Shown here: positions 1-61,139 of the stretch, piece by piece
Layout: the number at the start of each line of letters is the position of its first letter
How positions within the stretch are numbered: position 1 is the stretch's first letter
Assembly: GCA_001751075.1 (NCBI GenBank)
Contig: MAVP01000001.1
Location: forward strand, 1-61,139
Direction of reading: 5' to 3'
Source of the DNA: Desulfobacterales bacterium S7086C20
GTDB taxonomy: Bacteria; Desulfobacterota; Desulfobacteria; Desulfobacterales; C00003060
Length of the DNA stretch: 61,139 nucleotides
Made by a program: the position numbers and the translations under genes
The notes under the pieces: generated by a model
The model's input: only the letters and a program-made list of their open reading frames with translations
Told to the model about the DNA's origin: nothing
Database searches by the model: none

Positions 1-44
1 GGCTGTTCATCATCAATAATGAGAAGCTTAGTCATCGCGCTCTC

Positions 45-2285
45 CTAAGTAGTTGGAAAAGCAAGCCTGAATGTTGTTCCCTCATCCAGAGTAGATTCGA
101 CTTCTATATCGCCGGAGAAGTCTTTTACCAGGTTGTAGCTAATAGATAGTCCTAGGCCGGTTCCTTTCCCCGCTTCCTTTGTGGTAAAGAAAGGTTCAAA
201 AATCTTCTTCTGGGTTTGTTCTGACATTCCCTTCCCTGTGTCAGAGACCATTGCAACAATCTTGTTTCCCTCTTGGTGGGTAGAAATTGTAAGTCTTTTC
301 GGTGTTCCTGCCTCCTTTGCTTCCATGGCATCCCGGGCATTGGTTACCAAATTGAGAAAGATTTGTTCTAATCGGTTTTTGTCGGCCCGAATTTCAGGTA
401 ACCCTTCGTCGAGATCGAGTCGCACCTCGATGTTCCGCAAATTGAGTTGCTGGCCCAGCATAGTAAAGACATCTTGAATCGGTTGATTAATGTCTACCGG
501 ATAAACGTGGAAATCGCTCTTCCGTCCAAACTCTCGCAGATGGTTGATGATATTACTAGACCTGTTTACTTGTTCGCTTATGTTACGGCTAACCTTTAAC
601 AGTTGTTCCTCGGTGATTTCTTTACCGCGCTTTATCATCTTGGCAAGAAAATCGGCCCCTACTTGTATTGCATTCAAGGGTTGATTGATTTCGTGGGCAA
701 TACCGGTAGCCATCTCACCGAGAGTGGCTAACTTGCTCGCTTGGGTGAGCTTGGCAGCCTGTTCGAGGCGCCTGGTTATATCTACTGTCCGGACTATCAA
801 CGCACCTCCAGCGCTTCCATTGCCTGTGTCTTTCAGCTTTCCTGAACGAGCGTGAAGATTTATTACAAGGTGGTCTCCATTCTTTTTCCTTGCCCATGCT
901 TTGGGCACAAAGACATATACATCCTCAGGGGGGTGTGCCAGTTCTTGCCATACCCGTTCTCTCTCTTCAACGTCAAGGAGATCGAGAAACGACATTTGCA
1001 GAAGTTCTTTGAGGTAATATTGGTAAGTCTGGCAGGCTGAATAGTTTACATCCAGGATCTTGCCGGAATCGTAGTCGATCATAAAAAGTGGATTGGGGTC
1101 ATTATTGAACAAAAGACGGTATTTTTCTTCACTTGCCTTTACCTCTTCTTCTATCCGCAAACGATCTTTTACTTCCTGTCTAAGTTTTTTGTTTGCCACG
1201 CTCAATTCGATGGTGCGATCTTTTACACGTTGTTCCAGCTCATTGCGGGCCTTTTGGAGTTCTTTCTCGGCTTGCTTGCGGGCGGAGATGTCTACAACGT
1301 TACCCAAGATAGCGGGTTCGCCCTTATAGTTGATCTGAACGTTTCTCCTCGTAACCCATATGATTTTACCGTCTTTCCTGAGCCCTCTGGATTCATATTC
1401 AGATGGAGCATCTTTGCCTCTTAGCCTCTTAGCCCTTATTTCTTTTACAAGCCTTCTGTCTTTAGGATGAACCAGTTTTAATGACTCAATGCCTATCAGC
1501 TCAGCTTTTGAGTACCCATAGATCTCGGCAAACCGTTTGTTGGCAAATCGAATCTTTCCGCCTTGATCTGTATAGGTGCCGATGAGTGAGTTTTCAACCA
1601 ACGTGCTATACTTTTCCTCCGACTCTCGAAGCGCCCTTACTGCCTGCTTTCGCTCGGCCATCTCGATAGATACATTCTCAATCATATCATTTGTTACTTT
1701 GGCTAAGGATTGTAAGAGGTCTACCTCGGAAATCCCTGATACCCTGGCAGTCAAGTTGCCTTTTGACACGCGATGTAACACGTCAAAGTGTTCAGCAAGA
1801 CCTATGGCAAAGTCGTGCGAAAGGTTGACAATTTCTCCAAGGTTTTCTGCCATAAGGTTGACCATGTGTTTCAATTTGGTGATCAACTCCAGTTCTGATG
1901 TCTCCGAGATTCTAACCTCGGGATCTCCTGACGAGATCTGCTTCAAGGCCTCAAAGACCTCAGAAAGGCCTAGGGCCAACTCCATGCTGGTGCTTTCAAG
2001 CTCCCTGTCTCTTTGCTCAACCAACTTCCTGTATTCATCAAACTGATCATTTACAACCGTTAGGGTTTCTTCCATAGAGTCGAGATCTATGTTTGCCTTA
2101 AAGGGCTCACAGCTAAGACACATCTCTACCTTTTCCAGGAACTTGCCTTGGATTTCTTTCCTACAATGTGTCCCCGAAACCAGCCAACACTTTAACTCCT
2201 TTGATTGGTAGACCGGGCATTCGGATTCATTGCATTTGAGCACCTCCCAGCATTTTATCTTCTTTGTTGTTTTTTCCTTTTTCAT
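45..2285 (-). CDS. Sensor histidine kinase with a Cys-rich N-terminal module, coiled-coil/HAMP-like region, two PAS domains, HisKA and HATPase
   Basis: The ORF 45..2426 was trimmed to the ATG at 2285 (MKKEKTTKKIKCWEV). It has an H-box HEINQPL, a G-box GTGLGLS and two PAS-like blocks. The N-terminus has 7 Cys within about 50 aa. Confidence 0.85.
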   Translation of the reverse strand: MKKEKTTKKIKCWEVLKCNESECPVYQSKELKCWLVSGTHCRKEIQGKFLEKVEMCLSCEPFKANIDLDSMEETLTVVNDQFDEYRKLVEQRDRELESTSMELALGLSEVFEALKQISSGDPEVRISETSELELITKLKHMVNLMAENLGEIVNLSHDFAIGLAEHFDVLHRVSKGNLTARVSGISEVDLLQSLAKVTNDMIENVSIEMAERKQAVRALRESEEKYSTLVENSLIGTYTDQGGKIRFANKRFAEIYGYSKAELIGIESLKLVHPKDRRLVKEIRAKRLRGKDAPSEYESRGLRKDGKIIWVTRRNVQINYKGEPAILGNVVDISARKQAEKELQKARNELEQRVKDRTIELSVANKKLRQEVKDRLRIEEEVKASEEKYRLLFNNDPNPLFMIDYDSGKILDVNYSACQTYQYYLKELLQMSFLDLLDVEERERVWQELAHPPEDVYVFVPKAWARKKNGDHLVINLHARSGKLKDTGNGSAGGALIVRTVDITRRLEQAAKLTQASKLATLGEMATGIAHEINQPLNAIQVGADFLAKMIKRGKEITEEQLLKVSRNISEQVNRSSNIINHLREFGRKSDFHVYPVDINQPIQDVFTMLGQQLNLRNIEVRLDLDEGLPEIRADKNRLEQIFLNLVTNARDAMEAKEAGTPKRLTISTHQEGNKIVAMVSDTGKGMSEQTQKKIFEPFFTTKEAGKGTGLGLSISYNLVKDFSGDIEVESTLDEGTTFRLAFPTT

Positions 2286-2548
2286 CGCAAGTATTTTCCT
2301 ATAGGCCTTGACAGAATTGACCACAAAGTGATATACGATCACAGAACAAAATCTATATATTGTACACATATAGCACACAGGGAGAACGCAATCAAAGGGT
2401 TTCCCATGCAGGCAACATGTGTCCAACAGGTTGGAAGGATTACAGCGCGAGACAGCGCAAAGGTTTCAGTGCATGTTTGCCGCAGTATAATAGCATAATG
2501 GGTGTTGGGGTTCTCGTTGGCCCGTTATTACCAAAAGGAGGGGGAAAG

Positions 2549-2980
2549 ATGTCCAAGAAAATACTAATCGTGGATGATGAGCCAGACATCATTGCTTTTC
2601 TCGGTGCGCTTCTTGACGAAAACGGTTATGCAAGTGTGAGCGCTAAGGATGGAACTGAGGGGCTGGAACTGTTGCGCGACGAAAAACCGGACCTGGTGCT
2701 ACTCGACCTGATGATGCCTAAAAAGAGCGGCATTACTATGTTTCAAGAATTGAGGAAAGACCCTGACCTTAGCAGTGTGCCCGTAGTCGTGGTTACAGGT
2801 GTTTCTGAAGTAACGGGTGTTGACTTCAGGAATTTCATGTTCAAACAACCAATGCGAGACGAAAAGAAATTCGTTGAGACAACGGGTTTGACCAAATACA
2901 CCGTGCCAGACGGCTACATAGAAAAACCTATTGATCCGGATGAGTTGATTAGGACAATAAAGGAGATCTTCAAAGAATAG
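2549..2980 (+). CDS. Stand-alone CheY-like response-regulator receiver
   Basis: ATG at 2549 follows an AAGGAGGGGG RBS. The sequence MSKKILIVDDEPDI...DLVLLDLMMPKKSG...KP is typical of a receiver domain, and there is no output domain. Confidence 0.85.
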   Translation: MSKKILIVDDEPDIIAFLGALLDENGYASVSAKDGTEGLELLRDEKPDLVLLDLMMPKKSGITMFQELRKDPDLSSVPVVVVTGVSEVTGVDFRNFMFKQPMRDEKKFVETTGLTKYTVPDGYIEKPIDPDELIRTIKEIFKE

Positions 2981-2984
2981 TATT

Positions 2985-3157
2985 TGATGGCTTCGCAAAA
3001 AGTCCAAGTTAGCGCTACGCTTCACTGCGTGCCTGTGTTGAGCTGCATCTTTCGTCACTGCGGCGTACGATAAGTACACCTCATTCCTAAAGATTGCGCT
3101 ACTGAAGTGGCTTGAAAACAGTACGCGCGCCTTGAATTTGGAGCTTTTTACTTTGCC
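2985..3157 (+). repeat. Family A structured repeat (variant A1), copy 1
   Basis: It shares CGCAAAAAGTCCA...CGTACGATAAGTAC...GGAGCTTTTTAC with 36728..36934 (close match) and with 33781..33994 and 36935..37154 (same ends and core). Confidence 0.8.
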
Positions 3158-3203
3158 ATTTTTAGGTCATGGAGAAAACCAAGATCTCCAACCAAATCTC
3201 TTC

Positions 3204-3232
3204 TTGACATTATTGCGCTCTTGGCATATAAG
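3204..3232 (+). promoter_or_regulatory. Candidate sigma70 promoter of the cytochrome-rnf operon
   Basis: TTGACA at 3204-3209, a 17-nt spacer, then TATAAG at 3227-3232, about 190 nt upstream of the first ATG. Confidence 0.45.
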
Positions 3233-3419
3233 GCCGACCAATCCTACGTATTTGTATCGTCACCCTAATGTATCCCATAAAAGTGAGGGCGGCAATGTTA
3301 TCATATAGCAAATTTGCACATTTTTATTTCACTCACACCCTTCCATGCTATACGAGTTCTTATCGTTATCTAGCTTCTAAGAAAATAGGACTTAACCTGC
3401 GAAAGGAACGTTTAACGAG

Positions 3420-3785
3420 ATGACATCAAAGGGAGAACAATTGTTTGCGTATGGCCTTGCAGCCATATTGCTTATTGTGGGCGTTGTCTGTTACGCATCC
3501 TTGGCCCCAGAACCCCCTGAAGAACCTATAAGACTCATGTTTAAGACAAGTGCCGGGAAGATCCTATTTGATCACAAGATCCATACAGTTGAAGACGGGT
3601 ACGGCCTTGCGTGCGAGGATTGCCATCATGAGGAACAAGATGAGTCCAGCTCGTGTAGTGGCGAGGATTGCCATGGTCCCGATAGCGAACCAACAAGGGC
3701 TGACGCCTTTCACACTAATTGTAAGGGTTGTCATGAAGAAACTGGTGCAGGACCTGCTGAGTGTTCGGCATGTCATATGAGATAG
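3420..3785 (+). CDS. Membrane-anchored tetraheme cytochrome c (class III, c3-like)
   Basis: One N-terminal TM helix. Heme sites are CEDCH, CSGEDCH (CX4CH), CKGCH and CSACH, with an FDHKIH distal-His pattern. Confidence 0.8.
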   Translation: MTSKGEQLFAYGLAAILLIVGVVCYASLAPEPPEEPIRLMFKTSAGKILFDHKIHTVEDGYGLACEDCHHEEQDESSSCSGEDCHGPDSEPTRADAFHTNCKGCHEETGAGPAECSACHMR

Positions 3786-3822
3786 TAAGTGCTAACAGGG
3801 TTTTAACACGAAGGATCAAACT

Positions 3823-5088
3823 ATGACAAAAAGACCGTTTCTGGGGGTAGTGAAACCCCGTTTATACTACAATGTTGTGCCGGACGAGGTCGAAGAACTT
3901 CCAGCGCCTAAAAAGGTAACTCTGTTGTTGAAAAATGGGCGGAACGGAGGAGTTGCAGATGCAGTGAAGGTGGGTGATAGTGTAAAAACCGGACAGAGGC
4001 TTGGCGTGTCTGCTGGGAGTTCGGAATATGTCATTTCCTCAATAACCGGCACTATTTCTGGTGTAGCCCCCTATGTTGGCGTCTTTGGTCAGGTATTTAC
4101 GGCTATTACCATTGATGCGGGTGGACAGGATACCTGGGATGATGGGTTTAGCAAAGAAGCAAGTCTTGATGTTGCCCAAAGGTTTTTGGAATATATTCCG
4201 GGATGTCCTCCTTTCGCCGTGTTTAGTGATACCGGCAAGACCATACGTAGCATTGTTATAAACGGGATGGATCAAGACCTGTCCCTGACTGTTAATCAGT
4301 GTGTAGTCCAAAATGAGGCCGAAAACCTTAAAAGAGGGGTTCAAATTCTCAAGAAGATAACAGGCCTAGATCGTGTCATTATGGTTGTGCCCGAAAATCT
4401 GGTGCAACAAGCAAGTACCACTGGAGCAGAAGTAAAGAGGGTAGGTAATAGATATCCTGAAAGCCTTCCCCGAATGATTATGAAAAATGTGCTCGGCCAA
4501 GTGGTTTCAGCGGGGGAGACTATTGAAGAGGCAGGAACGGTATTCTTCAGTGCTGAAGCCGTGGCAGCTATAGGAAAAGCATTCGAGTCCGGTCAACTTC
4601 CAGTAAGCAAAATGCTTACCGTAGCTGGAAAAGATGGTAAAACCAAGAATGTGAAGGTGCGGATTGGATCATCCTTAGGTGATGTATTGCGATCATGTCA
4701 GACTGTGACCCATGATCGAGATCGCCTGATTTTGGGTGGGCCCATGACGGGCCTGGCCACTTATTCTGAGGATTTGCCGGTAGGGCCTGACACAGACGGA
4801 ATAGTAGTTCAAGGTGAGGCCGACAGCGCACAGGTTACGGATTATCCATGCATAAACTGTGGGGAATGCGTTCGGGTTTGTCCGGTTAAAATTCCCGTAA
4901 ATATGCTTGTTCGGTTTTTGGAGGCCAGGCTTTATGAAGATGCTAACCAATTGTACGACCTTAACTGCTGTGTTGAATGTGGACTGTGTTCCTATGTTTG
5001 TACGTCCAGGATTCCTGTCCTTCATTATATCAAACTAGGGAAATATGAACTTAGCTTGATCGAAACTTCGGAGGCGGTCAATGGGTAA
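3823..5088 (+). CDS. rnfC: RnfC-like subunit with two 4Fe-4S motifs; the NADH/FMN glycine motif is not recognisable
   Basis: C-terminal CINCGECVRVCP and CVECGLCSYVC, with overall RnfC architecture. Where GLGGAGFP..INGAECEP is expected, the sequence reads IPGCPPFAVF..INGMDQDLSL. Confidence 0.75.
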   Translation: MTKRPFLGVVKPRLYYNVVPDEVEELPAPKKVTLLLKNGRNGGVADAVKVGDSVKTGQRLGVSAGSSEYVISSITGTISGVAPYVGVFGQVFTAITIDAGGQDTWDDGFSKEASLDVAQRFLEYIPGCPPFAVFSDTGKTIRSIVINGMDQDLSLTVNQCVVQNEAENLKRGVQILKKITGLDRVIMVVPENLVQQASTTGAEVKRVGNRYPESLPRMIMKNVLGQVVSAGETIEEAGTVFFSAEAVAAIGKAFESGQLPVSKMLTVAGKDGKTKNVKVRIGSSLGDVLRSCQTVTHDRDRLILGGPMTGLATYSEDLPVGPDTDGIVVQGEADSAQVTDYPCINCGECVRVCPVKIPVNMLVRFLEARLYEDANQLYDLNCCVECGLCSYVCTSRIPVLHYIKLGKYELSLIETSEAVNG

Positions 5089-6115
5089 AGAAAAGAAACT
5101 TGTCGTTCCCCATGCATTATTTCCGTGGCAGCCAGGCAAAGAGGGGAATAAAGCAGAAAAGAGGTTTATCGTCGCCTATGGACCTCATTGGCATGATGGT
5201 GGTAAGATCTCAACAAAGAATTACAACATTGTTGTTGCCGCCCTTCCTGCCGTATTGATGGGGATTAGCCAGTATGGGGCCCCCGCTCTTGGGGTAATCG
5301 CATTGTCCATGGCCTGTGCAATGGTTTGGGAATTTGTTATGAACGTTGTCATGGGAAGGTCCGTTTCCATCGGTGACGGCAGTGCTATGGTAACAGGACT
5401 TCTGTTTGGTATGCTTCTGCCGGCTACTGCTCCCTGGTGGGTTGTTCTTCTGGGCACTTTTGCAGCCATAGTTATAGGGAAACAGATATTCGGTGGAATT
5501 GGGTTTAACCCTTTGAATCCTCCCCTACTTGCCCTTGCCATGTTGGTGATCTCGTTTGATGGAATCTTTGATTTCAATGAAGCATTATTAAACTATGACC
5601 TAGATTTTGCCATGACCTATCCCCTGGCCAACCTTAAGGCTTTTGGTACGGCCGGTATTGGCGAATTTGGCCTGGGCGCCCTCTTCATGGGTAAACAGGC
5701 AGGCGCCATTGGATCTACATTTGGCCTAGGACTTACCATAGGAGGCATTTATCTTCTGTTGAGAGGATATATCCGCTGGGAAATCTCCCTTTCATTTTTG
5801 GCGGGCATTTTTATAACGGCGCTTCTGTTTAACATGGCGGATTCAGCAAAATACGCCGGCCCGGCATTCCACTTGGTCACCGGGTATACATTGATAGCGG
5901 CCTTTTTTCTGATTCCAGAAGACTCTTCGTCTCCAGTCAATTTCATCCCCATGCTCATATTTGGAGTCTTAGCCGGGGTGATGACTGTACTCATTAGGAA
6001 TATTGGGGCCTATGTGGATGGTATTCCCTTTTCCATCCTGCTCTTAAATCTTGCCAATCCACTCCTGGATAAGATCAGACCAAAGGCGATTGGAAAGGTG
6101 GTAGAAAATGCGTGA
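5081..6115 (+). CDS. rnfD: RnfD-like polytopic membrane subunit
   Basis: GGIGFNPLNP block, multiple TM helices, and an ATG overlapping the rnfC stop. There is no SGAT/TGAT motif anywhere in the protein. Confidence 0.8.
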   Translation: MGKEKKLVVPHALFPWQPGKEGNKAEKRFIVAYGPHWHDGGKISTKNYNIVVAALPAVLMGISQYGAPALGVIALSMACAMVWEFVMNVVMGRSVSIGDGSAMVTGLLFGMLLPATAPWWVVLLGTFAAIVIGKQIFGGIGFNPLNPPLLALAMLVISFDGIFDFNEALLNYDLDFAMTYPLANLKAFGTAGIGEFGLGALFMGKQAGAIGSTFGLGLTIGGIYLLLRGYIRWEISLSFLAGIFITALLFNMADSAKYAGPAFHLVTGYTLIAAFFLIPEDSSSPVNFIPMLIFGVLAGVMTVLIRNIGAYVDGIPFSILLLNLANPLLDKIRPKAIGKVVENA

Positions 6116-6701
6116 TATTATCAGGATGATAGTGGTGCTTGCCGTTTTGGCAGCTTGTTCGGGCGGCTTGCTGGCGGCGGTCAAGTCAGGGACTGCTGCG
6201 AAAATCGAAGTTCAGCAACTAACGTTTGTCAAGGGGCCGGCTATTCAGGAGATCCTTAAAGGTTGCACCAACAATCCGATCGAAGATCGCTTTAAACTGA
6301 AAGTGGGGGATGAAGAGAAGACTTTTTTTGTGGGCAAATTCGACAATACCCCTCCAGCCGTTGTTTATGAAACCTTTGGCAAAGGTTTTGCGGGCGATGT
6401 TGGTATTATGGTGGGCGTTAACATTGAAACGGACAAACTTATTGGCATAGGCATTACGACACATTCTGAAACGCCCGGCTTGGGTGCCAGGGCCAAAACC
6501 GACCGAGGTTTTAAGGAGAGCTTTCAGGGACTTTCCATTAAAGACGCTATTAAGGTTAATAAAGATGGCGGTAATGTGGATTCCATATCCGGCGCAACCG
6601 TGACATCCAGAGGGGTGTGTACAGGGATTACCGGTAGTTCTGATATGTACCAAGAACTTAAGCCGAAAATCATGGAAAATGTTAAGGCCTTTGGCAGTTA
6701 G
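6108..6701 (+). CDS. rnfG: RnfG FMN-binding subunit
   Basis: N-terminal anchor plus the SISGATVTSRG flavinylation-type motif. The gene overlaps rnfD. Confidence 0.85.
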   Translation: MRDIIRMIVVLAVLAACSGGLLAAVKSGTAAKIEVQQLTFVKGPAIQEILKGCTNNPIEDRFKLKVGDEEKTFFVGKFDNTPPAVVYETFGKGFAGDVGIMVGVNIETDKLIGIGITTHSETPGLGARAKTDRGFKESFQGLSIKDAIKVNKDGGNVDSISGATVTSRGVCTGITGSSDMYQELKPKIMENVKAFGS

Positions 6702-6712
6702 GGAGAAAAATA

Positions 6713-7321
6713 ATGGCCAAAACGATTGTTCAAGAGTTTACCAAGGGATTGTGGGATGAGATACCACCGTTTCGTCTTGTGCTCGGTCTTTGCCCGGTTT
6801 TAGCGGTGACCAAGACACTAGGCAACGGAGTTGGAATGGGGGTAGCAGCTACGTTTGTGCTTCTGTGTTCCAATATTCTGGTATCGGCGCTTCGTTCGGT
6901 AATACCGGGGAAAGTAAGGGTGCCTTGTTTCATTATCATTATTGCCACCTTTGTTGTTGTAGTAGAACTGGTTATGCAGGCTGTCGCGTATCCCCTTTTT
7001 CTTCAGCTGGGGATCTTTATTCCTTTGATCGTAGTAAATTGTATTATTCTCGGACGAGCTGAGGCCTTTGCCTTTAAGAACGGGGTGGCGGCCGCAGCAG
7101 CTGACGGGCTCGGCATAGGGGCAGGATTTACGATTTCTCTAGCAGCATTAGGGGCCCTTCGGGAAATTCTTGGCAGTGGCACACTGTCAATCCCCTTTTC
7201 AGACAGTGTTATACAAATGTTCGGACCGGACTTTCAGCCTTTTTCTTTCATGATCGAAGCTCCCGGCGCCTTTGTTTGTTTGGGTCTGATGCTTGGGGTC
7301 ATGAACCTGGCCGGAAAATAG
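6713..7321 (+). CDS. rnfE: RnfE membrane subunit
   Basis: Typical RnfE/NqrD-like sequence (LGLCPVLAVT, IPLIVVNCIILGRAE). Confidence 0.85.
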   Translation: MAKTIVQEFTKGLWDEIPPFRLVLGLCPVLAVTKTLGNGVGMGVAATFVLLCSNILVSALRSVIPGKVRVPCFIIIIATFVVVVELVMQAVAYPLFLQLGIFIPLIVVNCIILGRAEAFAFKNGVAAAAADGLGIGAGFTISLAALGALREILGSGTLSIPFSDSVIQMFGPDFQPFSFMIEAPGAFVCLGLMLGVMNLAGK

Positions 7322-7348
7322 TTTTAAAAGGCTGATAAGGAGAATTCC

Positions 7349-7924
7349 ATGGGAGACTATGTCTTACTCGCAATAAGTGCTATTTTGGTCAACAATATTT
7401 TGCTGATCCAGTACTTAGGCAACTGTCCCTTTCTGGGTACGTCTAAGAAGATGGATACTGCAGTGGGCATGGCTATGGCGGTGGTCTTTGTCCTGGCCAT
7501 GGCAGGTATTGTGACCTGGGTCTTGGAAGTCGTCTTTCTGAAACCATTGGGACTTGAATACATGCGCACAATCGTATTTATTTTGGTGATTGCCGCATTA
7601 GTCCAATTCGTGGAGATCTTTCTCAAAAAGAGCATGCCAGCGCTTTATGCGGGGCTGGGGATCTTTCTCCCATTGATTACGACCAATTGTGCTGTTATGG
7701 GGGTGTGTCTGATCAATATCAAAGAGGAGTACAACTTCGTAGAAATGCTTGTCTCTTCCATAGCCTATCCGGCCGGTTTTGGTTTGGCCTTGATTCTTTT
7801 TGCCGGACTGCGTGAACGTATTATCATTGGCCGGGTTCCCAAGCCTATGGAGGACACGGCCATTGCCTTGGTAACAGCAGGATTTATGTCTCTGGCCTTT
7901 ATAGGCTTTAATGGTATGATTTAA
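7349..7924 (+). CDS. rnfA: RnfA membrane subunit
   Basis: Typical RnfA/NqrE-like sequence (NNILLIQYLGNCPFLG, LPLITTNCAVMG). Confidence 0.85.
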   Translation: MGDYVLLAISAILVNNILLIQYLGNCPFLGTSKKMDTAVGMAMAVVFVLAMAGIVTWVLEVVFLKPLGLEYMRTIVFILVIAALVQFVEIFLKKSMPALYAGLGIFLPLITTNCAVMGVCLINIKEEYNFVEMLVSSIAYPAGFGLALILFAGLRERIIIGRVPKPMEDTAIALVTAGFMSLAFIGFNGMI

Positions 7925-7965
7925 TAGAGGCTCTTGGCAATTTTTAATATGAAAGAGGTTAAAAA

Positions 7966-10056
7966 ATGTTAGAACCCTTACTTCTCATGTTGGCATTAGG
8001 GGCTGTTTCCGGCACAATCCTGGGGATTGCCTCCAAGGTATTTTATGTGTGGGAAGATCCCCGCATCGCTGAGGTAGAAGATTGTCTGGCCGGCGCCAAC
8101 TGTGGTGCATGTGGTTATACCGGATGTTCGGCTTGTGCAGCAGCCATAGTGGAAGGTAGGGCGCCAGCCAGTGCGTGTATTGTAGGTGGTGCTACTTCCG
8201 CAACAAAGGCGGCGGCGGTTATGGGCATGGAAGTTGGGGCGGCCGAGCCGCTTATATCTGAAAATACATGTACCGGCGGATTTCGAGCACCGGAGAAATA
8301 TTACTATATGGGTGTCAACGATTGTCGGGCTGCTTACATGCTCTATGCGGGGGCCAAGGATTGTGGTGTGGGGTGCCTTGGTTTTGGAAGCTGTGTGAAG
8401 GCCTGTCTGTTCGATGCACTCAAGCTTGGTCCTGAAGGTTTTCCTGTAGTGGATATAGAGAAATGCGTGGGATGCGGGGCCTGCGAGAATGCTTGCCCCA
8501 AGGGGATTATGCAGGTTCGCACGCCTTCCGAGCGAATCCTTCATGTCAACCTTAATACCGACCGTCTTGCCCCCTGTCGACAGACATGTCCTGCTGAAAT
8601 CAACATTCCGAAATATATAAACCATATTAAGAATGGGGAGTATGACAAGGCGTACTTGACCATTATGGAACGTAACCCGATGCCGCTTTCAATAGGTCGT
8701 GTATGTCCCCATCCCTGCGAGGATGCTTGCCGCAGGGCCACGGGAGATGATGCCCCTGTTTCTATCAATCAACTGAAGAGATTTTGTTCTGACTGGGTGT
8801 TTGACAATAATATGCCTATAGATCTATCGGTAGCTCCGGATACGGGTTACAGGGTGGCCATCGTGGGCGGAGGTCCGAGTGGTTTGAGCGCCGCTTATTT
8901 CTTGAGACGTTTGGGACACCAGGTGAAAATCTTTGAATGGATGCCGGAACTTGGGGGAATGATCTATTACGGTATTCCTGAGTATCGGCTTCCCAAGGCA
9001 ATCCTTGGAAAGGATGTTCAACGGATCCTGGACCTTGGAGTTGAGGTAAAGACCGGAGTAAAATTTGGTGTTGACTTTAATTTGGAATCTCTGGTTGGCG
9101 GGGGGTATGATGCCGTGGTTATGTCTATTGGGGCCTGGAATCACGCCTCGGCGCGCATTCCAGACGAGGATAAGGTGAAAGGTGTCATTCCTGCTACTAT
9201 CTATCTAAGAAGGCAGGGGCTGGGCCAGGACAATCCCATCGGTAAAAGGGTCGGAGTTATCGGTGGGGGCAATGTTGCCATGGATGCCTTAAGGACCAGC
9301 GTGCGTCTTGGGGCCGAAAAGGTCTACTGCCTCTATCGGCGAGAGATCAAGGATATGCCTGCGAACCATGTTGAAATAGAGGCCTGTCAACATGAAGGGA
9401 TTGAATTTATCACCTTGTGCAGTCCCACAAAGTTTGTTACGGACGACGAGGGAAACCTTACAGGTATTGAATACCTAAAAAACGAACTCGGTGAACCTGA
9501 CGCTAGTGGTAGACAAAAGCCTGTGCCGATTGAAGGGTCTGAGACAGTACTCGAACTCGATAATTTTGTTATTGCCATCGGCCAGAAAACGGATTCAGCC
9601 TTTGCAGATGAAGAAGGAACGGCAGTATCCAGAATTGACACCTTCAAAGGCGCGTTGGTGGTTAACGCAGATACCATGCAAACAACCGTTCCTTACGTAT
9701 TTTCCAGCGGTGATTCCGCCGGTCCGCCGGGGCTTTTAGTTGGGGCTGTTGGCGCCGGCAGGCGCGCTGCTAGGGGTATCCATAAGTACCTTATGCGTGA
9801 GGAGATGGTCTTTCCAGACGCTAGACTTCGTGTCGATTCTAGGCGGATGACTGGTCATATCCCCGGGACCATCTTTGAAAGTGTTGAAGGTATTCAGAAA
9901 AAAGGACGTATAGGACAACCTGAGCTTGAACCCGGTTCTTATGAAAGACAGCACACCGTGGCCGAGGTGGATTTGACTGTTACAGAAGAAGACGCATTAA
10001 AAGAGGCAAACCGGTGTATGCGTTGTTGTCTTACTTGTTATAATAGCGACACATAA
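7966..10056 (+). CDS. rnfB: RnfB fused to a GltD-like (glutamate synthase small subunit / NfnB / SudA type) NAD(P)H-dependent FAD oxidoreductase
   Basis: The N-terminus has a TM helix, CGACGYTGC and two ferredoxin motifs. From about aa 195 (nt 8548) it has CRQTCPAEINIP...RVCPHPCEDAC, FAD site VAIVGGGPSGLSAAY and NAD(P)H site VGVIGGGNVAMDA. The C-terminus reads CMRCCLTC. Confidence 0.8.
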   Translation: MLEPLLLMLALGAVSGTILGIASKVFYVWEDPRIAEVEDCLAGANCGACGYTGCSACAAAIVEGRAPASACIVGGATSATKAAAVMGMEVGAAEPLISENTCTGGFRAPEKYYYMGVNDCRAAYMLYAGAKDCGVGCLGFGSCVKACLFDALKLGPEGFPVVDIEKCVGCGACENACPKGIMQVRTPSERILHVNLNTDRLAPCRQTCPAEINIPKYINHIKNGEYDKAYLTIMERNPMPLSIGRVCPHPCEDACRRATGDDAPVSINQLKRFCSDWVFDNNMPIDLSVAPDTGYRVAIVGGGPSGLSAAYFLRRLGHQVKIFEWMPELGGMIYYGIPEYRLPKAILGKDVQRILDLGVEVKTGVKFGVDFNLESLVGGGYDAVVMSIGAWNHASARIPDEDKVKGVIPATIYLRRQGLGQDNPIGKRVGVIGGGNVAMDALRTSVRLGAEKVYCLYRREIKDMPANHVEIEACQHEGIEFITLCSPTKFVTDDEGNLTGIEYLKNELGEPDASGRQKPVPIEGSETVLELDNFVIAIGQKTDSAFADEEGTAVSRIDTFKGALVVNADTMQTTVPYVFSSGDSAGPPGLLVGAVGAGRRAARGIHKYLMREEMVFPDARLRVDSRRMTGHIPGTIFESVEGIQKKGRIGQPELEPGSYERQHTVAEVDLTVTEEDALKEANRCMRCCLTCYNSDT

Positions 10057-10160
10057 TAACTGTTACACCAAACCGGGGTTTAGGTTAGAAACATTTTTCG
10101 GGGGGTTGCGTGCAAGGGTTATTATTCCTTGGCCAATCCCCTGAGTTGGTTTGAGAGGTT

Positions 10161-10345
10161 GTAGCTGTTAGCGGGGGTCGGCGATCAGGGTCCAGGTGCC
10201 AGGAAAAGTTGGTCACGCCAAAAAGTTATCAAGATTTAAAAGTCTCGAAATAGAACAGCAGAGATTGGTAGAATGTTGAATGGTTTGCGAAAGCCTATTC
10301 AGAAAAAGGTCTGATCCCTGCCCCCTGACCCCCGTGAACCGTTAC
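10161..10345. repeat. Family C imperfect palindrome (complete copy)
   Basis: The left arm is GTAGCTGTTAGCGGGGGTCGGCGATCAGGGTCC. The right arm GATCCCTGCCCCCTGACCCCCGTGAACCGTTAC is its imperfect reverse complement. The left arm recurs at 31750. Confidence 0.75.
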
Positions 10346-10359
10346 GAAAGGTTTTTTTG

Positions 10360-10902
10360 ATGAACGAGACAAAGCAATCTTATGTTGGCAGCGAGAGCAC
10401 TGAAGATGCTGATGCCGCACAAAAACGCATTGTGATCTTGGGTGTGGGCAATTTGTTGTTGTCAGACGAAGGTGTCGGCGTTCATGTGGCCAACAAGCTC
10501 ATGGAGATGGATCTTCCTTCCGGCGTTGAGGTGATCGAAGGGGGGACGGATGGTTTCAGGTTGATGAATGTGGTAATGGGTGCAGACCGGGTTGTGGTCG
10601 TTGATGCAGTAAAAGGTGGAGGTGAACCCGGCTCCATCTACCGGTTTGACATCGATGATGTCCCATCATCTCCCGAATCCTATAAGACCTCTGTTCACCA
10701 GATCGGAATACTGGAAGTAATCCATCTCTCGGAGTTTATCGGTAAACCCCCTGAAACCACAATCATTGGTGTAGAACCAAAATCTCTTGATATGTCCATG
10801 GAACTATCCCCCGAAGTACAAGATAAAGTTCCCCGAATTATCGAGTTGGTCTTAGAAGAGGTGCGAAAATTTGTGCCCGAAATTGAAGGAAGCTCTCAAT
10901 AA
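10360..10902 (+). CDS. NiFe-hydrogenase maturation endopeptidase (HybD/HyaD/HoxM family)
   Basis: ILGVGNLLLSDEGVGVHV...EGGTDG...DAV...H motifs. ATG at 10360. Confidence 0.85.
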   Translation: MNETKQSYVGSESTEDADAAQKRIVILGVGNLLLSDEGVGVHVANKLMEMDLPSGVEVIEGGTDGFRLMNVVMGADRVVVVDAVKGGGEPGSIYRFDIDDVPSSPESYKTSVHQIGILEVIHLSEFIGKPPETTIIGVEPKSLDMSMELSPEVQDKVPRIIELVLEEVRKFVPEIEGSSQ

Positions 10903-10908
10903 CGCCAA

Positions 10909-11150
10909 GACTTTTTGAGGTGTTGCAAAGTGAGTAACATCTCAAAAAGTCCTGGCATTAAACCGGGCGAAGGGGTTTTATTTTCGAAGGCGGTATCAAT
11001 TATGTTTGTGGGGCGTGGCCGGATATTTTGTGATTGGCCAAGCACGTGCCAAGCTCATAAAGACATTTGAGTCAATCACAATATCCGGCCACTGCGAAAG
11101 TCCGAAAGAACGACCAAGATACCGTCTTCAAAAATAAGACCCCTTCGCCC
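10909..11150. repeat. 16-bp-stem hairpin (10909..10951) followed by a nested imperfect palindrome of about 186 bp (10965..11150)
   Basis: GACTTTTTGAGGTGTT pairs with AACATCTCAAAAAGTC. GGGCGAAGGGGTTTTATTTTCGAAGGCGGTATC pairs with GATACCGTCTTCAAAAATAAGACCCCTTCGCCC. The inner pair is GGCCGGATATTTTGTGATTGG with CAATCACAATATCCGGCC. Confidence 0.8.
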
Positions 11151-11234
11151 TAGATTATTGAGAACTTACCAAAGTAAGTACCAACGTAGCGGGAAAACTT
11201 GCAATCCTAAAGTTTGTATGCGATTCTAATCATT

Positions 11235-12113
11235 ATGCTTGTCTACGAGAAGGTCTCCTTTGGTTCGGAGTGTAACAATCGTTGTATGACCTGTCCGTCT
11301 GCCCGCCAGCAGGAAACCCCACGCCTAAATGAGCTTGTCGCTCAAATTGATGCCCTGAAGAATGGTGAAAACCTTGAACTGTTTGGTGGTGAACCGACAC
11401 TTCACGAAGACTTGGTGTCGCTTATTTCTTACGCCAGGAAGCGAGGCGCCAGGCGTATAAAGTTGGTTACAAATGGCCGGAGGCTTGCAGACGCAGATTT
11501 TCTGTTCCATTTGGTAGAAGAAGGCTGTCGGATTTTTGAAGTGAAGATATACGGTTCAAGGCCTGAGACGCACGATGCGGTTACATGTGTGAGGGGAAGT
11601 CTTGATGAGACACTTCGTGGACTACAAAACCTTGGTGGCATATCAGATTCTGGCGGCCATGAAGGTGACATCTATGTAGGAATTCGTTTTGGAGTGACAA
11701 ATACGAATCTTGAAGACCTGGTTCCTGCTGTTGCCTTTCTCATGTCTTTTAGTATAGACGCTATTAGTTTTGTTCGCATGGGCGGTGATTTCCCGATAGT
11801 CCAGGCAGCCCGTATGGTGGCAAATGCCATGAAGGTGGCCACTCTAAATCGTATTTGGTCTATGTGTGAGGGTTTCCCCCCCTGTGTGATGAAAGGCTCT
11901 GAGACTCATCTTTCCGAATTACTTCAGCCTGTGGCCTTCGAAAACGACAAGCCTAAATCGTGCCTTAGGTGTGTCTTTGCAAAGATATGTACAGGCCCCC
12001 ATGGGGATTATGCCGGTAAAGGTTTGCGGGATTTCAAAGCTGTCTCAGCATCTCCATACTCCAAAGATATGGAGTACCTCCTTAAGATGAGGTCAATCCA
12101 TGCCAAGCAATAG
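11235..12113 (+). CDS. Radical SAM protein with a C-terminal CX2CX5C cluster (SPASM/twitch-like)
   Basis: CNNRCMTC (CX3CX2C), GGEPTLH, and C-terminal CLRCVFAKIC. The start is uncertain (TTG 11214 or ATG 11235). Confidence 0.7.
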   Translation: MLVYEKVSFGSECNNRCMTCPSARQQETPRLNELVAQIDALKNGENLELFGGEPTLHEDLVSLISYARKRGARRIKLVTNGRRLADADFLFHLVEEGCRIFEVKIYGSRPETHDAVTCVRGSLDETLRGLQNLGGISDSGGHEGDIYVGIRFGVTNTNLEDLVPAVAFLMSFSIDAISFVRMGGDFPIVQAARMVANAMKVATLNRIWSMCEGFPPCVMKGSETHLSELLQPVAFENDKPKSCLRCVFAKICTGPHGDYAGKGLRDFKAVSASPYSKDMEYLLKMRSIHAKQ

Positions 12114-13377
12114 TAGTCGTATCTTGTTAATTTCTTTTAATGTGGCCGGTCATGACTCTCTGGCCCTGGGGTATATAAAGGCCTATGCCCTGAAGGAGCC
12201 CACTGTTTCTCGCAGAACCTTTATAGAAATCTTGAACTTCAGCAATGAGGAGGGTGATGTTAGACAGGCGCTCTATTACATTACGGAGTTCAAACCCCAA
12301 CTTATCGGCTTTTCGTGCTATTGCTGGAGTATGCAAAAGATCTTGGAGTTAGCTCGGTCGGTCAAACAGATCATACCAGAAGTTCCCCTCGTTGTTGGCG
12401 GGCCGGAAGTTGGTCCCGTATCAGATAAGTATCTTGAGCAAAATCCGGCTTTGGATGTAGGGGTCCATGATGAGGGAGAGGCAGTCTTTTTGGAGCTCAT
12501 AAAATATTATTTTGCCGGTAAGGGCAAGCTGGAAAATATCGCCGGGATTTCCTTTCGCAAAGGCAAAAAGATTGTAAGAAATGAAGACCGTTCCCCGATC
12601 AAGGATCTAGACGAGATCCCTTCTCCATATTTGACCGGGGTTCTTACGCCCAGAGATGGTGTGACCTATCTGCAGTCATTCAGGGGGTGTCCATTCAGGT
12701 GTGGTTTTTGTTACGAGGCTGGACGGCACAAAGGCCTTCGTTTCTTTTCCTATGAGCGAGTACAAGCTGAGGTTGAACTCATTATGGCAGATTCCGGCAT
12801 AAGGAGTTTTCATTTTGTTGATTCTGTCTTTAATCTGAACTCCAAGCACCTAAAGAAACTTACCGATATACTCTGCACAGCTAATCGAGATAACAAGCAA
12901 CTGAGAACAATCGAGGTCTTTGCGGAAAAGATAGATGAAAAAACAGTGGAATACTTGATCCAAGCAGGTGTGCAGAGTATCGAGACCGGGCCCCAGACAG
13001 CTATCCCGGAAACTCAGCAGCGTATCGGAAGATATTTCGATCCTGAGAAATTCTCACGAGCTGTCCGCCTGATGGGGGATAGAGGCATTGAGGTGTGGTG
13101 TGATCTGATTGTCGGTCTGCCCGGAGACAGCTTTTTCCGCTGTGCCTATTCGGTTGCATTTATCATGAATCTTAGACCTGCCCGTGTTGTCATGAGCATT
13201 CTCCACGTCTTGCCAGGCACCCAGCTCTTTGAACAGGCCGAAAAATTCGGTCTCTCTTTTGACTCCCAACCACCACACTACGTAGTAGGAAGCGATACCT
13301 TTCCTTTTAAACAGATTTATGAGGCGGTGCTCTTTTCATCCGCTGTTACCAAAGAATATAATCTTGCCCTTTCGTAG
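12100..13377 (+). CDS. B12-binding-domain radical SAM protein (class B)
   Basis: N-terminal cobalamin-binding-like domain, then FRGCPFRCGFCYE (CX3CX2C). It overlaps the preceding gene by 14 nt. Confidence 0.75.
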   Translation: MPSNSSRILLISFNVAGHDSLALGYIKAYALKEPTVSRRTFIEILNFSNEEGDVRQALYYITEFKPQLIGFSCYCWSMQKILELARSVKQIIPEVPLVVGGPEVGPVSDKYLEQNPALDVGVHDEGEAVFLELIKYYFAGKGKLENIAGISFRKGKKIVRNEDRSPIKDLDEIPSPYLTGVLTPRDGVTYLQSFRGCPFRCGFCYEAGRHKGLRFFSYERVQAEVELIMADSGIRSFHFVDSVFNLNSKHLKKLTDILCTANRDNKQLRTIEVFAEKIDEKTVEYLIQAGVQSIETGPQTAIPETQQRIGRYFDPEKFSRAVRLMGDRGIEVWCDLIVGLPGDSFFRCAYSVAFIMNLRPARVVMSILHVLPGTQLFEQAEKFGLSFDSQPPHYVVGSDTFPFKQIYEAVLFSSAVTKEYNLALS

Positions 13378-13440
13378 GGCTCGCTTGTATCATATATTTG
13401 TTCACTCTATACCCTAGCGCGACTTTCAAGCTCTTTTTGT

Positions 13441-13599
13441 AGGGCTCGTCACTCAATAACTGTCACATTTTGCTGGTCTTTTGGGCCGTCTTCTGCGTTG
13501 CTCGGTTGGTCACATACCTCGGCATGCTCCCGCCCGAGCGCCTTGAATACAACCCAAAATCCTTCGCAATCTTGAGACACTTATTTCGTGACAAACCCT
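13441..13599. repeat. Family B imperfect palindrome
   Basis: GGGCTCGTCACTCAATAACTGTCACATTTTGCTGG is mirrored by ...GAGACACTTATTTCGTGACAAACCC. The start motif TAGGGCTCG is duplicated at 13375, and a similar arm occurs at 60994. Confidence 0.65.
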
Positions 13600-13694
13600 T
13601 AGAACTGTCAAAATCGTGTGTTTAAGATCGTCAATTTATTGACAATGTGTGATCACTTCTTGGTGTTTGCGGGGAAATGGGGGCTGTAATGTCC

Positions 13695-13709
13695 GGCACA
13701 CGGCTTGCA
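13695..13709 (+). promoter_or_regulatory. Candidate sigma54 (-24/-12) promoter upstream of the hydrogenase genes
   Basis: GGCAC-ACGGC-TTGCA has canonical GG-to-GC spacing and lies 124 nt upstream of the ATG at 13833. Confidence 0.5.
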
Positions 13710-13832
13710 TAACTTTAATCTAAATCTAGGATTTCATAAAGAAATCTCCCTTACTGTCGACAATCAAAGTCTTGAATTAATGCTTATGGCCACAATTACT
13801 TTGACGGTTTTGTGATAAAAGGAGGTTGTACA

Positions 13833-14804
13833 ATGAACGGACTATTTGGTGACATATCACGCAGGGACTTCATGAAGTACTGCGCTACAACTGCTGCTGT
13901 GCTTGGTCTTTCAGAGATGGAATTAGTTTCCAAGGTCTCAGAGGCTTTGGCAGCGTCGAGCAGCAAGGCGCCGGTAGTATGGCTGGAAGGTCAGGACTGT
14001 GCGGGGTGTACCATCTCATTAGCAGGCGCCCTAAATCCGCCTGTATCTTCGATCATTCTGGATAAGCTGTCCATCCGGTATCATGAAACCATAATGGCAA
14101 GCGCCGGTTACCTGGCAGAGGCAGTTTATGAAGATACGGTTAAGGCTGGGGGGCATGTGTTGTGCGTAGAGGGCTCCATTCCCACTGCAGATGACCGGTT
14201 CTGTATGATTGGAGGACGGCCCTTCAGGGAGATGGTCAAAGAGTCTGCCGAGAAGGCGGCGGTAATCATTGCCGTTGGGGCCTGTGCCGCATACGGTGGT
14301 ATTCCGGCGGCTGGTCCCACTAAGTCAGTTGGCATTGGCAAGATTGTAAAAGACAAACCTATTATCAATCTTCCCACTTGCCCGGTGCATTGCGATCATC
14401 TGGTAGGTTCCATCCTCTACTTTCTGGCGACTAAGAGTGCGCCGCCATTAGATAAGATCGGGAGACCAAAACTCTATTTTGACGAGCTTGTCCACGACAA
14501 TTGCAGGAGGCGGTCCTACTTTGATGATGGACTTTTCCTGACAGATTGGAATGATCCCAAGCAGAAGAACTGGTGTCTCTATGAGAAGGGTTGCAAGGGC
14601 CCGGACACCTATGCAGACTGCCCGGTGCGTAGATGGAACGATGGACAGAATTTCTGCATTGACTGTGGCGCCGGATGTATGGGTTGTGCAGAGCCGGATT
14701 TCTATGACGGCATGTCGCCTCTGTACACGGCGGAAAGTGAGCGATCACGAAATATAATGGCCAGAAAAGAGGCCGGACTTATTCCACCAAAGGAGAAGGC
14801 ATGA
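13833..14804 (+). CDS. Periplasmic [NiFe] hydrogenase small subunit (Tat signal)
   Basis: AAGGAGG RBS, twin-arginine SRRDFMKY, and typical Cys ligand pattern. There is no C-terminal membrane anchor. Confidence 0.9.
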   Translation: MNGLFGDISRRDFMKYCATTAAVLGLSEMELVSKVSEALAASSSKAPVVWLEGQDCAGCTISLAGALNPPVSSIILDKLSIRYHETIMASAGYLAEAVYEDTVKAGGHVLCVEGSIPTADDRFCMIGGRPFREMVKESAEKAAVIIAVGACAAYGGIPAAGPTKSVGIGKIVKDKPIINLPTCPVHCDHLVGSILYFLATKSAPPLDKIGRPKLYFDELVHDNCRRRSYFDDGLFLTDWNDPKQKNWCLYEKGCKGPDTYADCPVRRWNDGQNFCIDCGAGCMGCAEPDFYDGMSPLYTAESERSRNIMARKEAGLIPPKEKA

Positions 14805-14820
14805 AAGGAAGTGATAGAAA

Positions 14821-16383
14821 ATGGGAAAGAAAATAACAATCGATCCGGTTACAAGAATTGAAGGACACCTTGCAATAACAGTTGAACTTGAAAACGGCAA
14901 GGTCAAAGATGCCTGGAGCAGTGGTACCATGGCTAGAGGTTTTGAAGCCCTCCTTCAAGGAAGAGACCCAAGGGATGCGCCTTTTGTGACAAGCCGCTTT
15001 TGTGGAGTATGTTACAGTGTCCATCAAATGGCCAGTATTAGGGCTCTGGATGAGGCCTTTGGGGCTAATGTGCCTTGGGGCGGAATGCTTCTAAGAAACC
15101 TTGCCATGGGTGCCGAGTATGTCTACGACCATATCCTCCATTTTTATCATCTCAGCGCCCTTGATTACATTGATATCATGGCGGTGGCCGCATACAAGGG
15201 CAGGGATAAGTCATTGAATGCCCTGAAAGAAAAGGTAGTAGGCCTGGTCAAATCAAAGGATGTCTTTCCCCTTACACCCAGGTACAAGCCCGACGAGTTT
15301 AGTGTGACGGATCCGGACATGGTAACCTCGGCCGTCAAACACTATATCGACGCCCTTGCCATTCAAGCCAAGGCCAGGAACATGGGCGCCATCTTTGGAG
15401 GAAGGCAGCCCCATTACCAAAGCCTGGTCGTAGGCGGCTGTACGCAGTATCCGGATATAAATATGGTAGCAAAATACCGCACCATGTTGGATGAAATGGC
15501 ACAGTTTGTAAACGAAGTGTATATTCCGGATGTCCTTGCCTTTGGGACAGGCCCTCTGTTTCCCTTGGCAAAGATGGGATTAGGTGGTGGTCACTATAAT
15601 TATATGTCCTATGGTGCCTTAGAGTTGGACAAGGATGGCAAGGACCAGGTATTTCCGGCAGGGGTAATCAAAAATCTTGATCCAGGAAACATCAAGGTAG
15701 AAGGCTTCAAGCCCGACAAGATTACCGAATCAGTCAAACATGGTTGGTACAAGGAAAACAAACCCGTGCATCCTTACAATGGCGAGCAGGTCTTTGATCT
15801 TGACAAAGAGGGTGCATATTCCTTTATCAAGGCGCCTCGTTATGACGGTGAGCCTATGGAAGTTGGGCCCCTTGCGAGGATGCTTATTGCAGGCAATCCT
15901 GATCTTCTAGGTCTTATCGAAAAAGGCGCAAAGCCAGGGGTCGTGGCACGACACGCAGCAAGAGCTATCGAAACGAAGCTAATCATAGATGCTTGTTACA
16001 AATGGTGTGACGAGTTGCTTTCTGAGATGACAAAACCGGGCTTTAAAATCCATGACACGGCTCACTACGAACCGCCTAAGGAAGGTGAAGGGGTCGGTTT
16101 TTATGAGGCGCCGCGCGGATCGCTGGGACACTGGGTCAAGATCAAGGACAGAAAGATTGAAAACTATCAATGTGTGGTTCCGTCCACCTGGAACGCCTCG
16201 CCTAGATGCGAGAACAAATATCGTGGACAGTACGAGGAATCACTCATCGGGGCACCTGTTCCTGATCCCGACAATCCGATCAATGTGGTGCGCATTATTC
16301 GCTCCTTTGATCCCTGTCTGGCCTGTGCCATACATTTAATTGATCCACAAACAAACGAGCTAAAAGACTTTATTGTGGAATAA
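14821..16383 (+). CDS. [NiFe] hydrogenase large subunit
   Basis: N-terminal TRIEGH and RFCGVC. C-terminal DPCLACAIH followed by a 15-aa extension, which is the protease substrate. The ligand is Cys rather than Sec, so this is NiFe and not NiFeSe. Confidence 0.9.
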   Translation: MGKKITIDPVTRIEGHLAITVELENGKVKDAWSSGTMARGFEALLQGRDPRDAPFVTSRFCGVCYSVHQMASIRALDEAFGANVPWGGMLLRNLAMGAEYVYDHILHFYHLSALDYIDIMAVAAYKGRDKSLNALKEKVVGLVKSKDVFPLTPRYKPDEFSVTDPDMVTSAVKHYIDALAIQAKARNMGAIFGGRQPHYQSLVVGGCTQYPDINMVAKYRTMLDEMAQFVNEVYIPDVLAFGTGPLFPLAKMGLGGGHYNYMSYGALELDKDGKDQVFPAGVIKNLDPGNIKVEGFKPDKITESVKHGWYKENKPVHPYNGEQVFDLDKEGAYSFIKAPRYDGEPMEVGPLARMLIAGNPDLLGLIEKGAKPGVVARHAARAIETKLIIDACYKWCDELLSEMTKPGFKIHDTAHYEPPKEGEGVGFYEAPRGSLGHWVKIKDRKIENYQCVVPSTWNASPRCENKYRGQYEESLIGAPVPDPDNPINVVRIIRSFDPCLACAIHLIDPQTNELKDFIVE

Positions 16384-16404
16384 AGATAAACTGCATAATC
16401 TAAG

Positions 16405-16449
16405 AGCAAGCCTGGGGGTGCGAAAGCACTTGCCAGGCTTGCTTTTTTT
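16405..16449 (+). terminator. Rho-independent terminator after the hydrogenase genes
   Basis: An 11-bp stem (AGCAAGCCTGG / CCAGGCTTGCT) followed by a T7 run. Confidence 0.8.
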
Positions 16450-16529
16450 CAGTATCCATCTTAAATCTATTTACAGACGGATGTCCCCGCACAGTCCCGA
16501 AAAGCAAACCCCACATAAAACTCTTGGTA

Positions 16530-16616
16530 TGGTGCCGAAGGGGAGACTCGAACTCCCACGGACATACATCCACTAGACCCTGAACCTAGCGCGTCTACCA
16601 GTTCCGCCACTTCGGC
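16530..16616 (-). tRNA. tRNA-Leu (anticodon CAG)
   Basis: The reverse complement reads GCCGAAG...anticodon loop TTCAGGG...long variable arm...GGGAGTTCGAGTCTCCC-CTTCGGC-A-CCA. Length is 87 nt. Confidence 0.9.
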
Positions 16617-16725
16617 ATTTTGGAAGGCAGAAAAGAATTGATTTTGTAGCTGGATTGGTTTAAATAAAATGTTTTACTTTTTTTGTCAAGGTCCTTATGA
16701 AATACTTGATAACAGTGTCTTTACT

Positions 16726-17655
16726 ATGCAACTCATAACCAACCTAAAAGAAATTACCAGCCCTTTTAAAAATGCCGTTGTTACAATCGGCAACTTCGAT
16801 GGCGTTCATGTCGGGCATCAAGATCTTTTCCGCCAAGTTATCGAAAAAGCAAAGGTCCTTGGGGGTCAATCTGTAGTCATTACCTTCGAACCTCATCCCA
16901 CCCGTGTACTCAATTGCAACAAACACTTTCCCATGATTACCCTTTATGAACAAAAGGTTGAACTAATCAGCAAGACAAATATAGATGTTTTACTATGCAT
17001 ACCCTTTACTCCTGAATTTGCCGCTATACCGGCTCGCGCATTTGTGGAAGGTATCTTGTGGAACACCATCGGGATGAAGGCAATTATTGTCGGGCCTGAT
17101 TATTCGTTTGGGAAAAAGAGGGAGGGGAACATTGACTTGTTAAGAGAAATTGGGGAGAAGCTTGGGTTTGATGTAATCATTTCTGATTGGATCGAACAAG
17201 GACCTCATCGAATCAGCAGCACTGAAATCCGAAACCTAGTAAAAGAAGGCAAGGTTGGTGCAGCCTCCAAGCTTCTGGGGCGACTCTACCAGATTCGAGG
17301 TACTGTCAAATGCGGGCGGGACCGAGGTGGAAAACTGCTCGGTTTTCCTACCGCCAATCTTACACTTTATGATGAGCTGTGTCCCAAAACAGGTGTGTAC
17401 GCAGTAACCGTAGAATATAAGGAAAACTCTTACAAGGGAGTGGCCAATATAGGCTACAGCCCAACCTTTAACAACGGACAGTTTAACCTAGAAGTTCACA
17501 TCTTTGATTTTCATCAAAATATCTATGGACAACTCATCCGGGTTAATTTTGTTCAGCGCCTGCGCGAAGAGATAAAGTTCCCGGGACCAGAGGCACTTGC
17601 CACTCAGATTAGAAAAGACATCATCAGGGCCAAGGAAATTCTATCCAAAAGATGA
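16726..17655 (+). CDS. ribF: Bifunctional riboflavin kinase / FMN adenylyltransferase
   Basis: GNFDGVHVGHQ, and GRDRGGKLLGFPTANL in the kinase domain. Confidence 0.9.
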   Translation: MQLITNLKEITSPFKNAVVTIGNFDGVHVGHQDLFRQVIEKAKVLGGQSVVITFEPHPTRVLNCNKHFPMITLYEQKVELISKTNIDVLLCIPFTPEFAAIPARAFVEGILWNTIGMKAIIVGPDYSFGKKREGNIDLLREIGEKLGFDVIISDWIEQGPHRISSTEIRNLVKEGKVGAASKLLGRLYQIRGTVKCGRDRGGKLLGFPTANLTLYDELCPKTGVYAVTVEYKENSYKGVANIGYSPTFNNGQFNLEVHIFDFHQNIYGQLIRVNFVQRLREEIKFPGPEALATQIRKDIIRAKEILSKR

Positions 17656-17726
17656 CCGTATATTTCCTCTGTTTGATTGCACCATATTTTGGGATGGCCC
17701 GCATCAACTGGGAACCATAAGCTCTT

Positions 17727-18836
17727 ATGTCCAGAAAAAAGAAAATCTTTTTTTCCCTGGCAATAGGTATTGTGCTTTCCGGCATTGCACTTTATATAAC
17801 TTTTAAGAACATCCCCCTCGAAGATCTAGCTGCCTACTTAAAGACCATCAATTACTGGTGGACCGTTCCCACAGTCATTGTGGTATTCACTGGCTTTGTG
17901 CTCAGGGTCATAAGGTGGCAATTGCTCCTTGGTCCTGTAAAAAAGACATCGTTTTTTGACGCTTTTCATCCACTGATGATCGGATTTTCCTTAAATTGTC
18001 TTCTGCCCGCCCGCATAGGGGAACTGGCCCGGCCGGCTATCTTCTGCAAAAAGGAAAAAGTCCCCTTTTCCAAGGTGCTGGCTACCGTAGGCGCTGAGAG
18101 GGTTTTTGACGTCGCCGTATTGCTTCTTTTTTTCGCAGTAGTGCTGGCAACCGTAGAAATCAACCCAAACCTTGACCTTACTTTTGGTAAATACCACCTT
18201 AACAAGGCTACTCTGGAGAGGGTTGGAATGACAACGCTAAAACTTTGCCTTGCGATGCTTGCGTTAATTGCGTTGATAATCGCAAGGCAAAGTCACACGG
18301 TCATAAGGAGGGCAATCCTGCAATCGCCAAAGCTTTTTTTCTTTTTAAGCAACTCCTTTAAGGAGAACCTACGAGAAGGGCTTTGCACAAAGCTGGTCTA
18401 TGTTTTTGACAATTTTGCCAGTGGATTTGACCTTCTGAAAAGCCCGAAGAAACTTGCCCTTTGCCTTGCACTCTCCCTTTTGGTATGGATATTTTCTGGG
18501 CTTTCTTATTATACCCTGGCCTTTGGTTGTCCCGGGATTGAAATTTCATTCCTTGAGATGTGTGCAGTAATGGTGATACTCTGTTTTTTCATTTCCCTTC
18601 CTTCTGTTCCCGGCTTCTGGGGGTTGTGGGAGGCTGGGGGTGTCTTCGGGCTGATGATTTTTGGTGTTTCTGCTAAAGAGGCGGCAGGTTTTACGCTAGC
18701 CAATCACGTCTTTCAAATGGTCCCTGTAATCGTTATTGGTCTTATTTCTCTGGTTATTACCGGTGTCAGTGTGGCACAGCTCGGTTACGATGCAAAGATC
18801 GAAGACAAGGCTGCGGGAGGAAAGTCTCTGGATTGA
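17727..18836 (+). CDS. UPF0104 / lysylphosphatidylglycerol-synthase-TM-region-like membrane protein
   Basis: Polytopic protein with LNCLLPARIGELARP, typical of the flippase-like domain family. Confidence 0.6.
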   Translation: MSRKKKIFFSLAIGIVLSGIALYITFKNIPLEDLAAYLKTINYWWTVPTVIVVFTGFVLRVIRWQLLLGPVKKTSFFDAFHPLMIGFSLNCLLPARIGELARPAIFCKKEKVPFSKVLATVGAERVFDVAVLLLFFAVVLATVEINPNLDLTFGKYHLNKATLERVGMTTLKLCLAMLALIALIIARQSHTVIRRAILQSPKLFFFLSNSFKENLREGLCTKLVYVFDNFASGFDLLKSPKKLALCLALSLLVWIFSGLSYYTLAFGCPGIEISFLEMCAVMVILCFFISLPSVPGFWGLWEAGGVFGLMIFGVSAKEAAGFTLANHVFQMVPVIVIGLISLVITGVSVAQLGYDAKIEDKAAGGKSLD

Positions 18837-18973
18837 GGCTGTACCCCAACTCTGGGCTTGCCACGGTTGCCGAACTCATGTAGATTATAATGAAGTCATA
18901 ATAAGCGGTAAACATCAGGCACGGCAGAGGGTTTGCCCCTGATTATTAAACATTTTATAGGAGGTAAAATGTA

Positions 18974-19996
18974 ATGAAAACCGTTAAACTGGCACTTTGC
19001 GTATGCCTTACCCTGGTGCTATTTGGCAGTTTTGTAAGTGCTGTAGAACAAGACAAGGCTTCACCTGTTATCGTAATAGAAGAGCCTACTTACAATTTCA
19101 AGCAGGTATCTCAAGGCGAAACAGTAAAACACGACTTCAAGGTCTTTAACAAGGGCGCGGCCCCCCTGGAAATCAATAGTGTCAAACCCGGCTGAGGTTG
19201 TAGTGTGGCACGGTATGACCGGACCATCCCTCCAGGAGGAGAGGGCAAAATCACGCTGGAAGTACACACGAAGAAATATCAGGGCAAGTTGCACAAGACG
19301 GCCCGGGTCTCAACCAATGACCCCAAGAATCCAAGCCTTACAATCGGCCTTAAAGGACAGGTGTGGGCCCCCATTCGTATCACCCCGCAGTATGCCCGTC
19401 TAAACGGCATGTTGGGTGAAAAAATCGAAACGATTGTCCACTTACAAGGCAATAAGAAGGAACCCCTTGAGATAAAACTGGCTTCTGTATCTATCTCCGA
19501 AAAGGTGGCGGTAGAATTACAAGAGCTTGAAAAGAAGAAGATCTATCAACTCAAGATAAAGAACAAGATCAACAAAGAAACCAGGTATAGTGGCCTAATC
19601 AAGCTTACCACCAACTACTCCGAAAAACCTGAGTTAGAAATACGTATTTCAGGAAATATCCGACCAACTGTTGAACTCAGGCCAAAAGCCCTAAACTTTG
19701 GTCGTATGTCCGAACAACGCTTGGAGCAGTTAAAGAAAAACGGTAGGCCCCTGAAACGCCCCATAATGGTGCTCTTAAACAAGGGCAAGGACCTTGAGAT
19801 TGAGAAGGTTGAACTGGAAAAATCGCTATTTAAGGCTGTTCCGAAGAAAATGTCACGAGGCAAAATGGCCCAAATCATTGTTGAACCAATCTTTGAAAAG
19901 CTCAAAAGGGGGCCGAATCAAGATACTCTGAAGATCTATACCAATCAAAAGGACCACAAGGTTCTGGAAGCGACTATAAGGTTTGAAATCCTGTAA
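18974..19996 (+). CDS. Secreted DUF1573-domain protein with an in-frame TGA (candidate selenocysteine) at 19193..19195
   Basis: ORFs 18974..19195 and 19205..19996 are in the same frame. Read-through gives FKVFNKGAAPLEINSVKPG-U-GCSVARYDRTIPPGGEGKI, which matches the DUF1573 core (..SCGCT...PG..G.I). A signal peptide is present only on the first part. Confidence 0.7.
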
Positions 19997-20934
19997 TGGA
20001 TCCTTATCGTATTGTATTTATAGGTACCCCCGAGTTTTCTGTCCCAGCCTTGCAGGCACTTCATGATAATGGCTACAACATAGCTGCCGTTGTAACAAAG
20101 CCGGACAGGCCAAAGGGCAGGGGACAACATGTTATAGCCTCTCCGATCAAGAAGCTCGCTACGGCATATGGCTATTCTTTCTTGCAGCCGACTAGCGCCA
20201 AGGAAACCTGGTTTGAAGAAAATCTTGTAGCCCTTAATCCTGACCTTTTGGTTGTAGTTGCCTATGGTAAGATCTTATCACGATCCGTCTTGACAATCCC
20301 GCGTCTTGGCGCCATTAATGTCCATGCCTCCCTTCTTCCAAAATACCGCGGACCCGCTCCCATTCAGTGGGCTGTTATCAATGGCGATACACAAACAGGG
20401 GTGACCACCATGTGGATGGATGAGGGAATGGATACGGGAGATATCCTCTTAAAGGCCGAAATACAGATTAACTCCGATGAGACCTCCGCAAGCCTTCATG
20501 ATAAGCTTGCCCACAAAGGGGCCAAGCTGCTCCTTGACACTCTAAAAGAGCTAAAATCGGGGCATCTCTTGGCTACCCGGCAAGACAACTCCAAGGCCTC
20601 CCATGCCCCGTTTTTGAAAAAAAAGGATGGCCGGATCGAATGGAGCAAAACAGCAGATGCACTTGATTGCTTTATTCGTGGGATGGATCCGTGGCCGGGG
20701 GCTTTTACCTCCCTTTCTGGGAAGAGACTTAGGATATTTACCGCAGAGCAGATGCGTAAGACAACAAAACAACAGCCAGGGGTCGTTTTGGAAGGATTTC
20801 CCGGTGACCTTGAGGTGGCGACAGGCCGAGGTGTATTGAGCCTAAAAGAGGTTCAGCTTGAATCCGGGAAACGGTTGACTATTGATGATTTTCTTCGAGG
20901 CTATCCTGTACTGCCCGGCACGGTATTAGGTTAA
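19996..20934 (+). CDS. fmt: Methionyl-tRNA formyltransferase
   Basis: Typical Fmt sequence (IVFIGTPEFSVP, HASLLPKYRGPAPIQWA). Confidence 0.9.
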   Translation: MDPYRIVFIGTPEFSVPALQALHDNGYNIAAVVTKPDRPKGRGQHVIASPIKKLATAYGYSFLQPTSAKETWFEENLVALNPDLLVVVAYGKILSRSVLTIPRLGAINVHASLLPKYRGPAPIQWAVINGDTQTGVTTMWMDEGMDTGDILLKAEIQINSDETSASLHDKLAHKGAKLLLDTLKELKSGHLLATRQDNSKASHAPFLKKKDGRIEWSKTADALDCFIRGMDPWPGAFTSLSGKRLRIFTAEQMRKTTKQQPGVVLEGFPGDLEVATGRGVLSLKEVQLESGKRLTIDDFLRGYPVLPGTVLG

Positions 20935-20941
20935 CTGGTTT

Positions 20942-21215
20942 CCATCCATAAATGGCCCTTTTCCACAATCTCGGCGTCAAACGGCACGGTTGCTTGTGCG
21001 ACGTACCACGGTACGCCTCCGCGCAACCCCTTGTTCTCCTTGACCTTGTGGAAAATTGCTCATTTCTGACCGGCCTGCTTCCTGGAATGCCCGCCTTTTT
21101 AGCGGGCTGGAAGGAAGCTATAAAAGATAGTGAACTTCCTTACCGGGAAGCAAAAGCTTCAATTGGAAACTTACGCCAGTGCCCATTATTTGATAAACTA
21201 TTCGTGGATGGACAC
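20942..21215. repeat. Family D composite structured element (about 275 nt, multiple nested hairpins)
   Basis: Hairpins include CGTACC-AC-GGTACG, GCTTCC..GCCCGC-CTTTTTA-GCGGGC..GGAAGC and outer CCATCCA/TGGATGG. The last 55 nt recur at 54612..54666. Confidence 0.7.
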
Positions 21216-21225
21216 TAACTGAGAA

Positions 21226-22242
21226 ATGAAACGTTTTTTTAAGATAGGGGCATTTTTTAGTCTTTTCGGGATAATAGTGGCCGTTGCCGCATACGCTACG
21301 CTAAAACTCATAGTCAAAAGTGAAGACGTAGTGATCGTGCCGGACCTAGTGGGAAAAGATGTTGTGTACAGCTTGGAGCTTCTTACAGACCTTGGACTCA
21401 ATACGAAGGTCAGTGCCTATGAGTACAATGCCGACATTCCGAAAAATCATGTGACATACCAAGAGCCCGGCCCTGGAGCCGAGATAAAGAAGGACCGCGA
21501 CGTGAGAATAGTAGTATCCAATGGACCGCAAACGGTAGTGGTTCCAAATCTTATTGGGATAGATGTTCATAAGGCCAATATCATAATGGAAGGTAACGGA
21601 CTGACAAAGGGAACTATCTCCGAAACATATAACAACAGATCAACAGCAGGCGAAATTATAGCCCAGGCACTAGCTCCTGGAACACTGGTGCGGCGAGGCA
21701 AGGCCATTGATTTATTGGCAAGCCTAGGCAAACGACCCATAAGATTTGAGATGCCCTATTTAAAAGGCTATTCGGTGCAAGACGCCATCTTGCTCTTGGA
21801 ACACTCTCAACTTTCACTAGGCCAGGTTAGCTACGTTGAAGAAGACAACTTGCCCAAGGACATCATCATTAGGCACACGCCCCTGTCGGGCTTCCCTGTA
21901 GCATCGGGAAGCTTGGTGAATTTGACGGTAAATAGGTCGCATAAGCCGATCACTTATGACAAAGGGTTCCGTCTGTTTAGCTACCACATTGAACCTGGTT
22001 TCTTGAGAAAGCATATTAAGTTTCGCATGCAAGCATTTGGCTTTGTCTATGATCTCGTTGATGTGTTTGCAAAACCTGGCCAACGACTTCAGGTGCTATT
22101 GCCTTATGGAAATCAAGCCGGTTTTTTTGTATACGAAGATGACAATCTGGTTCTAACTCATTCTTCATCTAACGCCAGGCCCACATTCAGCCCATACTTT
22201 GACAAGAAACTCTCTATTGATAGCAAGGAAGGAGAAACATGA
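21226..22242 (+). CDS. Membrane-anchored protein with three PASTA domains and no kinase or PBP domain
   Basis: N-terminal TM helix, then repeated V.VP.L.G......A...L...GL blocks, then a C-terminal region of about 110 aa with no recognisable motif. Confidence 0.7.
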   Translation: MKRFFKIGAFFSLFGIIVAVAAYATLKLIVKSEDVVIVPDLVGKDVVYSLELLTDLGLNTKVSAYEYNADIPKNHVTYQEPGPGAEIKKDRDVRIVVSNGPQTVVVPNLIGIDVHKANIIMEGNGLTKGTISETYNNRSTAGEIIAQALAPGTLVRRGKAIDLLASLGKRPIRFEMPYLKGYSVQDAILLLEHSQLSLGQVSYVEEDNLPKDIIIRHTPLSGFPVASGSLVNLTVNRSHKPITYDKGFRLFSYHIEPGFLRKHIKFRMQAFGFVYDLVDVFAKPGQRLQVLLPYGNQAGFFVYEDDNLVLTHSSSNARPTFSPYFDKKLSIDSKEGET

Positions 22243-22895
22243 AACTCATAGCGCCATCCATACTCTCCGCAGACTTCTCGCGGTTAGGTGAAGAGATTAA
22301 GGCCGTTGAACTGGCAGGTGCCGATTGGATACATGTAGATGTCATGGATGGGCATTTCGTACCCAATATTACCATCGGTCCTCTGGTAGCAAAGGCGGCA
22401 AGAAAAACGACCGAGCTTCCCCTGGATGTCCACCTTATGATTGAAAACCCGGATCACTATCTTGAGGACTTTGCCAATGCTGGGTGTACGTATCTTACTA
22501 TTCACCCAGAGGCCTGTTACCATACTCACAGAACGGTCCATGCCATTCGTGACCTGGGTATGAAGCCGGGCGTAGCATTAAATCCTGCAACCCCGCTTTC
22601 TGTTGTTGAGTGGGTTATGCCGGATGTGGAACTCATTCTTGTGATGAGTGTAAATCCCGGCTTCGGGGGACAGAAATTTATCCCTCAGACCATAGAGAAG
22701 ATAAAGGATCTCAAGTCCATGATTCGTTCCAAGGGCCTGGATGTCCTTGTCGAGGTTGATGGTGGCGTGAATGAGGATACTATCAAGTCAGTCTCTGAAG
22801 CAGGTGCGGATGCATTTGTGGCAGGTTCAGCCATCTTCAAGAGTCCAGACTATGCCGGGACAATCAAAAGATTTCGTTCTCTTGTTGGAAGCTAG
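22239..22895 (+). CDS. rpe: Ribulose-phosphate 3-epimerase
   Basis: PSILSADF, HVDVMDGHFVPN, VMSVNPGFGGQKF. Confidence 0.9.
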   Translation: MKLIAPSILSADFSRLGEEIKAVELAGADWIHVDVMDGHFVPNITIGPLVAKAARKTTELPLDVHLMIENPDHYLEDFANAGCTYLTIHPEACYHTHRTVHAIRDLGMKPGVALNPATPLSVVEWVMPDVELILVMSVNPGFGGQKFIPQTIEKIKDLKSMIRSKGLDVLVEVDGGVNEDTIKSVSEAGADAFVAGSAIFKSPDYAGTIKRFRSLVGS

Positions 22896-23039
22896 GAGGC
22901 TGTCGGAGAATGAGATATTTTTTCCAAGGCCAAGGAAGGCGAAAATTTTAACCGCAGGAATATATTGACATATTTCGAGGATTAAAATTTGAGCCTGACG
23001 CAGAGATTGGGAAAAAGAGCCATTCTCGGATAGCCTCCT
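22894..23039. repeat. Imperfect palindrome of about 146 bp filling the rpe/rsmI convergent spacer
   Basis: AGGAGGCTGTCGGAGAATGAGATATTTTTTCC is mirrored by GGAAAAAGAGCCATTCTCGGATAGCCTCCT. The arms overlap both stop codons. Confidence 0.75.
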
Positions 23040-23985
23040 ACTCCTTTTTGAGCTTTAGGGCTGCATCATAGACGGCTTTTTTGGGAAGCCTATGCTTTCT
23101 GGCTACCTCCTTCACCAGGTCCGACAAGGAGCAGTTCTTGTCCTGGCGCAAACGCTTTAGGTGACACTGGATGGTCTTCTGGTCAATTTCTTCTTTTCTT
23201 CCATGTCCGGCAACCAGTAGTGTACACTCCCCCTTCAAGCTAGAGCGCTGTGACAACTCCTCTGCAATTCCGGTCAATTTATCTCTAAAGATCTCTTCAT
23301 GAATCTTGGTCAATTCTCTGGCCATGACAGCATCCCGGTCACCCATAATCTTTATCATCGTCTCAATCAGCCCAAGCAGTCTTTTTGGCGATTCATAAAA
23401 AACCAATGTCCGTGGCTGATCTTTAAGACTGTCAAGTAATTGAATACGTCTATTGGCCTTCCTAGGGGCAAACCCGACAAAAACAAAGCTATCAGTGGGT
23501 AGACCTGATACACTCAATGCGGCAACAGATGCCGAAGCCCCTGGAACGGGTATAACTGGAAGGGCTTCTCGAATAGCCTCCTTTACGAGATAATACCCCG
23601 GATCAGAAATCGAAGGCGTGCCGGCATCCGTAACAAGGGCAACAGAGATTCCGGATCTAAGCTTCTGAAGCAATTCAGGGGCACGCTTTTCCTTGTTGTG
23701 ATCATGAAAAGAAACGAGGGGAGTTGAAATCTTGTAGCGGGCAAGAAGCTTACGAGTTTGGCGAGTATCCTCAGCTGCGATAAGACCAGCTTCGGTTAAG
23801 GTTCTGATAGCCCGGAAGGTAATATCTTCCATGTTTCCAATGGGAGTCGCCACCACGAAGAGGGTGCCTGAACAAAGAAAAGGAGGGGAGGCTTTTGCGG
23901 GATTTTCAGTAGGCAAGGTCAAAGGCATTCCTAATAATTTCAACTTCTGATTGCCCTGAAACCAATCTGACGGCAACAACGTCAA
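23038..23985 (-). CDS. rsmI: 16S rRNA (cytidine1402-2'-O)-methyltransferase
   Basis: LFVVATPIGNMEDITFRAIRTL, TDAGTPSISDPG. The start is uncertain (23985 or 23928). Confidence 0.85.
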   Translation of the reverse strand: MTLLPSDWFQGNQKLKLLGMPLTLPTENPAKASPPFLCSGTLFVVATPIGNMEDITFRAIRTLTEAGLIAAEDTRQTRKLLARYKISTPLVSFHDHNKEKRAPELLQKLRSGISVALVTDAGTPSISDPGYYLVKEAIREALPVIPVPGASASVAALSVSGLPTDSFVFVGFAPRKANRRIQLLDSLKDQPRTLVFYESPKRLLGLIETMIKIMGDRDAVMARELTKIHEEIFRDKLTGIAEELSQRSSLKGECTLLVAGHGRKEEIDQKTIQCHLKRLRQDKNCSLSDLVKEVARKHRLPKKAVYDAALKLKKE

Positions 23986-24310
23986 AGCGTGCGTTGTTGT
24001 CCATCTGTCCTGTATTTTTCAGATACTCAAGAGCAACCATTGATATCTTCCGCTGTTTCCGAGGTGTAACAGCAAGCTTGGGATGTCCGAAGCTATCAGT
24101 ACGTCTTGCCTTCACCTCCACAAAGGCAAGCACACCTTTTTCTTTGGCAATGATATCTATCTCGCCGAGCTTAGAGCGATGATTCAATTCCAAGATCTTA
24201 TAACCATTCTCTTCCAAGGCTTTTACGGCAAGAGACTCACCAAAGGCCCCGACACTGCCTTTATCGTTGGTCGAACCATTATCCGGACGGTTTCTTGGTT
24301 TGCTATACAT
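23906..24310 (-). CDS. yraN: YraN-family (UPF0102) endonuclease-like protein
   Basis: GESLAVKALEENGYKILELNHRSKLGEIDIIA...FVEVKAR. Confidence 0.8.
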   Translation of the reverse strand: MYSKPRNRPDNGSTNDKGSVGAFGESLAVKALEENGYKILELNHRSKLGEIDIIAKEKGVLAFVEVKARRTDSFGHPKLAVTPRKQRKISMVALEYLKNTGQMDNNARFDVVAVRLVSGQSEVEIIRNAFDLAY

Positions 24311-24911
24311 ATTCTTTCACGCGGCGGAAGCTCTTTCGATGAATCCTACAACAACCAAAGTTTCTAATAGCATCACAGTGGGCTTTCGTACCATAGCCTT
24401 TGTGTTTTCCAAAACCAAACTCAGGAAAATCTATGTCATAGATTTCCATAATTCGGTCCCTGCTGACCTTTGCCACAATCGATGCCGCCGCTATCGACGA
24501 ACACCGACTGTCTCCTTGCTTTATCAGTTCTTGAGGTAATATCGATTTGATGGGGAAGGTACCGTCTATAAAGAGATAATCCGGGTGCGGACGAAGATTG
24601 TCAACCGCCATGGCCATAGAAACAAGGGTGGCCTGCAGGATGTTGATACTATCAATCTCAAACGGATCAACAATCCCTATACCCACAGAAACAGCATTCT
24701 CATAGATCATCCCGAAGAGGTGATTTCGTTTCTTGGGGGTCAATTTCTTGGAGTCGTTCAGACCCTCTAGCTGCACCCTTTCAGGGAGAATAACCGCAGC
24801 AGCCAGAACAGGACCAGCCAGTGGACCTCTTCCGGCCTCATCAATACCTGCAAGAAATGAGAATCCCTTCCCGTACGCCCTCTTTTCAAACCCTTCGGGA
24901 TCGATGCTCAT
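24303..24911 (-). CDS. rnhB: Ribonuclease HII
   Basis: GIDEAGRGPLAGPV, DSKKL, ASIVAK. Confidence 0.9.
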   Translation of the reverse strand: MSIDPEGFEKRAYGKGFSFLAGIDEAGRGPLAGPVLAAAVILPERVQLEGLNDSKKLTPKKRNHLFGMIYENAVSVGIGIVDPFEIDSINILQATLVSMAMAVDNLRPHPDYLFIDGTFPIKSILPQELIKQGDSRCSSIAAASIVAKVSRDRIMEIYDIDFPEFGFGKHKGYGTKAHCDAIRNFGCCRIHRKSFRRVKEYV

Positions 24912-24932
24912 GATTCAGCAACTGCTCACCAG

Positions 24933-25280
24933 CTATCGAGGTCGCAATTCTTTGATCCTTGCTGCCTTGCCTCTGAGCTTTCTAAGATAATAGAGCCTAG
25001 AGCGACGCACACGGCCGAGGCTGACCACTTCAATCGTATCAATACTCGGGGAATTCAACGGAAAGATCCGCTCTACGCCAATTCCATAGGAAATCTTTCT
25101 TATGGTAAACGTCGCATTCGTAGTACCTTTACGTTTTCTGATGACAACTCCTTTAAAGACCTGAATTCGTTCTTTCTCTCCCTCTCGAATCTTAACGGAG
25201 ACACTGACTGTATCACCAGGTCTGAAAGACGGCAGGTCAAAACGGACTTGTTCCTTTTCAATTGCCCTAATTATCTCCAT
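24933..25280 (-). CDS. rplS: 50S ribosomal protein L19
   Basis: ATG at 25280, 5 nt after GGAGGA. FRPGDTV.V...I.EG.KERIQ.F.GVVI. Confidence 0.9.
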
Positions 25281-25297
25281 AGCTTCCTCCAATTTAT

Positions 25298-25390
25298 CAG
25301 TGTTCAGTTACCAGGAATCATGGGTCAGTATTTCTTTTCTGATACCCGATCCCTGGCTCCTGTCATCAAATCCCTGTTCACTGACCACTG
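25298..25390. repeat. Imperfect palindrome filling the SPOUT-rplS spacer
   Basis: CAGTGTTCAGT...GGGTCAG is mirrored by CTGATACCC...GTTCACTGACCACTG. It shares the GGGTCAG/CTGACCC flavour of family C. Confidence 0.55.
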
Positions 25391-25966
25391 TTAAGTTTCT
25401 ACCCCTAAAAGTCTATCCAAGACTATAGCTGCAGCACAACGGACTGATAGATGATTATAGGCTGTCGGGCCCATAATAGGGGCAAGGACATAATCAGCCT
25501 CTTCAATAAATTCTCGGGTCAGTCCCCACGCTGTTCCAAACAAAAGCAATAATGATTCGCCGGCTTTCAATATCTCGGAAAGCCTATCGCAATCAATATT
25601 TTCCCGATGTGCATGTGCGTCAGTAACAACAGTAACAAGCCGCCCTTGGGCGTTATCAGAGACCTCCTTGACTACATCATCAAAAGAGGCGGCAATATTG
25701 ATCAGCTCCAATGCTTCCTTACGGTCGGGGTTATACTTTCCTCCAGCCCCTTTTGTCCAATGAGACGTAATCCTCTTTATCAGCTCCTGCTGATCTACTA
25801 GTGGAGTTACAATGTAGAAAGCCTCTACACCATATGTCTTGGCTGCCCTCGATATATCATGCAGATCAAGGTTGCTAACTGCTGAAGCAATAACATCTCC
25901 CGCTTTATTGTAAACGGGATAGTGTATTAACGCCAAAAAGACCCTGTTGTTATCCAGAGCTTTCAA
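25391..25966 (-). CDS. SPOUT-like RNA methyltransferase (Methyltrn_RNA_4 / DUF2168-type)
   Basis: It sits between trmD and rplS. The assignment rests on recollection that this family sits between trmD and rplS in related genomes, and on resemblance to LALIHYPVYNK...DLHDISR. Confidence 0.55.
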   Translation of the reverse strand: MKALDNNRVFLALIHYPVYNKAGDVIASAVSNLDLHDISRAAKTYGVEAFYIVTPLVDQQELIKRITSHWTKGAGGKYNPDRKEALELINIAASFDDVVKEVSDNAQGRLVTVVTDAHAHRENIDCDRLSEILKAGESLLLLFGTAWGLTREFIEEADYVLAPIMGPTAYNHLSVRCAAAIVLDRLLGVET

Positions 25967-26730
25967 GACATCGCCGAACGTTTTTCTGTGATCGTTTCAA
26001 TATTCTGACGTAGTTTTTCCAGAAACTCCAGATCCTCTGATGTAAACAGTACATCTTCAAGCAAGTCGCATCTTTTTAAAAGCGTTTGAATTATTGAGGC
26101 TTGTCGCCTCCATTTTCTAATAAGGTCATGATTTCCCGACAGCAAGATCTCCGGCACCTCGGCACCCCCAAAAGATTTTGGTCGTGTATACTGCGGGTGC
26201 TCCAAAAGGCCTGTTGAAAAGGAATCCTCCTGGGCGGAACATTCATTTCCCAAGGTTCCTGGGATAAGCCGAGTCACTGCATCAATGATAACCATCGCGG
26301 CCAACTCACCACCAGTAAGAACATAATCGCCTACGGAAAGCTCTTCATCTATTAACTGCTCACAAATCCGCTCATCAATCCCTTCATAACGTCCACAGAT
26401 TAAAATAAGCTCTGAACGTCCCGCCGCTAGGCCCCTGGCCAGCCCATGATCGAAGAGACGACCCCGCGGGCTGAGCAAAACAGTACGCCCCCCGGGGTAT
26501 TTGCCCTTTGCATGTCGAATAGCTTTCGCCAAAGGTTCAGGTTTCATTACCATACCGCACCCGCCCCCATAGGGGCGATCATCTACAGTACGGTGCCGAT
26601 CAGTAGCAAAGTCTCTAATGTCAATTGTTTCAATCGAAATGAGCCGACTTTCTACAGACCGCTTAACGATGCCTCCTACCTGCAAAGCGGAAAACATCTC
26701 AGGAAACAATGTCAGAACCGAAAAATGCAT
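25963..26730 (-). CDS. trmD: tRNA (guanine37-N1)-methyltransferase
   Basis: LTLFPEMF, RPYGGGCGMVMKPEP, CGRYEGIDER. Confidence 0.9.
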   Translation of the reverse strand: MHFSVLTLFPEMFSALQVGGIVKRSVESRLISIETIDIRDFATDRHRTVDDRPYGGGCGMVMKPEPLAKAIRHAKGKYPGGRTVLLSPRGRLFDHGLARGLAAGRSELILICGRYEGIDERICEQLIDEELSVGDYVLTGGELAAMVIIDAVTRLIPGTLGNECSAQEDSFSTGLLEHPQYTRPKSFGGAEVPEILLSGNHDLIRKWRRQASIIQTLLKRCDLLEDVLFTSEDLEFLEKLRQNIETITEKRSAMS

Positions 26731-26736
26731 CTACCG

Positions 26737-27252
26737 TCAATCTTCCAACCCTTCGGGCAGATCAACCTTTATGAACTTCTTCTCCAAATTAATCTCGACC
26801 ACCACTGAATCGATGGCCGGAATCAGAACCTCCTTTTTGCCGTCTCGAACCACGTAGACATCATTGCTCCCCGTAGGGAGAATCTCTTCAACGTGTCCGA
26901 GACACCGCTTGTTCAGAGTAAAAACCTTCAGGCCTATAATCTGGTACCAGTAAAAACTGCCTGGCTCAGTCGGAGGTAACGACGCCTTGTCCACATAAAT
27001 CTTAGCACCTCTCCACTGCTCGGCCACATCAACAGATTCAATACCTTCCAAGGCAAGCAGAAGCACACCTTTGTGCTGACGGCAAGATACTACAGGAAAC
27101 TGGCCGGAAGGCCCACCTTCTTGTTTTAGAACCAGCGGCTTGCCGGGCGGAAAAAAATCAACGGAATCTGCGTGGGAGAGCACTTTGAGATGGCCCTTAA
27201 TCCCATGGGTACCCACTATTTCACCTATAGTGAGGCGATCATCCTCACCCAT
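26737..27252 (-). CDS. rimM: 16S rRNA processing protein RimM
   Basis: GEIVGTHGIKGHLKV plus a PRC-barrel C-terminus, in conserved operon position. Confidence 0.85.
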   Translation of the reverse strand: MGEDDRLTIGEIVGTHGIKGHLKVLSHADSVDFFPPGKPLVLKQEGGPSGQFPVVSCRQHKGVLLLALEGIESVDVAEQWRGAKIYVDKASLPPTEPGSFYWYQIIGLKVFTLNKRCLGHVEEILPTGSNDVYVVRDGKKEVLIPAIDSVVVEINLEKKFIKVDLPEGLED

Positions 27253-27258
27253 GGCGGT

Positions 27259-27489
27259 CTACTCAATGATTTCCAACACAGCCCTTTTCTTCAATTTGGC
27301 ACAGGCTGCACCCAAAATCGTCCGTATGGCACGCGCGGTACGACCCTGCCTGCCAATGATTTTCCCGAGGTCATCCTTTGCCACCCTCAGTTCAAGGACT
27401 GATGTCTGGGCGCCTTCTATTTCAGAAACCTCAACTACATCCGGATAATCGACCAGCGCTTGAGCAATGTGCTTGACCAGATCCTTCAT
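27259..27489 (-). CDS. KH-domain RNA-binding protein (UPF0109 / YlqC)
   Basis: ATG at 27489 after a [26 protein letters not shown]. Confidence 0.85.
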
Positions 27490-27629
27490 GTTCCGACCTC
27501 CTGACAGCATTAAAAGAAAAAAGCGACGCCGACAAAGGCAAGGGTTGGAAAAAAGGAACATCAACTCCTTCGTTTGAGCTTGTGCATCTGCCAATATGGC
27601 ACGTGAATCCCTCAAAAACAATGACCGTT

Positions 27630-27890
27630 CTAAGCATCAGGCCCCTTTGAAAAGAAACCTTCCTTTTTCAGCAAATTCCTGACAGTTGTAGTGGGAGTGG
27701 CCCCTTTTTTCATCCACGCCTTAATTCTGTCTGGTTTCAGCGTAACAGCCGTTGGCTCTATGAGCGGATCATAAGTCCCTACACGCTCCAGGAACCTCCC
27801 GTCTCGAGGGGCATCCTTAGGTGCTACAACAATTCGATAAAAGGGCCTTTTCTTCGTGCCATGTCTGGCTAGTCTAATCTTAACAGACAT
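27630..27890 (-). CDS. rpsP: 30S ribosomal protein S16
   Basis: [22 protein letters not shown]. Confidence 0.9.
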
Positions 27891-27909
27891 TTCGATACTA
27901 CTCCTCCTT

Positions 27910-29241
27910 TTAAAATGGCAAGCCGACAGATCCAAGGTTACGGTGACCGCCTTTATTCATCTTCTTGATCATCTTTTGTACATTTACATAATTTTTCAGA
28001 AGTTGATTAACCTGTTGCACGGTCGTTCCGCTCCCCTTGGCAATCCTTTTTCGTCTGCTTGCATTGATAATTTGGTGGCTACGCCGTTCCTGCGCAGTCA
28101 TGGAATCAATGATAGCTCCAATACGCACAAACTCTCCTTCGTCCACCTTTAGGTGCTTCATCTGTTTTAGTTTGCCCATGCCGGGAATCATTGACAATAT
28201 CTCGTCTATAGAACCTATCTTTCTTACTTGAGCCATTTGATCACGGAAATCTTCCAGGGTAAACTGATTTTTCCTGAGCTTTTTCTCCAGTTCTTGCGCT
28301 TTTTTCTCATCAACAGTACTTTGAGCCTTCTCAATAAGAGAAAGCATGTCGCCCATTCCAAGTATCCTGGAGGCCATACGATCTGGATGAAAGGGCTCTA
28401 AGGCATCCAATTTCTCCCCTACCCCAATAAACTTGATCGGCTTTGAAGTTATTGCCTGAATGGAAATAGCCGCTCCACCCCTGGCATCACCTTCCATCTT
28501 CGTAAGAATTACCCCCCCGATATCCAGGGCTTCGTCAAAGGCCTTAGCCATGTTAACAGCATCTTGGCCAGTCATAGCATCCGCCACTAAAAGGATTTCA
28601 GAAGGTTGAACAACGCTCTTTATCTGCTTCAGCTCATCCATTAAGAACTCATCAACGTGAAGTCGCCCAGCCGTATCAATCAAAACGGTGTCACAGGATT
28701 CATTGCTGGCCTGACTTATGGCCTGGCGGCATATATCCACAGGGTTCAACCCATCAGTCGATGGGAAAACAGGGACATTCAGTTTTTCCCCAAGCTTGGT
28801 CAGTTGATCAATAGCCGCGGGACGATAAACATCAGCAGGAACCAGGTAAGGCCTTCTGTGTTGCTCTTTTAGCAAAAACTTGGCCAGCTTGCCCGTCGTA
28901 GTAGTCTTTCCTGAACCCTGCAAGCCCACCAACATAACAGAGGCGGGCTTACCAACAAGTCTTAACACTTCATGCTTATCACCCATAAGCAGGGTAAGTT
29001 CGTCATTTACAATCTTGACAACTTGCTGTCCTGGTGTCAGGCTAGCCAATACCTCTTGGCCGAGGGCACGCTCTCGGATGGCTGCCAGGAGTTGTTTAAC
29101 CACCTTGTAATTGACATCTGCTTCAAGCAGGGCTATGCGAACCTCTTTCAGGCCAGCATCAATATTTTTTTCTGTAAGCTTGCCGTGGCCCTTGAGCTTC
29201 TTAAAGGCAATATTGAGTTTGTCAGTTAGACTTTCAAACAT
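27910..29241 (-). CDS. ffh: Signal recognition particle protein Ffh
   Basis: MFESLTDKL..., [20 protein letters not shown], and a Met-rich M domain. Confidence 0.9.
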
Positions 29242-29292
29242 ATGAGCACCTTGTTGAGTATAAATAGTAACATTTAGTATCAAAGAACCGGT

Positions 29293-30345
29293 ATGTCAAG
29301 CAAATATTCAGTTCGCAACGACGTGAAAAGCCTTACTGAGCAAGCCCTTACACGCTGGCTTCAAGAACACGACATCCCATCTTATCGGGCAGGACAAATT
29401 CTTGGATGGGTATATCATCGAAATGCCAAGACCTTTTTTGAAATGACAGATCTTTCCAAGGATCTAAGACAGTGGCTTTCAAATAAACTGACAATAAGCA
29501 GTTTTACCCATGAAAAGATTGAAACATCCGAAGACGGCTCAAAAAAGTACCTTTTTCGCCTCGACGACGGCCATTATGTGGAAAGTGTTTTGATCCCAGA
29601 GGTGAAACATTGGACATTGTGTATTTCCAGCCAGGTTGGGTGTTCGATGGGATGCAGGTTTTGTCTTACCGGCAGTAGTGGTTTCATGCGCAATCTGGAA
29701 CCTAGCGAGATTGTCAACCAGATCTGTGCCGTCAGGGACGATCTGACATCGCCACAGTCACTGACTAACCTCGTCTTCATGGGCATGGGAGAACCTCTTG
29801 CCAATTACGACAGCGTCATACATGCCATCCAAATTATTACGGGAAACAATGGTTTGCAGTTTTCCGGGCGACGCGTCACCCTTTCAACAGCCGGGCTTGT
29901 CCCAGCCATAGATGCCTTCGGGAAGGATGCCAGGACCAACCTTGCTGTTTCCCTAAACGCAGCGGATAATAAGACCCGAAACCATCTGATGCCTATAAAC
30001 CAAACCTATCCTATAGAAAAGCTCCTTTCCGCATGCAAGCGATTCCCCCTGCCCCCGAGGCGGATGATCACATTTGAATATGTCCTAATTGCCGGAATCA
30101 ATGACAGCCCGGAGGACGCAATAAAGCTAGCAAGGCTTTTAAGGCCATTACGAGCAAAGATCAACCTCATCCCATTCAATCCATTTGAGGGGAGTGATTT
30201 TAAAAGACCCCAAGAAGCTACAATATTAGGTTTTCAAAAAATCCTTCTAGACAATAATTATACAGTCCTGATACGTCGAAGCAAAGGCCAAGATATAAGC
30301 GCTGCCTGCGGGCAACTTCGGGCAAGGGCCCAAGATCAGACATAG
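29293..30345 (+). CDS. rlmN: 23S rRNA/tRNA adenine-C2 methyltransferase RlmN (radical SAM)
   Basis: CISSQVGCSMGCRFCLTG, MGMGEPL, C-terminal ACGQL. Confidence 0.9.
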   Translation: MSSKYSVRNDVKSLTEQALTRWLQEHDIPSYRAGQILGWVYHRNAKTFFEMTDLSKDLRQWLSNKLTISSFTHEKIETSEDGSKKYLFRLDDGHYVESVLIPEVKHWTLCISSQVGCSMGCRFCLTGSSGFMRNLEPSEIVNQICAVRDDLTSPQSLTNLVFMGMGEPLANYDSVIHAIQIITGNNGLQFSGRRVTLSTAGLVPAIDAFGKDARTNLAVSLNAADNKTRNHLMPINQTYPIEKLLSACKRFPLPPRRMITFEYVLIAGINDSPEDAIKLARLLRPLRAKINLIPFNPFEGSDFKRPQEATILGFQKILLDNNYTVLIRRSKGQDISAACGQLRARAQDQT

Positions 30346-30401
30346 ACTCGGTTATCGTATTGCTGTTTTACTATAGGGCCAGATATGGTATAGGAGGTTA
30401 C

Positions 30402-30833
30402 ATGAATATATCCGATATGGGTAAAAGAGCGCGGAACGGCACTAAAAGGGCGGACACGGTTGACCGAGGCACTCTCGAAGTACTCGATTATTCATATGGC
30501 ACTAAACGTGATATTGAAATCAAGATCGACCAGCCTGAATTCACTTCTTTGTGTCCCATTTCAGGCCTCCCAGATTTCGGATGCATCACTATACGCTATG
30601 TGCCAAAAGAGAAGATCGTGGAACTCAAATCGTTAAAATATTATCTTCTCCAATACCGCAATGTGGGTATCTTCTACGAACATGTAGTCAATCAAATTCT
30701 AGATGATTTGGCATCTGTACTCAAACCAAAGTTCGCAGAGGTTCTTGGAACCTTTACATCCCGAGGCGGCATCACCACTACTGTGCGAGTAGAATACGGA
30801 AAAGAGATGGAATCGTCAAAAGAAAGGGGCTAG
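30402..30833 (+). CDS. queF: NADPH-dependent 7-cyano-7-deazaguanine reductase
   Basis: AGGAGG RBS and ATG at 30402. EFTSLCPISGLPDFG..I.Y.P. Confidence 0.85.
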   Translation: MNISDMGKRARNGTKRADTVDRGTLEVLDYSYGTKRDIEIKIDQPEFTSLCPISGLPDFGCITIRYVPKEKIVELKSLKYYLLQYRNVGIFYEHVVNQILDDLASVLKPKFAEVLGTFTSRGGITTTVRVEYGKEMESSKERG

Positions 30834-30838
30834 AAACT

Positions 30839-31741
30839 GTGTATACAAAGCAATTAAATTGTGTGGCAGTACTTATTTTGGTTTGTTTCCTAGTCACTGG
30901 TTGTGCCACTACACAAAAGATTGCCGACGACATTATGGGAAAAGAGCCTACCTTAAAAAAGAAGATCGCTTTCATGCCCATTTCAAACACAGATTATAAA
31001 GAAAAGGATCTCGACAAGTCGGCTACCATAGCACTGAAGGCCTTTGTCGAACGCAGTTGCGACAGTCTGGTCATTACAGAAAGCTCACCCCTTCTCAAGG
31101 CCTTAGAGGAAATACCCCAGAGTCCACCAGGCCATATCGACAACCTCGCCCTTGCCGAGGCGGGAAGAATCTACGGGCTTGGCGCAATACTGGAACAACA
31201 TATTGAAAATATACGGCACTTCACAGACAAACGTGGGATTTGGGGTTTCAGGAAAATTCATACTTTTTTACAGATCTCCTTACGCATAAGAGTATACGAT
31301 GTCGAGACAACCAGTGTGCTTCTAGATGAAATAATAGAAGATGAAGTGGAAGTACCTCAAGAGACATGGCAAAAAAGCGGTGATGTCTCAAAGCTGAAGA
31401 ACGAAATAGCACAACCCCTCATTGTCAAGATTGCCAACAGGATGGCAAGTATCGTTTGCCAGCGACTGAGCGAAGTTCCCTGGAAAGGCTACATTACCAG
31501 CAGCACGAAGGCGACTGTTAATCTTTCAGCAGGTAAAGACGTGGGGCTCACCATCGGGGATATCTTGGAAGTCTTTGCCATAGGCGAACCAATGAAGGGA
31601 CCAAGCCAGCATGTCTACTTAGTGCCAGGCCCAAAGATCGGTGAAATCAAGGTTGCAAAAGTATATGAACACCATGCCGAGGCTACCAGTATTTTTGGAG
31701 ATGACCTTGAAAAGAGCACCTGTGTAAGAGTCAAACCCTAA
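30839..31741 (+). CDS. Lipoprotein of unknown function
   Basis: GTG start and lipobox LVTGC after a hydrophobic signal. No family was recognised. Confidence 0.55.
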   Translation: MYTKQLNCVAVLILVCFLVTGCATTQKIADDIMGKEPTLKKKIAFMPISNTDYKEKDLDKSATIALKAFVERSCDSLVITESSPLLKALEEIPQSPPGHIDNLALAEAGRIYGLGAILEQHIENIRHFTDKRGIWGFRKIHTFLQISLRIRVYDVETTSVLLDEIIEDEVEVPQETWQKSGDVSKLKNEIAQPLIVKIANRMASIVCQRLSEVPWKGYITSSTKATVNLSAGKDVGLTIGDILEVFAIGEPMKGPSQHVYLVPGPKIGEIKVAKVYEHHAEATSIFGDDLEKSTCVRVKP

Positions 31742-31749
31742 TAAACTGG

Positions 31750-31859
31750 GTAGCTGTTTACGGGGGTCAGCGGTCAGGGTCCGGAGGCTAGTAAATAAAA
31801 ACAGTTATGGCACCACTGAACTCTGCCTTTCGCCGGAGTGACTACTTTTTACTAAATCC
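31750..31859. repeat. Family C element, truncated copy (left outer arm plus inner palindrome only)
   Basis: GTAGCTGTTTACGGGGGTCAGCGGTCAGGGTCCGG matches 10161..10194. The inner pair is TAGTAAATAAAAACAGT / CTACTTTTTACTA. No right outer arm is present. Confidence 0.65.
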
Positions 31860-31904
31860 TCAAATTTGATGAAATCGTAAAGACACCCGAATCCAATGCT
31901 TTTC

Positions 31905-31933
31905 TTGACATTGAGTTATGGCGGCGTTAATAT
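31905..31933 (+). promoter_or_regulatory. Candidate sigma70 promoter of vapBC
   Basis: TTGACA, a 17-nt spacer, then TAATAT, 31 nt upstream of the ATG at 31964. Confidence 0.45.
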
Positions 31934-31963
31934 GTATATGTATATAGAAATAAGGAGCACGCT

Positions 31964-32197
31964 ATGAGACGTACAACTGTTATGATACCCGAAGACTTGA
32001 AAACCCGTGCTGCCAGGCGGGCAAATACGTCGGGTTTATCCCTGGGTGGGTTCATTCGAGAGTCTCTTGAAAAAGCCTTGAAATCCAATGCTGCCGGGAT
32101 GCTTGATGATCCGTTTTTGAATGATAATGCCGTATACGAAGACGACTCAACGGTTGATCTGGCACAAAATCATGACATATATTTATATGGAGAGTAA
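31964..32197 (+). CDS. Ribbon-helix-helix (CopG/VapB-type) antitoxin
   Basis: MRRTTVMIPEDLKTRAARRA is RHH-like. The gene sits 2 nt upstream of a PIN gene. Confidence 0.7.
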   Translation: MRRTTVMIPEDLKTRAARRANTSGLSLGGFIRESLEKALKSNAAGMLDDPFLNDNAVYEDDSTVDLAQNHDIYLYGE

Positions 32198-32199
32198 CT

Positions 32200-32607
32200 A
32201 TGATCTATATTGATACCGGCGCATTCCTGGCCCGTCATCTCTCAAAGGATCAGTATCATCGCCAGGCCAGTACTTTCTGGGATTCAATTCGAAAAAAAAG
32301 CGAAACATGCGTGACGAGCAATTTTGTACTGGACGAGACTTTCACTCTGATTGGTCGCCGCGCCGGTTACAATTTTGCAGCTCTAAGGGCAAGAAATATT
32401 TATGCTTCTGAATCACTTAAGATCCTCCGTCCAAATCAGGAAGATGAGTTGAAGGCAATCGGTTTTTTCGAAAAATACTCAGATCATCGTCTTAGCTTCA
32501 CCGATTGTATTTCATTCGTTCTCATGAAGAGCAAAAAGATTAAAAGGGTATTCACCTTTGATCATCATTTTCAGCTGGCAGGTTTCCAAATATATCCAAA
32601 AAGGTAG
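32200..32607 (+). CDS. vapC: PIN-domain toxin (VapC-type)
   Basis: MIYIDTGAFLA...LDETF...SFTDC...FTFDHHF carries the acidic PIN residues. Confidence 0.75.
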   Translation: MIYIDTGAFLARHLSKDQYHRQASTFWDSIRKKSETCVTSNFVLDETFTLIGRRAGYNFAALRARNIYASESLKILRPNQEDELKAIGFFEKYSDHRLSFTDCISFVLMKSKKIKRVFTFDHHFQLAGFQIYPKR

Positions 32608-32733
32608 GCTAAGGCTAACATGGCCCGATCCCAGAGCCCAGACGTGAAACCGATTGTAAGGGCGACAGATTTTAAAGTTGAGTTTGGGCTGAATACTGCG
32701 GCGAGGTAAGAAGGTCTAAACTGATACAACAAA

Positions 32734-33738
32734 TCACTTGCCAAGGCCCAGCACTCGATAAATGGCTATGGGTTCATCCAAACCCTTGACCGCGATGGCA
32801 GAGCCCATCTTCTCTGCGACAACCTGCTCTGATGCTCCCAGGTATGTTGTCTCATTTACTAATATCTCTCCGGCCGAAGCCATCTTTTCCAGACGGGCAG
32901 CCATATTCACAGCCATTCCAAAGGCCGTATATTCTCTTTTGCGCAGAGAGCCGAAAACCCCTGTAATCACCTCGCCAGTACAAATACCTATGCCGATATT
33001 CAGCTTAAACCCGTTTTTGCTCTGCAGTTCTTTGCCTATTGATTGACTTGTTTTCTGCATCTTAAGGGCCGTTTGAATAGCCCTAATAATATCGTCGTCA
33101 TGGGAGACAGGGGCCCCATAGATAACCATCATGCAATCGCCTATATGTTTATCTACAGTACCATTATACTGATATGCGATCTCGCCCAGAGGGACAAAAT
33201 AGTAATCGTTTAAAAACCGAGCAATCTCTTCGGGCGGCGCCTTTTGAGACATCTTGGTAAAGTCTCTGATATCACAAAAAAGAATCGTTACCCGCTGTTT
33301 TTTTGGAAGCATAACTATGGGATCATTCTTAACCTCATCGTATATTTGAGCGGAAACAAATTGTCTCAGGCGTTTCTTGACCATAATCTCCTGGATCCTG
33401 TTTCTAAGCTCCACATTGTCAAAAGGCTTTGTAAGGAATCCGTCAAGCCCCTCATTTGTTGCACGAATGGCACTTTCCATAGTGGCATAACCCGTAAGGA
33501 GTATCCGTGTAACCTCAGGGTTTATGGAACCAATAACAGCAAGTGTTTCCAGTCCGTCTGGTCCAGGCATCTTATAATCCGAAATGACGACACCTATCTC
33601 GGAGCAGTGTTTCCTGACTAAGTTTATCCCCTGATTCCCATCCGGAGCTGTGAAGACAGTGTAAGGTTCTTTTTTAAGCGCTCGTTTAAGCGAACGTCGC
33701 ACTCCCTCTTCATCATCGATAAACAAGAGCCCAGTCAT
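32734..33738 (-). CDS. Response-regulator receiver fused to a class III adenylate/guanylate cyclase
   Basis: ATG at 33738 after a GGAGGGG RBS. Receiver LLFIDDEEG...DYKMPG, cyclase ILFCDIRDFT...GDCMMVIYGAP...AFGMAVNMAARLE. Confidence 0.85.
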   Translation of the reverse strand: MTGLLFIDDEEGVRRSLKRALKKEPYTVFTAPDGNQGINLVRKHCSEIGVVISDYKMPGPDGLETLAVIGSINPEVTRILLTGYATMESAIRATNEGLDGFLTKPFDNVELRNRIQEIMVKKRLRQFVSAQIYDEVKNDPIVMLPKKQRVTILFCDIRDFTKMSQKAPPEEIARFLNDYYFVPLGEIAYQYNGTVDKHIGDCMMVIYGAPVSHDDDIIRAIQTALKMQKTSQSIGKELQSKNGFKLNIGIGICTGEVITGVFGSLRKREYTAFGMAVNMAARLEKMASAGEILVNETTYLGASEQVVAEKMGSAIAVKGLDEPIAIYRVLGLGK

Positions 33739-33780
33739 TTCCCCTCCTTTTGGCACTAGTTGAGCAGATTCAGTAACGTT

Positions 33781-33994
33781 TATCATTGACGACTTCGCAA
33801 AAAGTCCATCTGCGGCGTTGCGCTTCATCCCCGCCCTGTTAAATTCTCGCTACGCGAGACGGCAAAGCCGATTTAACAGGGTAAATCATTGCGACGTACG
33901 ATAAGTACGTCTCATTCCTCAAAACTCGCCGCCTTGCATCTGGAGCTTTTTGCTGTGTCGTCTGTTTGTGGACTTTTTACGAGTCCATCATCAT
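33781..33994 (+). repeat. Family A structured repeat (variant A2), copy 1, MITE-like with terminal inverted repeats
   Basis: Near-identical to 36935..37154. The TIR is ATTGACGACTTCGCAAAAAGTCCA / TGGACTTTTTACGAGTCCATCAT. Internal hairpins are CCCTGTTAAAT..ATTTAACAGGG and CGTAC-GATAA-GTACG. Confidence 0.85.
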
Positions 33995-35002
33995 TTTGTG
34001 TTTCCCGCCTTCGTAGTGCACATTACTGTCTGCCATACCAAGCAGAACAACTCGAAAGTAATTCCCAATGGCATCTATCATTTCCTGCCGGGTCTTTAAC
34101 CGGACAACAGAATCCCTAAAGGAACTACAACCAGGAAGACCTTTCACAAACCAGAGAAGGTGGCTCCTCATCATGCATGCCCCCCGAAACTCCCCGAAAT
34201 GATCTACCATATAATCAATATATCGTAAAATTGTTTGAAGCCGAGAGGATAGGTCCGGCAATCTCGGCTCTTTGCCATCTATCAGATCAAGACTTTGAGA
34301 AAAAATCCAGGGATTTCCCTTGGAAGCCCGTCCGATCATCACGGCGTCACAACCAGTACTGCTTTGCATTTTGAGCACATCTTCGGGGCCTAAAATATCA
34401 CCATTTCCTATGACAGGAATAGAAAGATGGTTTTTAAGTCTGCTGATTAGCGACCAGTCTGCCTTCCCACCAAACCCCTGCACAGCAGTCCTTGGATGTA
34501 CAGCTACAGCGTCTATCCCGCAATCCTCGGCAATGCGGCTAACCCTCATGGCCTCTTCACCCGAAGGCTCCCACCCTGAACGAATCTTCACTGTAATAGG
34601 AATTTCCGTCACTGCTCGGACTTGTCTTAAGATCGCTTCAAGCACCTTTGGCTCACGCATCAAGGCCACTCCAGCCCCTTGCCTGACTACTTTCCGCACA
34701 GAACAGCCCAAATTGATATCAAGCAAGTCTGCCCCTTGAGACTCAACGATCCTGGCGGCTTCTTTCATGATTTCAGGGTCTCTGCCAAATATCTGGACAG
34801 AAAGGGGTCGCTCTGAAGGATGACTCCTGAGAAGCTCAAAGCTCTTATGTCCGCCGTAGACAAGCCCATTTGAACTGACCATCTCAGTAACCACGAGGCC
34901 ACACCCCTGTTCTTTAACCAACCGGCGGAAAGGCAGTTGGGTGATCCCGGCCATTGGAGCCAGGATAAGAGGGTTTTCCAATGTCAAGTCTGCAATTTTC
35001 AT
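33977..35002 (-). CDS. dusB: tRNA-dihydrouridine synthase
   Basis: ATG at 35002 (MKIADLTLENPLILAPMAGIT). The last approximately 6 codons and the stop codon lie inside the family A repeat. Confidence 0.85.
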   Translation of the reverse strand: MKIADLTLENPLILAPMAGITQLPFRRLVKEQGCGLVVTEMVSSNGLVYGGHKSFELLRSHPSERPLSVQIFGRDPEIMKEAARIVESQGADLLDINLGCSVRKVVRQGAGVALMREPKVLEAILRQVRAVTEIPITVKIRSGWEPSGEEAMRVSRIAEDCGIDAVAVHPRTAVQGFGGKADWSLISRLKNHLSIPVIGNGDILGPEDVLKMQSSTGCDAVMIGRASKGNPWIFSQSLDLIDGKEPRLPDLSSRLQTILRYIDYMVDHFGEFRGACMMRSHLLWFVKGLPGCSSFRDSVVRLKTRQEMIDAIGNYFRVVLLGMADSNVHYEGGKHKMMMDS

Positions 35003-35154
35003 AAACCGTAATAAAACTTGATAGAACATGAAACCAGCCATTTCAACTAAAAAGGACAAAAAAACTATATATCGGATAACACAACCCTGAATGATACAAT
35101 ATGTTGTATATTCTCCTTGACAAAGAAAACAGCTTGGCATAGTAAAAAGGACCA

Positions 35155-36429
35155 ATGATCTTACTCAGGCTGAAGAAAGGGCTTGGCACGCCTTTAATAT
35201 TGATAGCTGTTTTTTTATCTACCTTTCTTTTCGTATCCCACCTTGAGGTTTCCAAAATACCACCTACCGATACGCCAATCTCGGTAGCTGAAGCACGCCC
35301 CTACGCTAGAGAAATGCCCCTGCCGGGAATCCGGCGCATCCTCGGGGCACAAATCCTGGTTTTTAGATCCACAGACTACGCACAAGTAGAAAGCTCTATC
35401 AAGGATCTTGCCACAGCAGGGGTCAACACCCTTATTGTTCGCGCTTTTCAAAACCGGGGAGACAGGATATACCGTTTTGCCAGGCCTCGGTGCAGGGTTG
35501 GGGTCTATTTCAAGACAACTCATGCACCAGTAGTAGATCCGGTCTTAAGCCGGATCGTGTCCTTGGCACACCAACACGGATTGCGCGTTTTTGCATGGAT
35601 GGAAACGCGCAAGATGCCGCTTTTTTTATCCGATCCCGAGGCATCAAGGGCCATCTCATATCGTTTTGAGACCAAGTCTTATGGGTCTATCCCGCAGTGG
35701 AGTATCTTTGACAAAGCCGTAGAAAAAAGATTGATTGGCCTTTACCACGATGTGGCCATGTCAGGTGTGGATGGAATTTTAATACAAGATGATCTTGTCA
35801 TGCGTCAAAACGAGGACTTTAGTTCAAAAGCAGTAACGTTGTTTGAAAAAGAAACCGGTAAACGGTTAAGTCCAAAAAATTTGTACAGCAAGGTCTTTCA
35901 AGACAGCGCAGGCCATTGGTGCGTCCCAAACTATTCCGATACCTTCTGGCAATGGGCATGCTGGAAAAATCAAAAACTGATGGATCTTGCCCGGAAACTG
36001 ATTCTATCAGCAAAGGGAGTAAATCCGGAGATTGAAATCGCCATGAACTTCATGTACGAATCGGTAACAAATCCAAAGAATGCGTTGGCCTGGTTATCTC
36101 AGAGTCTTGCTGAGGCTACCAAGCTGCCGATCGATTACTATGCGATTATGGCATACCACAGGCAGATGAGAGAAGAACTTCAACTTAGTGAAGAAGCCAC
36201 GTATAGCAAAATTGCCCAAATGACTGCTACCATGCTCAAATTGGTTGACAATCCTAACAAGGTTCTGATGAAGGTTCAAATGGCGGACTGGAAAACGCGG
36301 AAGCAAATCTCCCCTTATGAGGCAAACCAGGTGTTTAACAAGATCAACAGCCAAGGGAGGGTAAGTCTTGCCTTTATACCTTATTCTCCAACCCTTCCCT
36401 TAAATGTCATCGGTCACCATTTTCATTAA
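35155..36429 (+). CDS. PgaB-C-terminal-like (GHL13-type) putative polysaccharide hydrolase or binding protein
   Basis: N-terminal TM/signal. NTLIVRAFQNRGD...GVYF...GLRVFAWM...GVDGILIQDD resembles the PgaB C-domain. Confidence 0.5.
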   Translation: MILLRLKKGLGTPLILIAVFLSTFLFVSHLEVSKIPPTDTPISVAEARPYAREMPLPGIRRILGAQILVFRSTDYAQVESSIKDLATAGVNTLIVRAFQNRGDRIYRFARPRCRVGVYFKTTHAPVVDPVLSRIVSLAHQHGLRVFAWMETRKMPLFLSDPEASRAISYRFETKSYGSIPQWSIFDKAVEKRLIGLYHDVAMSGVDGILIQDDLVMRQNEDFSSKAVTLFEKETGKRLSPKNLYSKVFQDSAGHWCVPNYSDTFWQWACWKNQKLMDLARKLILSAKGVNPEIEIAMNFMYESVTNPKNALAWLSQSLAEATKLPIDYYAIMAYHRQMREELQLSEEATYSKIAQMTATMLKLVDNPNKVLMKVQMADWKTRKQISPYEANQVFNKINSQGRVSLAFIPYSPTLPLNVIGHHFH

Positions 36430-36712
36430 GAGACTCCAGGTAGTCATTCCATTCCAGGGGAAGCAAATACTTTTTCTGGTTGTTGCATTCCTTACAGGCG
36501 GTAACCACATTTCCTTTTTTGGTTTTACCACCTCGGATAAGGGGTACGATATGGTCCATGGTGAGTGCAGAGGGGGGGGACGATTTACGACAATAATAAC
36601 AACACCCTTTTGCCAGTTGACGCTTCCACCATTGAGACTGTCTCAGTTCACGGGCCTTATGCCGTTCAACATTGATGGAAGCCTCATCTTGTTCAACATT
36701 AAAATAGTCCAT
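36407..36712 (-). CDS. Small HNH endonuclease (YajD-like)
   Basis: ATG at 36712. CYYC...MDHIVPLIRGG...ACKECNNQK. There is a 23-nt convergent overlap with the preceding gene. Confidence 0.75.
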   Translation of the reverse strand: MDYFNVEQDEASINVERHKARELRQSQWWKRQLAKGCCYYCRKSSPPSALTMDHIVPLIRGGKTKKGNVVTACKECNNQKKYLLPLEWNDYLESLNENGDR

Positions 36713-36727
36713 CTCCCCCCCCGTTAT

Positions 36728-36934
36728 TGATGAATATTGACGGTCTCGTAAAAAGTCCAAGTTAGCGCTACGCTTCACTGCGTGTCTGCGTTGCGCTGCA
36801 TTTCGCAATCATTCAACGTACGATAAGTACGCCTCATGATTACAAAATAGCGCCACTGAAGTGGCTTGAGGACAGTATGCACGCCTTGAATTTGAACTTT
36901 TTACAAAACCGTCTAAATCTGACTTTTTACGATT
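36728..36934 (+). repeat. Family A repeat (variant A1), copy 2
   Basis: Matches 2985..3157 and begins with TGATGAATATTGAC, as the next copy does. Confidence 0.8.
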
Positions 36935-37154
36935 TGATGAATATTGACGACTTCGCAAAAAGTCCATCTGCGGCGTTGCGCTTCATCCCCGCCCTGTTAA
37001 ATTCTCGCTACGCGAGACGGCAAAGCCGATTTAACAGGGTAAATCATTGCGACGTACGATAAGTACGTCTCATTCCTCAAAACTCGCGCGCCTTGCATCT
37101 GGAGCTTTTTACTGTGTCGTCTGTTTATAGACTTTTTGCAAGTCCATCAATATT
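36935..37154 (+). repeat. Family A repeat (variant A2), copy 2, in tandem with the A1 copy
   Basis: Near-identical to 33781..33994. The TIR is AATATTGACGACTTCGCAAAAAGTCCA / TAGACTTTTTGCAAGTCCATCAATATT. Confidence 0.85.
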
Positions 37155-37163
37155 AAAGGCTTT

Positions 37164-37188
37164 TATCCATAAAGTCCATTTATGGATA
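37164..37188 (+). other. 10-bp perfect hairpin upstream of the DEAD-box helicase gene
   Basis: TATCCATAAA-GTCCA-TTTATGGATA, 60 nt upstream of the ATG at 37248. Confidence 0.5.
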
Positions 37189-37247
37189 GGTACTTGTTCA
37201 TAACCTGCTTGCAAAGAAAGCAGATTTAACCTATATTAATATCCTTG

Positions 37248-38537
37248 ATGAGAAATGACAACACAGCAACAACAGAAGTCTCGTTCACAGAATTTGACCT
37301 TTCTCCGGAAATCTTAAATGGCATAGAAGCTGCCAAGTTTAAGACATGCACACCTATTCAGGCCCTTTCTCTCCCATCGACCTTAAAGGGCAAGGATATC
37401 GCCGCCCAAGCACAGACCGGTACCGGCAAAACAGCCGCTTTTCTCATTACAATCCTCCATCGCCTTGAGCAACAAAAACTGCAAGGCCATGGGCCTCATG
37501 CATTGATCATTGCTCCAACCCGCGAGCTTGCCCTTCAAATCTGCGATGAGGCCAAACTATTGGGAAGCCATACTAATTTCAAGATACAACCCGTCTTTGG
37601 TGGTATCGATTACATAAAACAGCAAACAGCCCTTCGCCAAGGCCCTGATATTGTCGTAGCCACACCGGGCCGTCTTATTGACTATATGAAACAAAAGGTC
37701 TTCCGCCCCAAGGGTGTTCATATTCTGGTAATTGACGAAGCAGATAGGCTCTTTGATATGGGCTTTTTGAAGGATCTGCGCTTTATCCTTAGGCGCTTGC
37801 CCCCCCGCAACAAGCGCCAGTCCATGCTTTTTTCGGCTACACTTTCTTACGCAGTGATGGAGTTAGCCTACGAACACATGAATGATGCCCAGGAGATCTT
37901 TGTAGATCGGAACAAAATTACCGTAAAAGAGATAAACCAGGTACTCTACCATGTTGGGAATAAAGTTAAGCCAAATCTGCTGTTCGGTCTTTTAAAGCGT
38001 GAGAAATGGAAAAGAGTGCTTATCTTTGCCAATACCCGCACGGGTGTTGATATGCTTGCTCACAAACTTAGGGGCAACGCATTTCCGGCCATCGGCATTA
38101 CCGGCACGGTTGATCAGAAAAAGCGCTTGAAGATCATGCAGCGTTTTAAGGCCGGCGAAATCAAGATCCTTGTAGCTACAGACGTAGCTTCTCGGGGTAT
38201 TCATGTGGATGATATTGATATTGTTATAAATTACGACATCCCGCAAGACCCGGAGGATTATATCCATCGAATCGGGCGAACGGGAAGAGCCGGCAAGACA
38301 GGCAAGGCAATTACCCTGGCCTGCGAAACCTACGTATATTACCTGGAGGCTGCGGAAGAGCTGATTCAAGAAAAGATAAACGTAGAATGGCCTGAAGATG
38401 ATTGGTACGAGAAAGACCGCGCAGGACCCATGCATGTAAGGCGAACCAAGAGATTACCACATCGCCTTCCATCCAAGCACCTCGGCAAAAAAAGACCTTC
38501 ACGGCGCAGACCTGACCGGCGCCAACCCAAACGATAA
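37248..38537 (+). CDS. DEAD-box ATP-dependent RNA helicase (RhlE-like) with a basic C-terminal tail
   Basis: Q motif, AQTGTGKT, DEAD, SAT and HRIGRTGRAG motifs. Confidence 0.9.
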   Translation: MRNDNTATTEVSFTEFDLSPEILNGIEAAKFKTCTPIQALSLPSTLKGKDIAAQAQTGTGKTAAFLITILHRLEQQKLQGHGPHALIIAPTRELALQICDEAKLLGSHTNFKIQPVFGGIDYIKQQTALRQGPDIVVATPGRLIDYMKQKVFRPKGVHILVIDEADRLFDMGFLKDLRFILRRLPPRNKRQSMLFSATLSYAVMELAYEHMNDAQEIFVDRNKITVKEINQVLYHVGNKVKPNLLFGLLKREKWKRVLIFANTRTGVDMLAHKLRGNAFPAIGITGTVDQKKRLKIMQRFKAGEIKILVATDVASRGIHVDDIDIVINYDIPQDPEDYIHRIGRTGRAGKTGKAITLACETYVYYLEAAEELIQEKINVEWPEDDWYEKDRAGPMHVRRTKRLPHRLPSKHLGKKRPSRRRPDRRQPKR

Positions 38538-38541
38538 CGGC

Positions 38542-39390
38542 TTAATCCGTCCCATTTGTAAGACTCAACCCTATCCCTTCAAGCCATTCGCTGACTGCCT
38601 TTTCCACGAACTCATAGTACCTGAAAGAGCCCCCCAACCCTCTTCGTCCGAAAAAGTAATTGATCTCAAGGAAAAAAGGGCTGGAATCTTTCTCGTTGTT
38701 GGGAAATAGCAAGTCAAAACCTGCAAGGTTAATCCCTGTCTTCGAACAAAACTCTTCTACCATTGTCCTGCCCCTTGCCTGCAGCTCAGGGGCAAACGAG
38801 TAATCGATTACTCCACCCGCCTTGACGTTTGTAAGAAACTGGGAGCTGTTTTGTTGAAAACGCCAGTAACTGTAAAGTCGGCCACCTATGACGACAACAC
38901 GCAAATCCCTTCCCCCGGTCGGAACATATTCTTGGAGTAAGAAGCCTTTCCGACCACCCCGTTCCATATCCTTGGCCCTTTTCAAACACCGTTCCAAGCT
39001 ATTATTAGTCTCAAGCAAGAAGACCTCATCTCCCTCACCACCCCAGTCAGACTTAAAGACATATGGAAACTCCAAAGGACTTGACTGTGGATAATCAAAG
39101 CGGAAGGAATCAACTGAATCAAAGAGATAGGTCACAGGAAAAGGGGCGCGTATTTCTTGAAATAGTCTTGCCTGACCGAGTTTTCTCGGGAAATCGAAGC
39201 GAACATCATAGTTCGGAAATATGTGCAAACAGTGTTTCCGACACATTCCGTAGAGATCTTCACTACATCCTTGAGGAAGGATGATGGCTTCAGCCTTTCT
39301 AATGATTGCTTCATCTTTTTCGTCTGGAAACCGACCCGCACACAGGATGTTTTCGTCAGCTACAACATTTGGATGAAATGATAAAATCAT
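38542..39390 (-). CDS. ATP-grasp (RimK-like) ligase-family protein
   Basis: ATG at 39390, 1 nt after the era stop (TGAGATG). LLQEYVP..GRDLRVVVIGG and FLEINYFFG are ATP-grasp-like. Confidence 0.6.
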   Translation of the reverse strand: MILSFHPNVVADENILCAGRFPDEKDEAIIRKAEAIILPQGCSEDLYGMCRKHCLHIFPNYDVRFDFPRKLGQARLFQEIRAPFPVTYLFDSVDSFRFDYPQSSPLEFPYVFKSDWGGEGDEVFLLETNNSLERCLKRAKDMERGGRKGFLLQEYVPTGGRDLRVVVIGGRLYSYWRFQQNSSQFLTNVKAGGVIDYSFAPELQARGRTMVEEFCSKTGINLAGFDLLFPNNEKDSSPFFLEINYFFGRRGLGGSFRYYEFVEKAVSEWLEGIGLSLTNGTD

Positions 39391-39391
39391 C

Positions 39392-40300
39392 TCAATAACC
39401 AAATCCCTTTACGATCTTCTCATCCTTTGTCCAGTTCTTTCGCACCTGAACCCAAAGCCTTAAAAACACCTTACGCCCTACCATTTGCTCGATGTCCTTC
39501 CTGGCATACTCTCCAATTTGCTTCAGCATCTTGCCTTTCTTCCCTATAATAATAGGCTTTTGTGACTGTCGCTCCACATAAATAGTAGCATAGATCTCTA
39601 CCAGATCCTTGTCCACGCGCTCCTTGAAGGATTCCACCACAACAGCCACAGAATAAGGAATCTCATCGCCGGTAAGTCGAAACACCTTTTCTCTAACCAC
39701 CTCCGCCGCTATGAAGCGTTGGCTTACATCCGTAAGGTTTTCTTCTGGATAATATCTCGGCCCTTCCGGGAGAAGTTTTATCATCTCTGAGACCAGCTCA
39801 TCAACCTGTATTCCTTGAAGGGCAGAAATCGGGATAATGGCCTCAAAAGGATATGCACTGCGCCACCTGTCGATAAGAGGAAGGACCATTTTCTTCTTTA
39901 TCAAGTCTACTTTGTTCATGGCGAGAATTACCGGCACCCCCTCCTTTCTTAAGGCCTGAAGGATCATCTCGTCTGGATTTCCACCCTGACCAGCACCATC
40001 AATCATCAAGATTGCCAAATCTGCATCTGCCAAAACCTGCATCGCCACTTCAACCATCCGTTTGTTTAAGACCCCTTTTCCACGGTGAATACCCGGTGTG
40101 TCTAGAAAGATAAGTTGCGCCTGAGGCAGATGGCAAATGCCCATGATGCGGTTACGCGTGGTCTGGGGTTTTGCCGAGGTAATCGCGATTTTTTGGCCAA
40201 GGATTCGGTTTAGAAGGGTCGATTTTCCCACATTGGGCGCACCAATAATAGAAACAAACCCTGACTTAAATGTCGTATCCGTTCTCATATGGTGCGCCAT
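39392..40300 (-). CDS. era: GTPase Era
   Basis: GAPNVGKSTLLN, DTPG, NKVD and a C-terminal KH domain. The start is 40300 or 40288. Confidence 0.9.
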   Translation of the reverse strand: MAHHMRTDTTFKSGFVSIIGAPNVGKSTLLNRILGQKIAITSAKPQTTRNRIMGICHLPQAQLIFLDTPGIHRGKGVLNKRMVEVAMQVLADADLAILMIDGAGQGGNPDEMILQALRKEGVPVILAMNKVDLIKKKMVLPLIDRWRSAYPFEAIIPISALQGIQVDELVSEMIKLLPEGPRYYPEENLTDVSQRFIAAEVVREKVFRLTGDEIPYSVAVVVESFKERVDKDLVEIYATIYVERQSQKPIIIGKKGKMLKQIGEYARKDIEQMVGRKVFLRLWVQVRKNWTKDEKIVKGFGY

Positions 40301-40405
40301 TTTAGTAGGGAGTATCACAAAATGCAATGGTTGGTTGTGGCTGGGGCAGATAAAAGGAAACGTACGAGGCAATGGCGGCACCAAAAGAAAGTGACGTCCT
40401 TTTAT

Positions 40406-40963
40406 TTACAACAGACTCTCCAAAAACTTCAAAACCGATTCGTCATCCCATTTCGCCGCCCCGATGTGCTGATATACTATGTGACCTGTGCGGTCGATGA
40501 TGAAAGTCCTTGGAATTCTTTTGCGCGGCCCAAAAACAGGCGGCACAGCCAACTTATGGAGGTAAATCGGGAGCCTGATTTTCTTGATTGATATATACTT
40601 CTGCACCGTCTCTTGGTCCTGATACGATGCTATGATAAATTCAATGTCATCCTTGTCCCTCAAAGACTCATACAATCGCTGGATACTGGACATTTGGGCC
40701 TTACAATGGGGACACCAAGTGGCCCAGAAATGGAGAAACACCACTCTGTTTTTGAACTTTGACAAACCTACGTCTTCTCCGTTCAGACGGCGAATGGTCC
40801 AGTTATAGTCTGTTTGGTCATACAGCTGAACATCCGAAATATATGGTAATAGGGGTGGTTTTAACTCTTCAGCCGCTTCGGGCTTGACAGGATCTATGAA
40901 CAAGTGTGTCACAGCCAAGGCTGCAGACAAAAAGAACAAAACAATCCGGCTAGTTGTTTTCAT
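40406..40963 (-). CDS. Exported TlpA/ResA-like thiol-disulfide oxidoreductase
   Basis: Signal peptide, then FLHFWATWCPHCK (CXXC thioredoxin fold). Confidence 0.8.
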   Translation of the reverse strand: MKTTSRIVLFFLSAALAVTHLFIDPVKPEAAEELKPPLLPYISDVQLYDQTDYNWTIRRLNGEDVGLSKFKNRVVFLHFWATWCPHCKAQMSSIQRLYESLRDKDDIEFIIASYQDQETVQKYISIKKIRLPIYLHKLAVPPVFGPRKRIPRTFIIDRTGHIVYQHIGAAKWDDESVLKFLESLL

Positions 40964-41017
40964 GTTCTACACCTCTTTTATATTAGCTTCTTCGGTCAAA
41001 AGGTCCGGACCGTCTGC

Positions 41018-41527
41018 TTATTCTGGCTTGTACCAGAACTTGACGAGATGTTTGTTATCATTAATCTTGAAGAGACAGATAATTCCGTGCTTGCCTTTCC
41101 CTTCAACCGTGAAATTAGCGGCATAAATGCCGCTATAGTCCTTCAGACTCGCAACTTGCTCTTTTCCCGAAGGTGGAATCACTTTAATCTTGCCAATAAC
41201 CTTAGTAGTGTGTTCCTTAGTGGATTGATTAAAAAACTTCACCATAACGTGGTGAGTATTTCCTTCCGGATCATTCATTTTCATTTCATCCAGACTCATC
41301 ACTTGAAATTCCGCACGGATCCCATCAACGACAGCCTCGTGGGAAAAAGTGTTCCCCATGGAACCGTGGCCCCCTGATTCGTGGCCAGATTGGGACCCGT
41401 GGTCCATTTTCTCCTGGCTGGTTTTCGATCCGTGACCACCGTGTTCACCGGTAGCGTTTGCCATGCTCGCACTTCCAATGCCAAACAGCAGCGCCATTGT
41501 TACTGTCAATAACCGTTTCATCATCAT
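41018..41527 (-). CDS. Periplasmic His-rich putative metal-binding protein
   Basis: Signal peptide, then an EHGGHGS...HGSQSGHESGGHGSMG tract and a beta-rich domain. It lies directly downstream of cusA. The family assignment (YtkA-like?) is uncertain. Confidence 0.5.
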   Translation of the reverse strand: MMMKRLLTVTMALLFGIGSASMANATGEHGGHGSKTSQEKMDHGSQSGHESGGHGSMGNTFSHEAVVDGIRAEFQVMSLDEMKMNDPEGNTHHVMVKFFNQSTKEHTTKVIGKIKVIPPSGKEQVASLKDYSGIYAANFTVEGKGKHGIICLFKINDNKHLVKFWYKPE

Positions 41528-41613
41528 TCAATCCTCCATTCTCTTTTCTTGTTTGCTGAATTTGTTACTGGGATTCAAAATCCAGTGTTACAAATGTTTT
41601 TCACGTAAAAAAA

Positions 41614-44600
41614 CTACTTCGGTAATTCCCATCCCTTCCAGATTCCGTAGATCGCCGGCACCACGATGAGCGTCAAGATGGTAGCACTCACCATGCCTCC
41701 TACCATGGGTGCAGCGATGCGCTTCATGACTTGTGATCCAGCACCATGACTCCACATGATGGGCATGAGTCCTGCCATTATGGCTACCACCGTCATCAAT
41801 TTGGGCCGTACTCGTAGGGCAGCGCCTTCCTCAATAGCTTCGTAAAGACGCCGTTGATTGAAATCCGTTCCATACTTTGCCTTGAACTTGTTATAGGAAA
41901 GATCCAGATAGACCAACATGACGACACCCGTCTCTGCAGCCACGCCGGCCAGGGCTATGAATCCCACACCGACTGCCACACTCATGTTATAGCCCAGGAT
42001 GTACATGAGCCAAAATCCTCCGGTGAGAGAGAAGGGAACACTCAACATGACGACAAGACTTTCTGTCACGTTTTTGAAATTGAAGAAAAGAAGCAGAAAA
42101 ATAATCAACAAGGTCATAGGGACAACGATCATCAACCGTTTCTGGGCCCTTACCATGTATTCGTACTGGCCGCTCCAAACCATGCTATAGCCGGCAGGGA
42201 GCTTGATTTTATTTCGAACGACTTCCTGAGCATTTTTAACGTAGGTACCCACATCCACACCCTTAATGTCAATAAAGACTAAGGCACTCGTTCGTGCGTT
42301 TTCGCTCTTGATGGCAGGGGCTCCCTTAACAATGCGGATATCCGCCAGTTGGGTGATGGGCACCTGGGCGCCCGTAGGGGTGGGGATAAGGATGCGCCGA
42401 AGCTTTTCCGGGGTATCCCTTAATTCCGAGCCGTAGCGAACATTCACCGGGTAGCGTTCCAGACCCTCAACTGTCCTTGTTACGTTCATGCCACCAACGG
42501 CGCTCATGATGACGTCTTGAACATCCCCTACGGTAAGGCCATACCGTGCGGCCTGATCCCGTTTAATTCGATAGTCCAAAAAATTACCGCTGGTGACCCT
42601 TTCCGCATAGACACTCAGGGTGCCTGGCACATCTCTGATTACAGCCTCTACCTGCTCACCAAGATCGCTCAAGACTTGGAGATCTTCTCCCATGAGTTTG
42701 ATGCCTACAGGTGTTTTTATCCCCGTAGAGAGCATGTCAATTCGGGTTTTGATCGGCATGGTCCAGGCGTTGGTAAGCCCTGGAAACTGAATCGCTTTAT
42801 CGAGTTCATCCACCAGCTTCTCGATAGTCATGCCTTCTCGCCATTCATTCTCGGGTTTGAGCATGATGGTGGTTTCTATCATGGAAAGAGGTGCCGGATC
42901 TGTGGCCGTCTCCGCCCGCCCGATTTTGCCAAATACATGATGTACTTCTGGGAAGGAGCCAATGATGCGATCAGTCTGTTGAAGCAGCTCTTTAGCCTTG
43001 GTGATCGAAATCCCAGGCAGTGTGGTGGGCATATAAAGCAGATCCCCTTCGTTTAAAGGTGGCATAAACTCGGAGCCGATCTTTTTCCATGGGATATAGG
43101 TTAGGCCCAATACGACTACTGCTAGAAGGATAACGAGCATTTTCATTTTCAGGACCAGCTTGATGATGGGATGGTAAATCCAAATAAGAACGCGATTCAC
43201 CGGGTTCTTTCCTTCAGGCCGGATCTTGCCCCGGATCAGATAGCCCATTAAAATTGGTACGATTGTAATGGCTAGGACCGAAGAGCCGAGCATTGCATAG
43301 GTCTTGGTAAAAGCCAGGGGGCGGAAAAGTCTGCCTTCCTGGGCTTGCAAGGTAAAGACTGGGAGAAAGCTGATGGCGATGATCACCAGCGAGAAGAAAA
43401 GGGCCGGCCCCACCTCTTTGGACGCATCTGCAATCAGCTCCCAGTGGGGCTTTTTGCCACCATCGTTCTCGATGTGCTTGTGGGCGTTTTCTATCATGAC
43501 AATGGCTGCATCCACCATGGCACCAACTGCGATAGCAATGCCTCCCAAGCTCATGATATTTGCGTTGATTCCCTGTCGTTCCATGATAATGAAACTAATG
43601 AGAACTGCTACAGGCAGGGTAAAGATAGCCACCAGGGCGCTTCGAAGATGGAGCAAGAAAATGATGCAGACTACCGCCACAATGATACTCTCTTCTATGA
43701 GCGTGCCTTTGAGGCTGTCCACCGCTCTTAAGATTAAAGCAGAACGGTCATAGACGGGTTGGATTTTTACGCCTTCGGGGAGCCCCCTTTTGAGTTCTTC
43801 CAGCCTTTTCTTGACATTTTGAATCACCTCCAGAGCGTTTTCCCCGTAGCGCATGACGATGATGCCCCCAACCACCTCGCCCGTGCCGTTGTAGTCGGCA
43901 ATGCCTCGTCTGAGTTCCGGGCCGATCTTAATCGTGGCTACGTTGCGCAGCAATATTGGTGTTCCCCGTTGGTTTACACCTAAGGGAACATTTTCGAGAT
44001 CCTCTATTCCGGTGATGTATCCCAGTCCACGGACCATAAACTCGGTCTCTCCCATCTCTATCAGTTTGCCGCCTACGTCGTTGTTGCTCCGCTTGATAGC
44101 CATCCTTACCTTCTGCAACGAGACGTTGAAGGCCACTAATTTGTTGGGATCAACAATGACCTGATACTGCTTAACGTAGCCGCCAACAGAGGCCACTTCA
44201 GCCACACCTGGAACACTGGTAAGCTCGTAGCGCAGAAACCAGTCCTGAATCGATCGCAGCTGTGCCAGATCGTGTTGGTCGCTTTCTAAGATGTACTCAT
44301 AAACCCAACCAACACCGGTAGCATCCGGGCCCAGGGTCGGGGTGACCCCTTCTGGCAAGCGACTGGAGACGTAATTGAGATATTCAAGCACCCGGCTTCT
44401 GGCCCAGTACATGTCCGTGCCATCTTCAAAAATGATATAGACAAAAGAAAGACCGAAGAATGAGTACCCGCGAACTACCTTGGCAAAGGGGACCGCCAGC
44501 ATGGCCGTAGTGAGGGGATAGGTAACCTGGTCTTCCACCACTTGAGGGGCTTGCCCCGGGAATTCCGTAAAAATGATGACCTGGACATCTGAGAGGTCCG

Positions 44601-44718
44601 GTATAGCATCCAGGGGGGTGCGGGCCATGGCATAGATCCCGCCCAAGATGACAAACAGCGTCATCAAGATAACCAGGAACTTATTCCTGATGGAATATTC
44701 GATAATCCTCTCGATCAT
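41614..44718 (-). CDS. cusA: Heavy-metal-efflux RND permease, CusA-like
   Basis: 1034 aa with 12-TM RND architecture. DLLYMPTTLPGISI is typical of the CusA clade. Confidence 0.85.
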   Translation of the reverse strand: MIERIIEYSIRNKFLVILMTLFVILGGIYAMARTPLDAIPDLSDVQVIIFTEFPGQAPQVVEDQVTYPLTTAMLAVPFAKVVRGYSFFGLSFVYIIFEDGTDMYWARSRVLEYLNYVSSRLPEGVTPTLGPDATGVGWVYEYILESDQHDLAQLRSIQDWFLRYELTSVPGVAEVASVGGYVKQYQVIVDPNKLVAFNVSLQKVRMAIKRSNNDVGGKLIEMGETEFMVRGLGYITGIEDLENVPLGVNQRGTPILLRNVATIKIGPELRRGIADYNGTGEVVGGIIVMRYGENALEVIQNVKKRLEELKRGLPEGVKIQPVYDRSALILRAVDSLKGTLIEESIIVAVVCIIFLLHLRSALVAIFTLPVAVLISFIIMERQGINANIMSLGGIAIAVGAMVDAAIVMIENAHKHIENDGGKKPHWELIADASKEVGPALFFSLVIIAISFLPVFTLQAQEGRLFRPLAFTKTYAMLGSSVLAITIVPILMGYLIRGKIRPEGKNPVNRVLIWIYHPIIKLVLKMKMLVILLAVVVLGLTYIPWKKIGSEFMPPLNEGDLLYMPTTLPGISITKAKELLQQTDRIIGSFPEVHHVFGKIGRAETATDPAPLSMIETTIMLKPENEWREGMTIEKLVDELDKAIQFPGLTNAWTMPIKTRIDMLSTGIKTPVGIKLMGEDLQVLSDLGEQVEAVIRDVPGTLSVYAERVTSGNFLDYRIKRDQAARYGLTVGDVQDVIMSAVGGMNVTRTVEGLERYPVNVRYGSELRDTPEKLRRILIPTPTGAQVPITQLADIRIVKGAPAIKSENARTSALVFIDIKGVDVGTYVKNAQEVVRNKIKLPAGYSMVWSGQYEYMVRAQKRLMIVVPMTLLIIFLLLFFNFKNVTESLVVMLSVPFSLTGGFWLMYILGYNMSVAVGVGFIALAGVAAETGVVMLVYLDLSYNKFKAKYGTDFNQRRLYEAIEEGAALRVRPKLMTVVAIMAGLMPIMWSHGAGSQVMKRIAAPMVGGMVSATILTLIVVPAIYGIWKGWELPK

Positions 44719-44737
44719 TGCTGTGTCCTCGTTTCGG

Positions 44738-46204
44738 TCACTTATACTGATGGCTACCCTTCACTTCAGGCTCCTCATCCATGGTGATGTCTGACATATC
44801 GAAATCATCGTCGATAGTAATGTCAGACATGTCCAAATCATCGTCTTTTATCTTTTCAGTGGATGGCTGGGTAGTACCAGAACGGACTTCCAGCATCTTT
44901 TGGATAGCTTCTCGGAGGCGACTTTCCGAATCCAACATAAACTGGGCGGAAACCACGATTTTCTCGCCTTCGCTGAGGCCTTGGAGCACCTGAAATTCAT
45001 GATCTTTTCCCTCTACACCCAGTTCGACCTCCCGCGGCTGAAACTTGCCCTTCCCCAACGATACGAAGACGACCTTGCGTACGCCGCTGTCTATGACTGC
45101 CTCTTGGGGGATGACCAGACTGTCTTTTGCTACAACGGAATTCAGGTAGATATTAGCGTACATGTTCGGCTTGAGTTGATAGCCGGGATTGGCGAACTGC
45201 AATCTCAGTTTGGCCGTCCTGGTCTTGGTCTCCAGGTAAGGGTAGATGTAAAGGACCTTTCCATAATAAACTTTGCCAGGGATATAGCTCAGCTCCATCT
45301 TCGCCTCCATGCCCTCTCGCACCCATGGCAGCTCGTACTCGTAGATGTCTACGTCAACCCAGACTGTTGAGAGATCGGCGATCTCATATTGGTGGATTCC
45401 TGCCTTGACATAGTGCCCTGTAAAGGCGATTTTTTTGATAACGACGCCTGAAGCCGGAGAGTGGATGGTAACTGTTTTCCGCGTTTTCCTGGTTCGTTCG
45501 ATTTTTTTGATCTGTTTTTCAGTCACATCCCAATAGCGCAATCGGGTACGGGAGGCATTAAGGAGCCGTTCAGCGCCTTCACGAATACTAGGATACGTGC
45601 TGGCAGATAGACTGGCATGTTGCTGAAGCGCCAATAGGTATTCCTCCTGTGCTGTCAAAAGCTCTGGGCTGTAAATGTCAAATAGAGGTTGTCCCTTTTT
45701 CACCTTGGTACCAACGAAATCCACATAGAGTTTTTCAATCCATCCGTTGAATTTGGTGTTTACAGTATAGATTTTGGTCTCGTCGTAGGTGACGTTGCCG
45801 AAGGCTCTAATGTGTTTTACGAGGGGTTTTCGCGTAACCTTGGCAAGACGGACTCCCATGTTCTGGATGGTTATAGGGTCGATACGGATAGTGGAAGAGG
45901 GGTCTTTTTCTTCGCCTGCTTCCTCATAAACAGGTACCAGGTCCATGCCCATGGGCGATTTTCCCGGTTCGTTGCGGATATAAGTAGGGTCCATGGGGGC
46001 CGCCCAGTACTTGATCTTTTTCCCTGTCTTGGGGTCGACCATGCCTGCCTTGAGATTTTTTTCAGCAGCCATGACGACTGTGGTTGCAAAGCCGTTTTCT
46101 TTTAATAGTTCGGCCCTGTAGGTCGGCTGAAACACTAAAACAACTGCCAGGACAATCAGACCAGTTAGCCCCGAGGCTGCCATCAGTATGACGAGACGCT
46201 TCAT
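44738..46204 (-). CDS. cusB: Periplasmic adaptor (MFP), CusB-like, with an acidic Met-containing repeat tail
   Basis: YWAAPMDPTY..PGKSPMGMDLVPVYEE N-terminal metal motif, and biotinyl-lipoyl and beta-barrel regions. Confidence 0.8.
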   Translation of the reverse strand: MKRLVILMAASGLTGLIVLAVVLVFQPTYRAELLKENGFATTVVMAAEKNLKAGMVDPKTGKKIKYWAAPMDPTYIRNEPGKSPMGMDLVPVYEEAGEEKDPSSTIRIDPITIQNMGVRLAKVTRKPLVKHIRAFGNVTYDETKIYTVNTKFNGWIEKLYVDFVGTKVKKGQPLFDIYSPELLTAQEEYLLALQQHASLSASTYPSIREGAERLLNASRTRLRYWDVTEKQIKKIERTRKTRKTVTIHSPASGVVIKKIAFTGHYVKAGIHQYEIADLSTVWVDVDIYEYELPWVREGMEAKMELSYIPGKVYYGKVLYIYPYLETKTRTAKLRLQFANPGYQLKPNMYANIYLNSVVAKDSLVIPQEAVIDSGVRKVVFVSLGKGKFQPREVELGVEGKDHEFQVLQGLSEGEKIVVSAQFMLDSESRLREAIQKMLEVRSGTTQPSTEKIKDDDLDMSDITIDDDFDMSDITMDEEPEVKGSHQYK

Positions 46205-47601
46205 ATCGCTTCACCTACCTTTAGGAGATTTTTTGCCAGGCTTTCCGTGTGAACCTTGTCCACGGCCTTTTCGAGAATCTGTTTTTGTCTTCTACTCCAA
46301 GCTGTTTCATCTCTCGGAGTTCGCAGTTTTAGGGCACCGCCAAGCACTTCTTCCAGTTCCGCCCGCTTTTGGTATACCTGGAACAAGTAGCGTTCTGCCC
46401 GCAATTCGAGGCGAAGAAGGCGAATTTGTGCGTTGATCATGGTATTGAACTCCACCTTGCCCACCTCGTAGGCTGTCAGGGAAGAACGGGCCCACTGTTC
46501 AGCTTGGACCATCAAGGCATCCGCGTAAAGCCGGTAGTTTTTCTGGGTGTTCGTAATCTCGGTGGCAATCGCATCTACACGATGGGGCAGGGTTTCGGCC
46601 AGGTTGCGATAGGCTTTTAGAGCAGCCTCATGTTTCTTCTTGGATGCAGCGAATTTCTTGTCTTGGCGGTTTTTCTGCCACAGTGGAATCTTAAATACCA
46701 CAGAGCCGGACACAAAGTCGGCTCGATCTTGGCCTGTTTCAGTGTCTTCCCGCTGACCATAGGCTACCTTGAAGTCCATGTCAGGCCAGTAGTCTTTCTC
46801 GGCCAGTTTGATCTCAACAGTAGCTCGATCTATGGAAGCTAGTCTTACTTTCAACCAAGGGTTATCTTTGAGAACCTGTTTTTGAAGCAAGTCCACTTCA
46901 AGATCGAGAGCCGGGTAAACAGGACGTTCCGGCGCCTTTACAGAGGAGAAACTCTCTCGGTTCAGCAGGGCGTTGATGCGATCTTCAAGGGTACGGCGTT
47001 TTTTCTCCAACACGATTTTTTCATCAAGAAGCTTGCTCAACTCCACTTGGGCCTGAAGAACGTCCTGTTGAAGACCGACACCGGACGCGTATCGAGTCTC
47101 GGCAACTCTCAGCAGCTGACCGACCATTTCCATCAGGCGACCGTTGATCTCAAGCCCTTTTTTTATTAACCCCAGCTCGTAGTATGTAGTGGCGATTTTC
47201 TTGGCTAGTTCGAGCTTTTTCGCTTTCAACAGGGCTATCTGGCGAGTTGCCTCGAGACCTTGCCGTTGGGACCGGAGATCCAGTTTGCCAAACCATGGAA
47301 CCTTCTGAGCGACAAAAACCTGTTTCTGGGTCATAGCCTCTTGATTAAAATCAAAGGAATCGGTAGGCAAGTTTAGCACAGCGAATCCCAAGCGCAAATC
47401 TTCTAGAGAACCGGCGAAAGGAATCAGTTCCTTGGATGCCTCCACCTGGGCCTGAAGGCTTTGGATGTCTTGGTTCTGTTCCAAACCTTCATCAATTATT
47501 GCCGCCAGGGGTGGTGGCGCCCAAATGACGGTTTCGCCCTGCACACTGCCAGGAAGCATGGCCGGCAGAATCAGAATGCTTACTAACAATAAACGGTTCA
47601 T
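46201..47601 (-). CDS. cusC: TolC-family outer-membrane efflux protein, CusC-like
   Basis: 466 aa with a signal peptide and two OEP repeats. It overlaps cusB by 4 nt. Confidence 0.8.
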   Translation of the reverse strand: MNRLLLVSILILPAMLPGSVQGETVIWAPPPLAAIIDEGLEQNQDIQSLQAQVEASKELIPFAGSLEDLRLGFAVLNLPTDSFDFNQEAMTQKQVFVAQKVPWFGKLDLRSQRQGLEATRQIALLKAKKLELAKKIATTYYELGLIKKGLEINGRLMEMVGQLLRVAETRYASGVGLQQDVLQAQVELSKLLDEKIVLEKKRRTLEDRINALLNRESFSSVKAPERPVYPALDLEVDLLQKQVLKDNPWLKVRLASIDRATVEIKLAEKDYWPDMDFKVAYGQREDTETGQDRADFVSGSVVFKIPLWQKNRQDKKFAASKKKHEAALKAYRNLAETLPHRVDAIATEITNTQKNYRLYADALMVQAEQWARSSLTAYEVGKVEFNTMINAQIRLLRLELRAERYLFQVYQKRAELEEVLGGALKLRTPRDETAWSRRQKQILEKAVDKVHTESLAKNLLKVGEAI

Positions 47602-47850
47602 TTTAGACCTCGCTTCTTTATCTAATGAGAGGCTTCTCCTTTCTCTTTAGCTAATAATGTGCCGATTTTTCGGACCCACTACTAACTATACCAATTTGCT
47701 CGACTATATGTTTTAACAGCATCTTAAAAGAATCCAGTTGATTGCGGCTGTGTAGGGAAATGTGGATAAAAAGTATTCAGTTTATAGTTTCACAAGTATC
47801 CGGCTGGATAAAAAGTATACACCGACCCAACGATTTCCTCAAGCTTTCTT

Positions 47851-48165
47851 CTACAAAAGTCGATACGGAGCTGTTCTCTTGGCCCACTCGCTTGCCGGAT
47901 AGTCGGACCGGAGCTTTTCATAGGCTTCCTTCAGATTCACATTGAAATCCGCTGCTTCGGGTTTCGCGTCGGAAGGCAAACGCACAGGTACCACATGATC
48001 CTGGATGAACTTGATGACTTCGGGGTTCGGATACGTAACTGTATCCATCTGCTGACAGCCAATTCATTTAGGGTTATGGAAGTCGAGAAACACGGGTTTG
48101 TGATCGCCTTGAGCCCGATAGATTGCTGCGCCTAGATTAGTTTCCTATTCAATCCTGTTTACCAT
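47851..48165 (-). pseudogene. Thioredoxin-like UxxC selenoprotein gene, apparently decayed (in-frame TAG plus probable internal deletion)
   Basis: GGGAGG RBS with ATG at 48165. The translation reads MVNRIE-TAG-ETNLGAAIYRAQGDHKPVFLDFHNPK-TGA-IGCQQMDTVTYPNPEVIKFIQDHVVPVRL... TAG is at 48145..48147 and TGA at 48064..48066. Confidence 0.55.
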
Positions 48166-48232
48166 TTTTACGCCTCCCTGCTTTATGGTCTAACAAAGGA
48201 CTGGATAGCACTTAGTTCTTCTTCAGGGAGAT

Positions 48233-48316
48233 TAATATAGTTGGCGCGCTAGTAAATAGGGTAAACCATGTATTTTGCGAAAGAACGTACTGTACTTTCG
48301 CAGGAGAGACTTCAGG
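48233..48316 (+). repeat. Family E 84-nt repeat, copy 1 (contains an 8-bp hairpin at 48276..48302)
   Basis: Roughly 85% identical by eye to 54698..54781 (TAATATAGTT..AGTAAATAGGGTAAA..TGTATTTTGCGAAAGAAC.TACTGTA.TTT.GCA.GAGAGACTTCAGG). Confidence 0.8.
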
Positions 48317-48376
48317 TATCAAGTTCACCAAGAACGAGTAAGGGTTAGGTCTGGGTCAGCTGCATGGAGGGTGGCC

Positions 48377-49714
48377 TCATTCCTTGGTCAGAGTTTCCTG
48401 AAGGCATAAGCTTGCCAGAAATGCAATGAGGCCGCAGACAAAAAGAACAAGAAAGGCCTGCTTGTAGCCAGCCAAAGTGAAAGCATCTTCCACGCGGCCG
48501 TGGCTTTCAAGGATATATCCAAGCAAGGGTTGAAATACGGCCCCTCCAGCAAAAGGGAAGATGTTGACCAAGCCGGTGGATGTCCCTGCTATTTGGACGG
48601 GAAACAGTTCCTTTGTGGTCGTAAAGCCGATCACTACGATGGCGCTGGAAAAGATGCCGAAGCCAAAGCATATGCAGTAAAGGCCGAAATGGGACAGTTC
48701 ATCCGTGTAGAAGGCCAGCAGAGCAGTAAGGCAAAACAAGAAGAAGCTCGACACTATCAGCACCGGCTTTCGCCCTTTAAAAATCCGGTTGGATAAGAAA
48801 CTGAGCAGTGGACTTCCCACGATCATGCCCACAGCCAACATGGAAAGGATCTGGCCCGCCTGAGCTTTTGTGAGGCCGTATACCTGCATGAGATATGGCC
48901 CCCCCCAGAGCCCGCCGAAGGAGAAAAAGACCCCACAGTCAAAGAAGAACCAGATTGCAACAGGCCAAAACCGCGGATACGTTAGTACTCTTTTCATGCC
49001 TTCCCACAGCCCAATGTTCTGAGGAGAGGGTCCAGAAGACTCTGAAGGAGAAGGCCATCCCAGGTCAGCAGGCCGATCCCGCACAAACAGCCATACCAGG
49101 ATCGCCAACAGCAGGGTAACAATACCGACAGCTACAAAAGAAAAGCGCCAACCTATCATGGTGCTGATCAAGGCCAAGGGAGTGGCTGCAGCCAGAGTAC
49201 CGACACCTCCCATGGCCATGAGAATGCCGGTCATGGTGGCAAATTCCCTCACTCGAAACCATTCTGCCAGTACCTTCATGGTTGGCACGAAGAGCATGGA
49301 AACACCTAACCCCACCAGGGTACGTCCAATGATTGCCCACAAGAGTGAAGGTGCGAGTCCCAACAGGAGGGACCCCGCAAAAGCCAAAGTAAAAAACAAC
49401 GTAATAGTTCGCCGAGGCCCCCAGGAATCGGAAAGAAGGCCGGCGGGCAACTGCATGATTGCATAAGGATAGAAATAGGCTGAGCCCAGAAGACCAAGCA
49501 TGGCGCCTCCAGCCTGGAGATCATGCATCATATCCACAGCTACTACTGCCGGGCAGAGGCGGTGGAAATAGACCAGAATATAACTCGCTGCGAGAACCCA
49601 AAAAATGAGCCAGCGATAGCGAAGGGCTTTGTGCAAAAGTTCGGACATTGTGCTATCCGCGTTCCTGGTTTTGGTTTCCGATGGGTATTGAGATTTTATG
49701 TCGCTGGTTTTCAT
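48377..49714 (-). CDS. MFS transporter (GlpT/UhpC-like signature)
   Basis: 12-TM pattern with GLLSDSWGPRRT. The start is 49714 or 49648. Confidence 0.75.
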   Translation of the reverse strand: MKTSDIKSQYPSETKTRNADSTMSELLHKALRYRWLIFWVLAASYILVYFHRLCPAVVAVDMMHDLQAGGAMLGLLGSAYFYPYAIMQLPAGLLSDSWGPRRTITLFFTLAFAGSLLLGLAPSLLWAIIGRTLVGLGVSMLFVPTMKVLAEWFRVREFATMTGILMAMGGVGTLAAATPLALISTMIGWRFSFVAVGIVTLLLAILVWLFVRDRPADLGWPSPSESSGPSPQNIGLWEGMKRVLTYPRFWPVAIWFFFDCGVFFSFGGLWGGPYLMQVYGLTKAQAGQILSMLAVGMIVGSPLLSFLSNRIFKGRKPVLIVSSFFLFCLTALLAFYTDELSHFGLYCICFGFGIFSSAIVVIGFTTTKELFPVQIAGTSTGLVNIFPFAGGAVFQPLLGYILESHGRVEDAFTLAGYKQAFLVLFVCGLIAFLASLCLQETLTKE

Positions 49715-49768
49715 TGGGAGAGATGCCAGCTTGACAAAGGACCTCCATTTATGGATGGCAACACTAGG

Positions 49769-50941
49769 CTAAGCCTCCTTCCCGGATTGTCCCCAGAAGG
49801 GTGATAGCGATCTCAGTCGTTCGATAATCGGAGGTAGCTTTTCTATGATAAAATCGATTTCTTCTTCGGTGTTATACACACTCAGGCTAAAGCGAATAGA
49901 ACCGTGTGCCGCGGTAAAAGGTACGCCCATAGCTCGAAGCACATGAGATGGCTCCAATGAACCTGACGTACATGCCGAACCTGAAGATGCGCTAATACCG
50001 AACTCGTTCATCATCAGCAGGATCGCCTCACCTTCCACATACTCAAAACTGATATTGGTCGTATTAGGAAGGCGATTATCACGATCTCCGTTAACCAAGG
50101 CGTTAGGAATCTCCTTCAGGATTTGTCTTTCTAGTTTATCTCTCAGGTATTTTACGTGCTCGTTTTGCCCCTTCAAGTGCTCCACGGCCAATTCACAGGC
50201 CTTTCCCAGTCCAATGATTGACGCGACATTTTCGGTCCCACCCCTTCGTCCTCCTTCTTGATGTCCTCCCATCAGAAGCGGAGAAAACTTAGTCCCTTTC
50301 CGGACATAAAGCGCACCAATTCCCTTCGGCCCGTGGATTTTGTGCCCTGAAAGAGAAAGCATGTCGACGGGCACTTCTCGGACATCCACTGGGATCTTTC
50401 CCACAGCCTGCACCGCATCCGAGTGGAAAACAATGCCTCTATCTCGTGCCATCTCAGCGATCTCTCCAACAGGGAACACAACTCCAGTTTCGTTATTGGC
50501 CCACATGATGCTGATAATGGCAGTATCGTCTGAAAGGCTTTTCTGTAGATACTCCAAGCCCAGTCTCCCTTGCCGGTCCACTGGCAGAAAGGTCACCCGA
50601 TATCCGCGCTTACTAAGATACTCACCAAGATTTTTGACTGCGGGATGCTCAACGCGCGTAGTAACAATATGTTTCTTTCCAGGATTTGACTCTATTGCCG
50701 CTTTGATGGCCGTGTTATCGCTTTCTGTTCCACAACTTGTAAATATTATCTCATCTGGTGTCGCGCCGACGAGGTCAGCTACTTTTTCCCTGGCCTCTGT
50801 CAATTTAACGGCTACCTGACCACCAAAACTGTGCATGCTCGATGGATTCCCATAAAGATCATGAAAATAGGGAAGCATCTCTTCTAAGACCTCAGACGCA
50901 ACCTGAGTAGTGGCATTGTTGTCGGTGTAGATGACTTTCAT
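49769..50941 (-). CDS. nifS: Cysteine desulfurase NifS
   Basis: SGHKIHGPKG (PLP lysine) and SSGSACTSG (active-site Cys). Confidence 0.9.
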   Translation of the reverse strand: MKVIYTDNNATTQVASEVLEEMLPYFHDLYGNPSSMHSFGGQVAVKLTEAREKVADLVGATPDEIIFTSCGTESDNTAIKAAIESNPGKKHIVTTRVEHPAVKNLGEYLSKRGYRVTFLPVDRQGRLGLEYLQKSLSDDTAIISIMWANNETGVVFPVGEIAEMARDRGIVFHSDAVQAVGKIPVDVREVPVDMLSLSGHKIHGPKGIGALYVRKGTKFSPLLMGGHQEGGRRGGTENVASIIGLGKACELAVEHLKGQNEHVKYLRDKLERQILKEIPNALVNGDRDNRLPNTTNISFEYVEGEAILLMMNEFGISASSGSACTSGSLEPSHVLRAMGVPFTAAHGSIRFSLSVYNTEEEIDFIIEKLPPIIERLRSLSPFWGQSGKEA

Positions 50942-51768
50942 TATTGTATCTCCTCTACAACCAGTTCTGGTGTAACCAGATCACGCAACTTAGACTCTAC
51001 ATAGTGCTTAAGCGTGACCTCTGAGGCGGCACAAGTGGCACACGTTCCATGCAGCCGCACAAAAACAGTGTTCCCGTCCACGTCGACGAGATCTATATCA
51101 CCTCCGTCCTTCTTCAGAGAAGGCTTGATCTCTCGTTCCAAGGTTTCTTCGATGAGTTTGATCTTTTGGATATTAGTCAAGCCTGTTGGCTTATGCTGTA
51201 CGACATGAGACTTACCATGGACTTGATCAATAATTTCCTGGATTCTCTCGTGACAACTTTCGCACCCGCCTCCAGCCTTGGTGTAATCGGTTACATCTTC
51301 CACAGTCATCAGGTTGTCTTCACGCACGACCCGCTCGATTTCCACGTCAGTAATTCCAAAACATTCACAGACAACGTTACCTTCAATCTTTTTCTCAGGC
51401 CGGCCATGATAATGCGCAATCGCCTTTTCTAAGGCGTCTCGTCCCATAACGGAACAATGCATTTTTTCTTTTGGAAGTCCACCAAGGTAATCGGCAATAT
51501 CTTGGTTGGTAATCTTCTCGGCATCCTCTAAGGTCATTCCCTTGACCATTTCTGTCAGTGCAGATGAAGAAGCGATGGCACTGGCACATCCAAACGTCTG
51601 AAATTTGACGTCCTTGATTCGCTTCTGCTCATCAACTTTGAACGTTAGCTTTAAGGCATCACCACAAGCAAGCGAACCTACCTCGCCCACCCCGTCAGGA
51701 TCGTCGACTTCGCCGACGTTTCGAGGATTCAAAAAGTGCTCTTTCACCTCGTCTGTATAATCCCACAT
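50941..51768 (-). CDS. nifU: Three-domain Fe-S scaffold NifU
   Basis: IscU-like N-terminus (GSLACGD, FGCASAIASS, HCS), a central 2Fe-2S Cys block, and a C-terminal NifU domain (GTCATCAAS). Confidence 0.9.
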   Translation of the reverse strand: MWDYTDEVKEHFLNPRNVGEVDDPDGVGEVGSLACGDALKLTFKVDEQKRIKDVKFQTFGCASAIASSSALTEMVKGMTLEDAEKITNQDIADYLGGLPKEKMHCSVMGRDALEKAIAHYHGRPEKKIEGNVVCECFGITDVEIERVVREDNLMTVEDVTDYTKAGGGCESCHERIQEIIDQVHGKSHVVQHKPTGLTNIQKIKLIEETLEREIKPSLKKDGGDIDLVDVDGNTVFVRLHGTCATCAASEVTLKHYVESKLRDLVTPELVVEEIQ

Positions 51769-51909
51769 TGTCTGTTTCTCCTTCTAATATGAACGTGGAC
51801 TAGTTATCTTCTGCTCAGAGCCAATCAACGTACCATTCTCTGAGTTTGTCTTCCATAGGCCCTACTCAATATCATAAGTATTTCTCCAATAAAAGGGACT
51901 TGGCCTTCT

Positions 51910-52836
51910 TCACCCATTGAACAGATCGGTGCTTATGTAACGTTCACCGGTGCTGGGAATCACGACTACGATTTGTTTTCCAGTATTTTCAGAGCGCTTT
52001 GCGACTTCCAGAGCAGCCCATACCGCTGCCCCCGAAGATATTCCGCACAGGATCCCCTCTTGCTTTGACAGCTGCCTTGCTGTGCTAAATGCGTTCTCGT
52101 TGGTTACTTTGACAACATCGTCAATAATATTGACGTTCAGGATATCGGGAACAAAACCTGCCCCGATCCCTTGTATTTTGTGGGGGCCCGGGTTTCCCCC
52201 GGAAAGCACAGGGGAATCTTGTGGTTCGACTGCGATGGCTTTGAAGGAAGGTTTACGTTCCTTGATAACTTCCGACACTCCTGTAATGGTCCCTCCAGTC
52301 CCGACACCCGCAACCAAGATGTCCACTGCGCCGTCAGTATCACGCCAGATTTCTTCAGCAGTGGTCTCACGGTGTATTTGTGGATTGGCTGGATTCTTGA
52401 ACTGGTCAGGCATATACGCCCCCTTGGTTTTCGACAGGATCTCTTGTGCTTTCAAAATGGCCCCTTTCATTCCCTCGCTACCGGGAGTTAACACCACTTC
52501 TGCTCCCAGGTGTTTTAACAGCTTCCTTCTTTCAACACTCATAGTATCAGGCATGGTTAGGCAAAGCTTATAACCTTTAGCGGCGCAAACAAAGGCCAAT
52601 GCAATTCCTGTATTACCACTCGTTGGCTCCACAATCAGCGTGTCAGAAGTGATAAGCCCCTCACGTTCTGCGGCTCCAATCATTGCAACGCCTATGCGAT
52701 CTTTCACACTGCCAACGGGATTGAAGAACTCCAGTTTAGCAAGTATGTCGGCCTCGATCCCCTTGGTCATATTATTCAACCTGACCATGGGCGTATTCCC
52801 GATGGTCGTCTCGATATCAGAAAAAATCTTACTCAT
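51910..52836 (-). CDS. cysK: Cysteine synthase A (O-acetylserine sulfhydrylase)
   Basis: [42 protein letters not shown] at 52836 follows AGGTGG. Confidence 0.9.
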
Positions 52837-52905
52837 AATATCCACCTGCTCGGTATGTTACATGCCATGGCAGTTCTAAAGAAAGAATTCAAAACAGCTA
52901 TCAAG

Positions 52906-53880
52906 CTACTTAAAGATTAACCGAGGTGCCTCTAAGAAGACCTTCGTACCCGGAGGGACCGGTTCTGTTATCCAGACGTTGCCGCCGATTACGGAGCGTG
53001 CTCCAATGACGGCCTTTTCACCCAAAATAGTCGCCCCTGCGTAAATGATGACATCATCTTCGACAGTCGGATGCCGTTTCTTTTCCCTCAGGTTCTCGAC
53101 AGCTTTTTGGGAAAGCGACAAAGCCCCCAAAGTGACTCCCTGGTATAGCCTCACATTCTTGCCAATCACCGCTGTCTCCCCAATCACGATGCCCGTGCCG
53201 TGATCGATGAAAAAGCTTTCTCCGATTTGGGCGCCCGGATGAATATCAATTCCTGTAATGCTGTGAGCATATTCCGTCATAATCCGAGGAAGTAAGGGGA
53301 TCTTTCGTACAAACAGTTGGTGGGCTATCCGATAGACCATGATGGCAAAGATTCCTGGATAGCTGAAAACAATCTCGTCGTAACTCTTGGCCGCAGGATC
53401 TCCATCGTATGCAGCGCGCACATCGGTACCCAAGACCTTGCGCATCTCAGGAATAGCCCCTAAGAATCTTAGAGCCTCTTCGTAACCAAGCCCGACACAC
53501 TCGATACAGGGTTGATCATAACGAAGGCATTCATGTCGAAGGCTATGAGTGATCTGTTGGGAAACAATCTGGGACAGGGCATCAACGGACTGGCCCATTT
53601 GGTATTTTAGATTAGTATAATCGATGTTTTCTTTGCTGAAGTATCCCGGGAAAAGAAGTTCTCGTAGTCGTTTTACTATTTCAATAACCGCCTTTCGAGA
53701 AGGGATCAATTCGGCATGGATGTGCTTAAAACACGCCTCGTCATGACAGCTTTCCACGATATCATCGATAATGCGTGGCAGTTGTTCTCTAAAGTCCGTG
53801 CGGGTTTTGAATCCGGCCTTGCATACTTCCACAGGGTTCTTCGAGTTTTGGGTTTGTGTCATGACATTGGTCCCCTGCAA
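52906..53880 (-). CDS. cysE: Serine O-acetyltransferase (long form)
   Basis: Hexapeptide region IDIHPGAQIGESFFIDHGTGIVIGETAVIG. Confidence 0.85.
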   Translation of the reverse strand: MQGTNVMTQTQNSKNPVEVCKAGFKTRTDFREQLPRIIDDIVESCHDEACFKHIHAELIPSRKAVIEIVKRLRELLFPGYFSKENIDYTNLKYQMGQSVDALSQIVSQQITHSLRHECLRYDQPCIECVGLGYEEALRFLGAIPEMRKVLGTDVRAAYDGDPAAKSYDEIVFSYPGIFAIMVYRIAHQLFVRKIPLLPRIMTEYAHSITGIDIHPGAQIGESFFIDHGTGIVIGETAVIGKNVRLYQGVTLGALSLSQKAVENLREKKRHPTVEDDVIIYAGATILGEKAVIGARSVIGGNVWITEPVPPGTKVFLEAPRLIFK

Positions 53881-54249
53881 GAAAATGAACTTCGAAGCAA
53901 GCGTCCTATTAATCCTCGCATATTCGGAATATAGTCCTTCTTATTACTACGGCAATTAATTACCTTGATGTTGTCATTCCGGAGAAAGCCGGGCACGTAG
54001 TGTGATGTTTTGGCGCAACAGTTAGCGCTATCCAGGCAGATACTGGATGCCGGATCAAGTCCGGCATGACAGGATGGGTATATTTTGTTGCCTGGTTAAT
54101 AACTGGGGTATATTTTTTCTTTCCTTTTACAGTCTCACCGGAGTTTAATCCAACGTGAACAAGTTCATGTCCGGCGTTTTGGAAATTATTTGCCGGCTCG
54201 GTATATTCTGAATCCTCAAATAGATCTGCTATAATATAGGAAAGCCTGT

Positions 54250-54504
54250 CTAATCTGGCATCCTTTCTATATTCGCCCTTAGTTGTGCGACCTGCAGACC
54301 GAGGGAAACACACTGTTTGCCTTCAACACATTGATCAGCTTCTTGTAGTTCCAAATGTGTCTTGAGTTCGTGTTCCCCCTTTTTTAAATCCACAACCCAT
54401 GCCTTTTTTGCCTCGTCATACTCAACGTCCACATCGATGCCGCATTCACCAATGTCAGGGTAGATCTCTCTGATTTTCTCACACAGTTGTTTTTTGTCAT
54501 ACAT
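54250..54504 (-). CDS. Small (84 aa) Cys-containing protein of unknown function
   Basis: Strong RBS (AAAGGAGGACAAGACG before the ATG). It contains 4 Cys. No family was recognised. Confidence 0.55.
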   Translation of the reverse strand: MYDKKQLCEKIREIYPDIGECGIDVDVEYDEAKKAWVVDLKKGEHELKTHLELQEADQCVEGKQCVSLGLQVAQLRANIERMPD

Positions 54505-54611
54505 CGTCTTGTCCTCCTTTTCTTAGGATGGTTATCACGCTTTTCACTTTGCCCTTCCTTTTTGGACGGACACCGGCTTTCAGATATCCCGTCGGAGTCA
54601 AGGAGTTCGTG

Positions 54612-54666
54612 AATTGGAAACTTACGCCAGTGCCCATCAATTAGTTTGCTGTTTATGGATGGGCAC
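54612..54666. repeat. Family D partial copy (55 nt)
   Basis: AATTGGAAACTTACGCCAGTGCCCAT...TGGATGGGCAC matches 21161..21215. Confidence 0.75.
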
Positions 54667-54697
54667 TAGCTAAGGGCTGATTGCTCCACATGTAGAC

Positions 54698-54781
54698 TAA
54701 TATAGTTTACGCAACAGTAAATAGGGTAAATCCTGTATTTTGCGAAAGAACATACTGTATTTTTGCATGAGAGACTTCAGG
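54698..54781 (+). repeat. Family E 84-nt repeat, copy 2 (hairpin 54741..54767)
   Basis: Matches 48233..48316. The hairpin is retained with two G-U wobbles when read on the + strand. Confidence 0.8.
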
Positions 54782-54877
54782 CTGAAAAATTCTCTGGGAT
54801 ACCTCTACCGTACTGCTCATCCTATCGAAGGCAACCCTTGAGCTAATTGAACCCGCAAAAACTCGATTTCTAGATTA

Positions 54878-55906
54878 CTACTCGTTGCCATCTTCAGAAT
54901 AATCTCTGTGGAACCCTTGGAATACGATTTCTCCTTTCGGGTTAAAGGTAACCTCATACGAGAAGGGTCTTCTCCCCTGGATGCCCCCAAAACGCAAATC
55001 GAAGAATGTAACTCGATGCCGACCATTGCGACTCGCCTCGTATCTAACCACCGGGAATCGCGCAAACCAGAAGAACGTCTTGACACCTTCCAAGACCAGA
55101 GCCTGTTTCACCCAAGAAGATTTGTCAAGCATATGCCAGGATTTATAGGAGAGCTCTTTTGTCGGCTGATACTGTGCCCAGACTTTGCTCAACAGACTAC
55201 TCTTGGAGTTGGCAGCACGTTCATACTTTCCGACCAGGTTGACCAATCCTCTGTGGATAGTGTCCGTTGTGACAATATAATTCGCCCAGTGAAAAGGGGA
55301 GAGGGGCTGTGGGAGAGATGCAATGTTCTTGGCCTTCAGCTCGTGCTCACTAGCATAGCTCTTTGCCAAGGACAAAGCCCAGAAGTGATTGCCGGCACAC
55401 AAGAGGATGTACGAGGTTGCCAAAGCTGCCGATAGCCTCGCAAGCATCTTACTCTTGTTTCTCCAAATCTGCATGGCGAGTAGGGAGAGCAGAAACACGC
55501 CGGTTAAGAACAAGTCGATGATGAAGACCCAATCTAGCGTGAAGCGTTCCCAGGACAATGGGCTCAATATCATCGTACCATAGGACGTGAGAAGATCGAG
55601 AAAGGTGTGAACCAAAATCTCTACCAACCAGATCAGGAAAAAGGTCCAGTACCTGTTCTTTCCTGAGATCTTCTTAAACAGCCACGCAAAAAAGAGAGAA
55701 AATGGAACCACCAGAAAGAGTGAGTTGGTAATTCCTCGATGATACATCAGGGTGAATTCAGTTCCGAAAAAAGGTTCCAAGAGGCCGTCTACATCCGGGA
55801 ACACCGAGGCCAACACGCCGGCAGCCACACCCCACTTCCCAGTGTCTCCGGTCAAGCCTGTCTTGGCAACGACGTATCCAGCAAGAGCATGGGTGACTGT
55901 ATCCAT
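54878..55906 (-). CDS. Membrane-bound metal-dependent hydrolase (YdjM/YbcI, DUF457-like) with an extended C-terminal domain
   Basis: MDTVTHALAGYVVAKTG N-terminus and multiple TM helices. Confidence 0.65.
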   Translation of the reverse strand: MDTVTHALAGYVVAKTGLTGDTGKWGVAAGVLASVFPDVDGLLEPFFGTEFTLMYHRGITNSLFLVVPFSLFFAWLFKKISGKNRYWTFFLIWLVEILVHTFLDLLTSYGTMILSPLSWERFTLDWVFIIDLFLTGVFLLSLLAMQIWRNKSKMLARLSAALATSYILLCAGNHFWALSLAKSYASEHELKAKNIASLPQPLSPFHWANYIVTTDTIHRGLVNLVGKYERAANSKSSLLSKVWAQYQPTKELSYKSWHMLDKSSWVKQALVLEGVKTFFWFARFPVVRYEASRNGRHRVTFFDLRFGGIQGRRPFSYEVTFNPKGEIVFQGFHRDYSEDGNE

Positions 55907-56135
55907 GTCAGACGATATAATCCCTTATCTAGATGACCCTGGGGATCAGCCAAAATATAACACTTTTTCTATTCACAATTCTTCTTGACAGTTTCCGTTG
56001 TAGCATTAAATTAAGTATAGTTCAAATTCGATATCTCTTGAGGTTATTGGGTGGGTTAGTGGTTGGGGTGTCTATGTTGGGTATTTCGCTCTGGGTTGGG
56101 GATTTGGGAACTCCGGAATTACTGAAGATATACGA

Positions 56136-57299
56136 ATGAGAGACTACAAACTTGCCGTTATTAATATCCTGACCTTTCTGGTTTTTTCCAATATTGCCTT
56201 CTTTTTCATGTATCCCATTTATCTCTCCGCTGTGGATGTTTCTAAAACGGGCATCGGCTTGATCATGGGCATATTCTCTGTAGCTTCTTTTATGGTGAGG
56301 CCCATTGCCGGCAAGTCGATTGATCGCGTAGGGGAAAAACCAGTACTCGTGTCCGGCCTTTTGCTAATATTTGTTTGCTCCCTTCTCTATCATGTAGTTC
56401 ATGGAATGGTAAGTGCCATATATGTTCTTCGAATTGTCCACGGCATTGGCTTTTCCGGCTTCATTGCTGCGACTTTTTCAACCATTGCCAAATTCACCCC
56501 ACATGAGATAAGGGGACGTGCTTTCAGTCTCAACGGCGCTACGATGCTTGCAGCCTTGGGATTTGTCCCTTTGGCTGGTGAACATCTCATGGATGCATTC
56601 GGACATCCGGTTATCTTTCATGGCGGGGCGGCTACAGCTCTTTTGGGCTTTAGCCTGCTTGTCTTAACGAGGAAATGGGAAAAGATCTCTGGAAGTGTTG
56701 GACCAAAGGTCAGTTACGTGAAGATCTTAAAAAATCGCTCATTTTTCTTTGTCCTAGTGGCCATGATTCTCTTTGTTAATTCTCAAGCCACTGTACTAAA
56801 CTATTTTCTTCTTTACGCAAAGACCATCGGAATCAGCGGAGGCCTGTTTCTAGGCATAGCCTTAGGTTTGGCCGTGGCTATAAGGCTTTTTGGGGGCGCC
56901 GTCCTTGACAGATACAGTAAACTGTTGATCATTCGGATTTGCTTCGTTTCATTCGGGCTCGGTATCATGCTGATTTACAAGCTTGATTCGACTTTCTTCT
57001 ATGTTCTTTCCTTTATTTTGTATGGGGCAGGATTGGGATATGTTTTCCCCGCATTAAATGCCTTGGGAGCAGAACAAGGTTCGGTAGAGCAAAAGGCAGG
57101 CATGATGAGTATGCTCACTATGGCTATCGATGGAGGGTTCATTCTGGGAAGCGTTTTTTCAGGAGGGCTTTCTGATATCATAGGCCTTTCAAACACCTTT
57201 GTCTTTGCCGGCGCAGTCTCCTTATTGGGAGTCGCCGTTACATCTTTTGCACCTATCAGAGAACATGCTTTGAAATATCAGTCAGCACCTGAAATTTAA
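56136..57299 (+). CDS. MFS transporter
   Basis: 12-TM pattern with GKSIDRVGEKP between TM2 and TM3. Confidence 0.75.
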   Translation: MRDYKLAVINILTFLVFSNIAFFFMYPIYLSAVDVSKTGIGLIMGIFSVASFMVRPIAGKSIDRVGEKPVLVSGLLLIFVCSLLYHVVHGMVSAIYVLRIVHGIGFSGFIAATFSTIAKFTPHEIRGRAFSLNGATMLAALGFVPLAGEHLMDAFGHPVIFHGGAATALLGFSLLVLTRKWEKISGSVGPKVSYVKILKNRSFFFVLVAMILFVNSQATVLNYFLLYAKTIGISGGLFLGIALGLAVAIRLFGGAVLDRYSKLLIIRICFVSFGLGIMLIYKLDSTFFYVLSFILYGAGLGYVFPALNALGAEQGSVEQKAGMMSMLTMAIDGGFILGSVFSGGLSDIIGLSNTFVFAGAVSLLGVAVTSFAPIREHALKYQSAPEI

Positions 57300-57398
57300 C
57301 CGGGGCCTCTTAAGATCCACCTTCCGGGAATTTTATTGACAAAAGAACAAAAAAGCCATAATTTACTAGGTTTCAATTGATGAATGGGAGAGTAACCT

Positions 57399-57626
57399 TT
57401 GAAAAGAGGGTTTATAAGGATAAACAGGGATTTGTGCAAGGGGTGTGGCCTTTGCATCACTGCATGTCCTAAGCAGAGCATCAAGATGAGCGAAAGCCTT
57501 AACATCAAGGGCTATCATCCCGCCGAATACACTGAAGACGAAAAGAGCGAAGATCGCACATGCACAGGCTGCGCTTTGTGTGCAATAATGTGCCCTGATG
57601 TAGCCATTGAGGTGTTCCGTGGATAA
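57399..57626 (+). CDS. 2-oxoacid:ferredoxin oxidoreductase delta (2x 4Fe-4S ferredoxin) subunit
   Basis: TTG start. CKGCGLCITACP and CTGCALCAIMCP. Confidence 0.75.
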   Translation: MKRGFIRINRDLCKGCGLCITACPKQSIKMSESLNIKGYHPAEYTEDEKSEDRTCTGCALCAIMCPDVAIEVFRG

Positions 57627-58689
57627 GAAATTGATGCGTGGAAGCCATGTGATAGCAGAGGCGGCAACGCTGGCCGGGTGCCGTTTTTATGCGGGCTATC
57701 CCATTACGCCTCAAAATGAGCTGCCCGAATATATGTCCGGACGTTTTGCTAAACTGGAAGATGCAACTTTTATTCAGGCAGAAAGCGAATTGGCTGCTAT
57801 CAACATCCTGATGGGGGCAAGCATGACAGGCGCACGGGTTATGACGTCGTCTTCCAGCCCTGGGATAAGCCTGAAACAAGAAGGCATCTCTTACATGGCC
57901 GGCATGGAGCTACCGGCCGTAATAGTCAACATCATGCGCGGGGGACCGGGCCTCGGAAACATTGCCCCCAGCCAGCAGGACTATTTCCAGGCCACCAGGG
58001 GTGGGGGTCATGGGGGATATCGGACCATCGTGCTGGCTCCATACTCGGGACAGGAACTGGTGACATTAACCATGAAGGCCTTTGATCTGGCTGACACCTA
58101 CCGTATGCCCGTGGTCTTACTTGGTGATGGGCTTATAGGCCAGATGATGGAACCGGTCACATTTCCGGAACCAGTAGACCCGGCCACCCTTCCTAAAAAG
58201 GAGTGGACTCTTTCCGGCGCCAAAGGCAGGGACAGTCGTCTCATCGCCTCGTTGTTGCTCGATCCTGTCAAGATGGAACAGCACAACTGGAAACTTGCCA
58301 GAAAATACGAAACTATCTCTCAGCGTGAAACTGCTTATGAACCATATCTTCTGGATGATGCCACGCTGGCGGTTGTGGCTTTCGGCACGGCAGCTCGCAT
58401 CGCAAAGGGAGCTGTCAATCGCGCAAGAAAAGAGGGAATTAAGGCAGGCCTTTTTCGTCCAATTACATTGTGGCCTTTTCCTGAAACGGAATTAAAAACA
58501 CTTGCGGGAAAGGTAAAGCACATACTCGTGTTCGAGATGAATCTCGGACAAATGCTTGAAGACGTAAGGCTGAGTGTCGGGACAGAGGCGGCAATCCATT
58601 TCCATGGCCGGCCTGGCGGGATCATATCAACACCACAAGAGATTGCAGATGTAATAATCAAGCTTGCGTATAGGCACGAGCTGGATTAG
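57619..58689 (+). CDS. 2-oxoacid:ferredoxin oxidoreductase alpha subunit
   Basis: A GTG overlaps the delta stop (GTGGATAA). GSHVIAEAATLAGCRFYAGYPITP. Confidence 0.85.
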   Translation: MDKKLMRGSHVIAEAATLAGCRFYAGYPITPQNELPEYMSGRFAKLEDATFIQAESELAAINILMGASMTGARVMTSSSSPGISLKQEGISYMAGMELPAVIVNIMRGGPGLGNIAPSQQDYFQATRGGGHGGYRTIVLAPYSGQELVTLTMKAFDLADTYRMPVVLLGDGLIGQMMEPVTFPEPVDPATLPKKEWTLSGAKGRDSRLIASLLLDPVKMEQHNWKLARKYETISQRETAYEPYLLDDATLAVVAFGTAARIAKGAVNRARKEGIKAGLFRPITLWPFPETELKTLAGKVKHILVFEMNLGQMLEDVRLSVGTEAAIHFHGRPGGIISTPQEIADVIIKLAYRHELD

Positions 58690-58757
58690 CCTGCATTGTG
58701 ATTAGCGTTCAAGCCACGTTATATAAGATCGCGAAGTAATTTTATTGAGGAAATTGT

Positions 58758-59510
58758 ATGGTCAAGCAGGTATTCAAAAAACCGGAATCACTGAAGGAAA
58801 ACATTTATCATTATTGCCCTGGATGCGGTCACAGTATTATCCACAGACTTATAGCCGAGGTAATTGATGAGTTTGGAATCCGTGAAAAGACCATTGGCGT
58901 TCCTCCGGCCGGGTGCGCTGTTTTAGCCTACAACTACCTTGATGTCGATATGGGGGAAGCCCCCCATGGTCGCGCCGTTGCCGTAGCTACCGGGATAAAG
59001 CGCGCGCGGCCGGATTTTGTCGTATTTACTTACCAGGGTGATGGAGACATTGCCGCCATCGGAACGGCGGAGACAATCCATGCAGCTAACCGGGGAGAAC
59101 GCCTGACTGTGATTTTTGTAAATAACGGTGTCTACGGCATGACAGGCGGTCAGATGGCCCCTACCACCTTGCTGGGGCAAATTACTACCACAACACCAGG
59201 GGGCAGGGTAGGACTGCGTGACGGCTATCCTTTGGATCTAAGCCAGATGCTGGCCGTCGCGGCAGGAAGTGTCTATGTGGAAAGGACCTCGGTAACATCA
59301 CCAAAGAATGTCATCAAAACCAAGAAGGCCATCAAGAAGGCCTTTCAGGTGCAGATGGATGACCTTGGTTTTTCTCTCGTGGAAATCTTGTCTCCATGCC
59401 CCACGAACTGGAAACTTTCCTCTGTGGATTCCTGCAAGAGGATTAACGAAGAGGTAGTCAAAAATTATCCGCTTAAGGTTATAAAGGATACGACTCAAAC
59501 GAATGGCTAA
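58758..59510 (+). CDS. 2-oxoacid:ferredoxin oxidoreductase beta (TPP-binding) subunit
   Basis: YCPGCGHS and the GDGD...NN TPP motif. Confidence 0.85.
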   Translation: MVKQVFKKPESLKENIYHYCPGCGHSIIHRLIAEVIDEFGIREKTIGVPPAGCAVLAYNYLDVDMGEAPHGRAVAVATGIKRARPDFVVFTYQGDGDIAAIGTAETIHAANRGERLTVIFVNNGVYGMTGGQMAPTTLLGQITTTTPGGRVGLRDGYPLDLSQMLAVAAGSVYVERTSVTSPKNVIKTKKAIKKAFQVQMDDLGFSLVEILSPCPTNWKLSSVDSCKRINEEVVKNYPLKVIKDTTQTNG

Positions 59511-59578
59511 GAGTCAGCCATGCAGACACGAAACAAGGACTAATATTTTTTAGTGTCTTCGTAGCGAAGCTCGTTTAC

Positions 59579-60133
59579 ATGATGACAATAACAAAGACCA
59601 TATTTTCCGGGTTTGGAGGACAAGGCGTCCTAATGATGGGTTATGTCCTGGCAACATCGGGTATGCATGAAGACAAGCATGTCGCCTATCTCCCAGCCTA
59701 TGGGGCGGAGGTTCGCGGTGGCACGGCCAACTGCACCATCACAATCAGCAATGAGCCCATCGCCTCTCCTGTTGCATCTTTTCCTGACTTTGCGGTACTT
59801 ATGAATACCCCTTCTGTTCTTCGATTTGAGGGAAAAGTCAAGGCCGGCGGCGTGGTTTTTTTAAACAAAGATCTCGTGGATGTAATGCCAAAGCGCAGCG
59901 ATATAGAAGTAGTGCAAGTGCCGGTTAACAGTATTGCCCAAAATCTCGGCAACCCACGTAGCGCCAACATGGTGATGATTGGGGCTTTAGTCGCAAAGAC
60001 AGGTTTGGTTTCACTAAGCACAGTGGTTGAAAGTGTTAAGGAGATTTTTGCAACAAAGGGTCTGAAGGTCCACGAGATAAATGCTCAAGCTATTAAGCAA
60101 GGAGCAGCCTTTGTACAAAAGAATAATCCTTAG
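59579..60133 (+). CDS. 2-oxoacid:ferredoxin oxidoreductase gamma subunit
   Basis: FSGFGGQGVLMMG. The D-A-B-C gene order matches oorDABC/korDABG, which suggests but does not prove 2-oxoglutarate specificity. Confidence 0.8.
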   Translation: MMTITKTIFSGFGGQGVLMMGYVLATSGMHEDKHVAYLPAYGAEVRGGTANCTITISNEPIASPVASFPDFAVLMNTPSVLRFEGKVKAGGVVFLNKDLVDVMPKRSDIEVVQVPVNSIAQNLGNPRSANMVMIGALVAKTGLVSLSTVVESVKEIFATKGLKVHEINAQAIKQGAAFVQKNNP

Positions 60134-60174
60134 ACAAGATCTACTGGACAAGAAGTGCAAAAGGGTATTTTGCT

Positions 60175-60597
60175 ATGACTGTAAAGGAAGTTGTACTAGA
60201 CATTGAAAACCGGTCCGGAGAGCTATCTCGAATTATTGCCCACCTCTATGAAAATGACGTAAATGTCTCCGCCTTCTGGGTAAGCACAAGAAAAACTGAA
60301 GCCACCCTTCGACTTATTGCCGGCAACCCTGAATTGGCCTCATCAGTCTTGGCTGGTCTGAACCTTAAGGCCACCACATCAGATGCAATAGCCCTCCAGG
60401 TGCCAAACCACCCGGGCGGACTGAACTCAGTCCTAAAGATCCTCAGCTCTGCAGATATCGATATTGTCCATATTTACCCTTGCCTTAACACACCAGATAC
60501 CATTTTAATCCTGAGTGTCGATAAGACCGAACAAGCCGTTAAAGCATTGACCGACAACTGGATCAAGCTTTACGATGAAAAACTGTATAAGCTGTAA
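60175..60597 (+). CDS. Tandem ACT-domain protein
   Basis: Two ACT-like beta-alpha-beta-beta-alpha-beta blocks (LDIENRSGELSRI..., LQVPNHPGGLNSVL). Confidence 0.65.
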   Translation: MTVKEVVLDIENRSGELSRIIAHLYENDVNVSAFWVSTRKTEATLRLIAGNPELASSVLAGLNLKATTSDAIALQVPNHPGGLNSVLKILSSADIDIVHIYPCLNTPDTILILSVDKTEQAVKALTDNWIKLYDEKLYKL

Positions 60598-60603
60598 TGT
60601 GTC

Positions 60604-60948
60604 ATGATCATCCAATCATACCGCTTTGGCCACATTGAGATCGACGGAAAAGTCTACCGGGACGATGTCAAGCTGGTTGGAAACAAGGTGATACCCGGTT
60701 GGTGGCGCTCAAGTGGCCACCTGGTTCAGCTACACGACGTAAAGGATCTGCTCAAAGCTGATGCCGAGGTATGCATTTTCGGCACTGGCGCCTACGGGGG
60801 CATGAAAGTGTCTGAGGCTGTCGTTTCTTCTATTGAAGGCCTTGGCATGAAGGTTTTGTTGGCAAAAACGGAATCGGCGTGCGACTCCTACAATCGACTC
60901 ACCAAAGAAGGCAAACGAGTCATAACCGGCTTCCATTTGACATGCTGA
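60604..60948 (+). CDS. MTH938-like (DUF498 / NDUFAF3-like) protein
   Basis: FGHIEIDGKVYRDDVKL....V.........H......D.......EV.IFGTG. Confidence 0.65.
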   Translation: MIIQSYRFGHIEIDGKVYRDDVKLVGNKVIPGWWRSSGHLVQLHDVKDLLKADAEVCIFGTGAYGGMKVSEAVVSSIEGLGMKVLLAKTESACDSYNRLTKEGKRVITGFHLTC

Positions 60949-60993
60949 ATTTGACTTGCCATAGAAGGCTCATTTGAAAACTTACTGGTGAAC

Positions 60994-61139
60994 TTAGGGC
61001 TCGCGCAAAAATAACTTCACATTTTGGCATCTCAGCTTCAGCCCATCTTTGACCGATGCCTTATTCACAAAATCCTCGAAATAGCTCGCTATGTCTGCGG
61101 TTTTGCTCAATCGGATCGGCCAAATCTGCACCAAATCTG
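60994..61139. repeat. Family B-like element, cut by the window end
   Basis: AGGGCTCGCGCAAAAATAACTTCACATTTTGG resembles the left arm at 13441, and there is an internal hairpin GGCATC..GATGCC. The rest is divergent or incomplete. Confidence 0.4.

Follow-up and report, generated by a model that had tools for sequence, protein, structure and literature searches.

In canonical Rnf complexes, the return branch to NAD+ runs through the RnfD-FMN, riboflavin, the RnfC Fe-S clusters and the RnfC-FMN. In sulfate reducers, an unusually wired class has been described as Rnf2 or Tol2-type Rnf, the latter from Desulfobacula toluolica (Wöhlbrand 2013 as cited in PMC5109826). Its large RnfB, degenerate RnfC and cluster-encoded cytochrome c3 have been noted in genome and proteome studies, and alternative electron routes have been proposed (PMC5109826, PMC11887813, PMC11434368); the class has been noted in marine Desulfovibrionaceae as well (PMC11434368). 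In Desulfobacteraceae, Rnf2 belongs to the core genome and is abundantly formed, and the route proposed from genomics and proteomics leads from ferredoxin/NADH through cytochrome c3 and Qrc to menaquinone (PMC11887813).

The window analyzed here (61,139 nucleotides of a Desulfobacterales genome) contains a seven-gene operon (Table 1) that, judged by its sequence, is a further member of this class, because the unusual wiring is the one already published as Rnf2. The operon shares with Rnf2 the RnfB of about 700 amino acids, in which an RnfB-like N-terminal region of 200 amino acids is joined to a pyridine-nucleotide oxidoreductase domain, an RnfC without the NuoF-type FMN/NADH domain signature, and the small cytochrome c3 gene in the cluster; nothing architectural sets it apart. 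The original prediction knew of no characterization of the degenerate RnfC together with the GltD fusion; the combination is described in the three studies cited above. The nearest relatives of the operon are from Desulfobacterales; with 66-96% identity between its proteins and database members, it represents a new species-level member of Rnf2. The same arrangement was detected in dozens of species-level genomes and therefore is not a chance pattern.

Two observations extend the published picture. The literature describes the remaining Rnf2 subunits as ‘very similar’ to those of canonical Rnf, whereas RnfD of this operon lacks the flavinylation Thr and FMN-contact residues; this predicted loss and replacement, of which the Thr loss is not mentioned in PMC5109826, PMC11887813 or PMC11434368, is an addition to the Rnf2 description. 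The second addition is the modularity of the Rnf2 parts.

Gene content of the operon and its surroundings

Profile searches identified all six Rnf core subunits and the cytochrome c3, in the order cytochrome c3, rnfC, rnfD, rnfG, rnfE, rnfA and the rnfB-GltD fusion, with successive spacings of 37, -8, -8, 11, 27 and 41 nt.

Table 1. Features of the Rnf-type operon and the downstream hydrogenase genes (positions in the window)
Feature	Position	Strand	Evidence or description
Seven-gene Rnf-type membrane redox operon	3420-10056	+	seven ORFs
Tetraheme cytochrome c3-family protein, 121 aa, membrane-anchored	3420..3785	+	PF02085, E = 2.8e-9
RnfC-like subunit, 421 aa	3823..5088	+	RnfC_N barrel, NuoF/NqrA-like middle domain, C-terminal 2x[4Fe-4S] ferredoxin domain
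RnfC middle-domain stretches without FMN/NADH motifs	aa 124-134 = nt 4192-4224; aa 146-158 = nt 4258-4296	+	
RnfC 4Fe-4S motifs	aa 343-354 = nt 4849-4884; aa 383-394 = nt 4969-5004	+	both CxxCxxCxxxC, intact
RnfD without flavinylation site, 344 aa	5081..6115	+	PF03116, 291 bits
RnfG, 197 aa, periplasmic FMN-binding subunit	6108..6701	+	NF045876 RnfG_DVU2794, 242 bits (cut-off 205); PF04205
RnfE, 202 aa	6713..7321	+	TIGR01948, 235 bits; PF02508
RnfA, 191 aa	7349..7924	+	TIGR01943, 244 bits
RnfB module, aa 1-200 of 696-aa fusion (gene 7966-10056)	7966..8565	+	9eri_B, 7zc6_B align to aa 2-207
GltD/NfnB-type module, aa 201-696 of same protein	8566..10056	+	PF14691, PF07992
NiFe hydrogenase maturation protease, HycI/HybD type	10357..10902	+	PF01750, TIGR00072
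Periplasmic group-1 NiFe/NiFeSe-type hydrogenase	13812..16383	+	small subunit 13812-14804, large subunit 14821-16383

The cytochrome contains three CxxCH heme sites (C65xxC68H69, C101xxC104H105, C115xxC118H119) and one CxxxxCH site (C79xxxxC84H85), and of its eight His residues, His52, His55, His70 and His98 are candidate distal ligands. Its hydrophobic N-terminal transmembrane helix (approximately aa 8-29) is strongly conserved across 64 loci, and inspection of these sequences revealed no obvious cleavage site after the helix, whose conservation resembles that of a subunit interface and not that of a signal peptide. Wherever the 5' flank of a related locus is long enough, a homologue precedes rnfC as the first gene of the operon; the clusters of L083 and L087 lack a cytochrome gene.

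Among the related loci, conservation is highest in RnfA and RnfE (median identity 73-74%). Both contain paired Cys residues (Cys27 and Cys110 in RnfE, Cys26 and Cys114 in RnfA) that, from established Rnf/Nqr structures, we take to be the ligand positions of the intramembrane [2Fe-2S] center. The RnfG flavinylation motif is intact (D158-S-I-S-G-A-T164, nt 6579-6599), and D-x-x-S-G-A-T is retained in all related loci.

The hydrogenase, with a small subunit predicted to be exported by the Tat pathway (SRRDFMKY motif), is encoded 3.8 kb downstream of the operon. In L004, L006, L010 and L014, it lies directly 3' of rnfB, and in L001, L007, L026 and L088, the maturation protease gene adjoins rnfB. 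This adjacency, conserved in the closest relatives, supports a link of the complex to the periplasmic c3 pool.

Lost and retained cofactor sites

RnfC scores below the cut-off of TIGR01945 (203 versus 246 bits), yields no SLBB match in the profile search and marginally passes the Pfam cut-off for Complex1_51K (32.4 versus 31.2 bits, with only profile positions 26-148 covered). When aligned with three solved RnfC structures, it has IPGCPPF in place of GGAxFP and NGMDQDLSLT in place of NG(A/S)ECEPYLT, and both GGAxFP and ECEPYLT are missing from all 86 loci with a readable RnfC. In contrast to this loss, both 4Fe-4S motifs are strictly conserved in all related loci, and the median identity of the Fe-S domain is 60%, versus 43-45% for the N-terminal domains.

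A regular-expression scan of the whole RnfD protein found neither D..[ST].A[TS] nor [ST][GAS]A[TS]. In the alignment with 7zc6_D and 9eri_D, Tyr180 (nt 5618-5620) occupies the position at which C. tetanomorphum RnfD carries its covalent FMN, Thr153 (PMC9588780), and the FMN-contact residues Arg, Glu and Ser are replaced by Leu152, Ser212 and Pro316, respectively; the acidic pair E280/D281 and Asn146 are retained. The M-x-[Y/F]-P-L motif is found in RnfD of all 80 related loci compared, none of which has the flavinylation Thr, and across the clade the FMN pocket consists of Leu/Trp/Tyr/Ala-type residues instead.

These losses bear on one alternative, namely, that the operon encodes an ordinary ferredoxin:NAD+ Rnf with divergent but functional RnfC and RnfD sites, the GltD module and the cytochrome being accessories. 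The operon retains the full syntenic set of six core subunits, and the Complex1_51K score marginally exceeds its threshold. However, both RnfC signatures are replaced, there is no SLBB match, the TIGR01945 score is low, and Thr, Arg and Glu have disappeared from RnfD; the losses are fixed in dozens of species, and we regard this reading as highly improbable.

The RnfB module of the fusion comprises an N-terminal transmembrane helix, a PF04060 Fe-S domain and a 2x[4Fe-4S] ferredoxin domain. It is followed by Fer4_20 (PF14691, residues 202-282), with two 4Fe-4S sites, Pyr_redox_2 (PF07992, residues 295-598) and a C-terminal extension ending in CMRCCLTC. The GltD module scores 475 bits against PRK12771, under the cut-off of 516; the FAD motif GGGPSG (aa 301-306), the NADPH motif GGGNVAMD (aa 434-441) and YRR (aa 457-459) are all intact. 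Motif similarity suggests NADPH rather than NADH as the substrate.

The sequence features in the original prediction are borne out by these comparisons: seven tightly packed genes, found at the same coordinates with two 8-nt overlaps and no gap above 41 nt, opening with a membrane-anchored tetraheme cytochrome c3; RnfC without a recognizable NADH/FMN motif; RnfD without the SGAT motif; RnfB with a complete GltD-type FAD/NAD(P)H module; and a periplasmic NiFe hydrogenase about 4 kb away. The alignments show neither the FMN/NADH signatures in RnfC nor a flavinylation Thr in RnfD. The further proposal, a move of the NAD(P)H site from RnfC to RnfB, is correct in that the site is absent from the former and intact on the latter, but ‘moved’ oversimplifies the pattern. 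All relatives that were examined have a degenerate RnfC and RnfD, including L040, L084 and L087, where they accompany an ordinary RnfB of 265-270 aa, and the FAD/NADPH motifs are decayed in a third of the fused relatives. The fusion accompanies a degenerate RnfC in dozens of genomes, and degenerate RnfC is found without the fusion as well. The parts are modular: degenerate RnfC/RnfD also occur with a small RnfB, next to a GltD module that has decayed, or in clusters that lack the cytochrome gene. Because RnfC and RnfD are degenerate even alongside a plain RnfB or a decayed module, their loss is the basal condition shared by the group, to which the GltD fusion is an optional extra.

The same variation weighs on the possibility of membrane-bound bifurcation, in which the NfnB-like FAD would split the NADPH electron pair, one electron going uphill to ferredoxin via RnfB and the other downhill to cytochrome c3 via RnfAE and RnfG, with confurcation in reverse. 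The closest solved relatives of the module include NfnB-type units of bifurcating/transhydrogenase complexes (4ylf_B, 5jca_L, 8oh5_C, 9n5u_A), both 4Fe-4S sites and the FAD and NADPH motifs are retained, and the fusion sets the module beside a ferredoxin-docking Fe-S chain. However, GltD and DPD run the same module without bifurcation, the operon encodes no NfnA-like high-potential [2Fe-2S]/FAD partner, and the motif decay and the plain RnfB in relatives exclude bifurcation as the clade's core function; we consider it very unlikely for this operon.

Candidate electron routes

Tentatively, and with somewhat less than even confidence, we read the operon product as a reversible, ion-coupled ferredoxin/NADPH:cytochrome c3 oxidoreductase, rather than a ferredoxin:NAD+ one, with electrons leaving at the RnfG-FMN. 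Ferredoxin would donate to the RnfB Fe-S clusters, and NADPH to the FAD of the fused module and then to its two 4Fe-4S clusters; electrons would cross the membrane via the RnfA/RnfE [2Fe-2S] center, pass to the FMN covalently attached to RnfG in the periplasm and exit to the membrane-anchored cytochrome, feeding Qrc/menaquinone and sulfate reduction. The branch back to NAD+ would be cut at both flavin sites. In reverse, driven by the ion gradient, electrons from the periplasmic hydrogenase may pass through cytochrome c3 to NADP+ or ferredoxin. The original prediction favors this reverse sense, with H2-derived electrons going to NAD(P)+, whereas the published hypothesis for Rnf2 has the opposite direction. 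The sequences establish what the subunits are, which motifs are kept or lost, and how conserved and modular the parts are; we infer the direction, the ion coupling and the choice of NADPH over NADH as well as the individual steps.

This reading is supported by the retained RnfB anchor and Fe-S domains with the intact FAD, NADPH and YRR motifs of the input module, by the conservation and paired Cys of RnfA/RnfE and the universal RnfG motif, by the truncated return branch (RnfD Thr, Arg and Glu and RnfC GGAxFP and ECEPYLT all gone), and by the first-gene position and conserved helix of the cytochrome; the same route has been put forward for Desulfobacteraceae (PMC11887813), and the M. acetivorans Rnf described below offers a precedent. 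Furthermore, if RnfB is where NAD(P)H delivers its electrons and the polarity of the core is fixed, the partner at the far end would have to be more positive than NAD(P)H, which fits cytochrome c3 or menaquinone but not ferredoxin.

On the contrary, the strict conservation of the RnfC 4Fe-4S motifs argues for continued electron transfer along the D-to-C branch or through RnfC itself, and RnfD without the Thr could still hold a flavin non-covalently. The full out-and-back loop might then persist, non-covalent flavin or riboflavin alone joining the RnfG-FMN via RnfD to the RnfC clusters, with the cytochrome only a side branch and RnfC exchanging electrons with a cytoplasmic partner (ferredoxin/flavodoxin, DsrC or an Hdr/Qmo-type module). 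Compatible with the loop are the elevated conservation of the Fe-S domain, the retention of an acidic residue (E280/D281) where the riboflavin/Na+ site has its Asp, and the absence of the cluster cytochrome in L083 and L087, which also counts against the cytochrome c3 route; likewise, in D. alaskensis G20, the decaheme gene of the operon (dhcA) is dispensable where rnf is essential (PMC4215793), although the G20 Rnf may differ in class. Nevertheless, we consider this loop unlikely: at the FMN site of RnfD, Thr, Arg and Glu have all given way to other residues, most of them hydrophobic or aromatic, no conserved partner gene lies beside the operon in the flanks of the related loci, and with a ferredoxin partner and NADPH on RnfB, the exergonic direction would oppose the pumping polarity of the core.

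Comparison with known systems

The operon encodes six subunits homologous to those of the canonical Na+/H+ Rnf (9eri of A. woodii, 7zc6 of C. tetanomorphum, 8ahx of A. vinelandii), with the genes in the order rnfCDGEAB. It retains the paired Cys of RnfA/E, the FMN-Thr of RnfG, the Fe-S domains of RnfB and the 2x[4Fe-4S] domain of RnfC, but lacks the RnfC FMN/NADH and RnfD covalent-FMN sites and adds an FAD/NADPH module on RnfB and a cytochrome c3 subunit gene. By published description, the Rnf of the archaeon M. acetivorans is similar in having a c-type cytochrome, MmcA, co-transcribed with rnf and an RnfC that keeps two 4Fe-4S motifs; the complex does not use NAD(P) at RnfC, and its RnfG-FMN is proposed to pass electrons to MmcA (PMC4023990). 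It differs in its small RnfB without a pyridine-nucleotide module, its methanophenazine acceptor, and in MmcA being a different multiheme protein.

Over their whole length, RnfB residues 201-612 can be aligned with NfnB/GltD/DPD modules (4ylf_B, 5jca_L, 6s6s_G), and all cofactor motifs are conserved. In residue-level alignments, the best solved relatives are the fused forms 9bov_A, 9n5u_A and 8oh5_C (StnC), whose linker aligns with the C-terminal extension; here, however, the module is attached to a membrane-anchored RnfB, and the protein stops soon after CxxCCxxC, without a molybdopterin or other domain.

Na+-NQR (NqrABCDEF) follows the same logic: the NAD(P)H/FAD input sits on a membrane-anchored subunit, NqrF or RnfB, and the flavin/NADH site has disappeared from NqrA as from RnfC. 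This likeness raises the possibility of an ion-pumping NAD(P)H:menaquinone oxidoreductase, in which the RnfB module would correspond to NqrF and RnfC to NqrA, menaquinone binding in or near the remodeled RnfD pocket. In accord with this, RnfC scores on NqrA models (NF003761, 90.7 bits; PF24836 NQRA_2nd, 28 bits), the pocket is of the Leu/Trp/Tyr/Ala type across the clade, the Nqr analogy is in print for marine Desulfovibrionaceae (PMC11434368), and D. multivorans has Rnf2 and no Nqr (PMC5109826). Nevertheless, we deem it improbable: the co-transcribed cytochrome, which has no counterpart in Nqr, would be left unexplained, and the losses are inverted, in that the FMN-Thr persists in NqrB and the Fe-S clusters are gone from NqrA, opposite to the present operon. 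The input modules differ in type, Fer2 plus FNR in NqrF and GltD/NfnB here.

Gene layout and cofactor sites of the operon

The seven tightly packed genes of the original prediction are all recovered as plus-strand ORFs with exactly the predicted boundaries and with spacings of 37, -8, -8, 11, 27 and 41 nt. The six Rnf subunits A, B, C, D, E and G are encoded together, each with a Pfam and an NCBIfam match, and the matches of the operon proteins to TIGR01946, TIGR01947, TIGR01948 and TIGR01943 exceed the respective cut-offs. A motif scan finds the paired cysteines of the intramembrane [2Fe-2S] centre in RnfA and RnfE, and RnfG carries DSISGAT at amino acids 158-164, the canonical SGAT site, with a predicted covalent FMN on the threonine. 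Searches with homologues from related loci detect no ApbE, RseC or Usp gene in the window; given the lack of ApbE, the flavin transferase for RnfG must be encoded elsewhere. The counts of putative promoters and terminators in 2900-10500 are at chance level, and an Rfam scan of the whole window reveals no riboswitch near the operon, a tRNA gene being the sole match.

Four departures from canonical Rnf had been proposed, and profile searches and alignments bear out all of them in full. The first is the opening of the operon with a membrane-anchored tetraheme cytochrome c3. The 121-amino-acid product of the gene immediately 5' of rnfC matches PF02085 (E = 2.8e-9, 37.7 bits versus a cut-off of 22.9) and scores far under the cut-offs of the TmcA and c7 equivalog models. 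Its four heme motifs (three CxxCH and one CxxxxCH) and eight histidines, the number expected for a bis-His tetraheme c3, place this small protein in class III. The cytochromes of 64 relatives keep the hydrophobic helix at the N-terminus and the P-x-x-x-P-E-E-P that comes after it; such conservation is more in keeping with a membrane anchor or an interface between subunits than with a signal peptide that is cleaved off.

The second departure is the loss of the NADH/FMN motif from RnfC. In the alignment with three solved structures (8ahx_C, 7zc6_C and 9eri_C), ‘IPGCPPF' occupies the GGAxFP position and ‘NGMDQDLSLT' replaces NG(A/S)ECEPYLT; the Pfam profile search finds no SLBB domain and only a marginal, N-terminally truncated Complex1_51K match, and the TIGR01945 score of 203 bits is under the cut-off of 246. 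The NuoF-type FMN/NADH site of canonical Rnf (GGAxFP, NxxECEPYLT, SLBB) is thus missing, with both C-terminal CxxCxxCxxxC motifs intact.

For RnfD, the absence of SGAT had been proposed, and the motif scan finds no flavinylation-type motif anywhere in the protein. In the alignment with Clostridium tetanomorphum RnfD, read by hand, Tyr180 corresponds to Thr153, the covalent FMN attachment site seen by cryo-EM (PMC9588780), so that the covalent-FMN threonine of canonical Rnf (D-x-x-[S/T]-x-A-T-P-L) is lacking. Among the residues surrounding the isoalloxazine that are named in the same study, Arg130, Glu185 and Ser284 are changed to Leu, Ser and Pro, respectively, and Asn124 and an acidic residue at the Asp248 position are kept (C. 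tetanomorphum numbering); RnfD may hold a non-covalent flavin.

Finally, the GltD-type module claimed for RnfB is complete. The C-terminal 500 residues align over their full length with NfnB/GltD-type modules, the best structural matches being 9bov_A, 9n5u_A and 8oh5_C, followed by 4ylf_B and 5jca_L. The cysteines of Fer4_20 with its two 4Fe-4S sites, the FAD motif GGGPSG (GxGxxG), the NADPH motif GGGNVAMD (GxGxxA) and YRR are all conserved; from the YRR motif, we infer NADPH specificity.

Features of the window and of selected related loci (L handles, rnf loci from related genomes; coordinates are those of the respective sequence)
Feature	Location	Strand	Description
Histidine kinase	45-2426	-	PAS domain; with a divergent response regulator, upstream of the operon; arrangement kept in L007 and L088
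Response-regulator ORF	2360-2980		TTG start; receiver domain from residue 68
rnf operon	3420-10056	+	cytochrome c3, rnfC, rnfD, rnfG, rnfE, rnfA, rnfB fusion
RnfD			PF03116, 291 bits
RnfG			NF045876 ‘RnfG_DVU2794', 242 bits (cut-off 205)
RnfE			TIGR01948, 235 bits
RnfA			TIGR01943, 244 bits
RnfB fusion			696 aa; residues 1-200, RnfB; residues 202-598, Fer4_20 and Pyr_redox_2
Maturation protease and hydrogenase	10357-16383		Tat-exported NiFe/NiFeSe-type hydrogenase
Two radical-SAM genes	11214-13377		HxsC-like, below cut-off; B12-binding radical SAM
tRNA gene	16533-16616	-	
ribF	16669-17655		bifunctional riboflavin kinase/FAD synthetase, near an operon needing FMN and FAD
L081, uncultured bacterium	12647-14257		536 aa, 22 CxxCH motifs (22-heme cytochrome), just 3' of the fused-RnfB operon (ADurb.Bin236 relative)
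L083, Deltaproteobacteria MAG			fusion and ApbE; cytochrome absent
L084, uncultured Deltaproteobacteria/Pseudomonadota MAG			c3 and small RnfB
L086 and L090, Pseudodesulfovibrio			decaheme-type cytochrome (10 CxxCH counted in L086) and fusion
L087, Desulfonatronovibrio hydrogenovorans	1-5398		nqrBCDEF-apbE immediately 5' of rnfCDGEAB; RnfC degenerate, RnfB small
L088, syntenic kinase/response-regulator region	1558-4495		response regulator of 143 aa

The response-regulator ORF upstream of the operon is probably over-extended. Downstream of the operon lie genes for a hydrogenase maturation protease, two radical-SAM proteins and a NiFe hydrogenase, the small subunit of which carries the twin-arginine signal SRRDFMKY, and ribF. 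The protease and hydrogenase genes are found 3' of rnfB in all closest relatives (adjacency conserved in L001, L004, L006, L007, L010, L014, L016 and L026), in some of them with the hydrogenase directly after rnfB (L004, L006, L010 and L014); in the window, the two radical-SAM genes are inserted in between.

Conservation and modularity among related loci

When one genome per species is scanned with an RnfD alignment, at least 540 relatives are found, of which 80 loci with 58-81% RnfD identity were kept (Desulfobacterales, Desulfatiglandales, Ca. Desulfaltia and Ca. Desulfacyla). The nearest genome loci, in Desulfobacterales/Desulfobacteria MAGs within this identity range, have an identical gene order, and the closest database RnfD (96% identical) is encoded on a syntenic metagenome contig. 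The window proteins and their counterparts in the 80 loci share a median identity of 73-74% for RnfA and RnfE, 60% for the ferredoxin domain of RnfC and 43-45% for its N-terminal domains. Wherever the respective region is present, RnfC has lost both FMN/NADH motifs and kept both 4Fe-4S motifs, and RnfG retains [S/T/G]GA[T/S]. RnfD reads M-x-[Y/F]-P-L at the flavin site, with threonine in none of the 80 loci.

In a wider survey of RnfD representatives at 50% identity, 83 of about 130 full-length sequences have the canonical Thr/Arg/Glu triad; the ~33 closest to the window lack the arginine and mostly also the threonine and glutamate. The RnfD of Desulfovibrionales lacks the arginine as well and usually the threonine, a likeness in residues that is not taken as evidence of a single clade; the two homologue searches aimed at RnfC and RnfD of D. 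vulgaris or D. alaskensis reached Pseudodesulfovibrio, Desulfonatronovibrio, Desulfothermus, Desulfohalobiaceae and Desulfomicrobiaceae only. The loss of the flavin site of RnfD throughout the clade, a point added by this analysis, predicts covalent flavin on RnfG only and calls for caution in annotating such operons as ferredoxin:NAD+ oxidoreductases.

Two more points are added here: the cytochrome and the GltD fusion are modular, and some fused modules have decayed nucleotide sites. A c3-type gene precedes rnfC in every one of the 80 loci with sufficient flank, with variable heme counts of the encoded cytochromes (4 in 45 loci, 5 in 18, 7 in 2 and 10 in 1). Most of the related loci encode the RnfB fusion; in the Ca. 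Desulfaltia group, an RnfB of 270 amino acids is encoded upstream, and no rnfB is found within reach of the rnf genes in L020, L025 and several other loci. In 14 fused RnfB proteins, about a third of those fused (L024, L027, L031, L033-L037, L041, L044, L054, L066, L073 and L074), the FAD and NADPH motifs have decayed (GGGAEGL; NADPH loop and YRR lost) and the Fer4_20 cysteines are still present; these lineages seem to have secondarily lost their pyridine-nucleotide site. Among distant members (36-39% RnfD identity), RnfC is again degenerate and the gene combinations vary. RnfC is degenerate in all readable loci, and the fusion does not always accompany it. An obligate pairing of the two is ruled out by degenerate RnfC and RnfD next to a small RnfB (L040, L084 and L087) and contradicted also by loci without an rnfB within reach (L020 and others).

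Several further observations concern gene order. Loci of the Ca. Desulfaltia group (L028, L029, L038, L040, L056 and L070) carry a small rnfB and a Usp gene 5' of cytochrome-rnfCDGEA and an RseC/MucC-family gene 3' of rnfA; RseC adjoins the operon also in L020, L081, L083, L084 and L087. The 22-CxxCH protein of L081 stands in for the small upstream cytochrome c3. Comparison of L007 with window positions 45-13377 shows flanking genes (histidine kinase, HycI, radical-SAM genes and the C-terminal part of RnfB) that are 86-93% identical, versus only 66-77% for the cytochrome, RnfC, RnfD and RnfG, which points to a mosaic or rapidly evolving stretch within otherwise syntenic surroundings.

Proposed electron path and its alternatives

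In canonical Rnf, two flavin sites, on RnfD and RnfC, return the electron to NAD+. Judging from the motifs, both of these return-branch sites are gone in the window complex, and the remaining cofactor sites line up as a chain: RnfB (Fe-S, FAD/NADPH), the RnfAE [2Fe-2S] centre and, on the periplasmic side, RnfG-FMN. Electrons would start at the Fe-S clusters and FAD/NADPH site of RnfB, pass the RnfAE centre and arrive at RnfG-FMN, from which the anchored cytochrome c3 would take them in the periplasm. On this simplest reading, the complex would be a ferredoxin/NADPH:cytochrome c3 oxidoreductase, probably ion-coupled and reversible, an assignment to which we give slightly less than an even chance because of the weak points discussed below. 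An inference from thermodynamics supports the assignment and leads us to reject a simple exchange of sites (ferredoxin on RnfC, NAD(P)H on RnfB): if the core keeps its polarity, a far-end partner would need a more positive potential than that of NAD(P)H.

The forward direction, favoured by the published hypothesis, would operate during oxidation of organic substrates. In the reverse direction, as originally predicted, electrons from H2 would pass through cytochrome c3 and reduce NADP+ or ferredoxin at the expense of the ion gradient; since the closest relatives also keep the hydrogenase next to the operon, this is plausible for growth on H2.

The weak points of the cytochrome c3 exit are four. 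The strictly conserved RnfC clusters are left unexplained by a truncated pathway, and there is the possible RnfD flavin; a retained loop, ending in a putative RnfC partner, is kept as a rival. The cytochrome gene is absent from the cluster in some members. Finally, in Desulfovibrio alaskensis G20, the Rnf of which may or may not belong to the degenerate class, the decaheme gene of the operon (dhcA) is dispensable where rnf is essential (PMC4215793); fitness data show rnf to be required on H2, formate and ethanol.

The NfnB-type FAD on RnfB raises yet another possibility, also kept as a rival, namely, membrane-bound, ion-coupled bifurcation or confurcation, in which electrons of NADPH would be split between ferredoxin, at the RnfB clusters, and cytochrome c3 or menaquinone, reached through RnfAE and RnfG-FMN. 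We consider this scheme very improbable; were it true, the sulfate-reducer ‘Rnf' would not be a ferredoxin:NAD+ oxidoreductase, and energy models would need rewriting.

The original observation proves accurate, and it concerns important biology. Desulfobacteraceae perform much of marine sulfate reduction, and an exit from RnfG-FMN to cytochrome c3, if real, would supply the missing link between cytoplasmic ferredoxin/NADPH and the periplasmic cytochrome/Qrc/menaquinone route.

Rnf2 and other known systems

The original prediction was made unaware of any characterization of the combination. A description exists, however: for Desulfobacteraceae and Desulfovibrionaceae, the architecture has appeared in print together with a large part of its interpretation. 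The 696-amino-acid RnfB with its domains, the RnfC without NADH-ubiquinone oxidoreductase FMN-binding and soluble-ligand-binding domains and the small cytochrome c3 gene in the cluster are the features of Rnf2 as defined by Dörries et al. (PMC5109826) and the supplement of a 2025 Desulfobacteraceae study (PMC11887813). The locus is a new member of the Rnf2 class from an uncultured Desulfobacterales lineage, with orthology traced via Desulfobacterales loci and the D. toluolica and D. multivorans proteins compared by description.

Dörries et al. credit the first report to Wöhlbrand et al. 2013, detect subunits of the complex by proteomics and leave its mode of action to future experiments. The 2025 study names the complex Rnf2, places it in the Desulfobacteraceae core genome, finds it formed abundantly and constitutively in six strains and notes it also in Desulfarculus baarsii and ‘Dv. 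salexigens'. Oxidation of ferredoxin, possibly also NADH, with transfer through the associated cytochrome c3 and Qrc to the menaquinone pool is proposed there, and the remaining subunits are called ‘very similar' in its supplement. RnfD is not mentioned in the published descriptions (PMC5109826, PMC11887813 and, for marine Desulfovibrionaceae, PMC11434368); a 2025 Rnf/Nqr review leaves Rnf2 unmentioned, the terms ‘Desulfo', ‘sulfate' and ‘cytochrome c' being absent from its text. Our literature search found no biochemical or structural study of an Rnf2-type complex.

Na+-NQR is an analogue for pyridine-nucleotide input on the RnfB side, and a quinone-reducing, Nqr-like variant is kept as a rival to the cytochrome c3 exit. 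RnfC of the window scores against NqrA models; unlike Na+-NQR, however, the operon lacks NqrF (Fer2, FAD_binding_6 and NAD_binding_1), in contrast to L087 with its true nqrF, the input module here is of the GltD type, and RnfD has no threonine at the position of the NqrB FMN-threonine. For a route to cytochrome, the functional precedent is the Rnf-cytochrome c system of Methanosarcina acetivorans (PMC4023990), of which the Desulfobacterales complex would be a bacterial counterpart if electrons indeed leave RnfG-FMN for cytochrome c3.

What the first reader, a model, noticed from the sequence alone, without database searches (positions are those of the whole stretch)
7966..10056. RnfB fused in one ORF to a GltD/NfnB/SudA-type NAD(P)H:FAD oxidoreductase
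The 696-aa product has no internal stop or frame break.
- aa 1-190 are RnfB: a TM helix, CGACGYTGC and two ferredoxin motifs.
- aa about 195-620 carry all GltD hallmarks: CRQTCPAEINIP, RVCPHPCEDAC, GGGPSGLSAAY, GGGNVAMDA and FSSGD.
- The tail ends in an extra CMRCCLTC motif.

RnfB is normally the ferredoxin-facing subunit. A fused NAD(P)H flavoprotein would add a second cytoplasmic electron entry or exit, which raises the possibility of bifurcation or confurcation.
Basis: seen in the sequence. Interest (0 to 1): 0.7.

Follow-up and report, generated by a model that had tools for sequence, protein, structure and literature searches.

The report
Known large RnfB of sulfate reducers
The RnfB–flavoprotein fusion is real, but it is the already described "large RnfB" of the Rnf2 (Desulfobacula Tol2-type) membrane complex of sulfate-reducing bacteria, and its sequence points to a plain NADPH entry or exit module, not an electron-bifurcating one.

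Summary
Window 7966-10056 (+) is one uninterrupted 696-aa ORF, the last gene of a cytochrome c-rnfCDGEAB operon. Residues 1-200 are RnfB and residues 200-696 are a GltD/NfnB-like FAD/NAD(P)H iron-sulfur flavoprotein. The fusion is not an assembly artefact: more than 120 full-length homologues (53-99% identity) come from independent assemblies.

It is not new. The same ~700-aa RnfB, paired with an RnfC lacking its FMN/NADH domain and a cytochrome c3 gene, is published as the "Desulfobacula toluolica Tol2-type Rnf" or "Rnf2". It belongs to the Desulfobacteraceae core genome and is abundantly expressed, but no biochemistry exists.

- The NAD(P)H site relocates rather than adds: RnfC here has lost all three FMN/NADH motifs.
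- The tail CMRCCLTC is not an extra cluster. It is the circularly permuted first segment of the Fer4_20 domain.
- Three markers (permuted order, Lys271, Asn467) place the module with StnC/NfnA(Bfu)-type NADPH modules, which are experimentally non-bifurcating.

I also found that RnfD has lost its covalent-FMN threonine motif in this whole clade, while RnfG keeps its own. This points to NADPH-to-cytochrome c electron flow.

Verdict: already known. Interest 0.35.

The parts
3420..3785 (+). Small membrane-anchored tetrahaem cytochrome c (c3 family), first gene of the cluster
   Evidence: Pfam Cytochrom_CIII, 2.8e-9. Hydrophobic N-terminal segment plus four haem motifs: CEDCH, CSGEDCH, CKGCH, CSACH. 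A cytochrome gene occupies this position in most Desulfobacterales loci.
3823..5088 (+). rnfC, degenerate: no FMN/NADH site, but two 4Fe-4S motifs kept
   Evidence: Below the TIGR01945 cutoff (203 vs 246 bits). GxGGAxFP reads IPGCPPFAV, NGxECEPYLT reads NGMDQDLSLT, YPQGxEKQL reads YPESLPRMI. CxxCxxCxxxC occurs twice, at aa 343-353 and 383-393.
5081..6115 (+). rnfD, lacking the covalent-FMN (ApbE flavinylation) threonine motif
   Evidence: PF03116, 1.9e-86. No [ST][GA]A[TS] motif anywhere in the protein. 'LDFAMT-YPLANLK' aligns to 'LDGVTTATPLAILK' of the solved RnfD 7zc6_D. The same loss is seen in all related Desulfobacterota-type loci.
6108..6701 (+). rnfG, periplasm-facing FMN subunit, flavinylation motif intact
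   Evidence: NCBIfam RnfG_DVU2794, 3.8e-72, above cutoff. SGAT at aa 161-164. The motif is conserved in all loci.
6713..7321 (+). rnfE
   Evidence: PF02508, 7e-60; TIGR01948 above cutoff. Cys27 and Cys110 sit at the 2Fe-2S ligand positions (the positional assignment rests on established knowledge).
7349..7924 (+). rnfA
   Evidence: PF02508, 9e-54; TIGR01943 above cutoff. Cys26 and Cys114 present.
7966..10056 (+). Large rnfB (696 aa): RnfB N-terminal part fused to an NADPH:FAD:2x[4Fe-4S] module
7966..8043 (+). RnfB N-terminal membrane helix (aa 1-26)
   Evidence: Hydrophobic segment; the AF2 model has a helix at aa 2-25. It aligns to the TM helix region of solved RnfBs.
8086..8181 (+). Flexible 4Fe-4S domain of RnfB (aa 41-72; Cys46, 49, 54, 71)
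   Evidence: PF04060, 6.8e-10. The four Cys are invariant in 51 homologues.
8362..8508 (+). 2x[4Fe-4S] ferredoxin-like domain of RnfB (aa 133-181)
   Evidence: Fer4/Fer4_7 hits. Colinear with A. woodii and C. tetanomorphum RnfB up to about aa 200. Eight invariant Cys.
8569..8811 (+). Fer4_20 domain, profile positions 30-112 (aa 202-282): Cys204, 208, 247, 251, 255 and Lys271
   Evidence: Pfam, 6e-24. Alignment to Csac NfnA cluster-A7 ligands C108/C147/C151/K170.
8848..9759 (+). FAD and NAD(P)H Rossmann domains (aa 295-598)
   Evidence: Pyr_redox_2 over profile positions 1-291 of 291. pLDDT above 90. GGGPSGL, GGGNVAMD, YRR457-459, MPAN464-467 and GD582-583 are invariant.
9928..10053 (+). C-terminal tail (aa 655-696) with RC684xxC687(C/G)xxC691: permuted first segment of the Fer4_20 domain
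   Evidence: The tail alone hits Fer4_20 profile positions 2-28. An artificial tail+aa201-295 construct gives a full-length Fer4_20 match, 98.7 vs 84.1 bits. The tail aligns to residues 6-46 of NfnB chains 5jca_L and 4ylf_B.

Best explanation
This is the large RnfB subunit of an Rnf2 (Desulfobacula toluolica Tol2-type) complex from a Desulfobacterales MAG.

Anatomy:
- The protein keeps the membrane helix, the small flexible 4Fe-4S domain and one 2x[4Fe-4S] ferredoxin domain of RnfB.
- The variable ferredoxin-accepting polyferredoxin tail of clostridial RnfBs is replaced by a module of the StnC / NfnA(Bfu) / FdhB kind: NADPH site, FAD, and two 4Fe-4S clusters in a circularly permuted Fer4_20 domain.

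Proposed mechanism (inferred):
- NADPH donates a hydride to the FAD.
- The FAD releases the two electrons one at a time, without bifurcation, through its Lys-ligated proximal cluster and distal cluster into the RnfB clusters.
- From there the electrons pass to the intramembrane 2Fe-2S of RnfA/RnfE and to the covalently bound FMN of RnfG on the periplasmic side.
- RnfC has lost its FMN/NADH site and RnfD its covalent-FMN threonine. The most likely partner at the other end is therefore the membrane-anchored tetrahaem cytochrome c3 encoded first in the operon, which feeds the Qrc/menaquinone route to sulfate reduction.
- Flow is probably coupled to Na+/H+ movement and is reversible.

Architecturally the subunit is a convergent analogue of NqrF: a TM helix, a small FeS domain and an NAD(P)H-flavin head.

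Shown: domain identity, motif losses, synteny and conservation. Inferred: NADPH specificity, direction of flow, the cytochrome as partner, and ion coupling.
For: Domain architecture and operon:
- Domain calls and rnf operon context.

Conservation and synteny:
- More than 120 full-length homologues.
- cytc-rnfCDGEA-rnfB(long) synteny in about 12 Desulfobacterales loci. Long RnfB also occurs in Pseudodesulfovibrio/Desulfovibrionaceae, Desulfocarbo, Salidesulfovibrio and one Fibrobacteraceae MAG.

Motif losses in partner subunits:
- All long-RnfB loci with a scorable RnfC lack all three FMN/NADH motifs. About 30 short-RnfB loci outside Desulfobacterota keep them.
- The RnfD flavinylation Thr motif is lost in the same clade. 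The RnfG motif is universally kept.

Nature of the fused module:
- Closest solved relatives by sequence and by fold are Csac NfnA (9bov_A), T. sibiricus NfnA (9n5u_A) and StnC (8oh5_C), ahead of NfnB, GltD and DPD.
- In those enzymes NADPH reduces the FAD, which passes electrons singly down a cluster chain and is not the bifurcation site.
- Lys271 corresponds to StnC/NfnA K170 and is invariant in 51 sequences. Asn467 stands in place of NfnB Arg333.
- The tail is a permuted part of the Fer4_20 domain.

Literature:
- Published descriptions of the same complex, proteomic detection of its subunits, and the cytochrome c3/Qrc hypothesis.
- The NqrF/RnfB architecture comparison comes from the 2025 RNF/NQR review.
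Against: No biochemical data exist for any Rnf2 complex.
- RnfC keeps both 4Fe-4S motifs in every locus. This argues that electrons still pass through RnfC to some unidentified cytoplasmic partner.
- Loss of the RnfD threonine does not exclude a non-covalent flavin.
- NADPH (about -320 to -380 mV) to cytochrome c3 offers little driving force for ion pumping.
- The retained 2x[4Fe-4S] domain could still accept ferredoxin.
- Degenerate RnfC/RnfD also occur with a short RnfB (L036, L038). Their loss is therefore not strictly tied to the fusion.
- The cytochrome was hardly detected in proteomes.
- A dhcA mutant of D. alaskensis had no fitness defect.
- NADPH versus NADH specificity rests only on homology (YRR motif).
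Confidence: 0.55

Rival explanations
1. First reader's model. The complex is still a ferredoxin:NAD+ Rnf, and the fused flavoprotein adds a second nicotinamide site. The FAD would bifurcate or confurcate electrons Nfn-style between ferredoxin, NAD(P)H and the membrane chain.
For: The module belongs to the same superfamily as the bifurcating NfnB. Arg341, the equivalent of NfnB Arg201, is conserved. The RnfB ferredoxin-like domain is retained, so ferredoxin could still dock.
Against: RnfC has no FMN/NADH motifs, so there is no first NAD site. Lys271 stands where NfnB has Glu, Asn467 where NfnB has Arg333, and the domain order is the permuted StnC/NfnA(Bfu) type. In those enzymes the FAD is experimentally non-bifurcating or terminal in the chain. 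In StnC the conserved Arg (R239) does not contact N5 of the FAD.
Confidence: 0.1
2. Same hardware, opposite physiological direction. Electrons from periplasmic H2 or formate oxidation enter via cytochrome c3 and RnfG. The ion gradient drives them uphill to RnfB, where NADP+ is reduced to supply cytoplasmic NADPH.
For: Rnf is reversible in general. A [NiFe] hydrogenase small and large subunit pair and a HycI-type maturation protease lie just downstream in the window. In D. alaskensis, rnf is induced on H2 and rnf mutants cannot grow on H2 or in syntrophic coculture.
Against: Many Desulfobacteraceae form few or no hydrogenases yet make Rnf2 constitutively and abundantly on organic substrates. 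The D. alaskensis data concern a related Rnf of the Desulfovibrionaceae, whose RnfB type was not established here.
Confidence: 0.2
3. Nqr-like loop. NADPH enters at RnfB, electrons cross to RnfG and return through RnfD (non-covalent flavin) to the two 4Fe-4S clusters of RnfC. RnfC then reduces an unknown cytoplasmic or membrane acceptor more positive than NADPH, such as menaquinone, DsrC or a ferredoxin-like protein. The cytochrome would be accessory.
For: Both CxxCxxCxxxC motifs of RnfC are conserved in every locus despite the loss of FMN/NADH motifs. RnfC gives NqrA-family hits. [quoted passage not shown]
Against: RnfD lacks the flavinylation threonine needed in the canonical return path. 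No candidate acceptor gene is conserved in the cluster apart from the cytochrome.
Confidence: 0.15
4. Artefact. Two adjacent genes (rnfB and a gltD-like gene) were merged by a mis-assembly or sequencing error near nt 8500-8560.
For: None found. The source is a metagenome-assembled genome.
Against: The same uninterrupted architecture is found in more than 120 protein clusters from NCBI, JGI, ENA and Logan assemblies and in complete genomes such as Desulfosarcina alkanivorans PL12. The linker is conserved. The protein has been detected by proteomics in cultured strains.
Confidence: 0.01

Closest known systems
Rnf2 / Desulfobacula toluolica Tol2-type Rnf complex (Wohlbrand et al. 2016 Proteomics; Dorries et al. 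2016 BMC Genomics, PMC5109826; Sci Adv 2025, PMC11887813)
   Same: An RnfB of about 700 aa: RnfB residues 1-200 plus a pyridine-nucleotide oxidoreductase part. RnfC lacks its FMN/NADH domain. A cytochrome c3 gene sits in the cluster. The taxon is Desulfobacterales. All of these were verified here.
   Different: Nothing essential; this is a member. Details added here that I did not find in the passages of those papers I read: the permuted Fer4_20 tail, the Lys271 and Asn467 markers, and the loss of the RnfD flavinylation motif. The Sci Adv supplement calls the other subunits 'very similar'.
NfnL-like/GltD-like NADPH domain of Bfu-type transhydrogenases: StnC (8oh5_C), Csac NfnA (9bov_A), T. sibiricus NfnA (9n5u_A); related FdhB/SfrB-type 'PRK12771' proteins
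   Same: Best sequence matches (325-367 bits) and best fold matches. Same permuted order, with the CxxC segment after the Rossmann domains. Same Lys ligand position (K170 corresponds to K271). No Arg at the NfnB-333 position. FAD plus two 4Fe-4S clusters.
   Different: Here the module is fused behind an RnfB membrane anchor and FeS domains, not in front of an Fdh/NuoG-like domain. There are no StnAB/NfnBC partner genes. PRK12771 scores 475 bits, below its cutoff of 516.
NfnB / NfnL (large subunit of the bifurcating NfnAB/NfnSL) and SudA/GltD small subunits
   Same: Same superfamily and fold (TM-score normalised to target about 0.8). The FAD and NADPH motifs and the Arg201 equivalent are conserved.
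   Different: Fer4_20 is circularly permuted. Lys stands in place of the Glu cluster ligand, and Asn in place of Arg333. There is no NfnA/GltB partner in the operon. Scores fall below the family cutoffs: TIGR01316 313 vs 472, TIGR01317 195 vs 448.
[quoted passage not shown]
   Same: It works alike: an N-terminal TM helix, a small flexible FeS domain that docks on the RnfA/E (NqrD/E) pair, and a nicotinamide-oxidising flavin head. In both systems the RnfC/NqrA partner lacks the NADH site.
   Different: It is not homologous. NqrF has a 2Fe-2S ferredoxin and an FNR-type FAD domain. Unlike NqrA, the RnfC here keeps two 4Fe-4S motifs. No quinone site is known.
Canonical RnfB (A. woodii 9eri_B, C. 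tetanomorphum 7zc6_B)
   Same: Residues 1-200 are colinear, about 40% identical, at 1e-46 to 1e-51. The gene sits after rnfA.
   Different: The C-terminal polyferredoxin domains are replaced. One Cys of the clostridial 'CxGxC' is missing (Phe106). This leaves Cys102 and Cys120 as a conserved orphan pair.

Membership tests
RnfB (Rnf complex subunit B) | N-terminal membrane helix followed by a PF04060 four-Cys 4Fe-4S domain | tested here: met
   PF04060 at aa 41-72, 6.8e-10. Cys46, 49, 54 and 71 are invariant. AF2 helix at aa 2-25.
RnfB (Rnf complex subunit B) | At least one 2x[4Fe-4S] ferredoxin-like domain after the flexible domain | tested here: met
   Fer4 hits at aa 137-181. Colinear with solved RnfBs.
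RnfB (Rnf complex subunit B) | Encoded in an rnf operon with rnfA, C, D, E and G | tested here: met
   rnfCDGEA lies immediately upstream on the same strand with gaps of 41 nt or less.
RnfB (Rnf complex subunit B) | Curated HMM score above cutoff | tested here: inconclusive
   TIGR01944 rnfB scores 70.8 vs a cutoff of 68.7 (passes). All clostridial or Methanosarcina-type equivalog models fall below cutoff, e.g. 170 vs 445, because the C-terminal half differs.
Rnf2 / Tol2-type Rnf | RnfB of about 700 aa carrying a pyridine-nucleotide oxidoreductase / NAD-binding part | tested here: met
   696 aa; Pyr_redox_2 at aa 295-598. Definition taken.
Rnf2 / Tol2-type Rnf | RnfC without the NADH-ubiquinone-oxidoreductase/FMN domain signature | tested here: met
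   The GxGGAxFP, ECEP and YPQGxEK motifs are all absent. Complex1_51K scores only 32 bits, and there is no SLBB hit.
Rnf2 / Tol2-type Rnf | Cytochrome c3-type gene in the cluster | tested here: met
   3420-3785: four haem motifs and a Cytochrom_CIII hit.
Rnf2 / Tol2-type Rnf | Ferredoxin/NAD(P)H oxidation coupled to an ion gradient and cytochrome reduction (proposed function) | not testable with these tools
   Hypothesis only, also in the literature.
Bifurcating NfnB/NfnL | Colinear Fer4_20 domain with the N-terminal CxxC ligands ahead of the Rossmann folds | tested here: not met
   The CxxC segment is at the C-terminus; the domain is permuted.
Bifurcating NfnB/NfnL | Glu ligand on the FAD-proximal 4Fe-4S cluster | tested here: not met
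   Lys271 aligns to the Glu of 5jca_L and 4ylf_B (GKLERF / GRLERF) and to K170 of StnC/NfnA. It is invariant in 51 sequences.
Bifurcating NfnB/NfnL | Arg333 (PfNfnI-B numbering) next to the flavin | tested here: not met
   Asn467, invariant.
Bifurcating NfnB/NfnL | Partner NfnA/NfnS subunit gene adjacent | tested here: not met
   The neighbours are rnfA upstream and a HycI protease downstream.
GltD (glutamate synthase small subunit) | Family HMM above cutoff and a GltB partner | tested here: not met
   TIGR01317 scores 195 vs 448 and TIGR01318 289 vs 483. There is no gltB in the operon.
StnC/NfnA(Bfu)/FdhB-type NADPH module (PRK12771-like) | Permuted Fer4_20, Lys ligand of the proximal cluster, FAD and NADPH Rossmann folds | tested here: met
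StnC/NfnA(Bfu)/FdhB-type NADPH module (PRK12771-like) | Curated HMM cutoff; association with an Fdh/NuoG-like domain or subunit | tested here: not met
   PRK12771 scores 475 vs 516. There is no Fdh-like domain or gene in this operon. Free-standing paralogues elsewhere do sit next to a Sec-FdhA.

The most novel reading that the evidence does not exclude
Rnf2 is not a ferredoxin:NAD+ oxidoreductase at all. It would be an independently evolved, Nqr-like machine: an NADPH dehydrogenase head on RnfB feeds the RnfA/E-RnfG half of the pump, and electrons leave (or enter) on the periplasmic side through RnfG-FMN to a membrane-anchored cytochrome c3. The whole cytoplasmic return branch has been decommissioned or re-purposed, since RnfD has lost its covalent FMN and RnfC its FMN/NAD site. 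I did not find the clade-wide loss of the RnfD flavinylation site in the papers I read. If correct, it would redefine the electron path of the Rnf found in the core genome of the dominant marine complete-oxidising sulfate reducers.
Probability: 0.35. Interest if true: 0.65.

Novelty: already known. Interest (0 to 1): 0.35.

Why it matters
Rnf2 is in the core genome of Desulfobacteraceae, the main complete oxidisers of organic carbon in marine sediments, and is made constitutively and abundantly. Its substrates, direction and ion coupling are still unknown.

If the NADPH site sits on RnfB and the RnfC/RnfD branch is disabled, energy-budget models change. Those that treat this complex as a standard ferredoxin:NAD+ pump would be wrong. 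The complex would also be a second, independent example, besides Nqr, of an Rnf core re-tooled with a nicotinamide-oxidising head.

The window itself adds no new kind of system.

Tried and rejected
1. Assembly artefact at the junction: rejected on comparative data.

2. A strict 'module swap', in which RnfC loses its NAD site only when RnfB gains one: weakened. L036 and L038 have a short (~275 aa) RnfB yet the same degenerate RnfC and RnfD. L033 first looked like a third such case, but its RnfB match reaches query residue 277 and is cut by the contig end, so it is a long type.

3. My own interim reading that the GltD-like part has two all-Cys clusters (eight conserved Cys): dropped. The alignment to Csac NfnA/StnC shows the proximal cluster is most likely Cys208/Cys247/Cys251/Lys271. 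The role of the invariant Cys691 stays open.

4. The strict ApbE-motif regex for RnfG gave false negatives. It was replaced by an alignment showing the motif is universal.

5. Literature searches for 'RnfB + glutamate synthase + fusion' found nothing relevant. The 2025 RNF/NQR review does not mention sulfate reducers or cytochromes. The flavinylation preprint concerns a different two-subunit Nqr/Rnf-like system.

6. The AF2 model gives no coordinates through this tool, so FAD-to-cluster geometry could not be measured. FeS regions have low pLDDT.

7. No tree of the GltD part was built because reference sequences could not be imported. Placement rests on HMM, PDB and Foldseek score ranking plus three diagnostic residues or features.
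Full report
**1. Observation**

The window has a single ORF at 7966-10056 (+) of 696 codons with no internal stop. A GAGG Shine-Dalgarno sequence lies 7 nt upstream of the ATG.

Pfam finds these domains:
- the RnfB-type 'FeS' domain (aa 41-72)
- a 4Fe-4S dicluster domain (137-181)
- Fer4_20 (202-282)
- a full-length Pyr_redox_2 (295-598)

NCBIfam matches RnfB models over aa 5-200. It matches PRK12771 'NAD(P)-binding protein' over aa 195-693 at 3e-142.

The gene is last in a same-strand cluster:
- cytochrome c (3420-3785)
- rnfC (3823-5088)
- rnfD (5081-6115)
- rnfG (6108-6701)
- rnfE (6713-7321)
- rnfA (7349-7924)
- rnfB (7966-10056)

**2. Not an artefact**

The protein search returned the identical sequence from this very 61,139-bp contig, named 'MAG: electron transporter RnfB [Desulfobacterales bacterium S7086C20]'. 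It also returned 95-99% identical 696-aa proteins from independent JGI and ENA assemblies. More than 120 clusters at 53-99% identity have the same length and Pfam content.

A scan of one genome per species found full-length copies in several lineages, almost always directly after rnfA:
- many Desulfobacterales, including the complete genome of Desulfosarcina alkanivorans PL12
- Pseudodesulfovibrio and other Desulfovibrionaceae
- Desulfocarbo
- Salidesulfovibrio
- one Fibrobacteraceae MAG

The linker between the two halves is itself conserved.

**3. Already described**

Dorries et al. [quoted passage not shown] They add that the mode of action 'awaits experimental verification'. D. multivorans and D. 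autotrophicum carry it too, and its subunits were detected in membrane proteomes.

A 2025 Science Advances paper (PMC11887813) names it Rnf2. It places Rnf2 in the Desulfobacteraceae core genome and finds it abundantly and constitutively formed in six strains. Its supplement describes the same RnfB and RnfC domain differences and the cluster-encoded cytochrome c3. [quoted passage not shown]

The 2025 RNF/NQR review does not mention this variant.

**4. RnfC and RnfD in this operon**

RnfC was aligned to the three solved RnfCs:
- 'G(L/M)GGAxFP' reads 'IPGCPPFAV'.
- 'NGxECEPYLT' reads 'NGMDQDLSLT'.
- 'YPQGxEKQL' reads 'YPESLPRMI'.
- Both CxxCxxCxxxC motifs remain.

Across the fetched loci, every long-RnfB locus with a scorable RnfC lacks all three motifs. 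About 30 short-RnfB loci from Firmicutes and other phyla keep them. So the NAD(P)H site on RnfB replaces the one on RnfC and does not add to it.

I then noticed that RnfD has no ApbE flavinylation motif. 'LDFAMT-YPLANLK' aligns to 'LDGVTTATPLAILK' of the solved C. tetanomorphum RnfD. The threonine is missing or not conserved in all about 25 Desulfobacterota-type loci but present in the canonical ones.

RnfG keeps its (S/T/A/G)GAT motif everywhere, including SGAT 161-164 here. The RnfA and RnfE cysteines at the 2Fe-2S positions are present.

Two loci (L036, L038) combine a short RnfB with the same degenerate RnfC and RnfD. The degeneration is therefore broader than the fusion.

**5. What kind of flavoprotein module is it**

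By sequence against the PDB, the best matches are:

| Chain | Protein | Bits |
|---|---|---|
| 9bov_A | C. saccharolyticus NfnABC subunit A | 367 |
| 9n5u_A | T. sibiricus NfnABC subunit A | 357 |
| 8oh5_C | StnC | 325 |
| 4ylf_B, 5jca_L | NfnB | 282, 274 |
| 6s6s_G, 2vdc_G | GltD | about 207 |
| 1gt8_A | DPD | 140 |

Foldseek with an AF2 model (mean pLDDT 76, Rossmann core above 90) gives the same order.

The tail is a permuted part of the Fer4_20 domain:
- Pfam Fer4_20 matches only from profile position 30 onward in the native protein.
- The last 47 residues alone match profile positions 2-28 (E 5e-4).
- An artificial tail+aa201-295 construct gives a full-length Fer4_20 match, 98.7 vs 84.1 bits.
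- HMMER aligns the tail as a separate second domain to residues 6-46 of NfnB, the 'EAxRCLQC' segment holding the first two cluster ligands.
- In 9bov, 9n5u and StnC the tail aligns colinearly.

Hence CMRCCLTC is the circularly permuted first element of the two-cluster domain, not an extra cluster. Cys684, 687 and 691 are invariant. Cys688 is C or G.

**6. Bifurcation markers**

[quoted passage not shown] Its FAD-proximal cluster has a strictly conserved Lys (K170) where NfnB has Glu.
[quoted passage not shown] It lists C108, C147, C151 and K170 as cluster ligands.
- In the alignments these residues correspond to C208, C247, C251 and K271 here. NfnB chains show Glu at that column. K271 is invariant in 51 long RnfBs.
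- A JBC 2025 study (PMC12221290) finds Arg333 of PfNfnI-B fully conserved in bifurcating NfnBs and absent in non-bifurcating relatives. Here that position is Asn467, which is invariant.
- Arg341, the Arg201 equivalent, is conserved. StnC also conserves it without using it to contact flavin N5.
- The YRR motif (457-459) matches the NADPH-binding relatives. NADPH preference is inferred from this alone.

**7. Mechanism proposed**

- Shown: an RnfB membrane anchor and three FeS clusters, followed by an NADPH-type FAD module with two more clusters. RnfA/E and RnfG are intact. RnfD lacks its covalent-FMN site. RnfC lacks its FMN/NADH site but keeps two cluster motifs. A membrane-anchored tetrahaem cytochrome gene heads the operon.
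- Inferred: NADPH gives a hydride to the FAD. Single electrons then run through the clusters to RnfA/E and RnfG-FMN and on to the cytochrome c3 pool, or the reverse, with ion movement.
- The subunit is built like NqrF: a TM helix, a small FeS domain and a flavin head. It is not homologous to NqrF.
- Open points: the role of the conserved RnfC clusters, whether ferredoxin still docks on the retained 2x[4Fe-4S] domain, the small driving force from NADPH to c3, and ion coupling if the RnfD branch is not used.
- In D. alaskensis, attempts to show Fd:NAD+-coupled gradient formation in vesicles 'have been unsuccessful'. This fits an RnfC without an NAD site in that lineage. It is weak, indirect evidence.

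**8. Side observations**

- A more divergent set of full-length RnfB-flavoprotein genes (34-38% identity) exists. Some follow rnf(C)DGEA (L021-L023).
- Others (L024, L026-L028) are free-standing with no rnf genes within 8 kb. In three of them the gene is divergently adjacent to an FdhA-like molybdopterin oxidoreductase with an in-frame TGA in a 'CARL-U-HSS' context.
- JGI names many long RnfBs 'formate dehydrogenase beta subunit'. Together this suggests an FdhB-like origin for the fused module.
- Downstream of rnfB the window carries a HycI-type protease, two radical-SAM genes, a [NiFe] hydrogenase small and large subunit pair, and ribF.

**9. Verdict**

It is wrong on 'second site' and 'extra motif', and it is unsupported on bifurcation.

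The feature is an already published variant (Rnf2/Tol2-type) whose biochemistry is still missing. Interest is modest (0.35). The residual novelty lies in the mechanistic details, especially the clade-wide loss of the RnfD flavinylation site.

Noticed in passing
window 5081-6115 (motif region about 5600-5629); loci L001-L023, L029, L030, L033, L036-L038, L051: RnfD lacks the ApbE flavinylation motif. Canonical RnfD has D(A/G)x(S/T)xAT-PL; here it reads DLDFAMTYPL. The threonine is absent or not conserved in all Desulfobacterota-type loci, while canonical loci keep it. I did not find this mentioned in the passages I read from the Rnf2 papers or the 2025 RNF/NQR review.
   Followed up: yes
L024 7968-10049, L026 3968-6097, L027 3760-5850, L028 7950-10196: Free-standing RnfB-N-terminus plus NADPH-flavoprotein paralogues (34-38% identity) with no rnf genes within 8 kb. 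In L024, L026 and L028 they are divergently adjacent to an FdhA-like molybdopterin oxidoreductase. In L024 it has an in-frame TGA (likely selenocysteine) at 6654-6656. This may be a membrane-anchored NADP-linked formate dehydrogenase and may be the source of the fused module.
   Followed up: partly
L021 1038-3173, L022 3254-5287, L023 7977-10043: A second, divergent long-RnfB type (about 36% identity) that also sits after rnf(C)DGEA. It may be a distinct Rnf subtype; the literature mentions an 'Rnf3' in Desulfosarcina variabilis.
   Followed up: no
L036 and L038 (Ca. Desulfofervidaceae and a Thermodesulfobacteriota MAG): Operons with a short (~275 aa) RnfB but the same degenerate RnfC (no FMN/NADH motifs) and RnfD (no flavinylation Thr). 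L038 also has a 4-haem cytochrome. This implies ferredoxin-to-cytochrome Rnf variants without any NAD(P) site.
   Followed up: partly
window 8269-8271 and 8323-8325 (Cys102, Cys120 of RnfB): Two invariant cysteines remain in the region where clostridial RnfBs have additional Cys. Their 'CxGxC' reads 'CTGGF' here, and a Cys near residue 199 is also missing. Their function is unexplained; they may be remnant ligands of a lost cluster or may bridge to the fused module.
   Followed up: no
window 10036-10038 (Cys691) and 10027-10029 (Cys688): The tail carries one invariant Cys (691) and one near-invariant Cys (688) beyond the two that correspond to NfnB's first ligands. The solved relatives have 'RCxxCGC'. 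Ligand assignment for the distal cluster is unresolved.
   Followed up: no
window 10357-16383 and 16669-17655: Directly downstream of the rnf operon lie a HycI-type hydrogenase maturation protease, two radical-SAM proteins (one B12-binding), the [NiFe] hydrogenase small and large subunits, and then bifunctional RibF (riboflavin kinase / FAD synthetase). This may be a functional neighbourhood of cytochrome c3-linked redox enzymes and flavin supply.
   Followed up: partly
L029 3132-5245 (Salidesulfovibrio brasiliensis JCM 12178 draft): The long rnfB is split into two overlapping ORFs (aa 6-383 and 383-695 of the query). This is a frameshift, either a sequencing error in a draft genome or a pseudogene.
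   Followed up: no
L001 7977-10115 vs 11877-16422: In one Desulfobacterales MAG the long rnfB lies about 1.8 kb upstream of cytc-rnfCDGEA and not after rnfA. This is a rearranged gene order.
   Followed up: no
window 45-2980: A PAS-domain histidine kinase (45-2426, minus strand) and a response-regulator receiver protein (2360-2980, plus strand) sit just upstream of the cytochrome/rnf cluster. No link to rnf regulation was tested.
   Followed up: no
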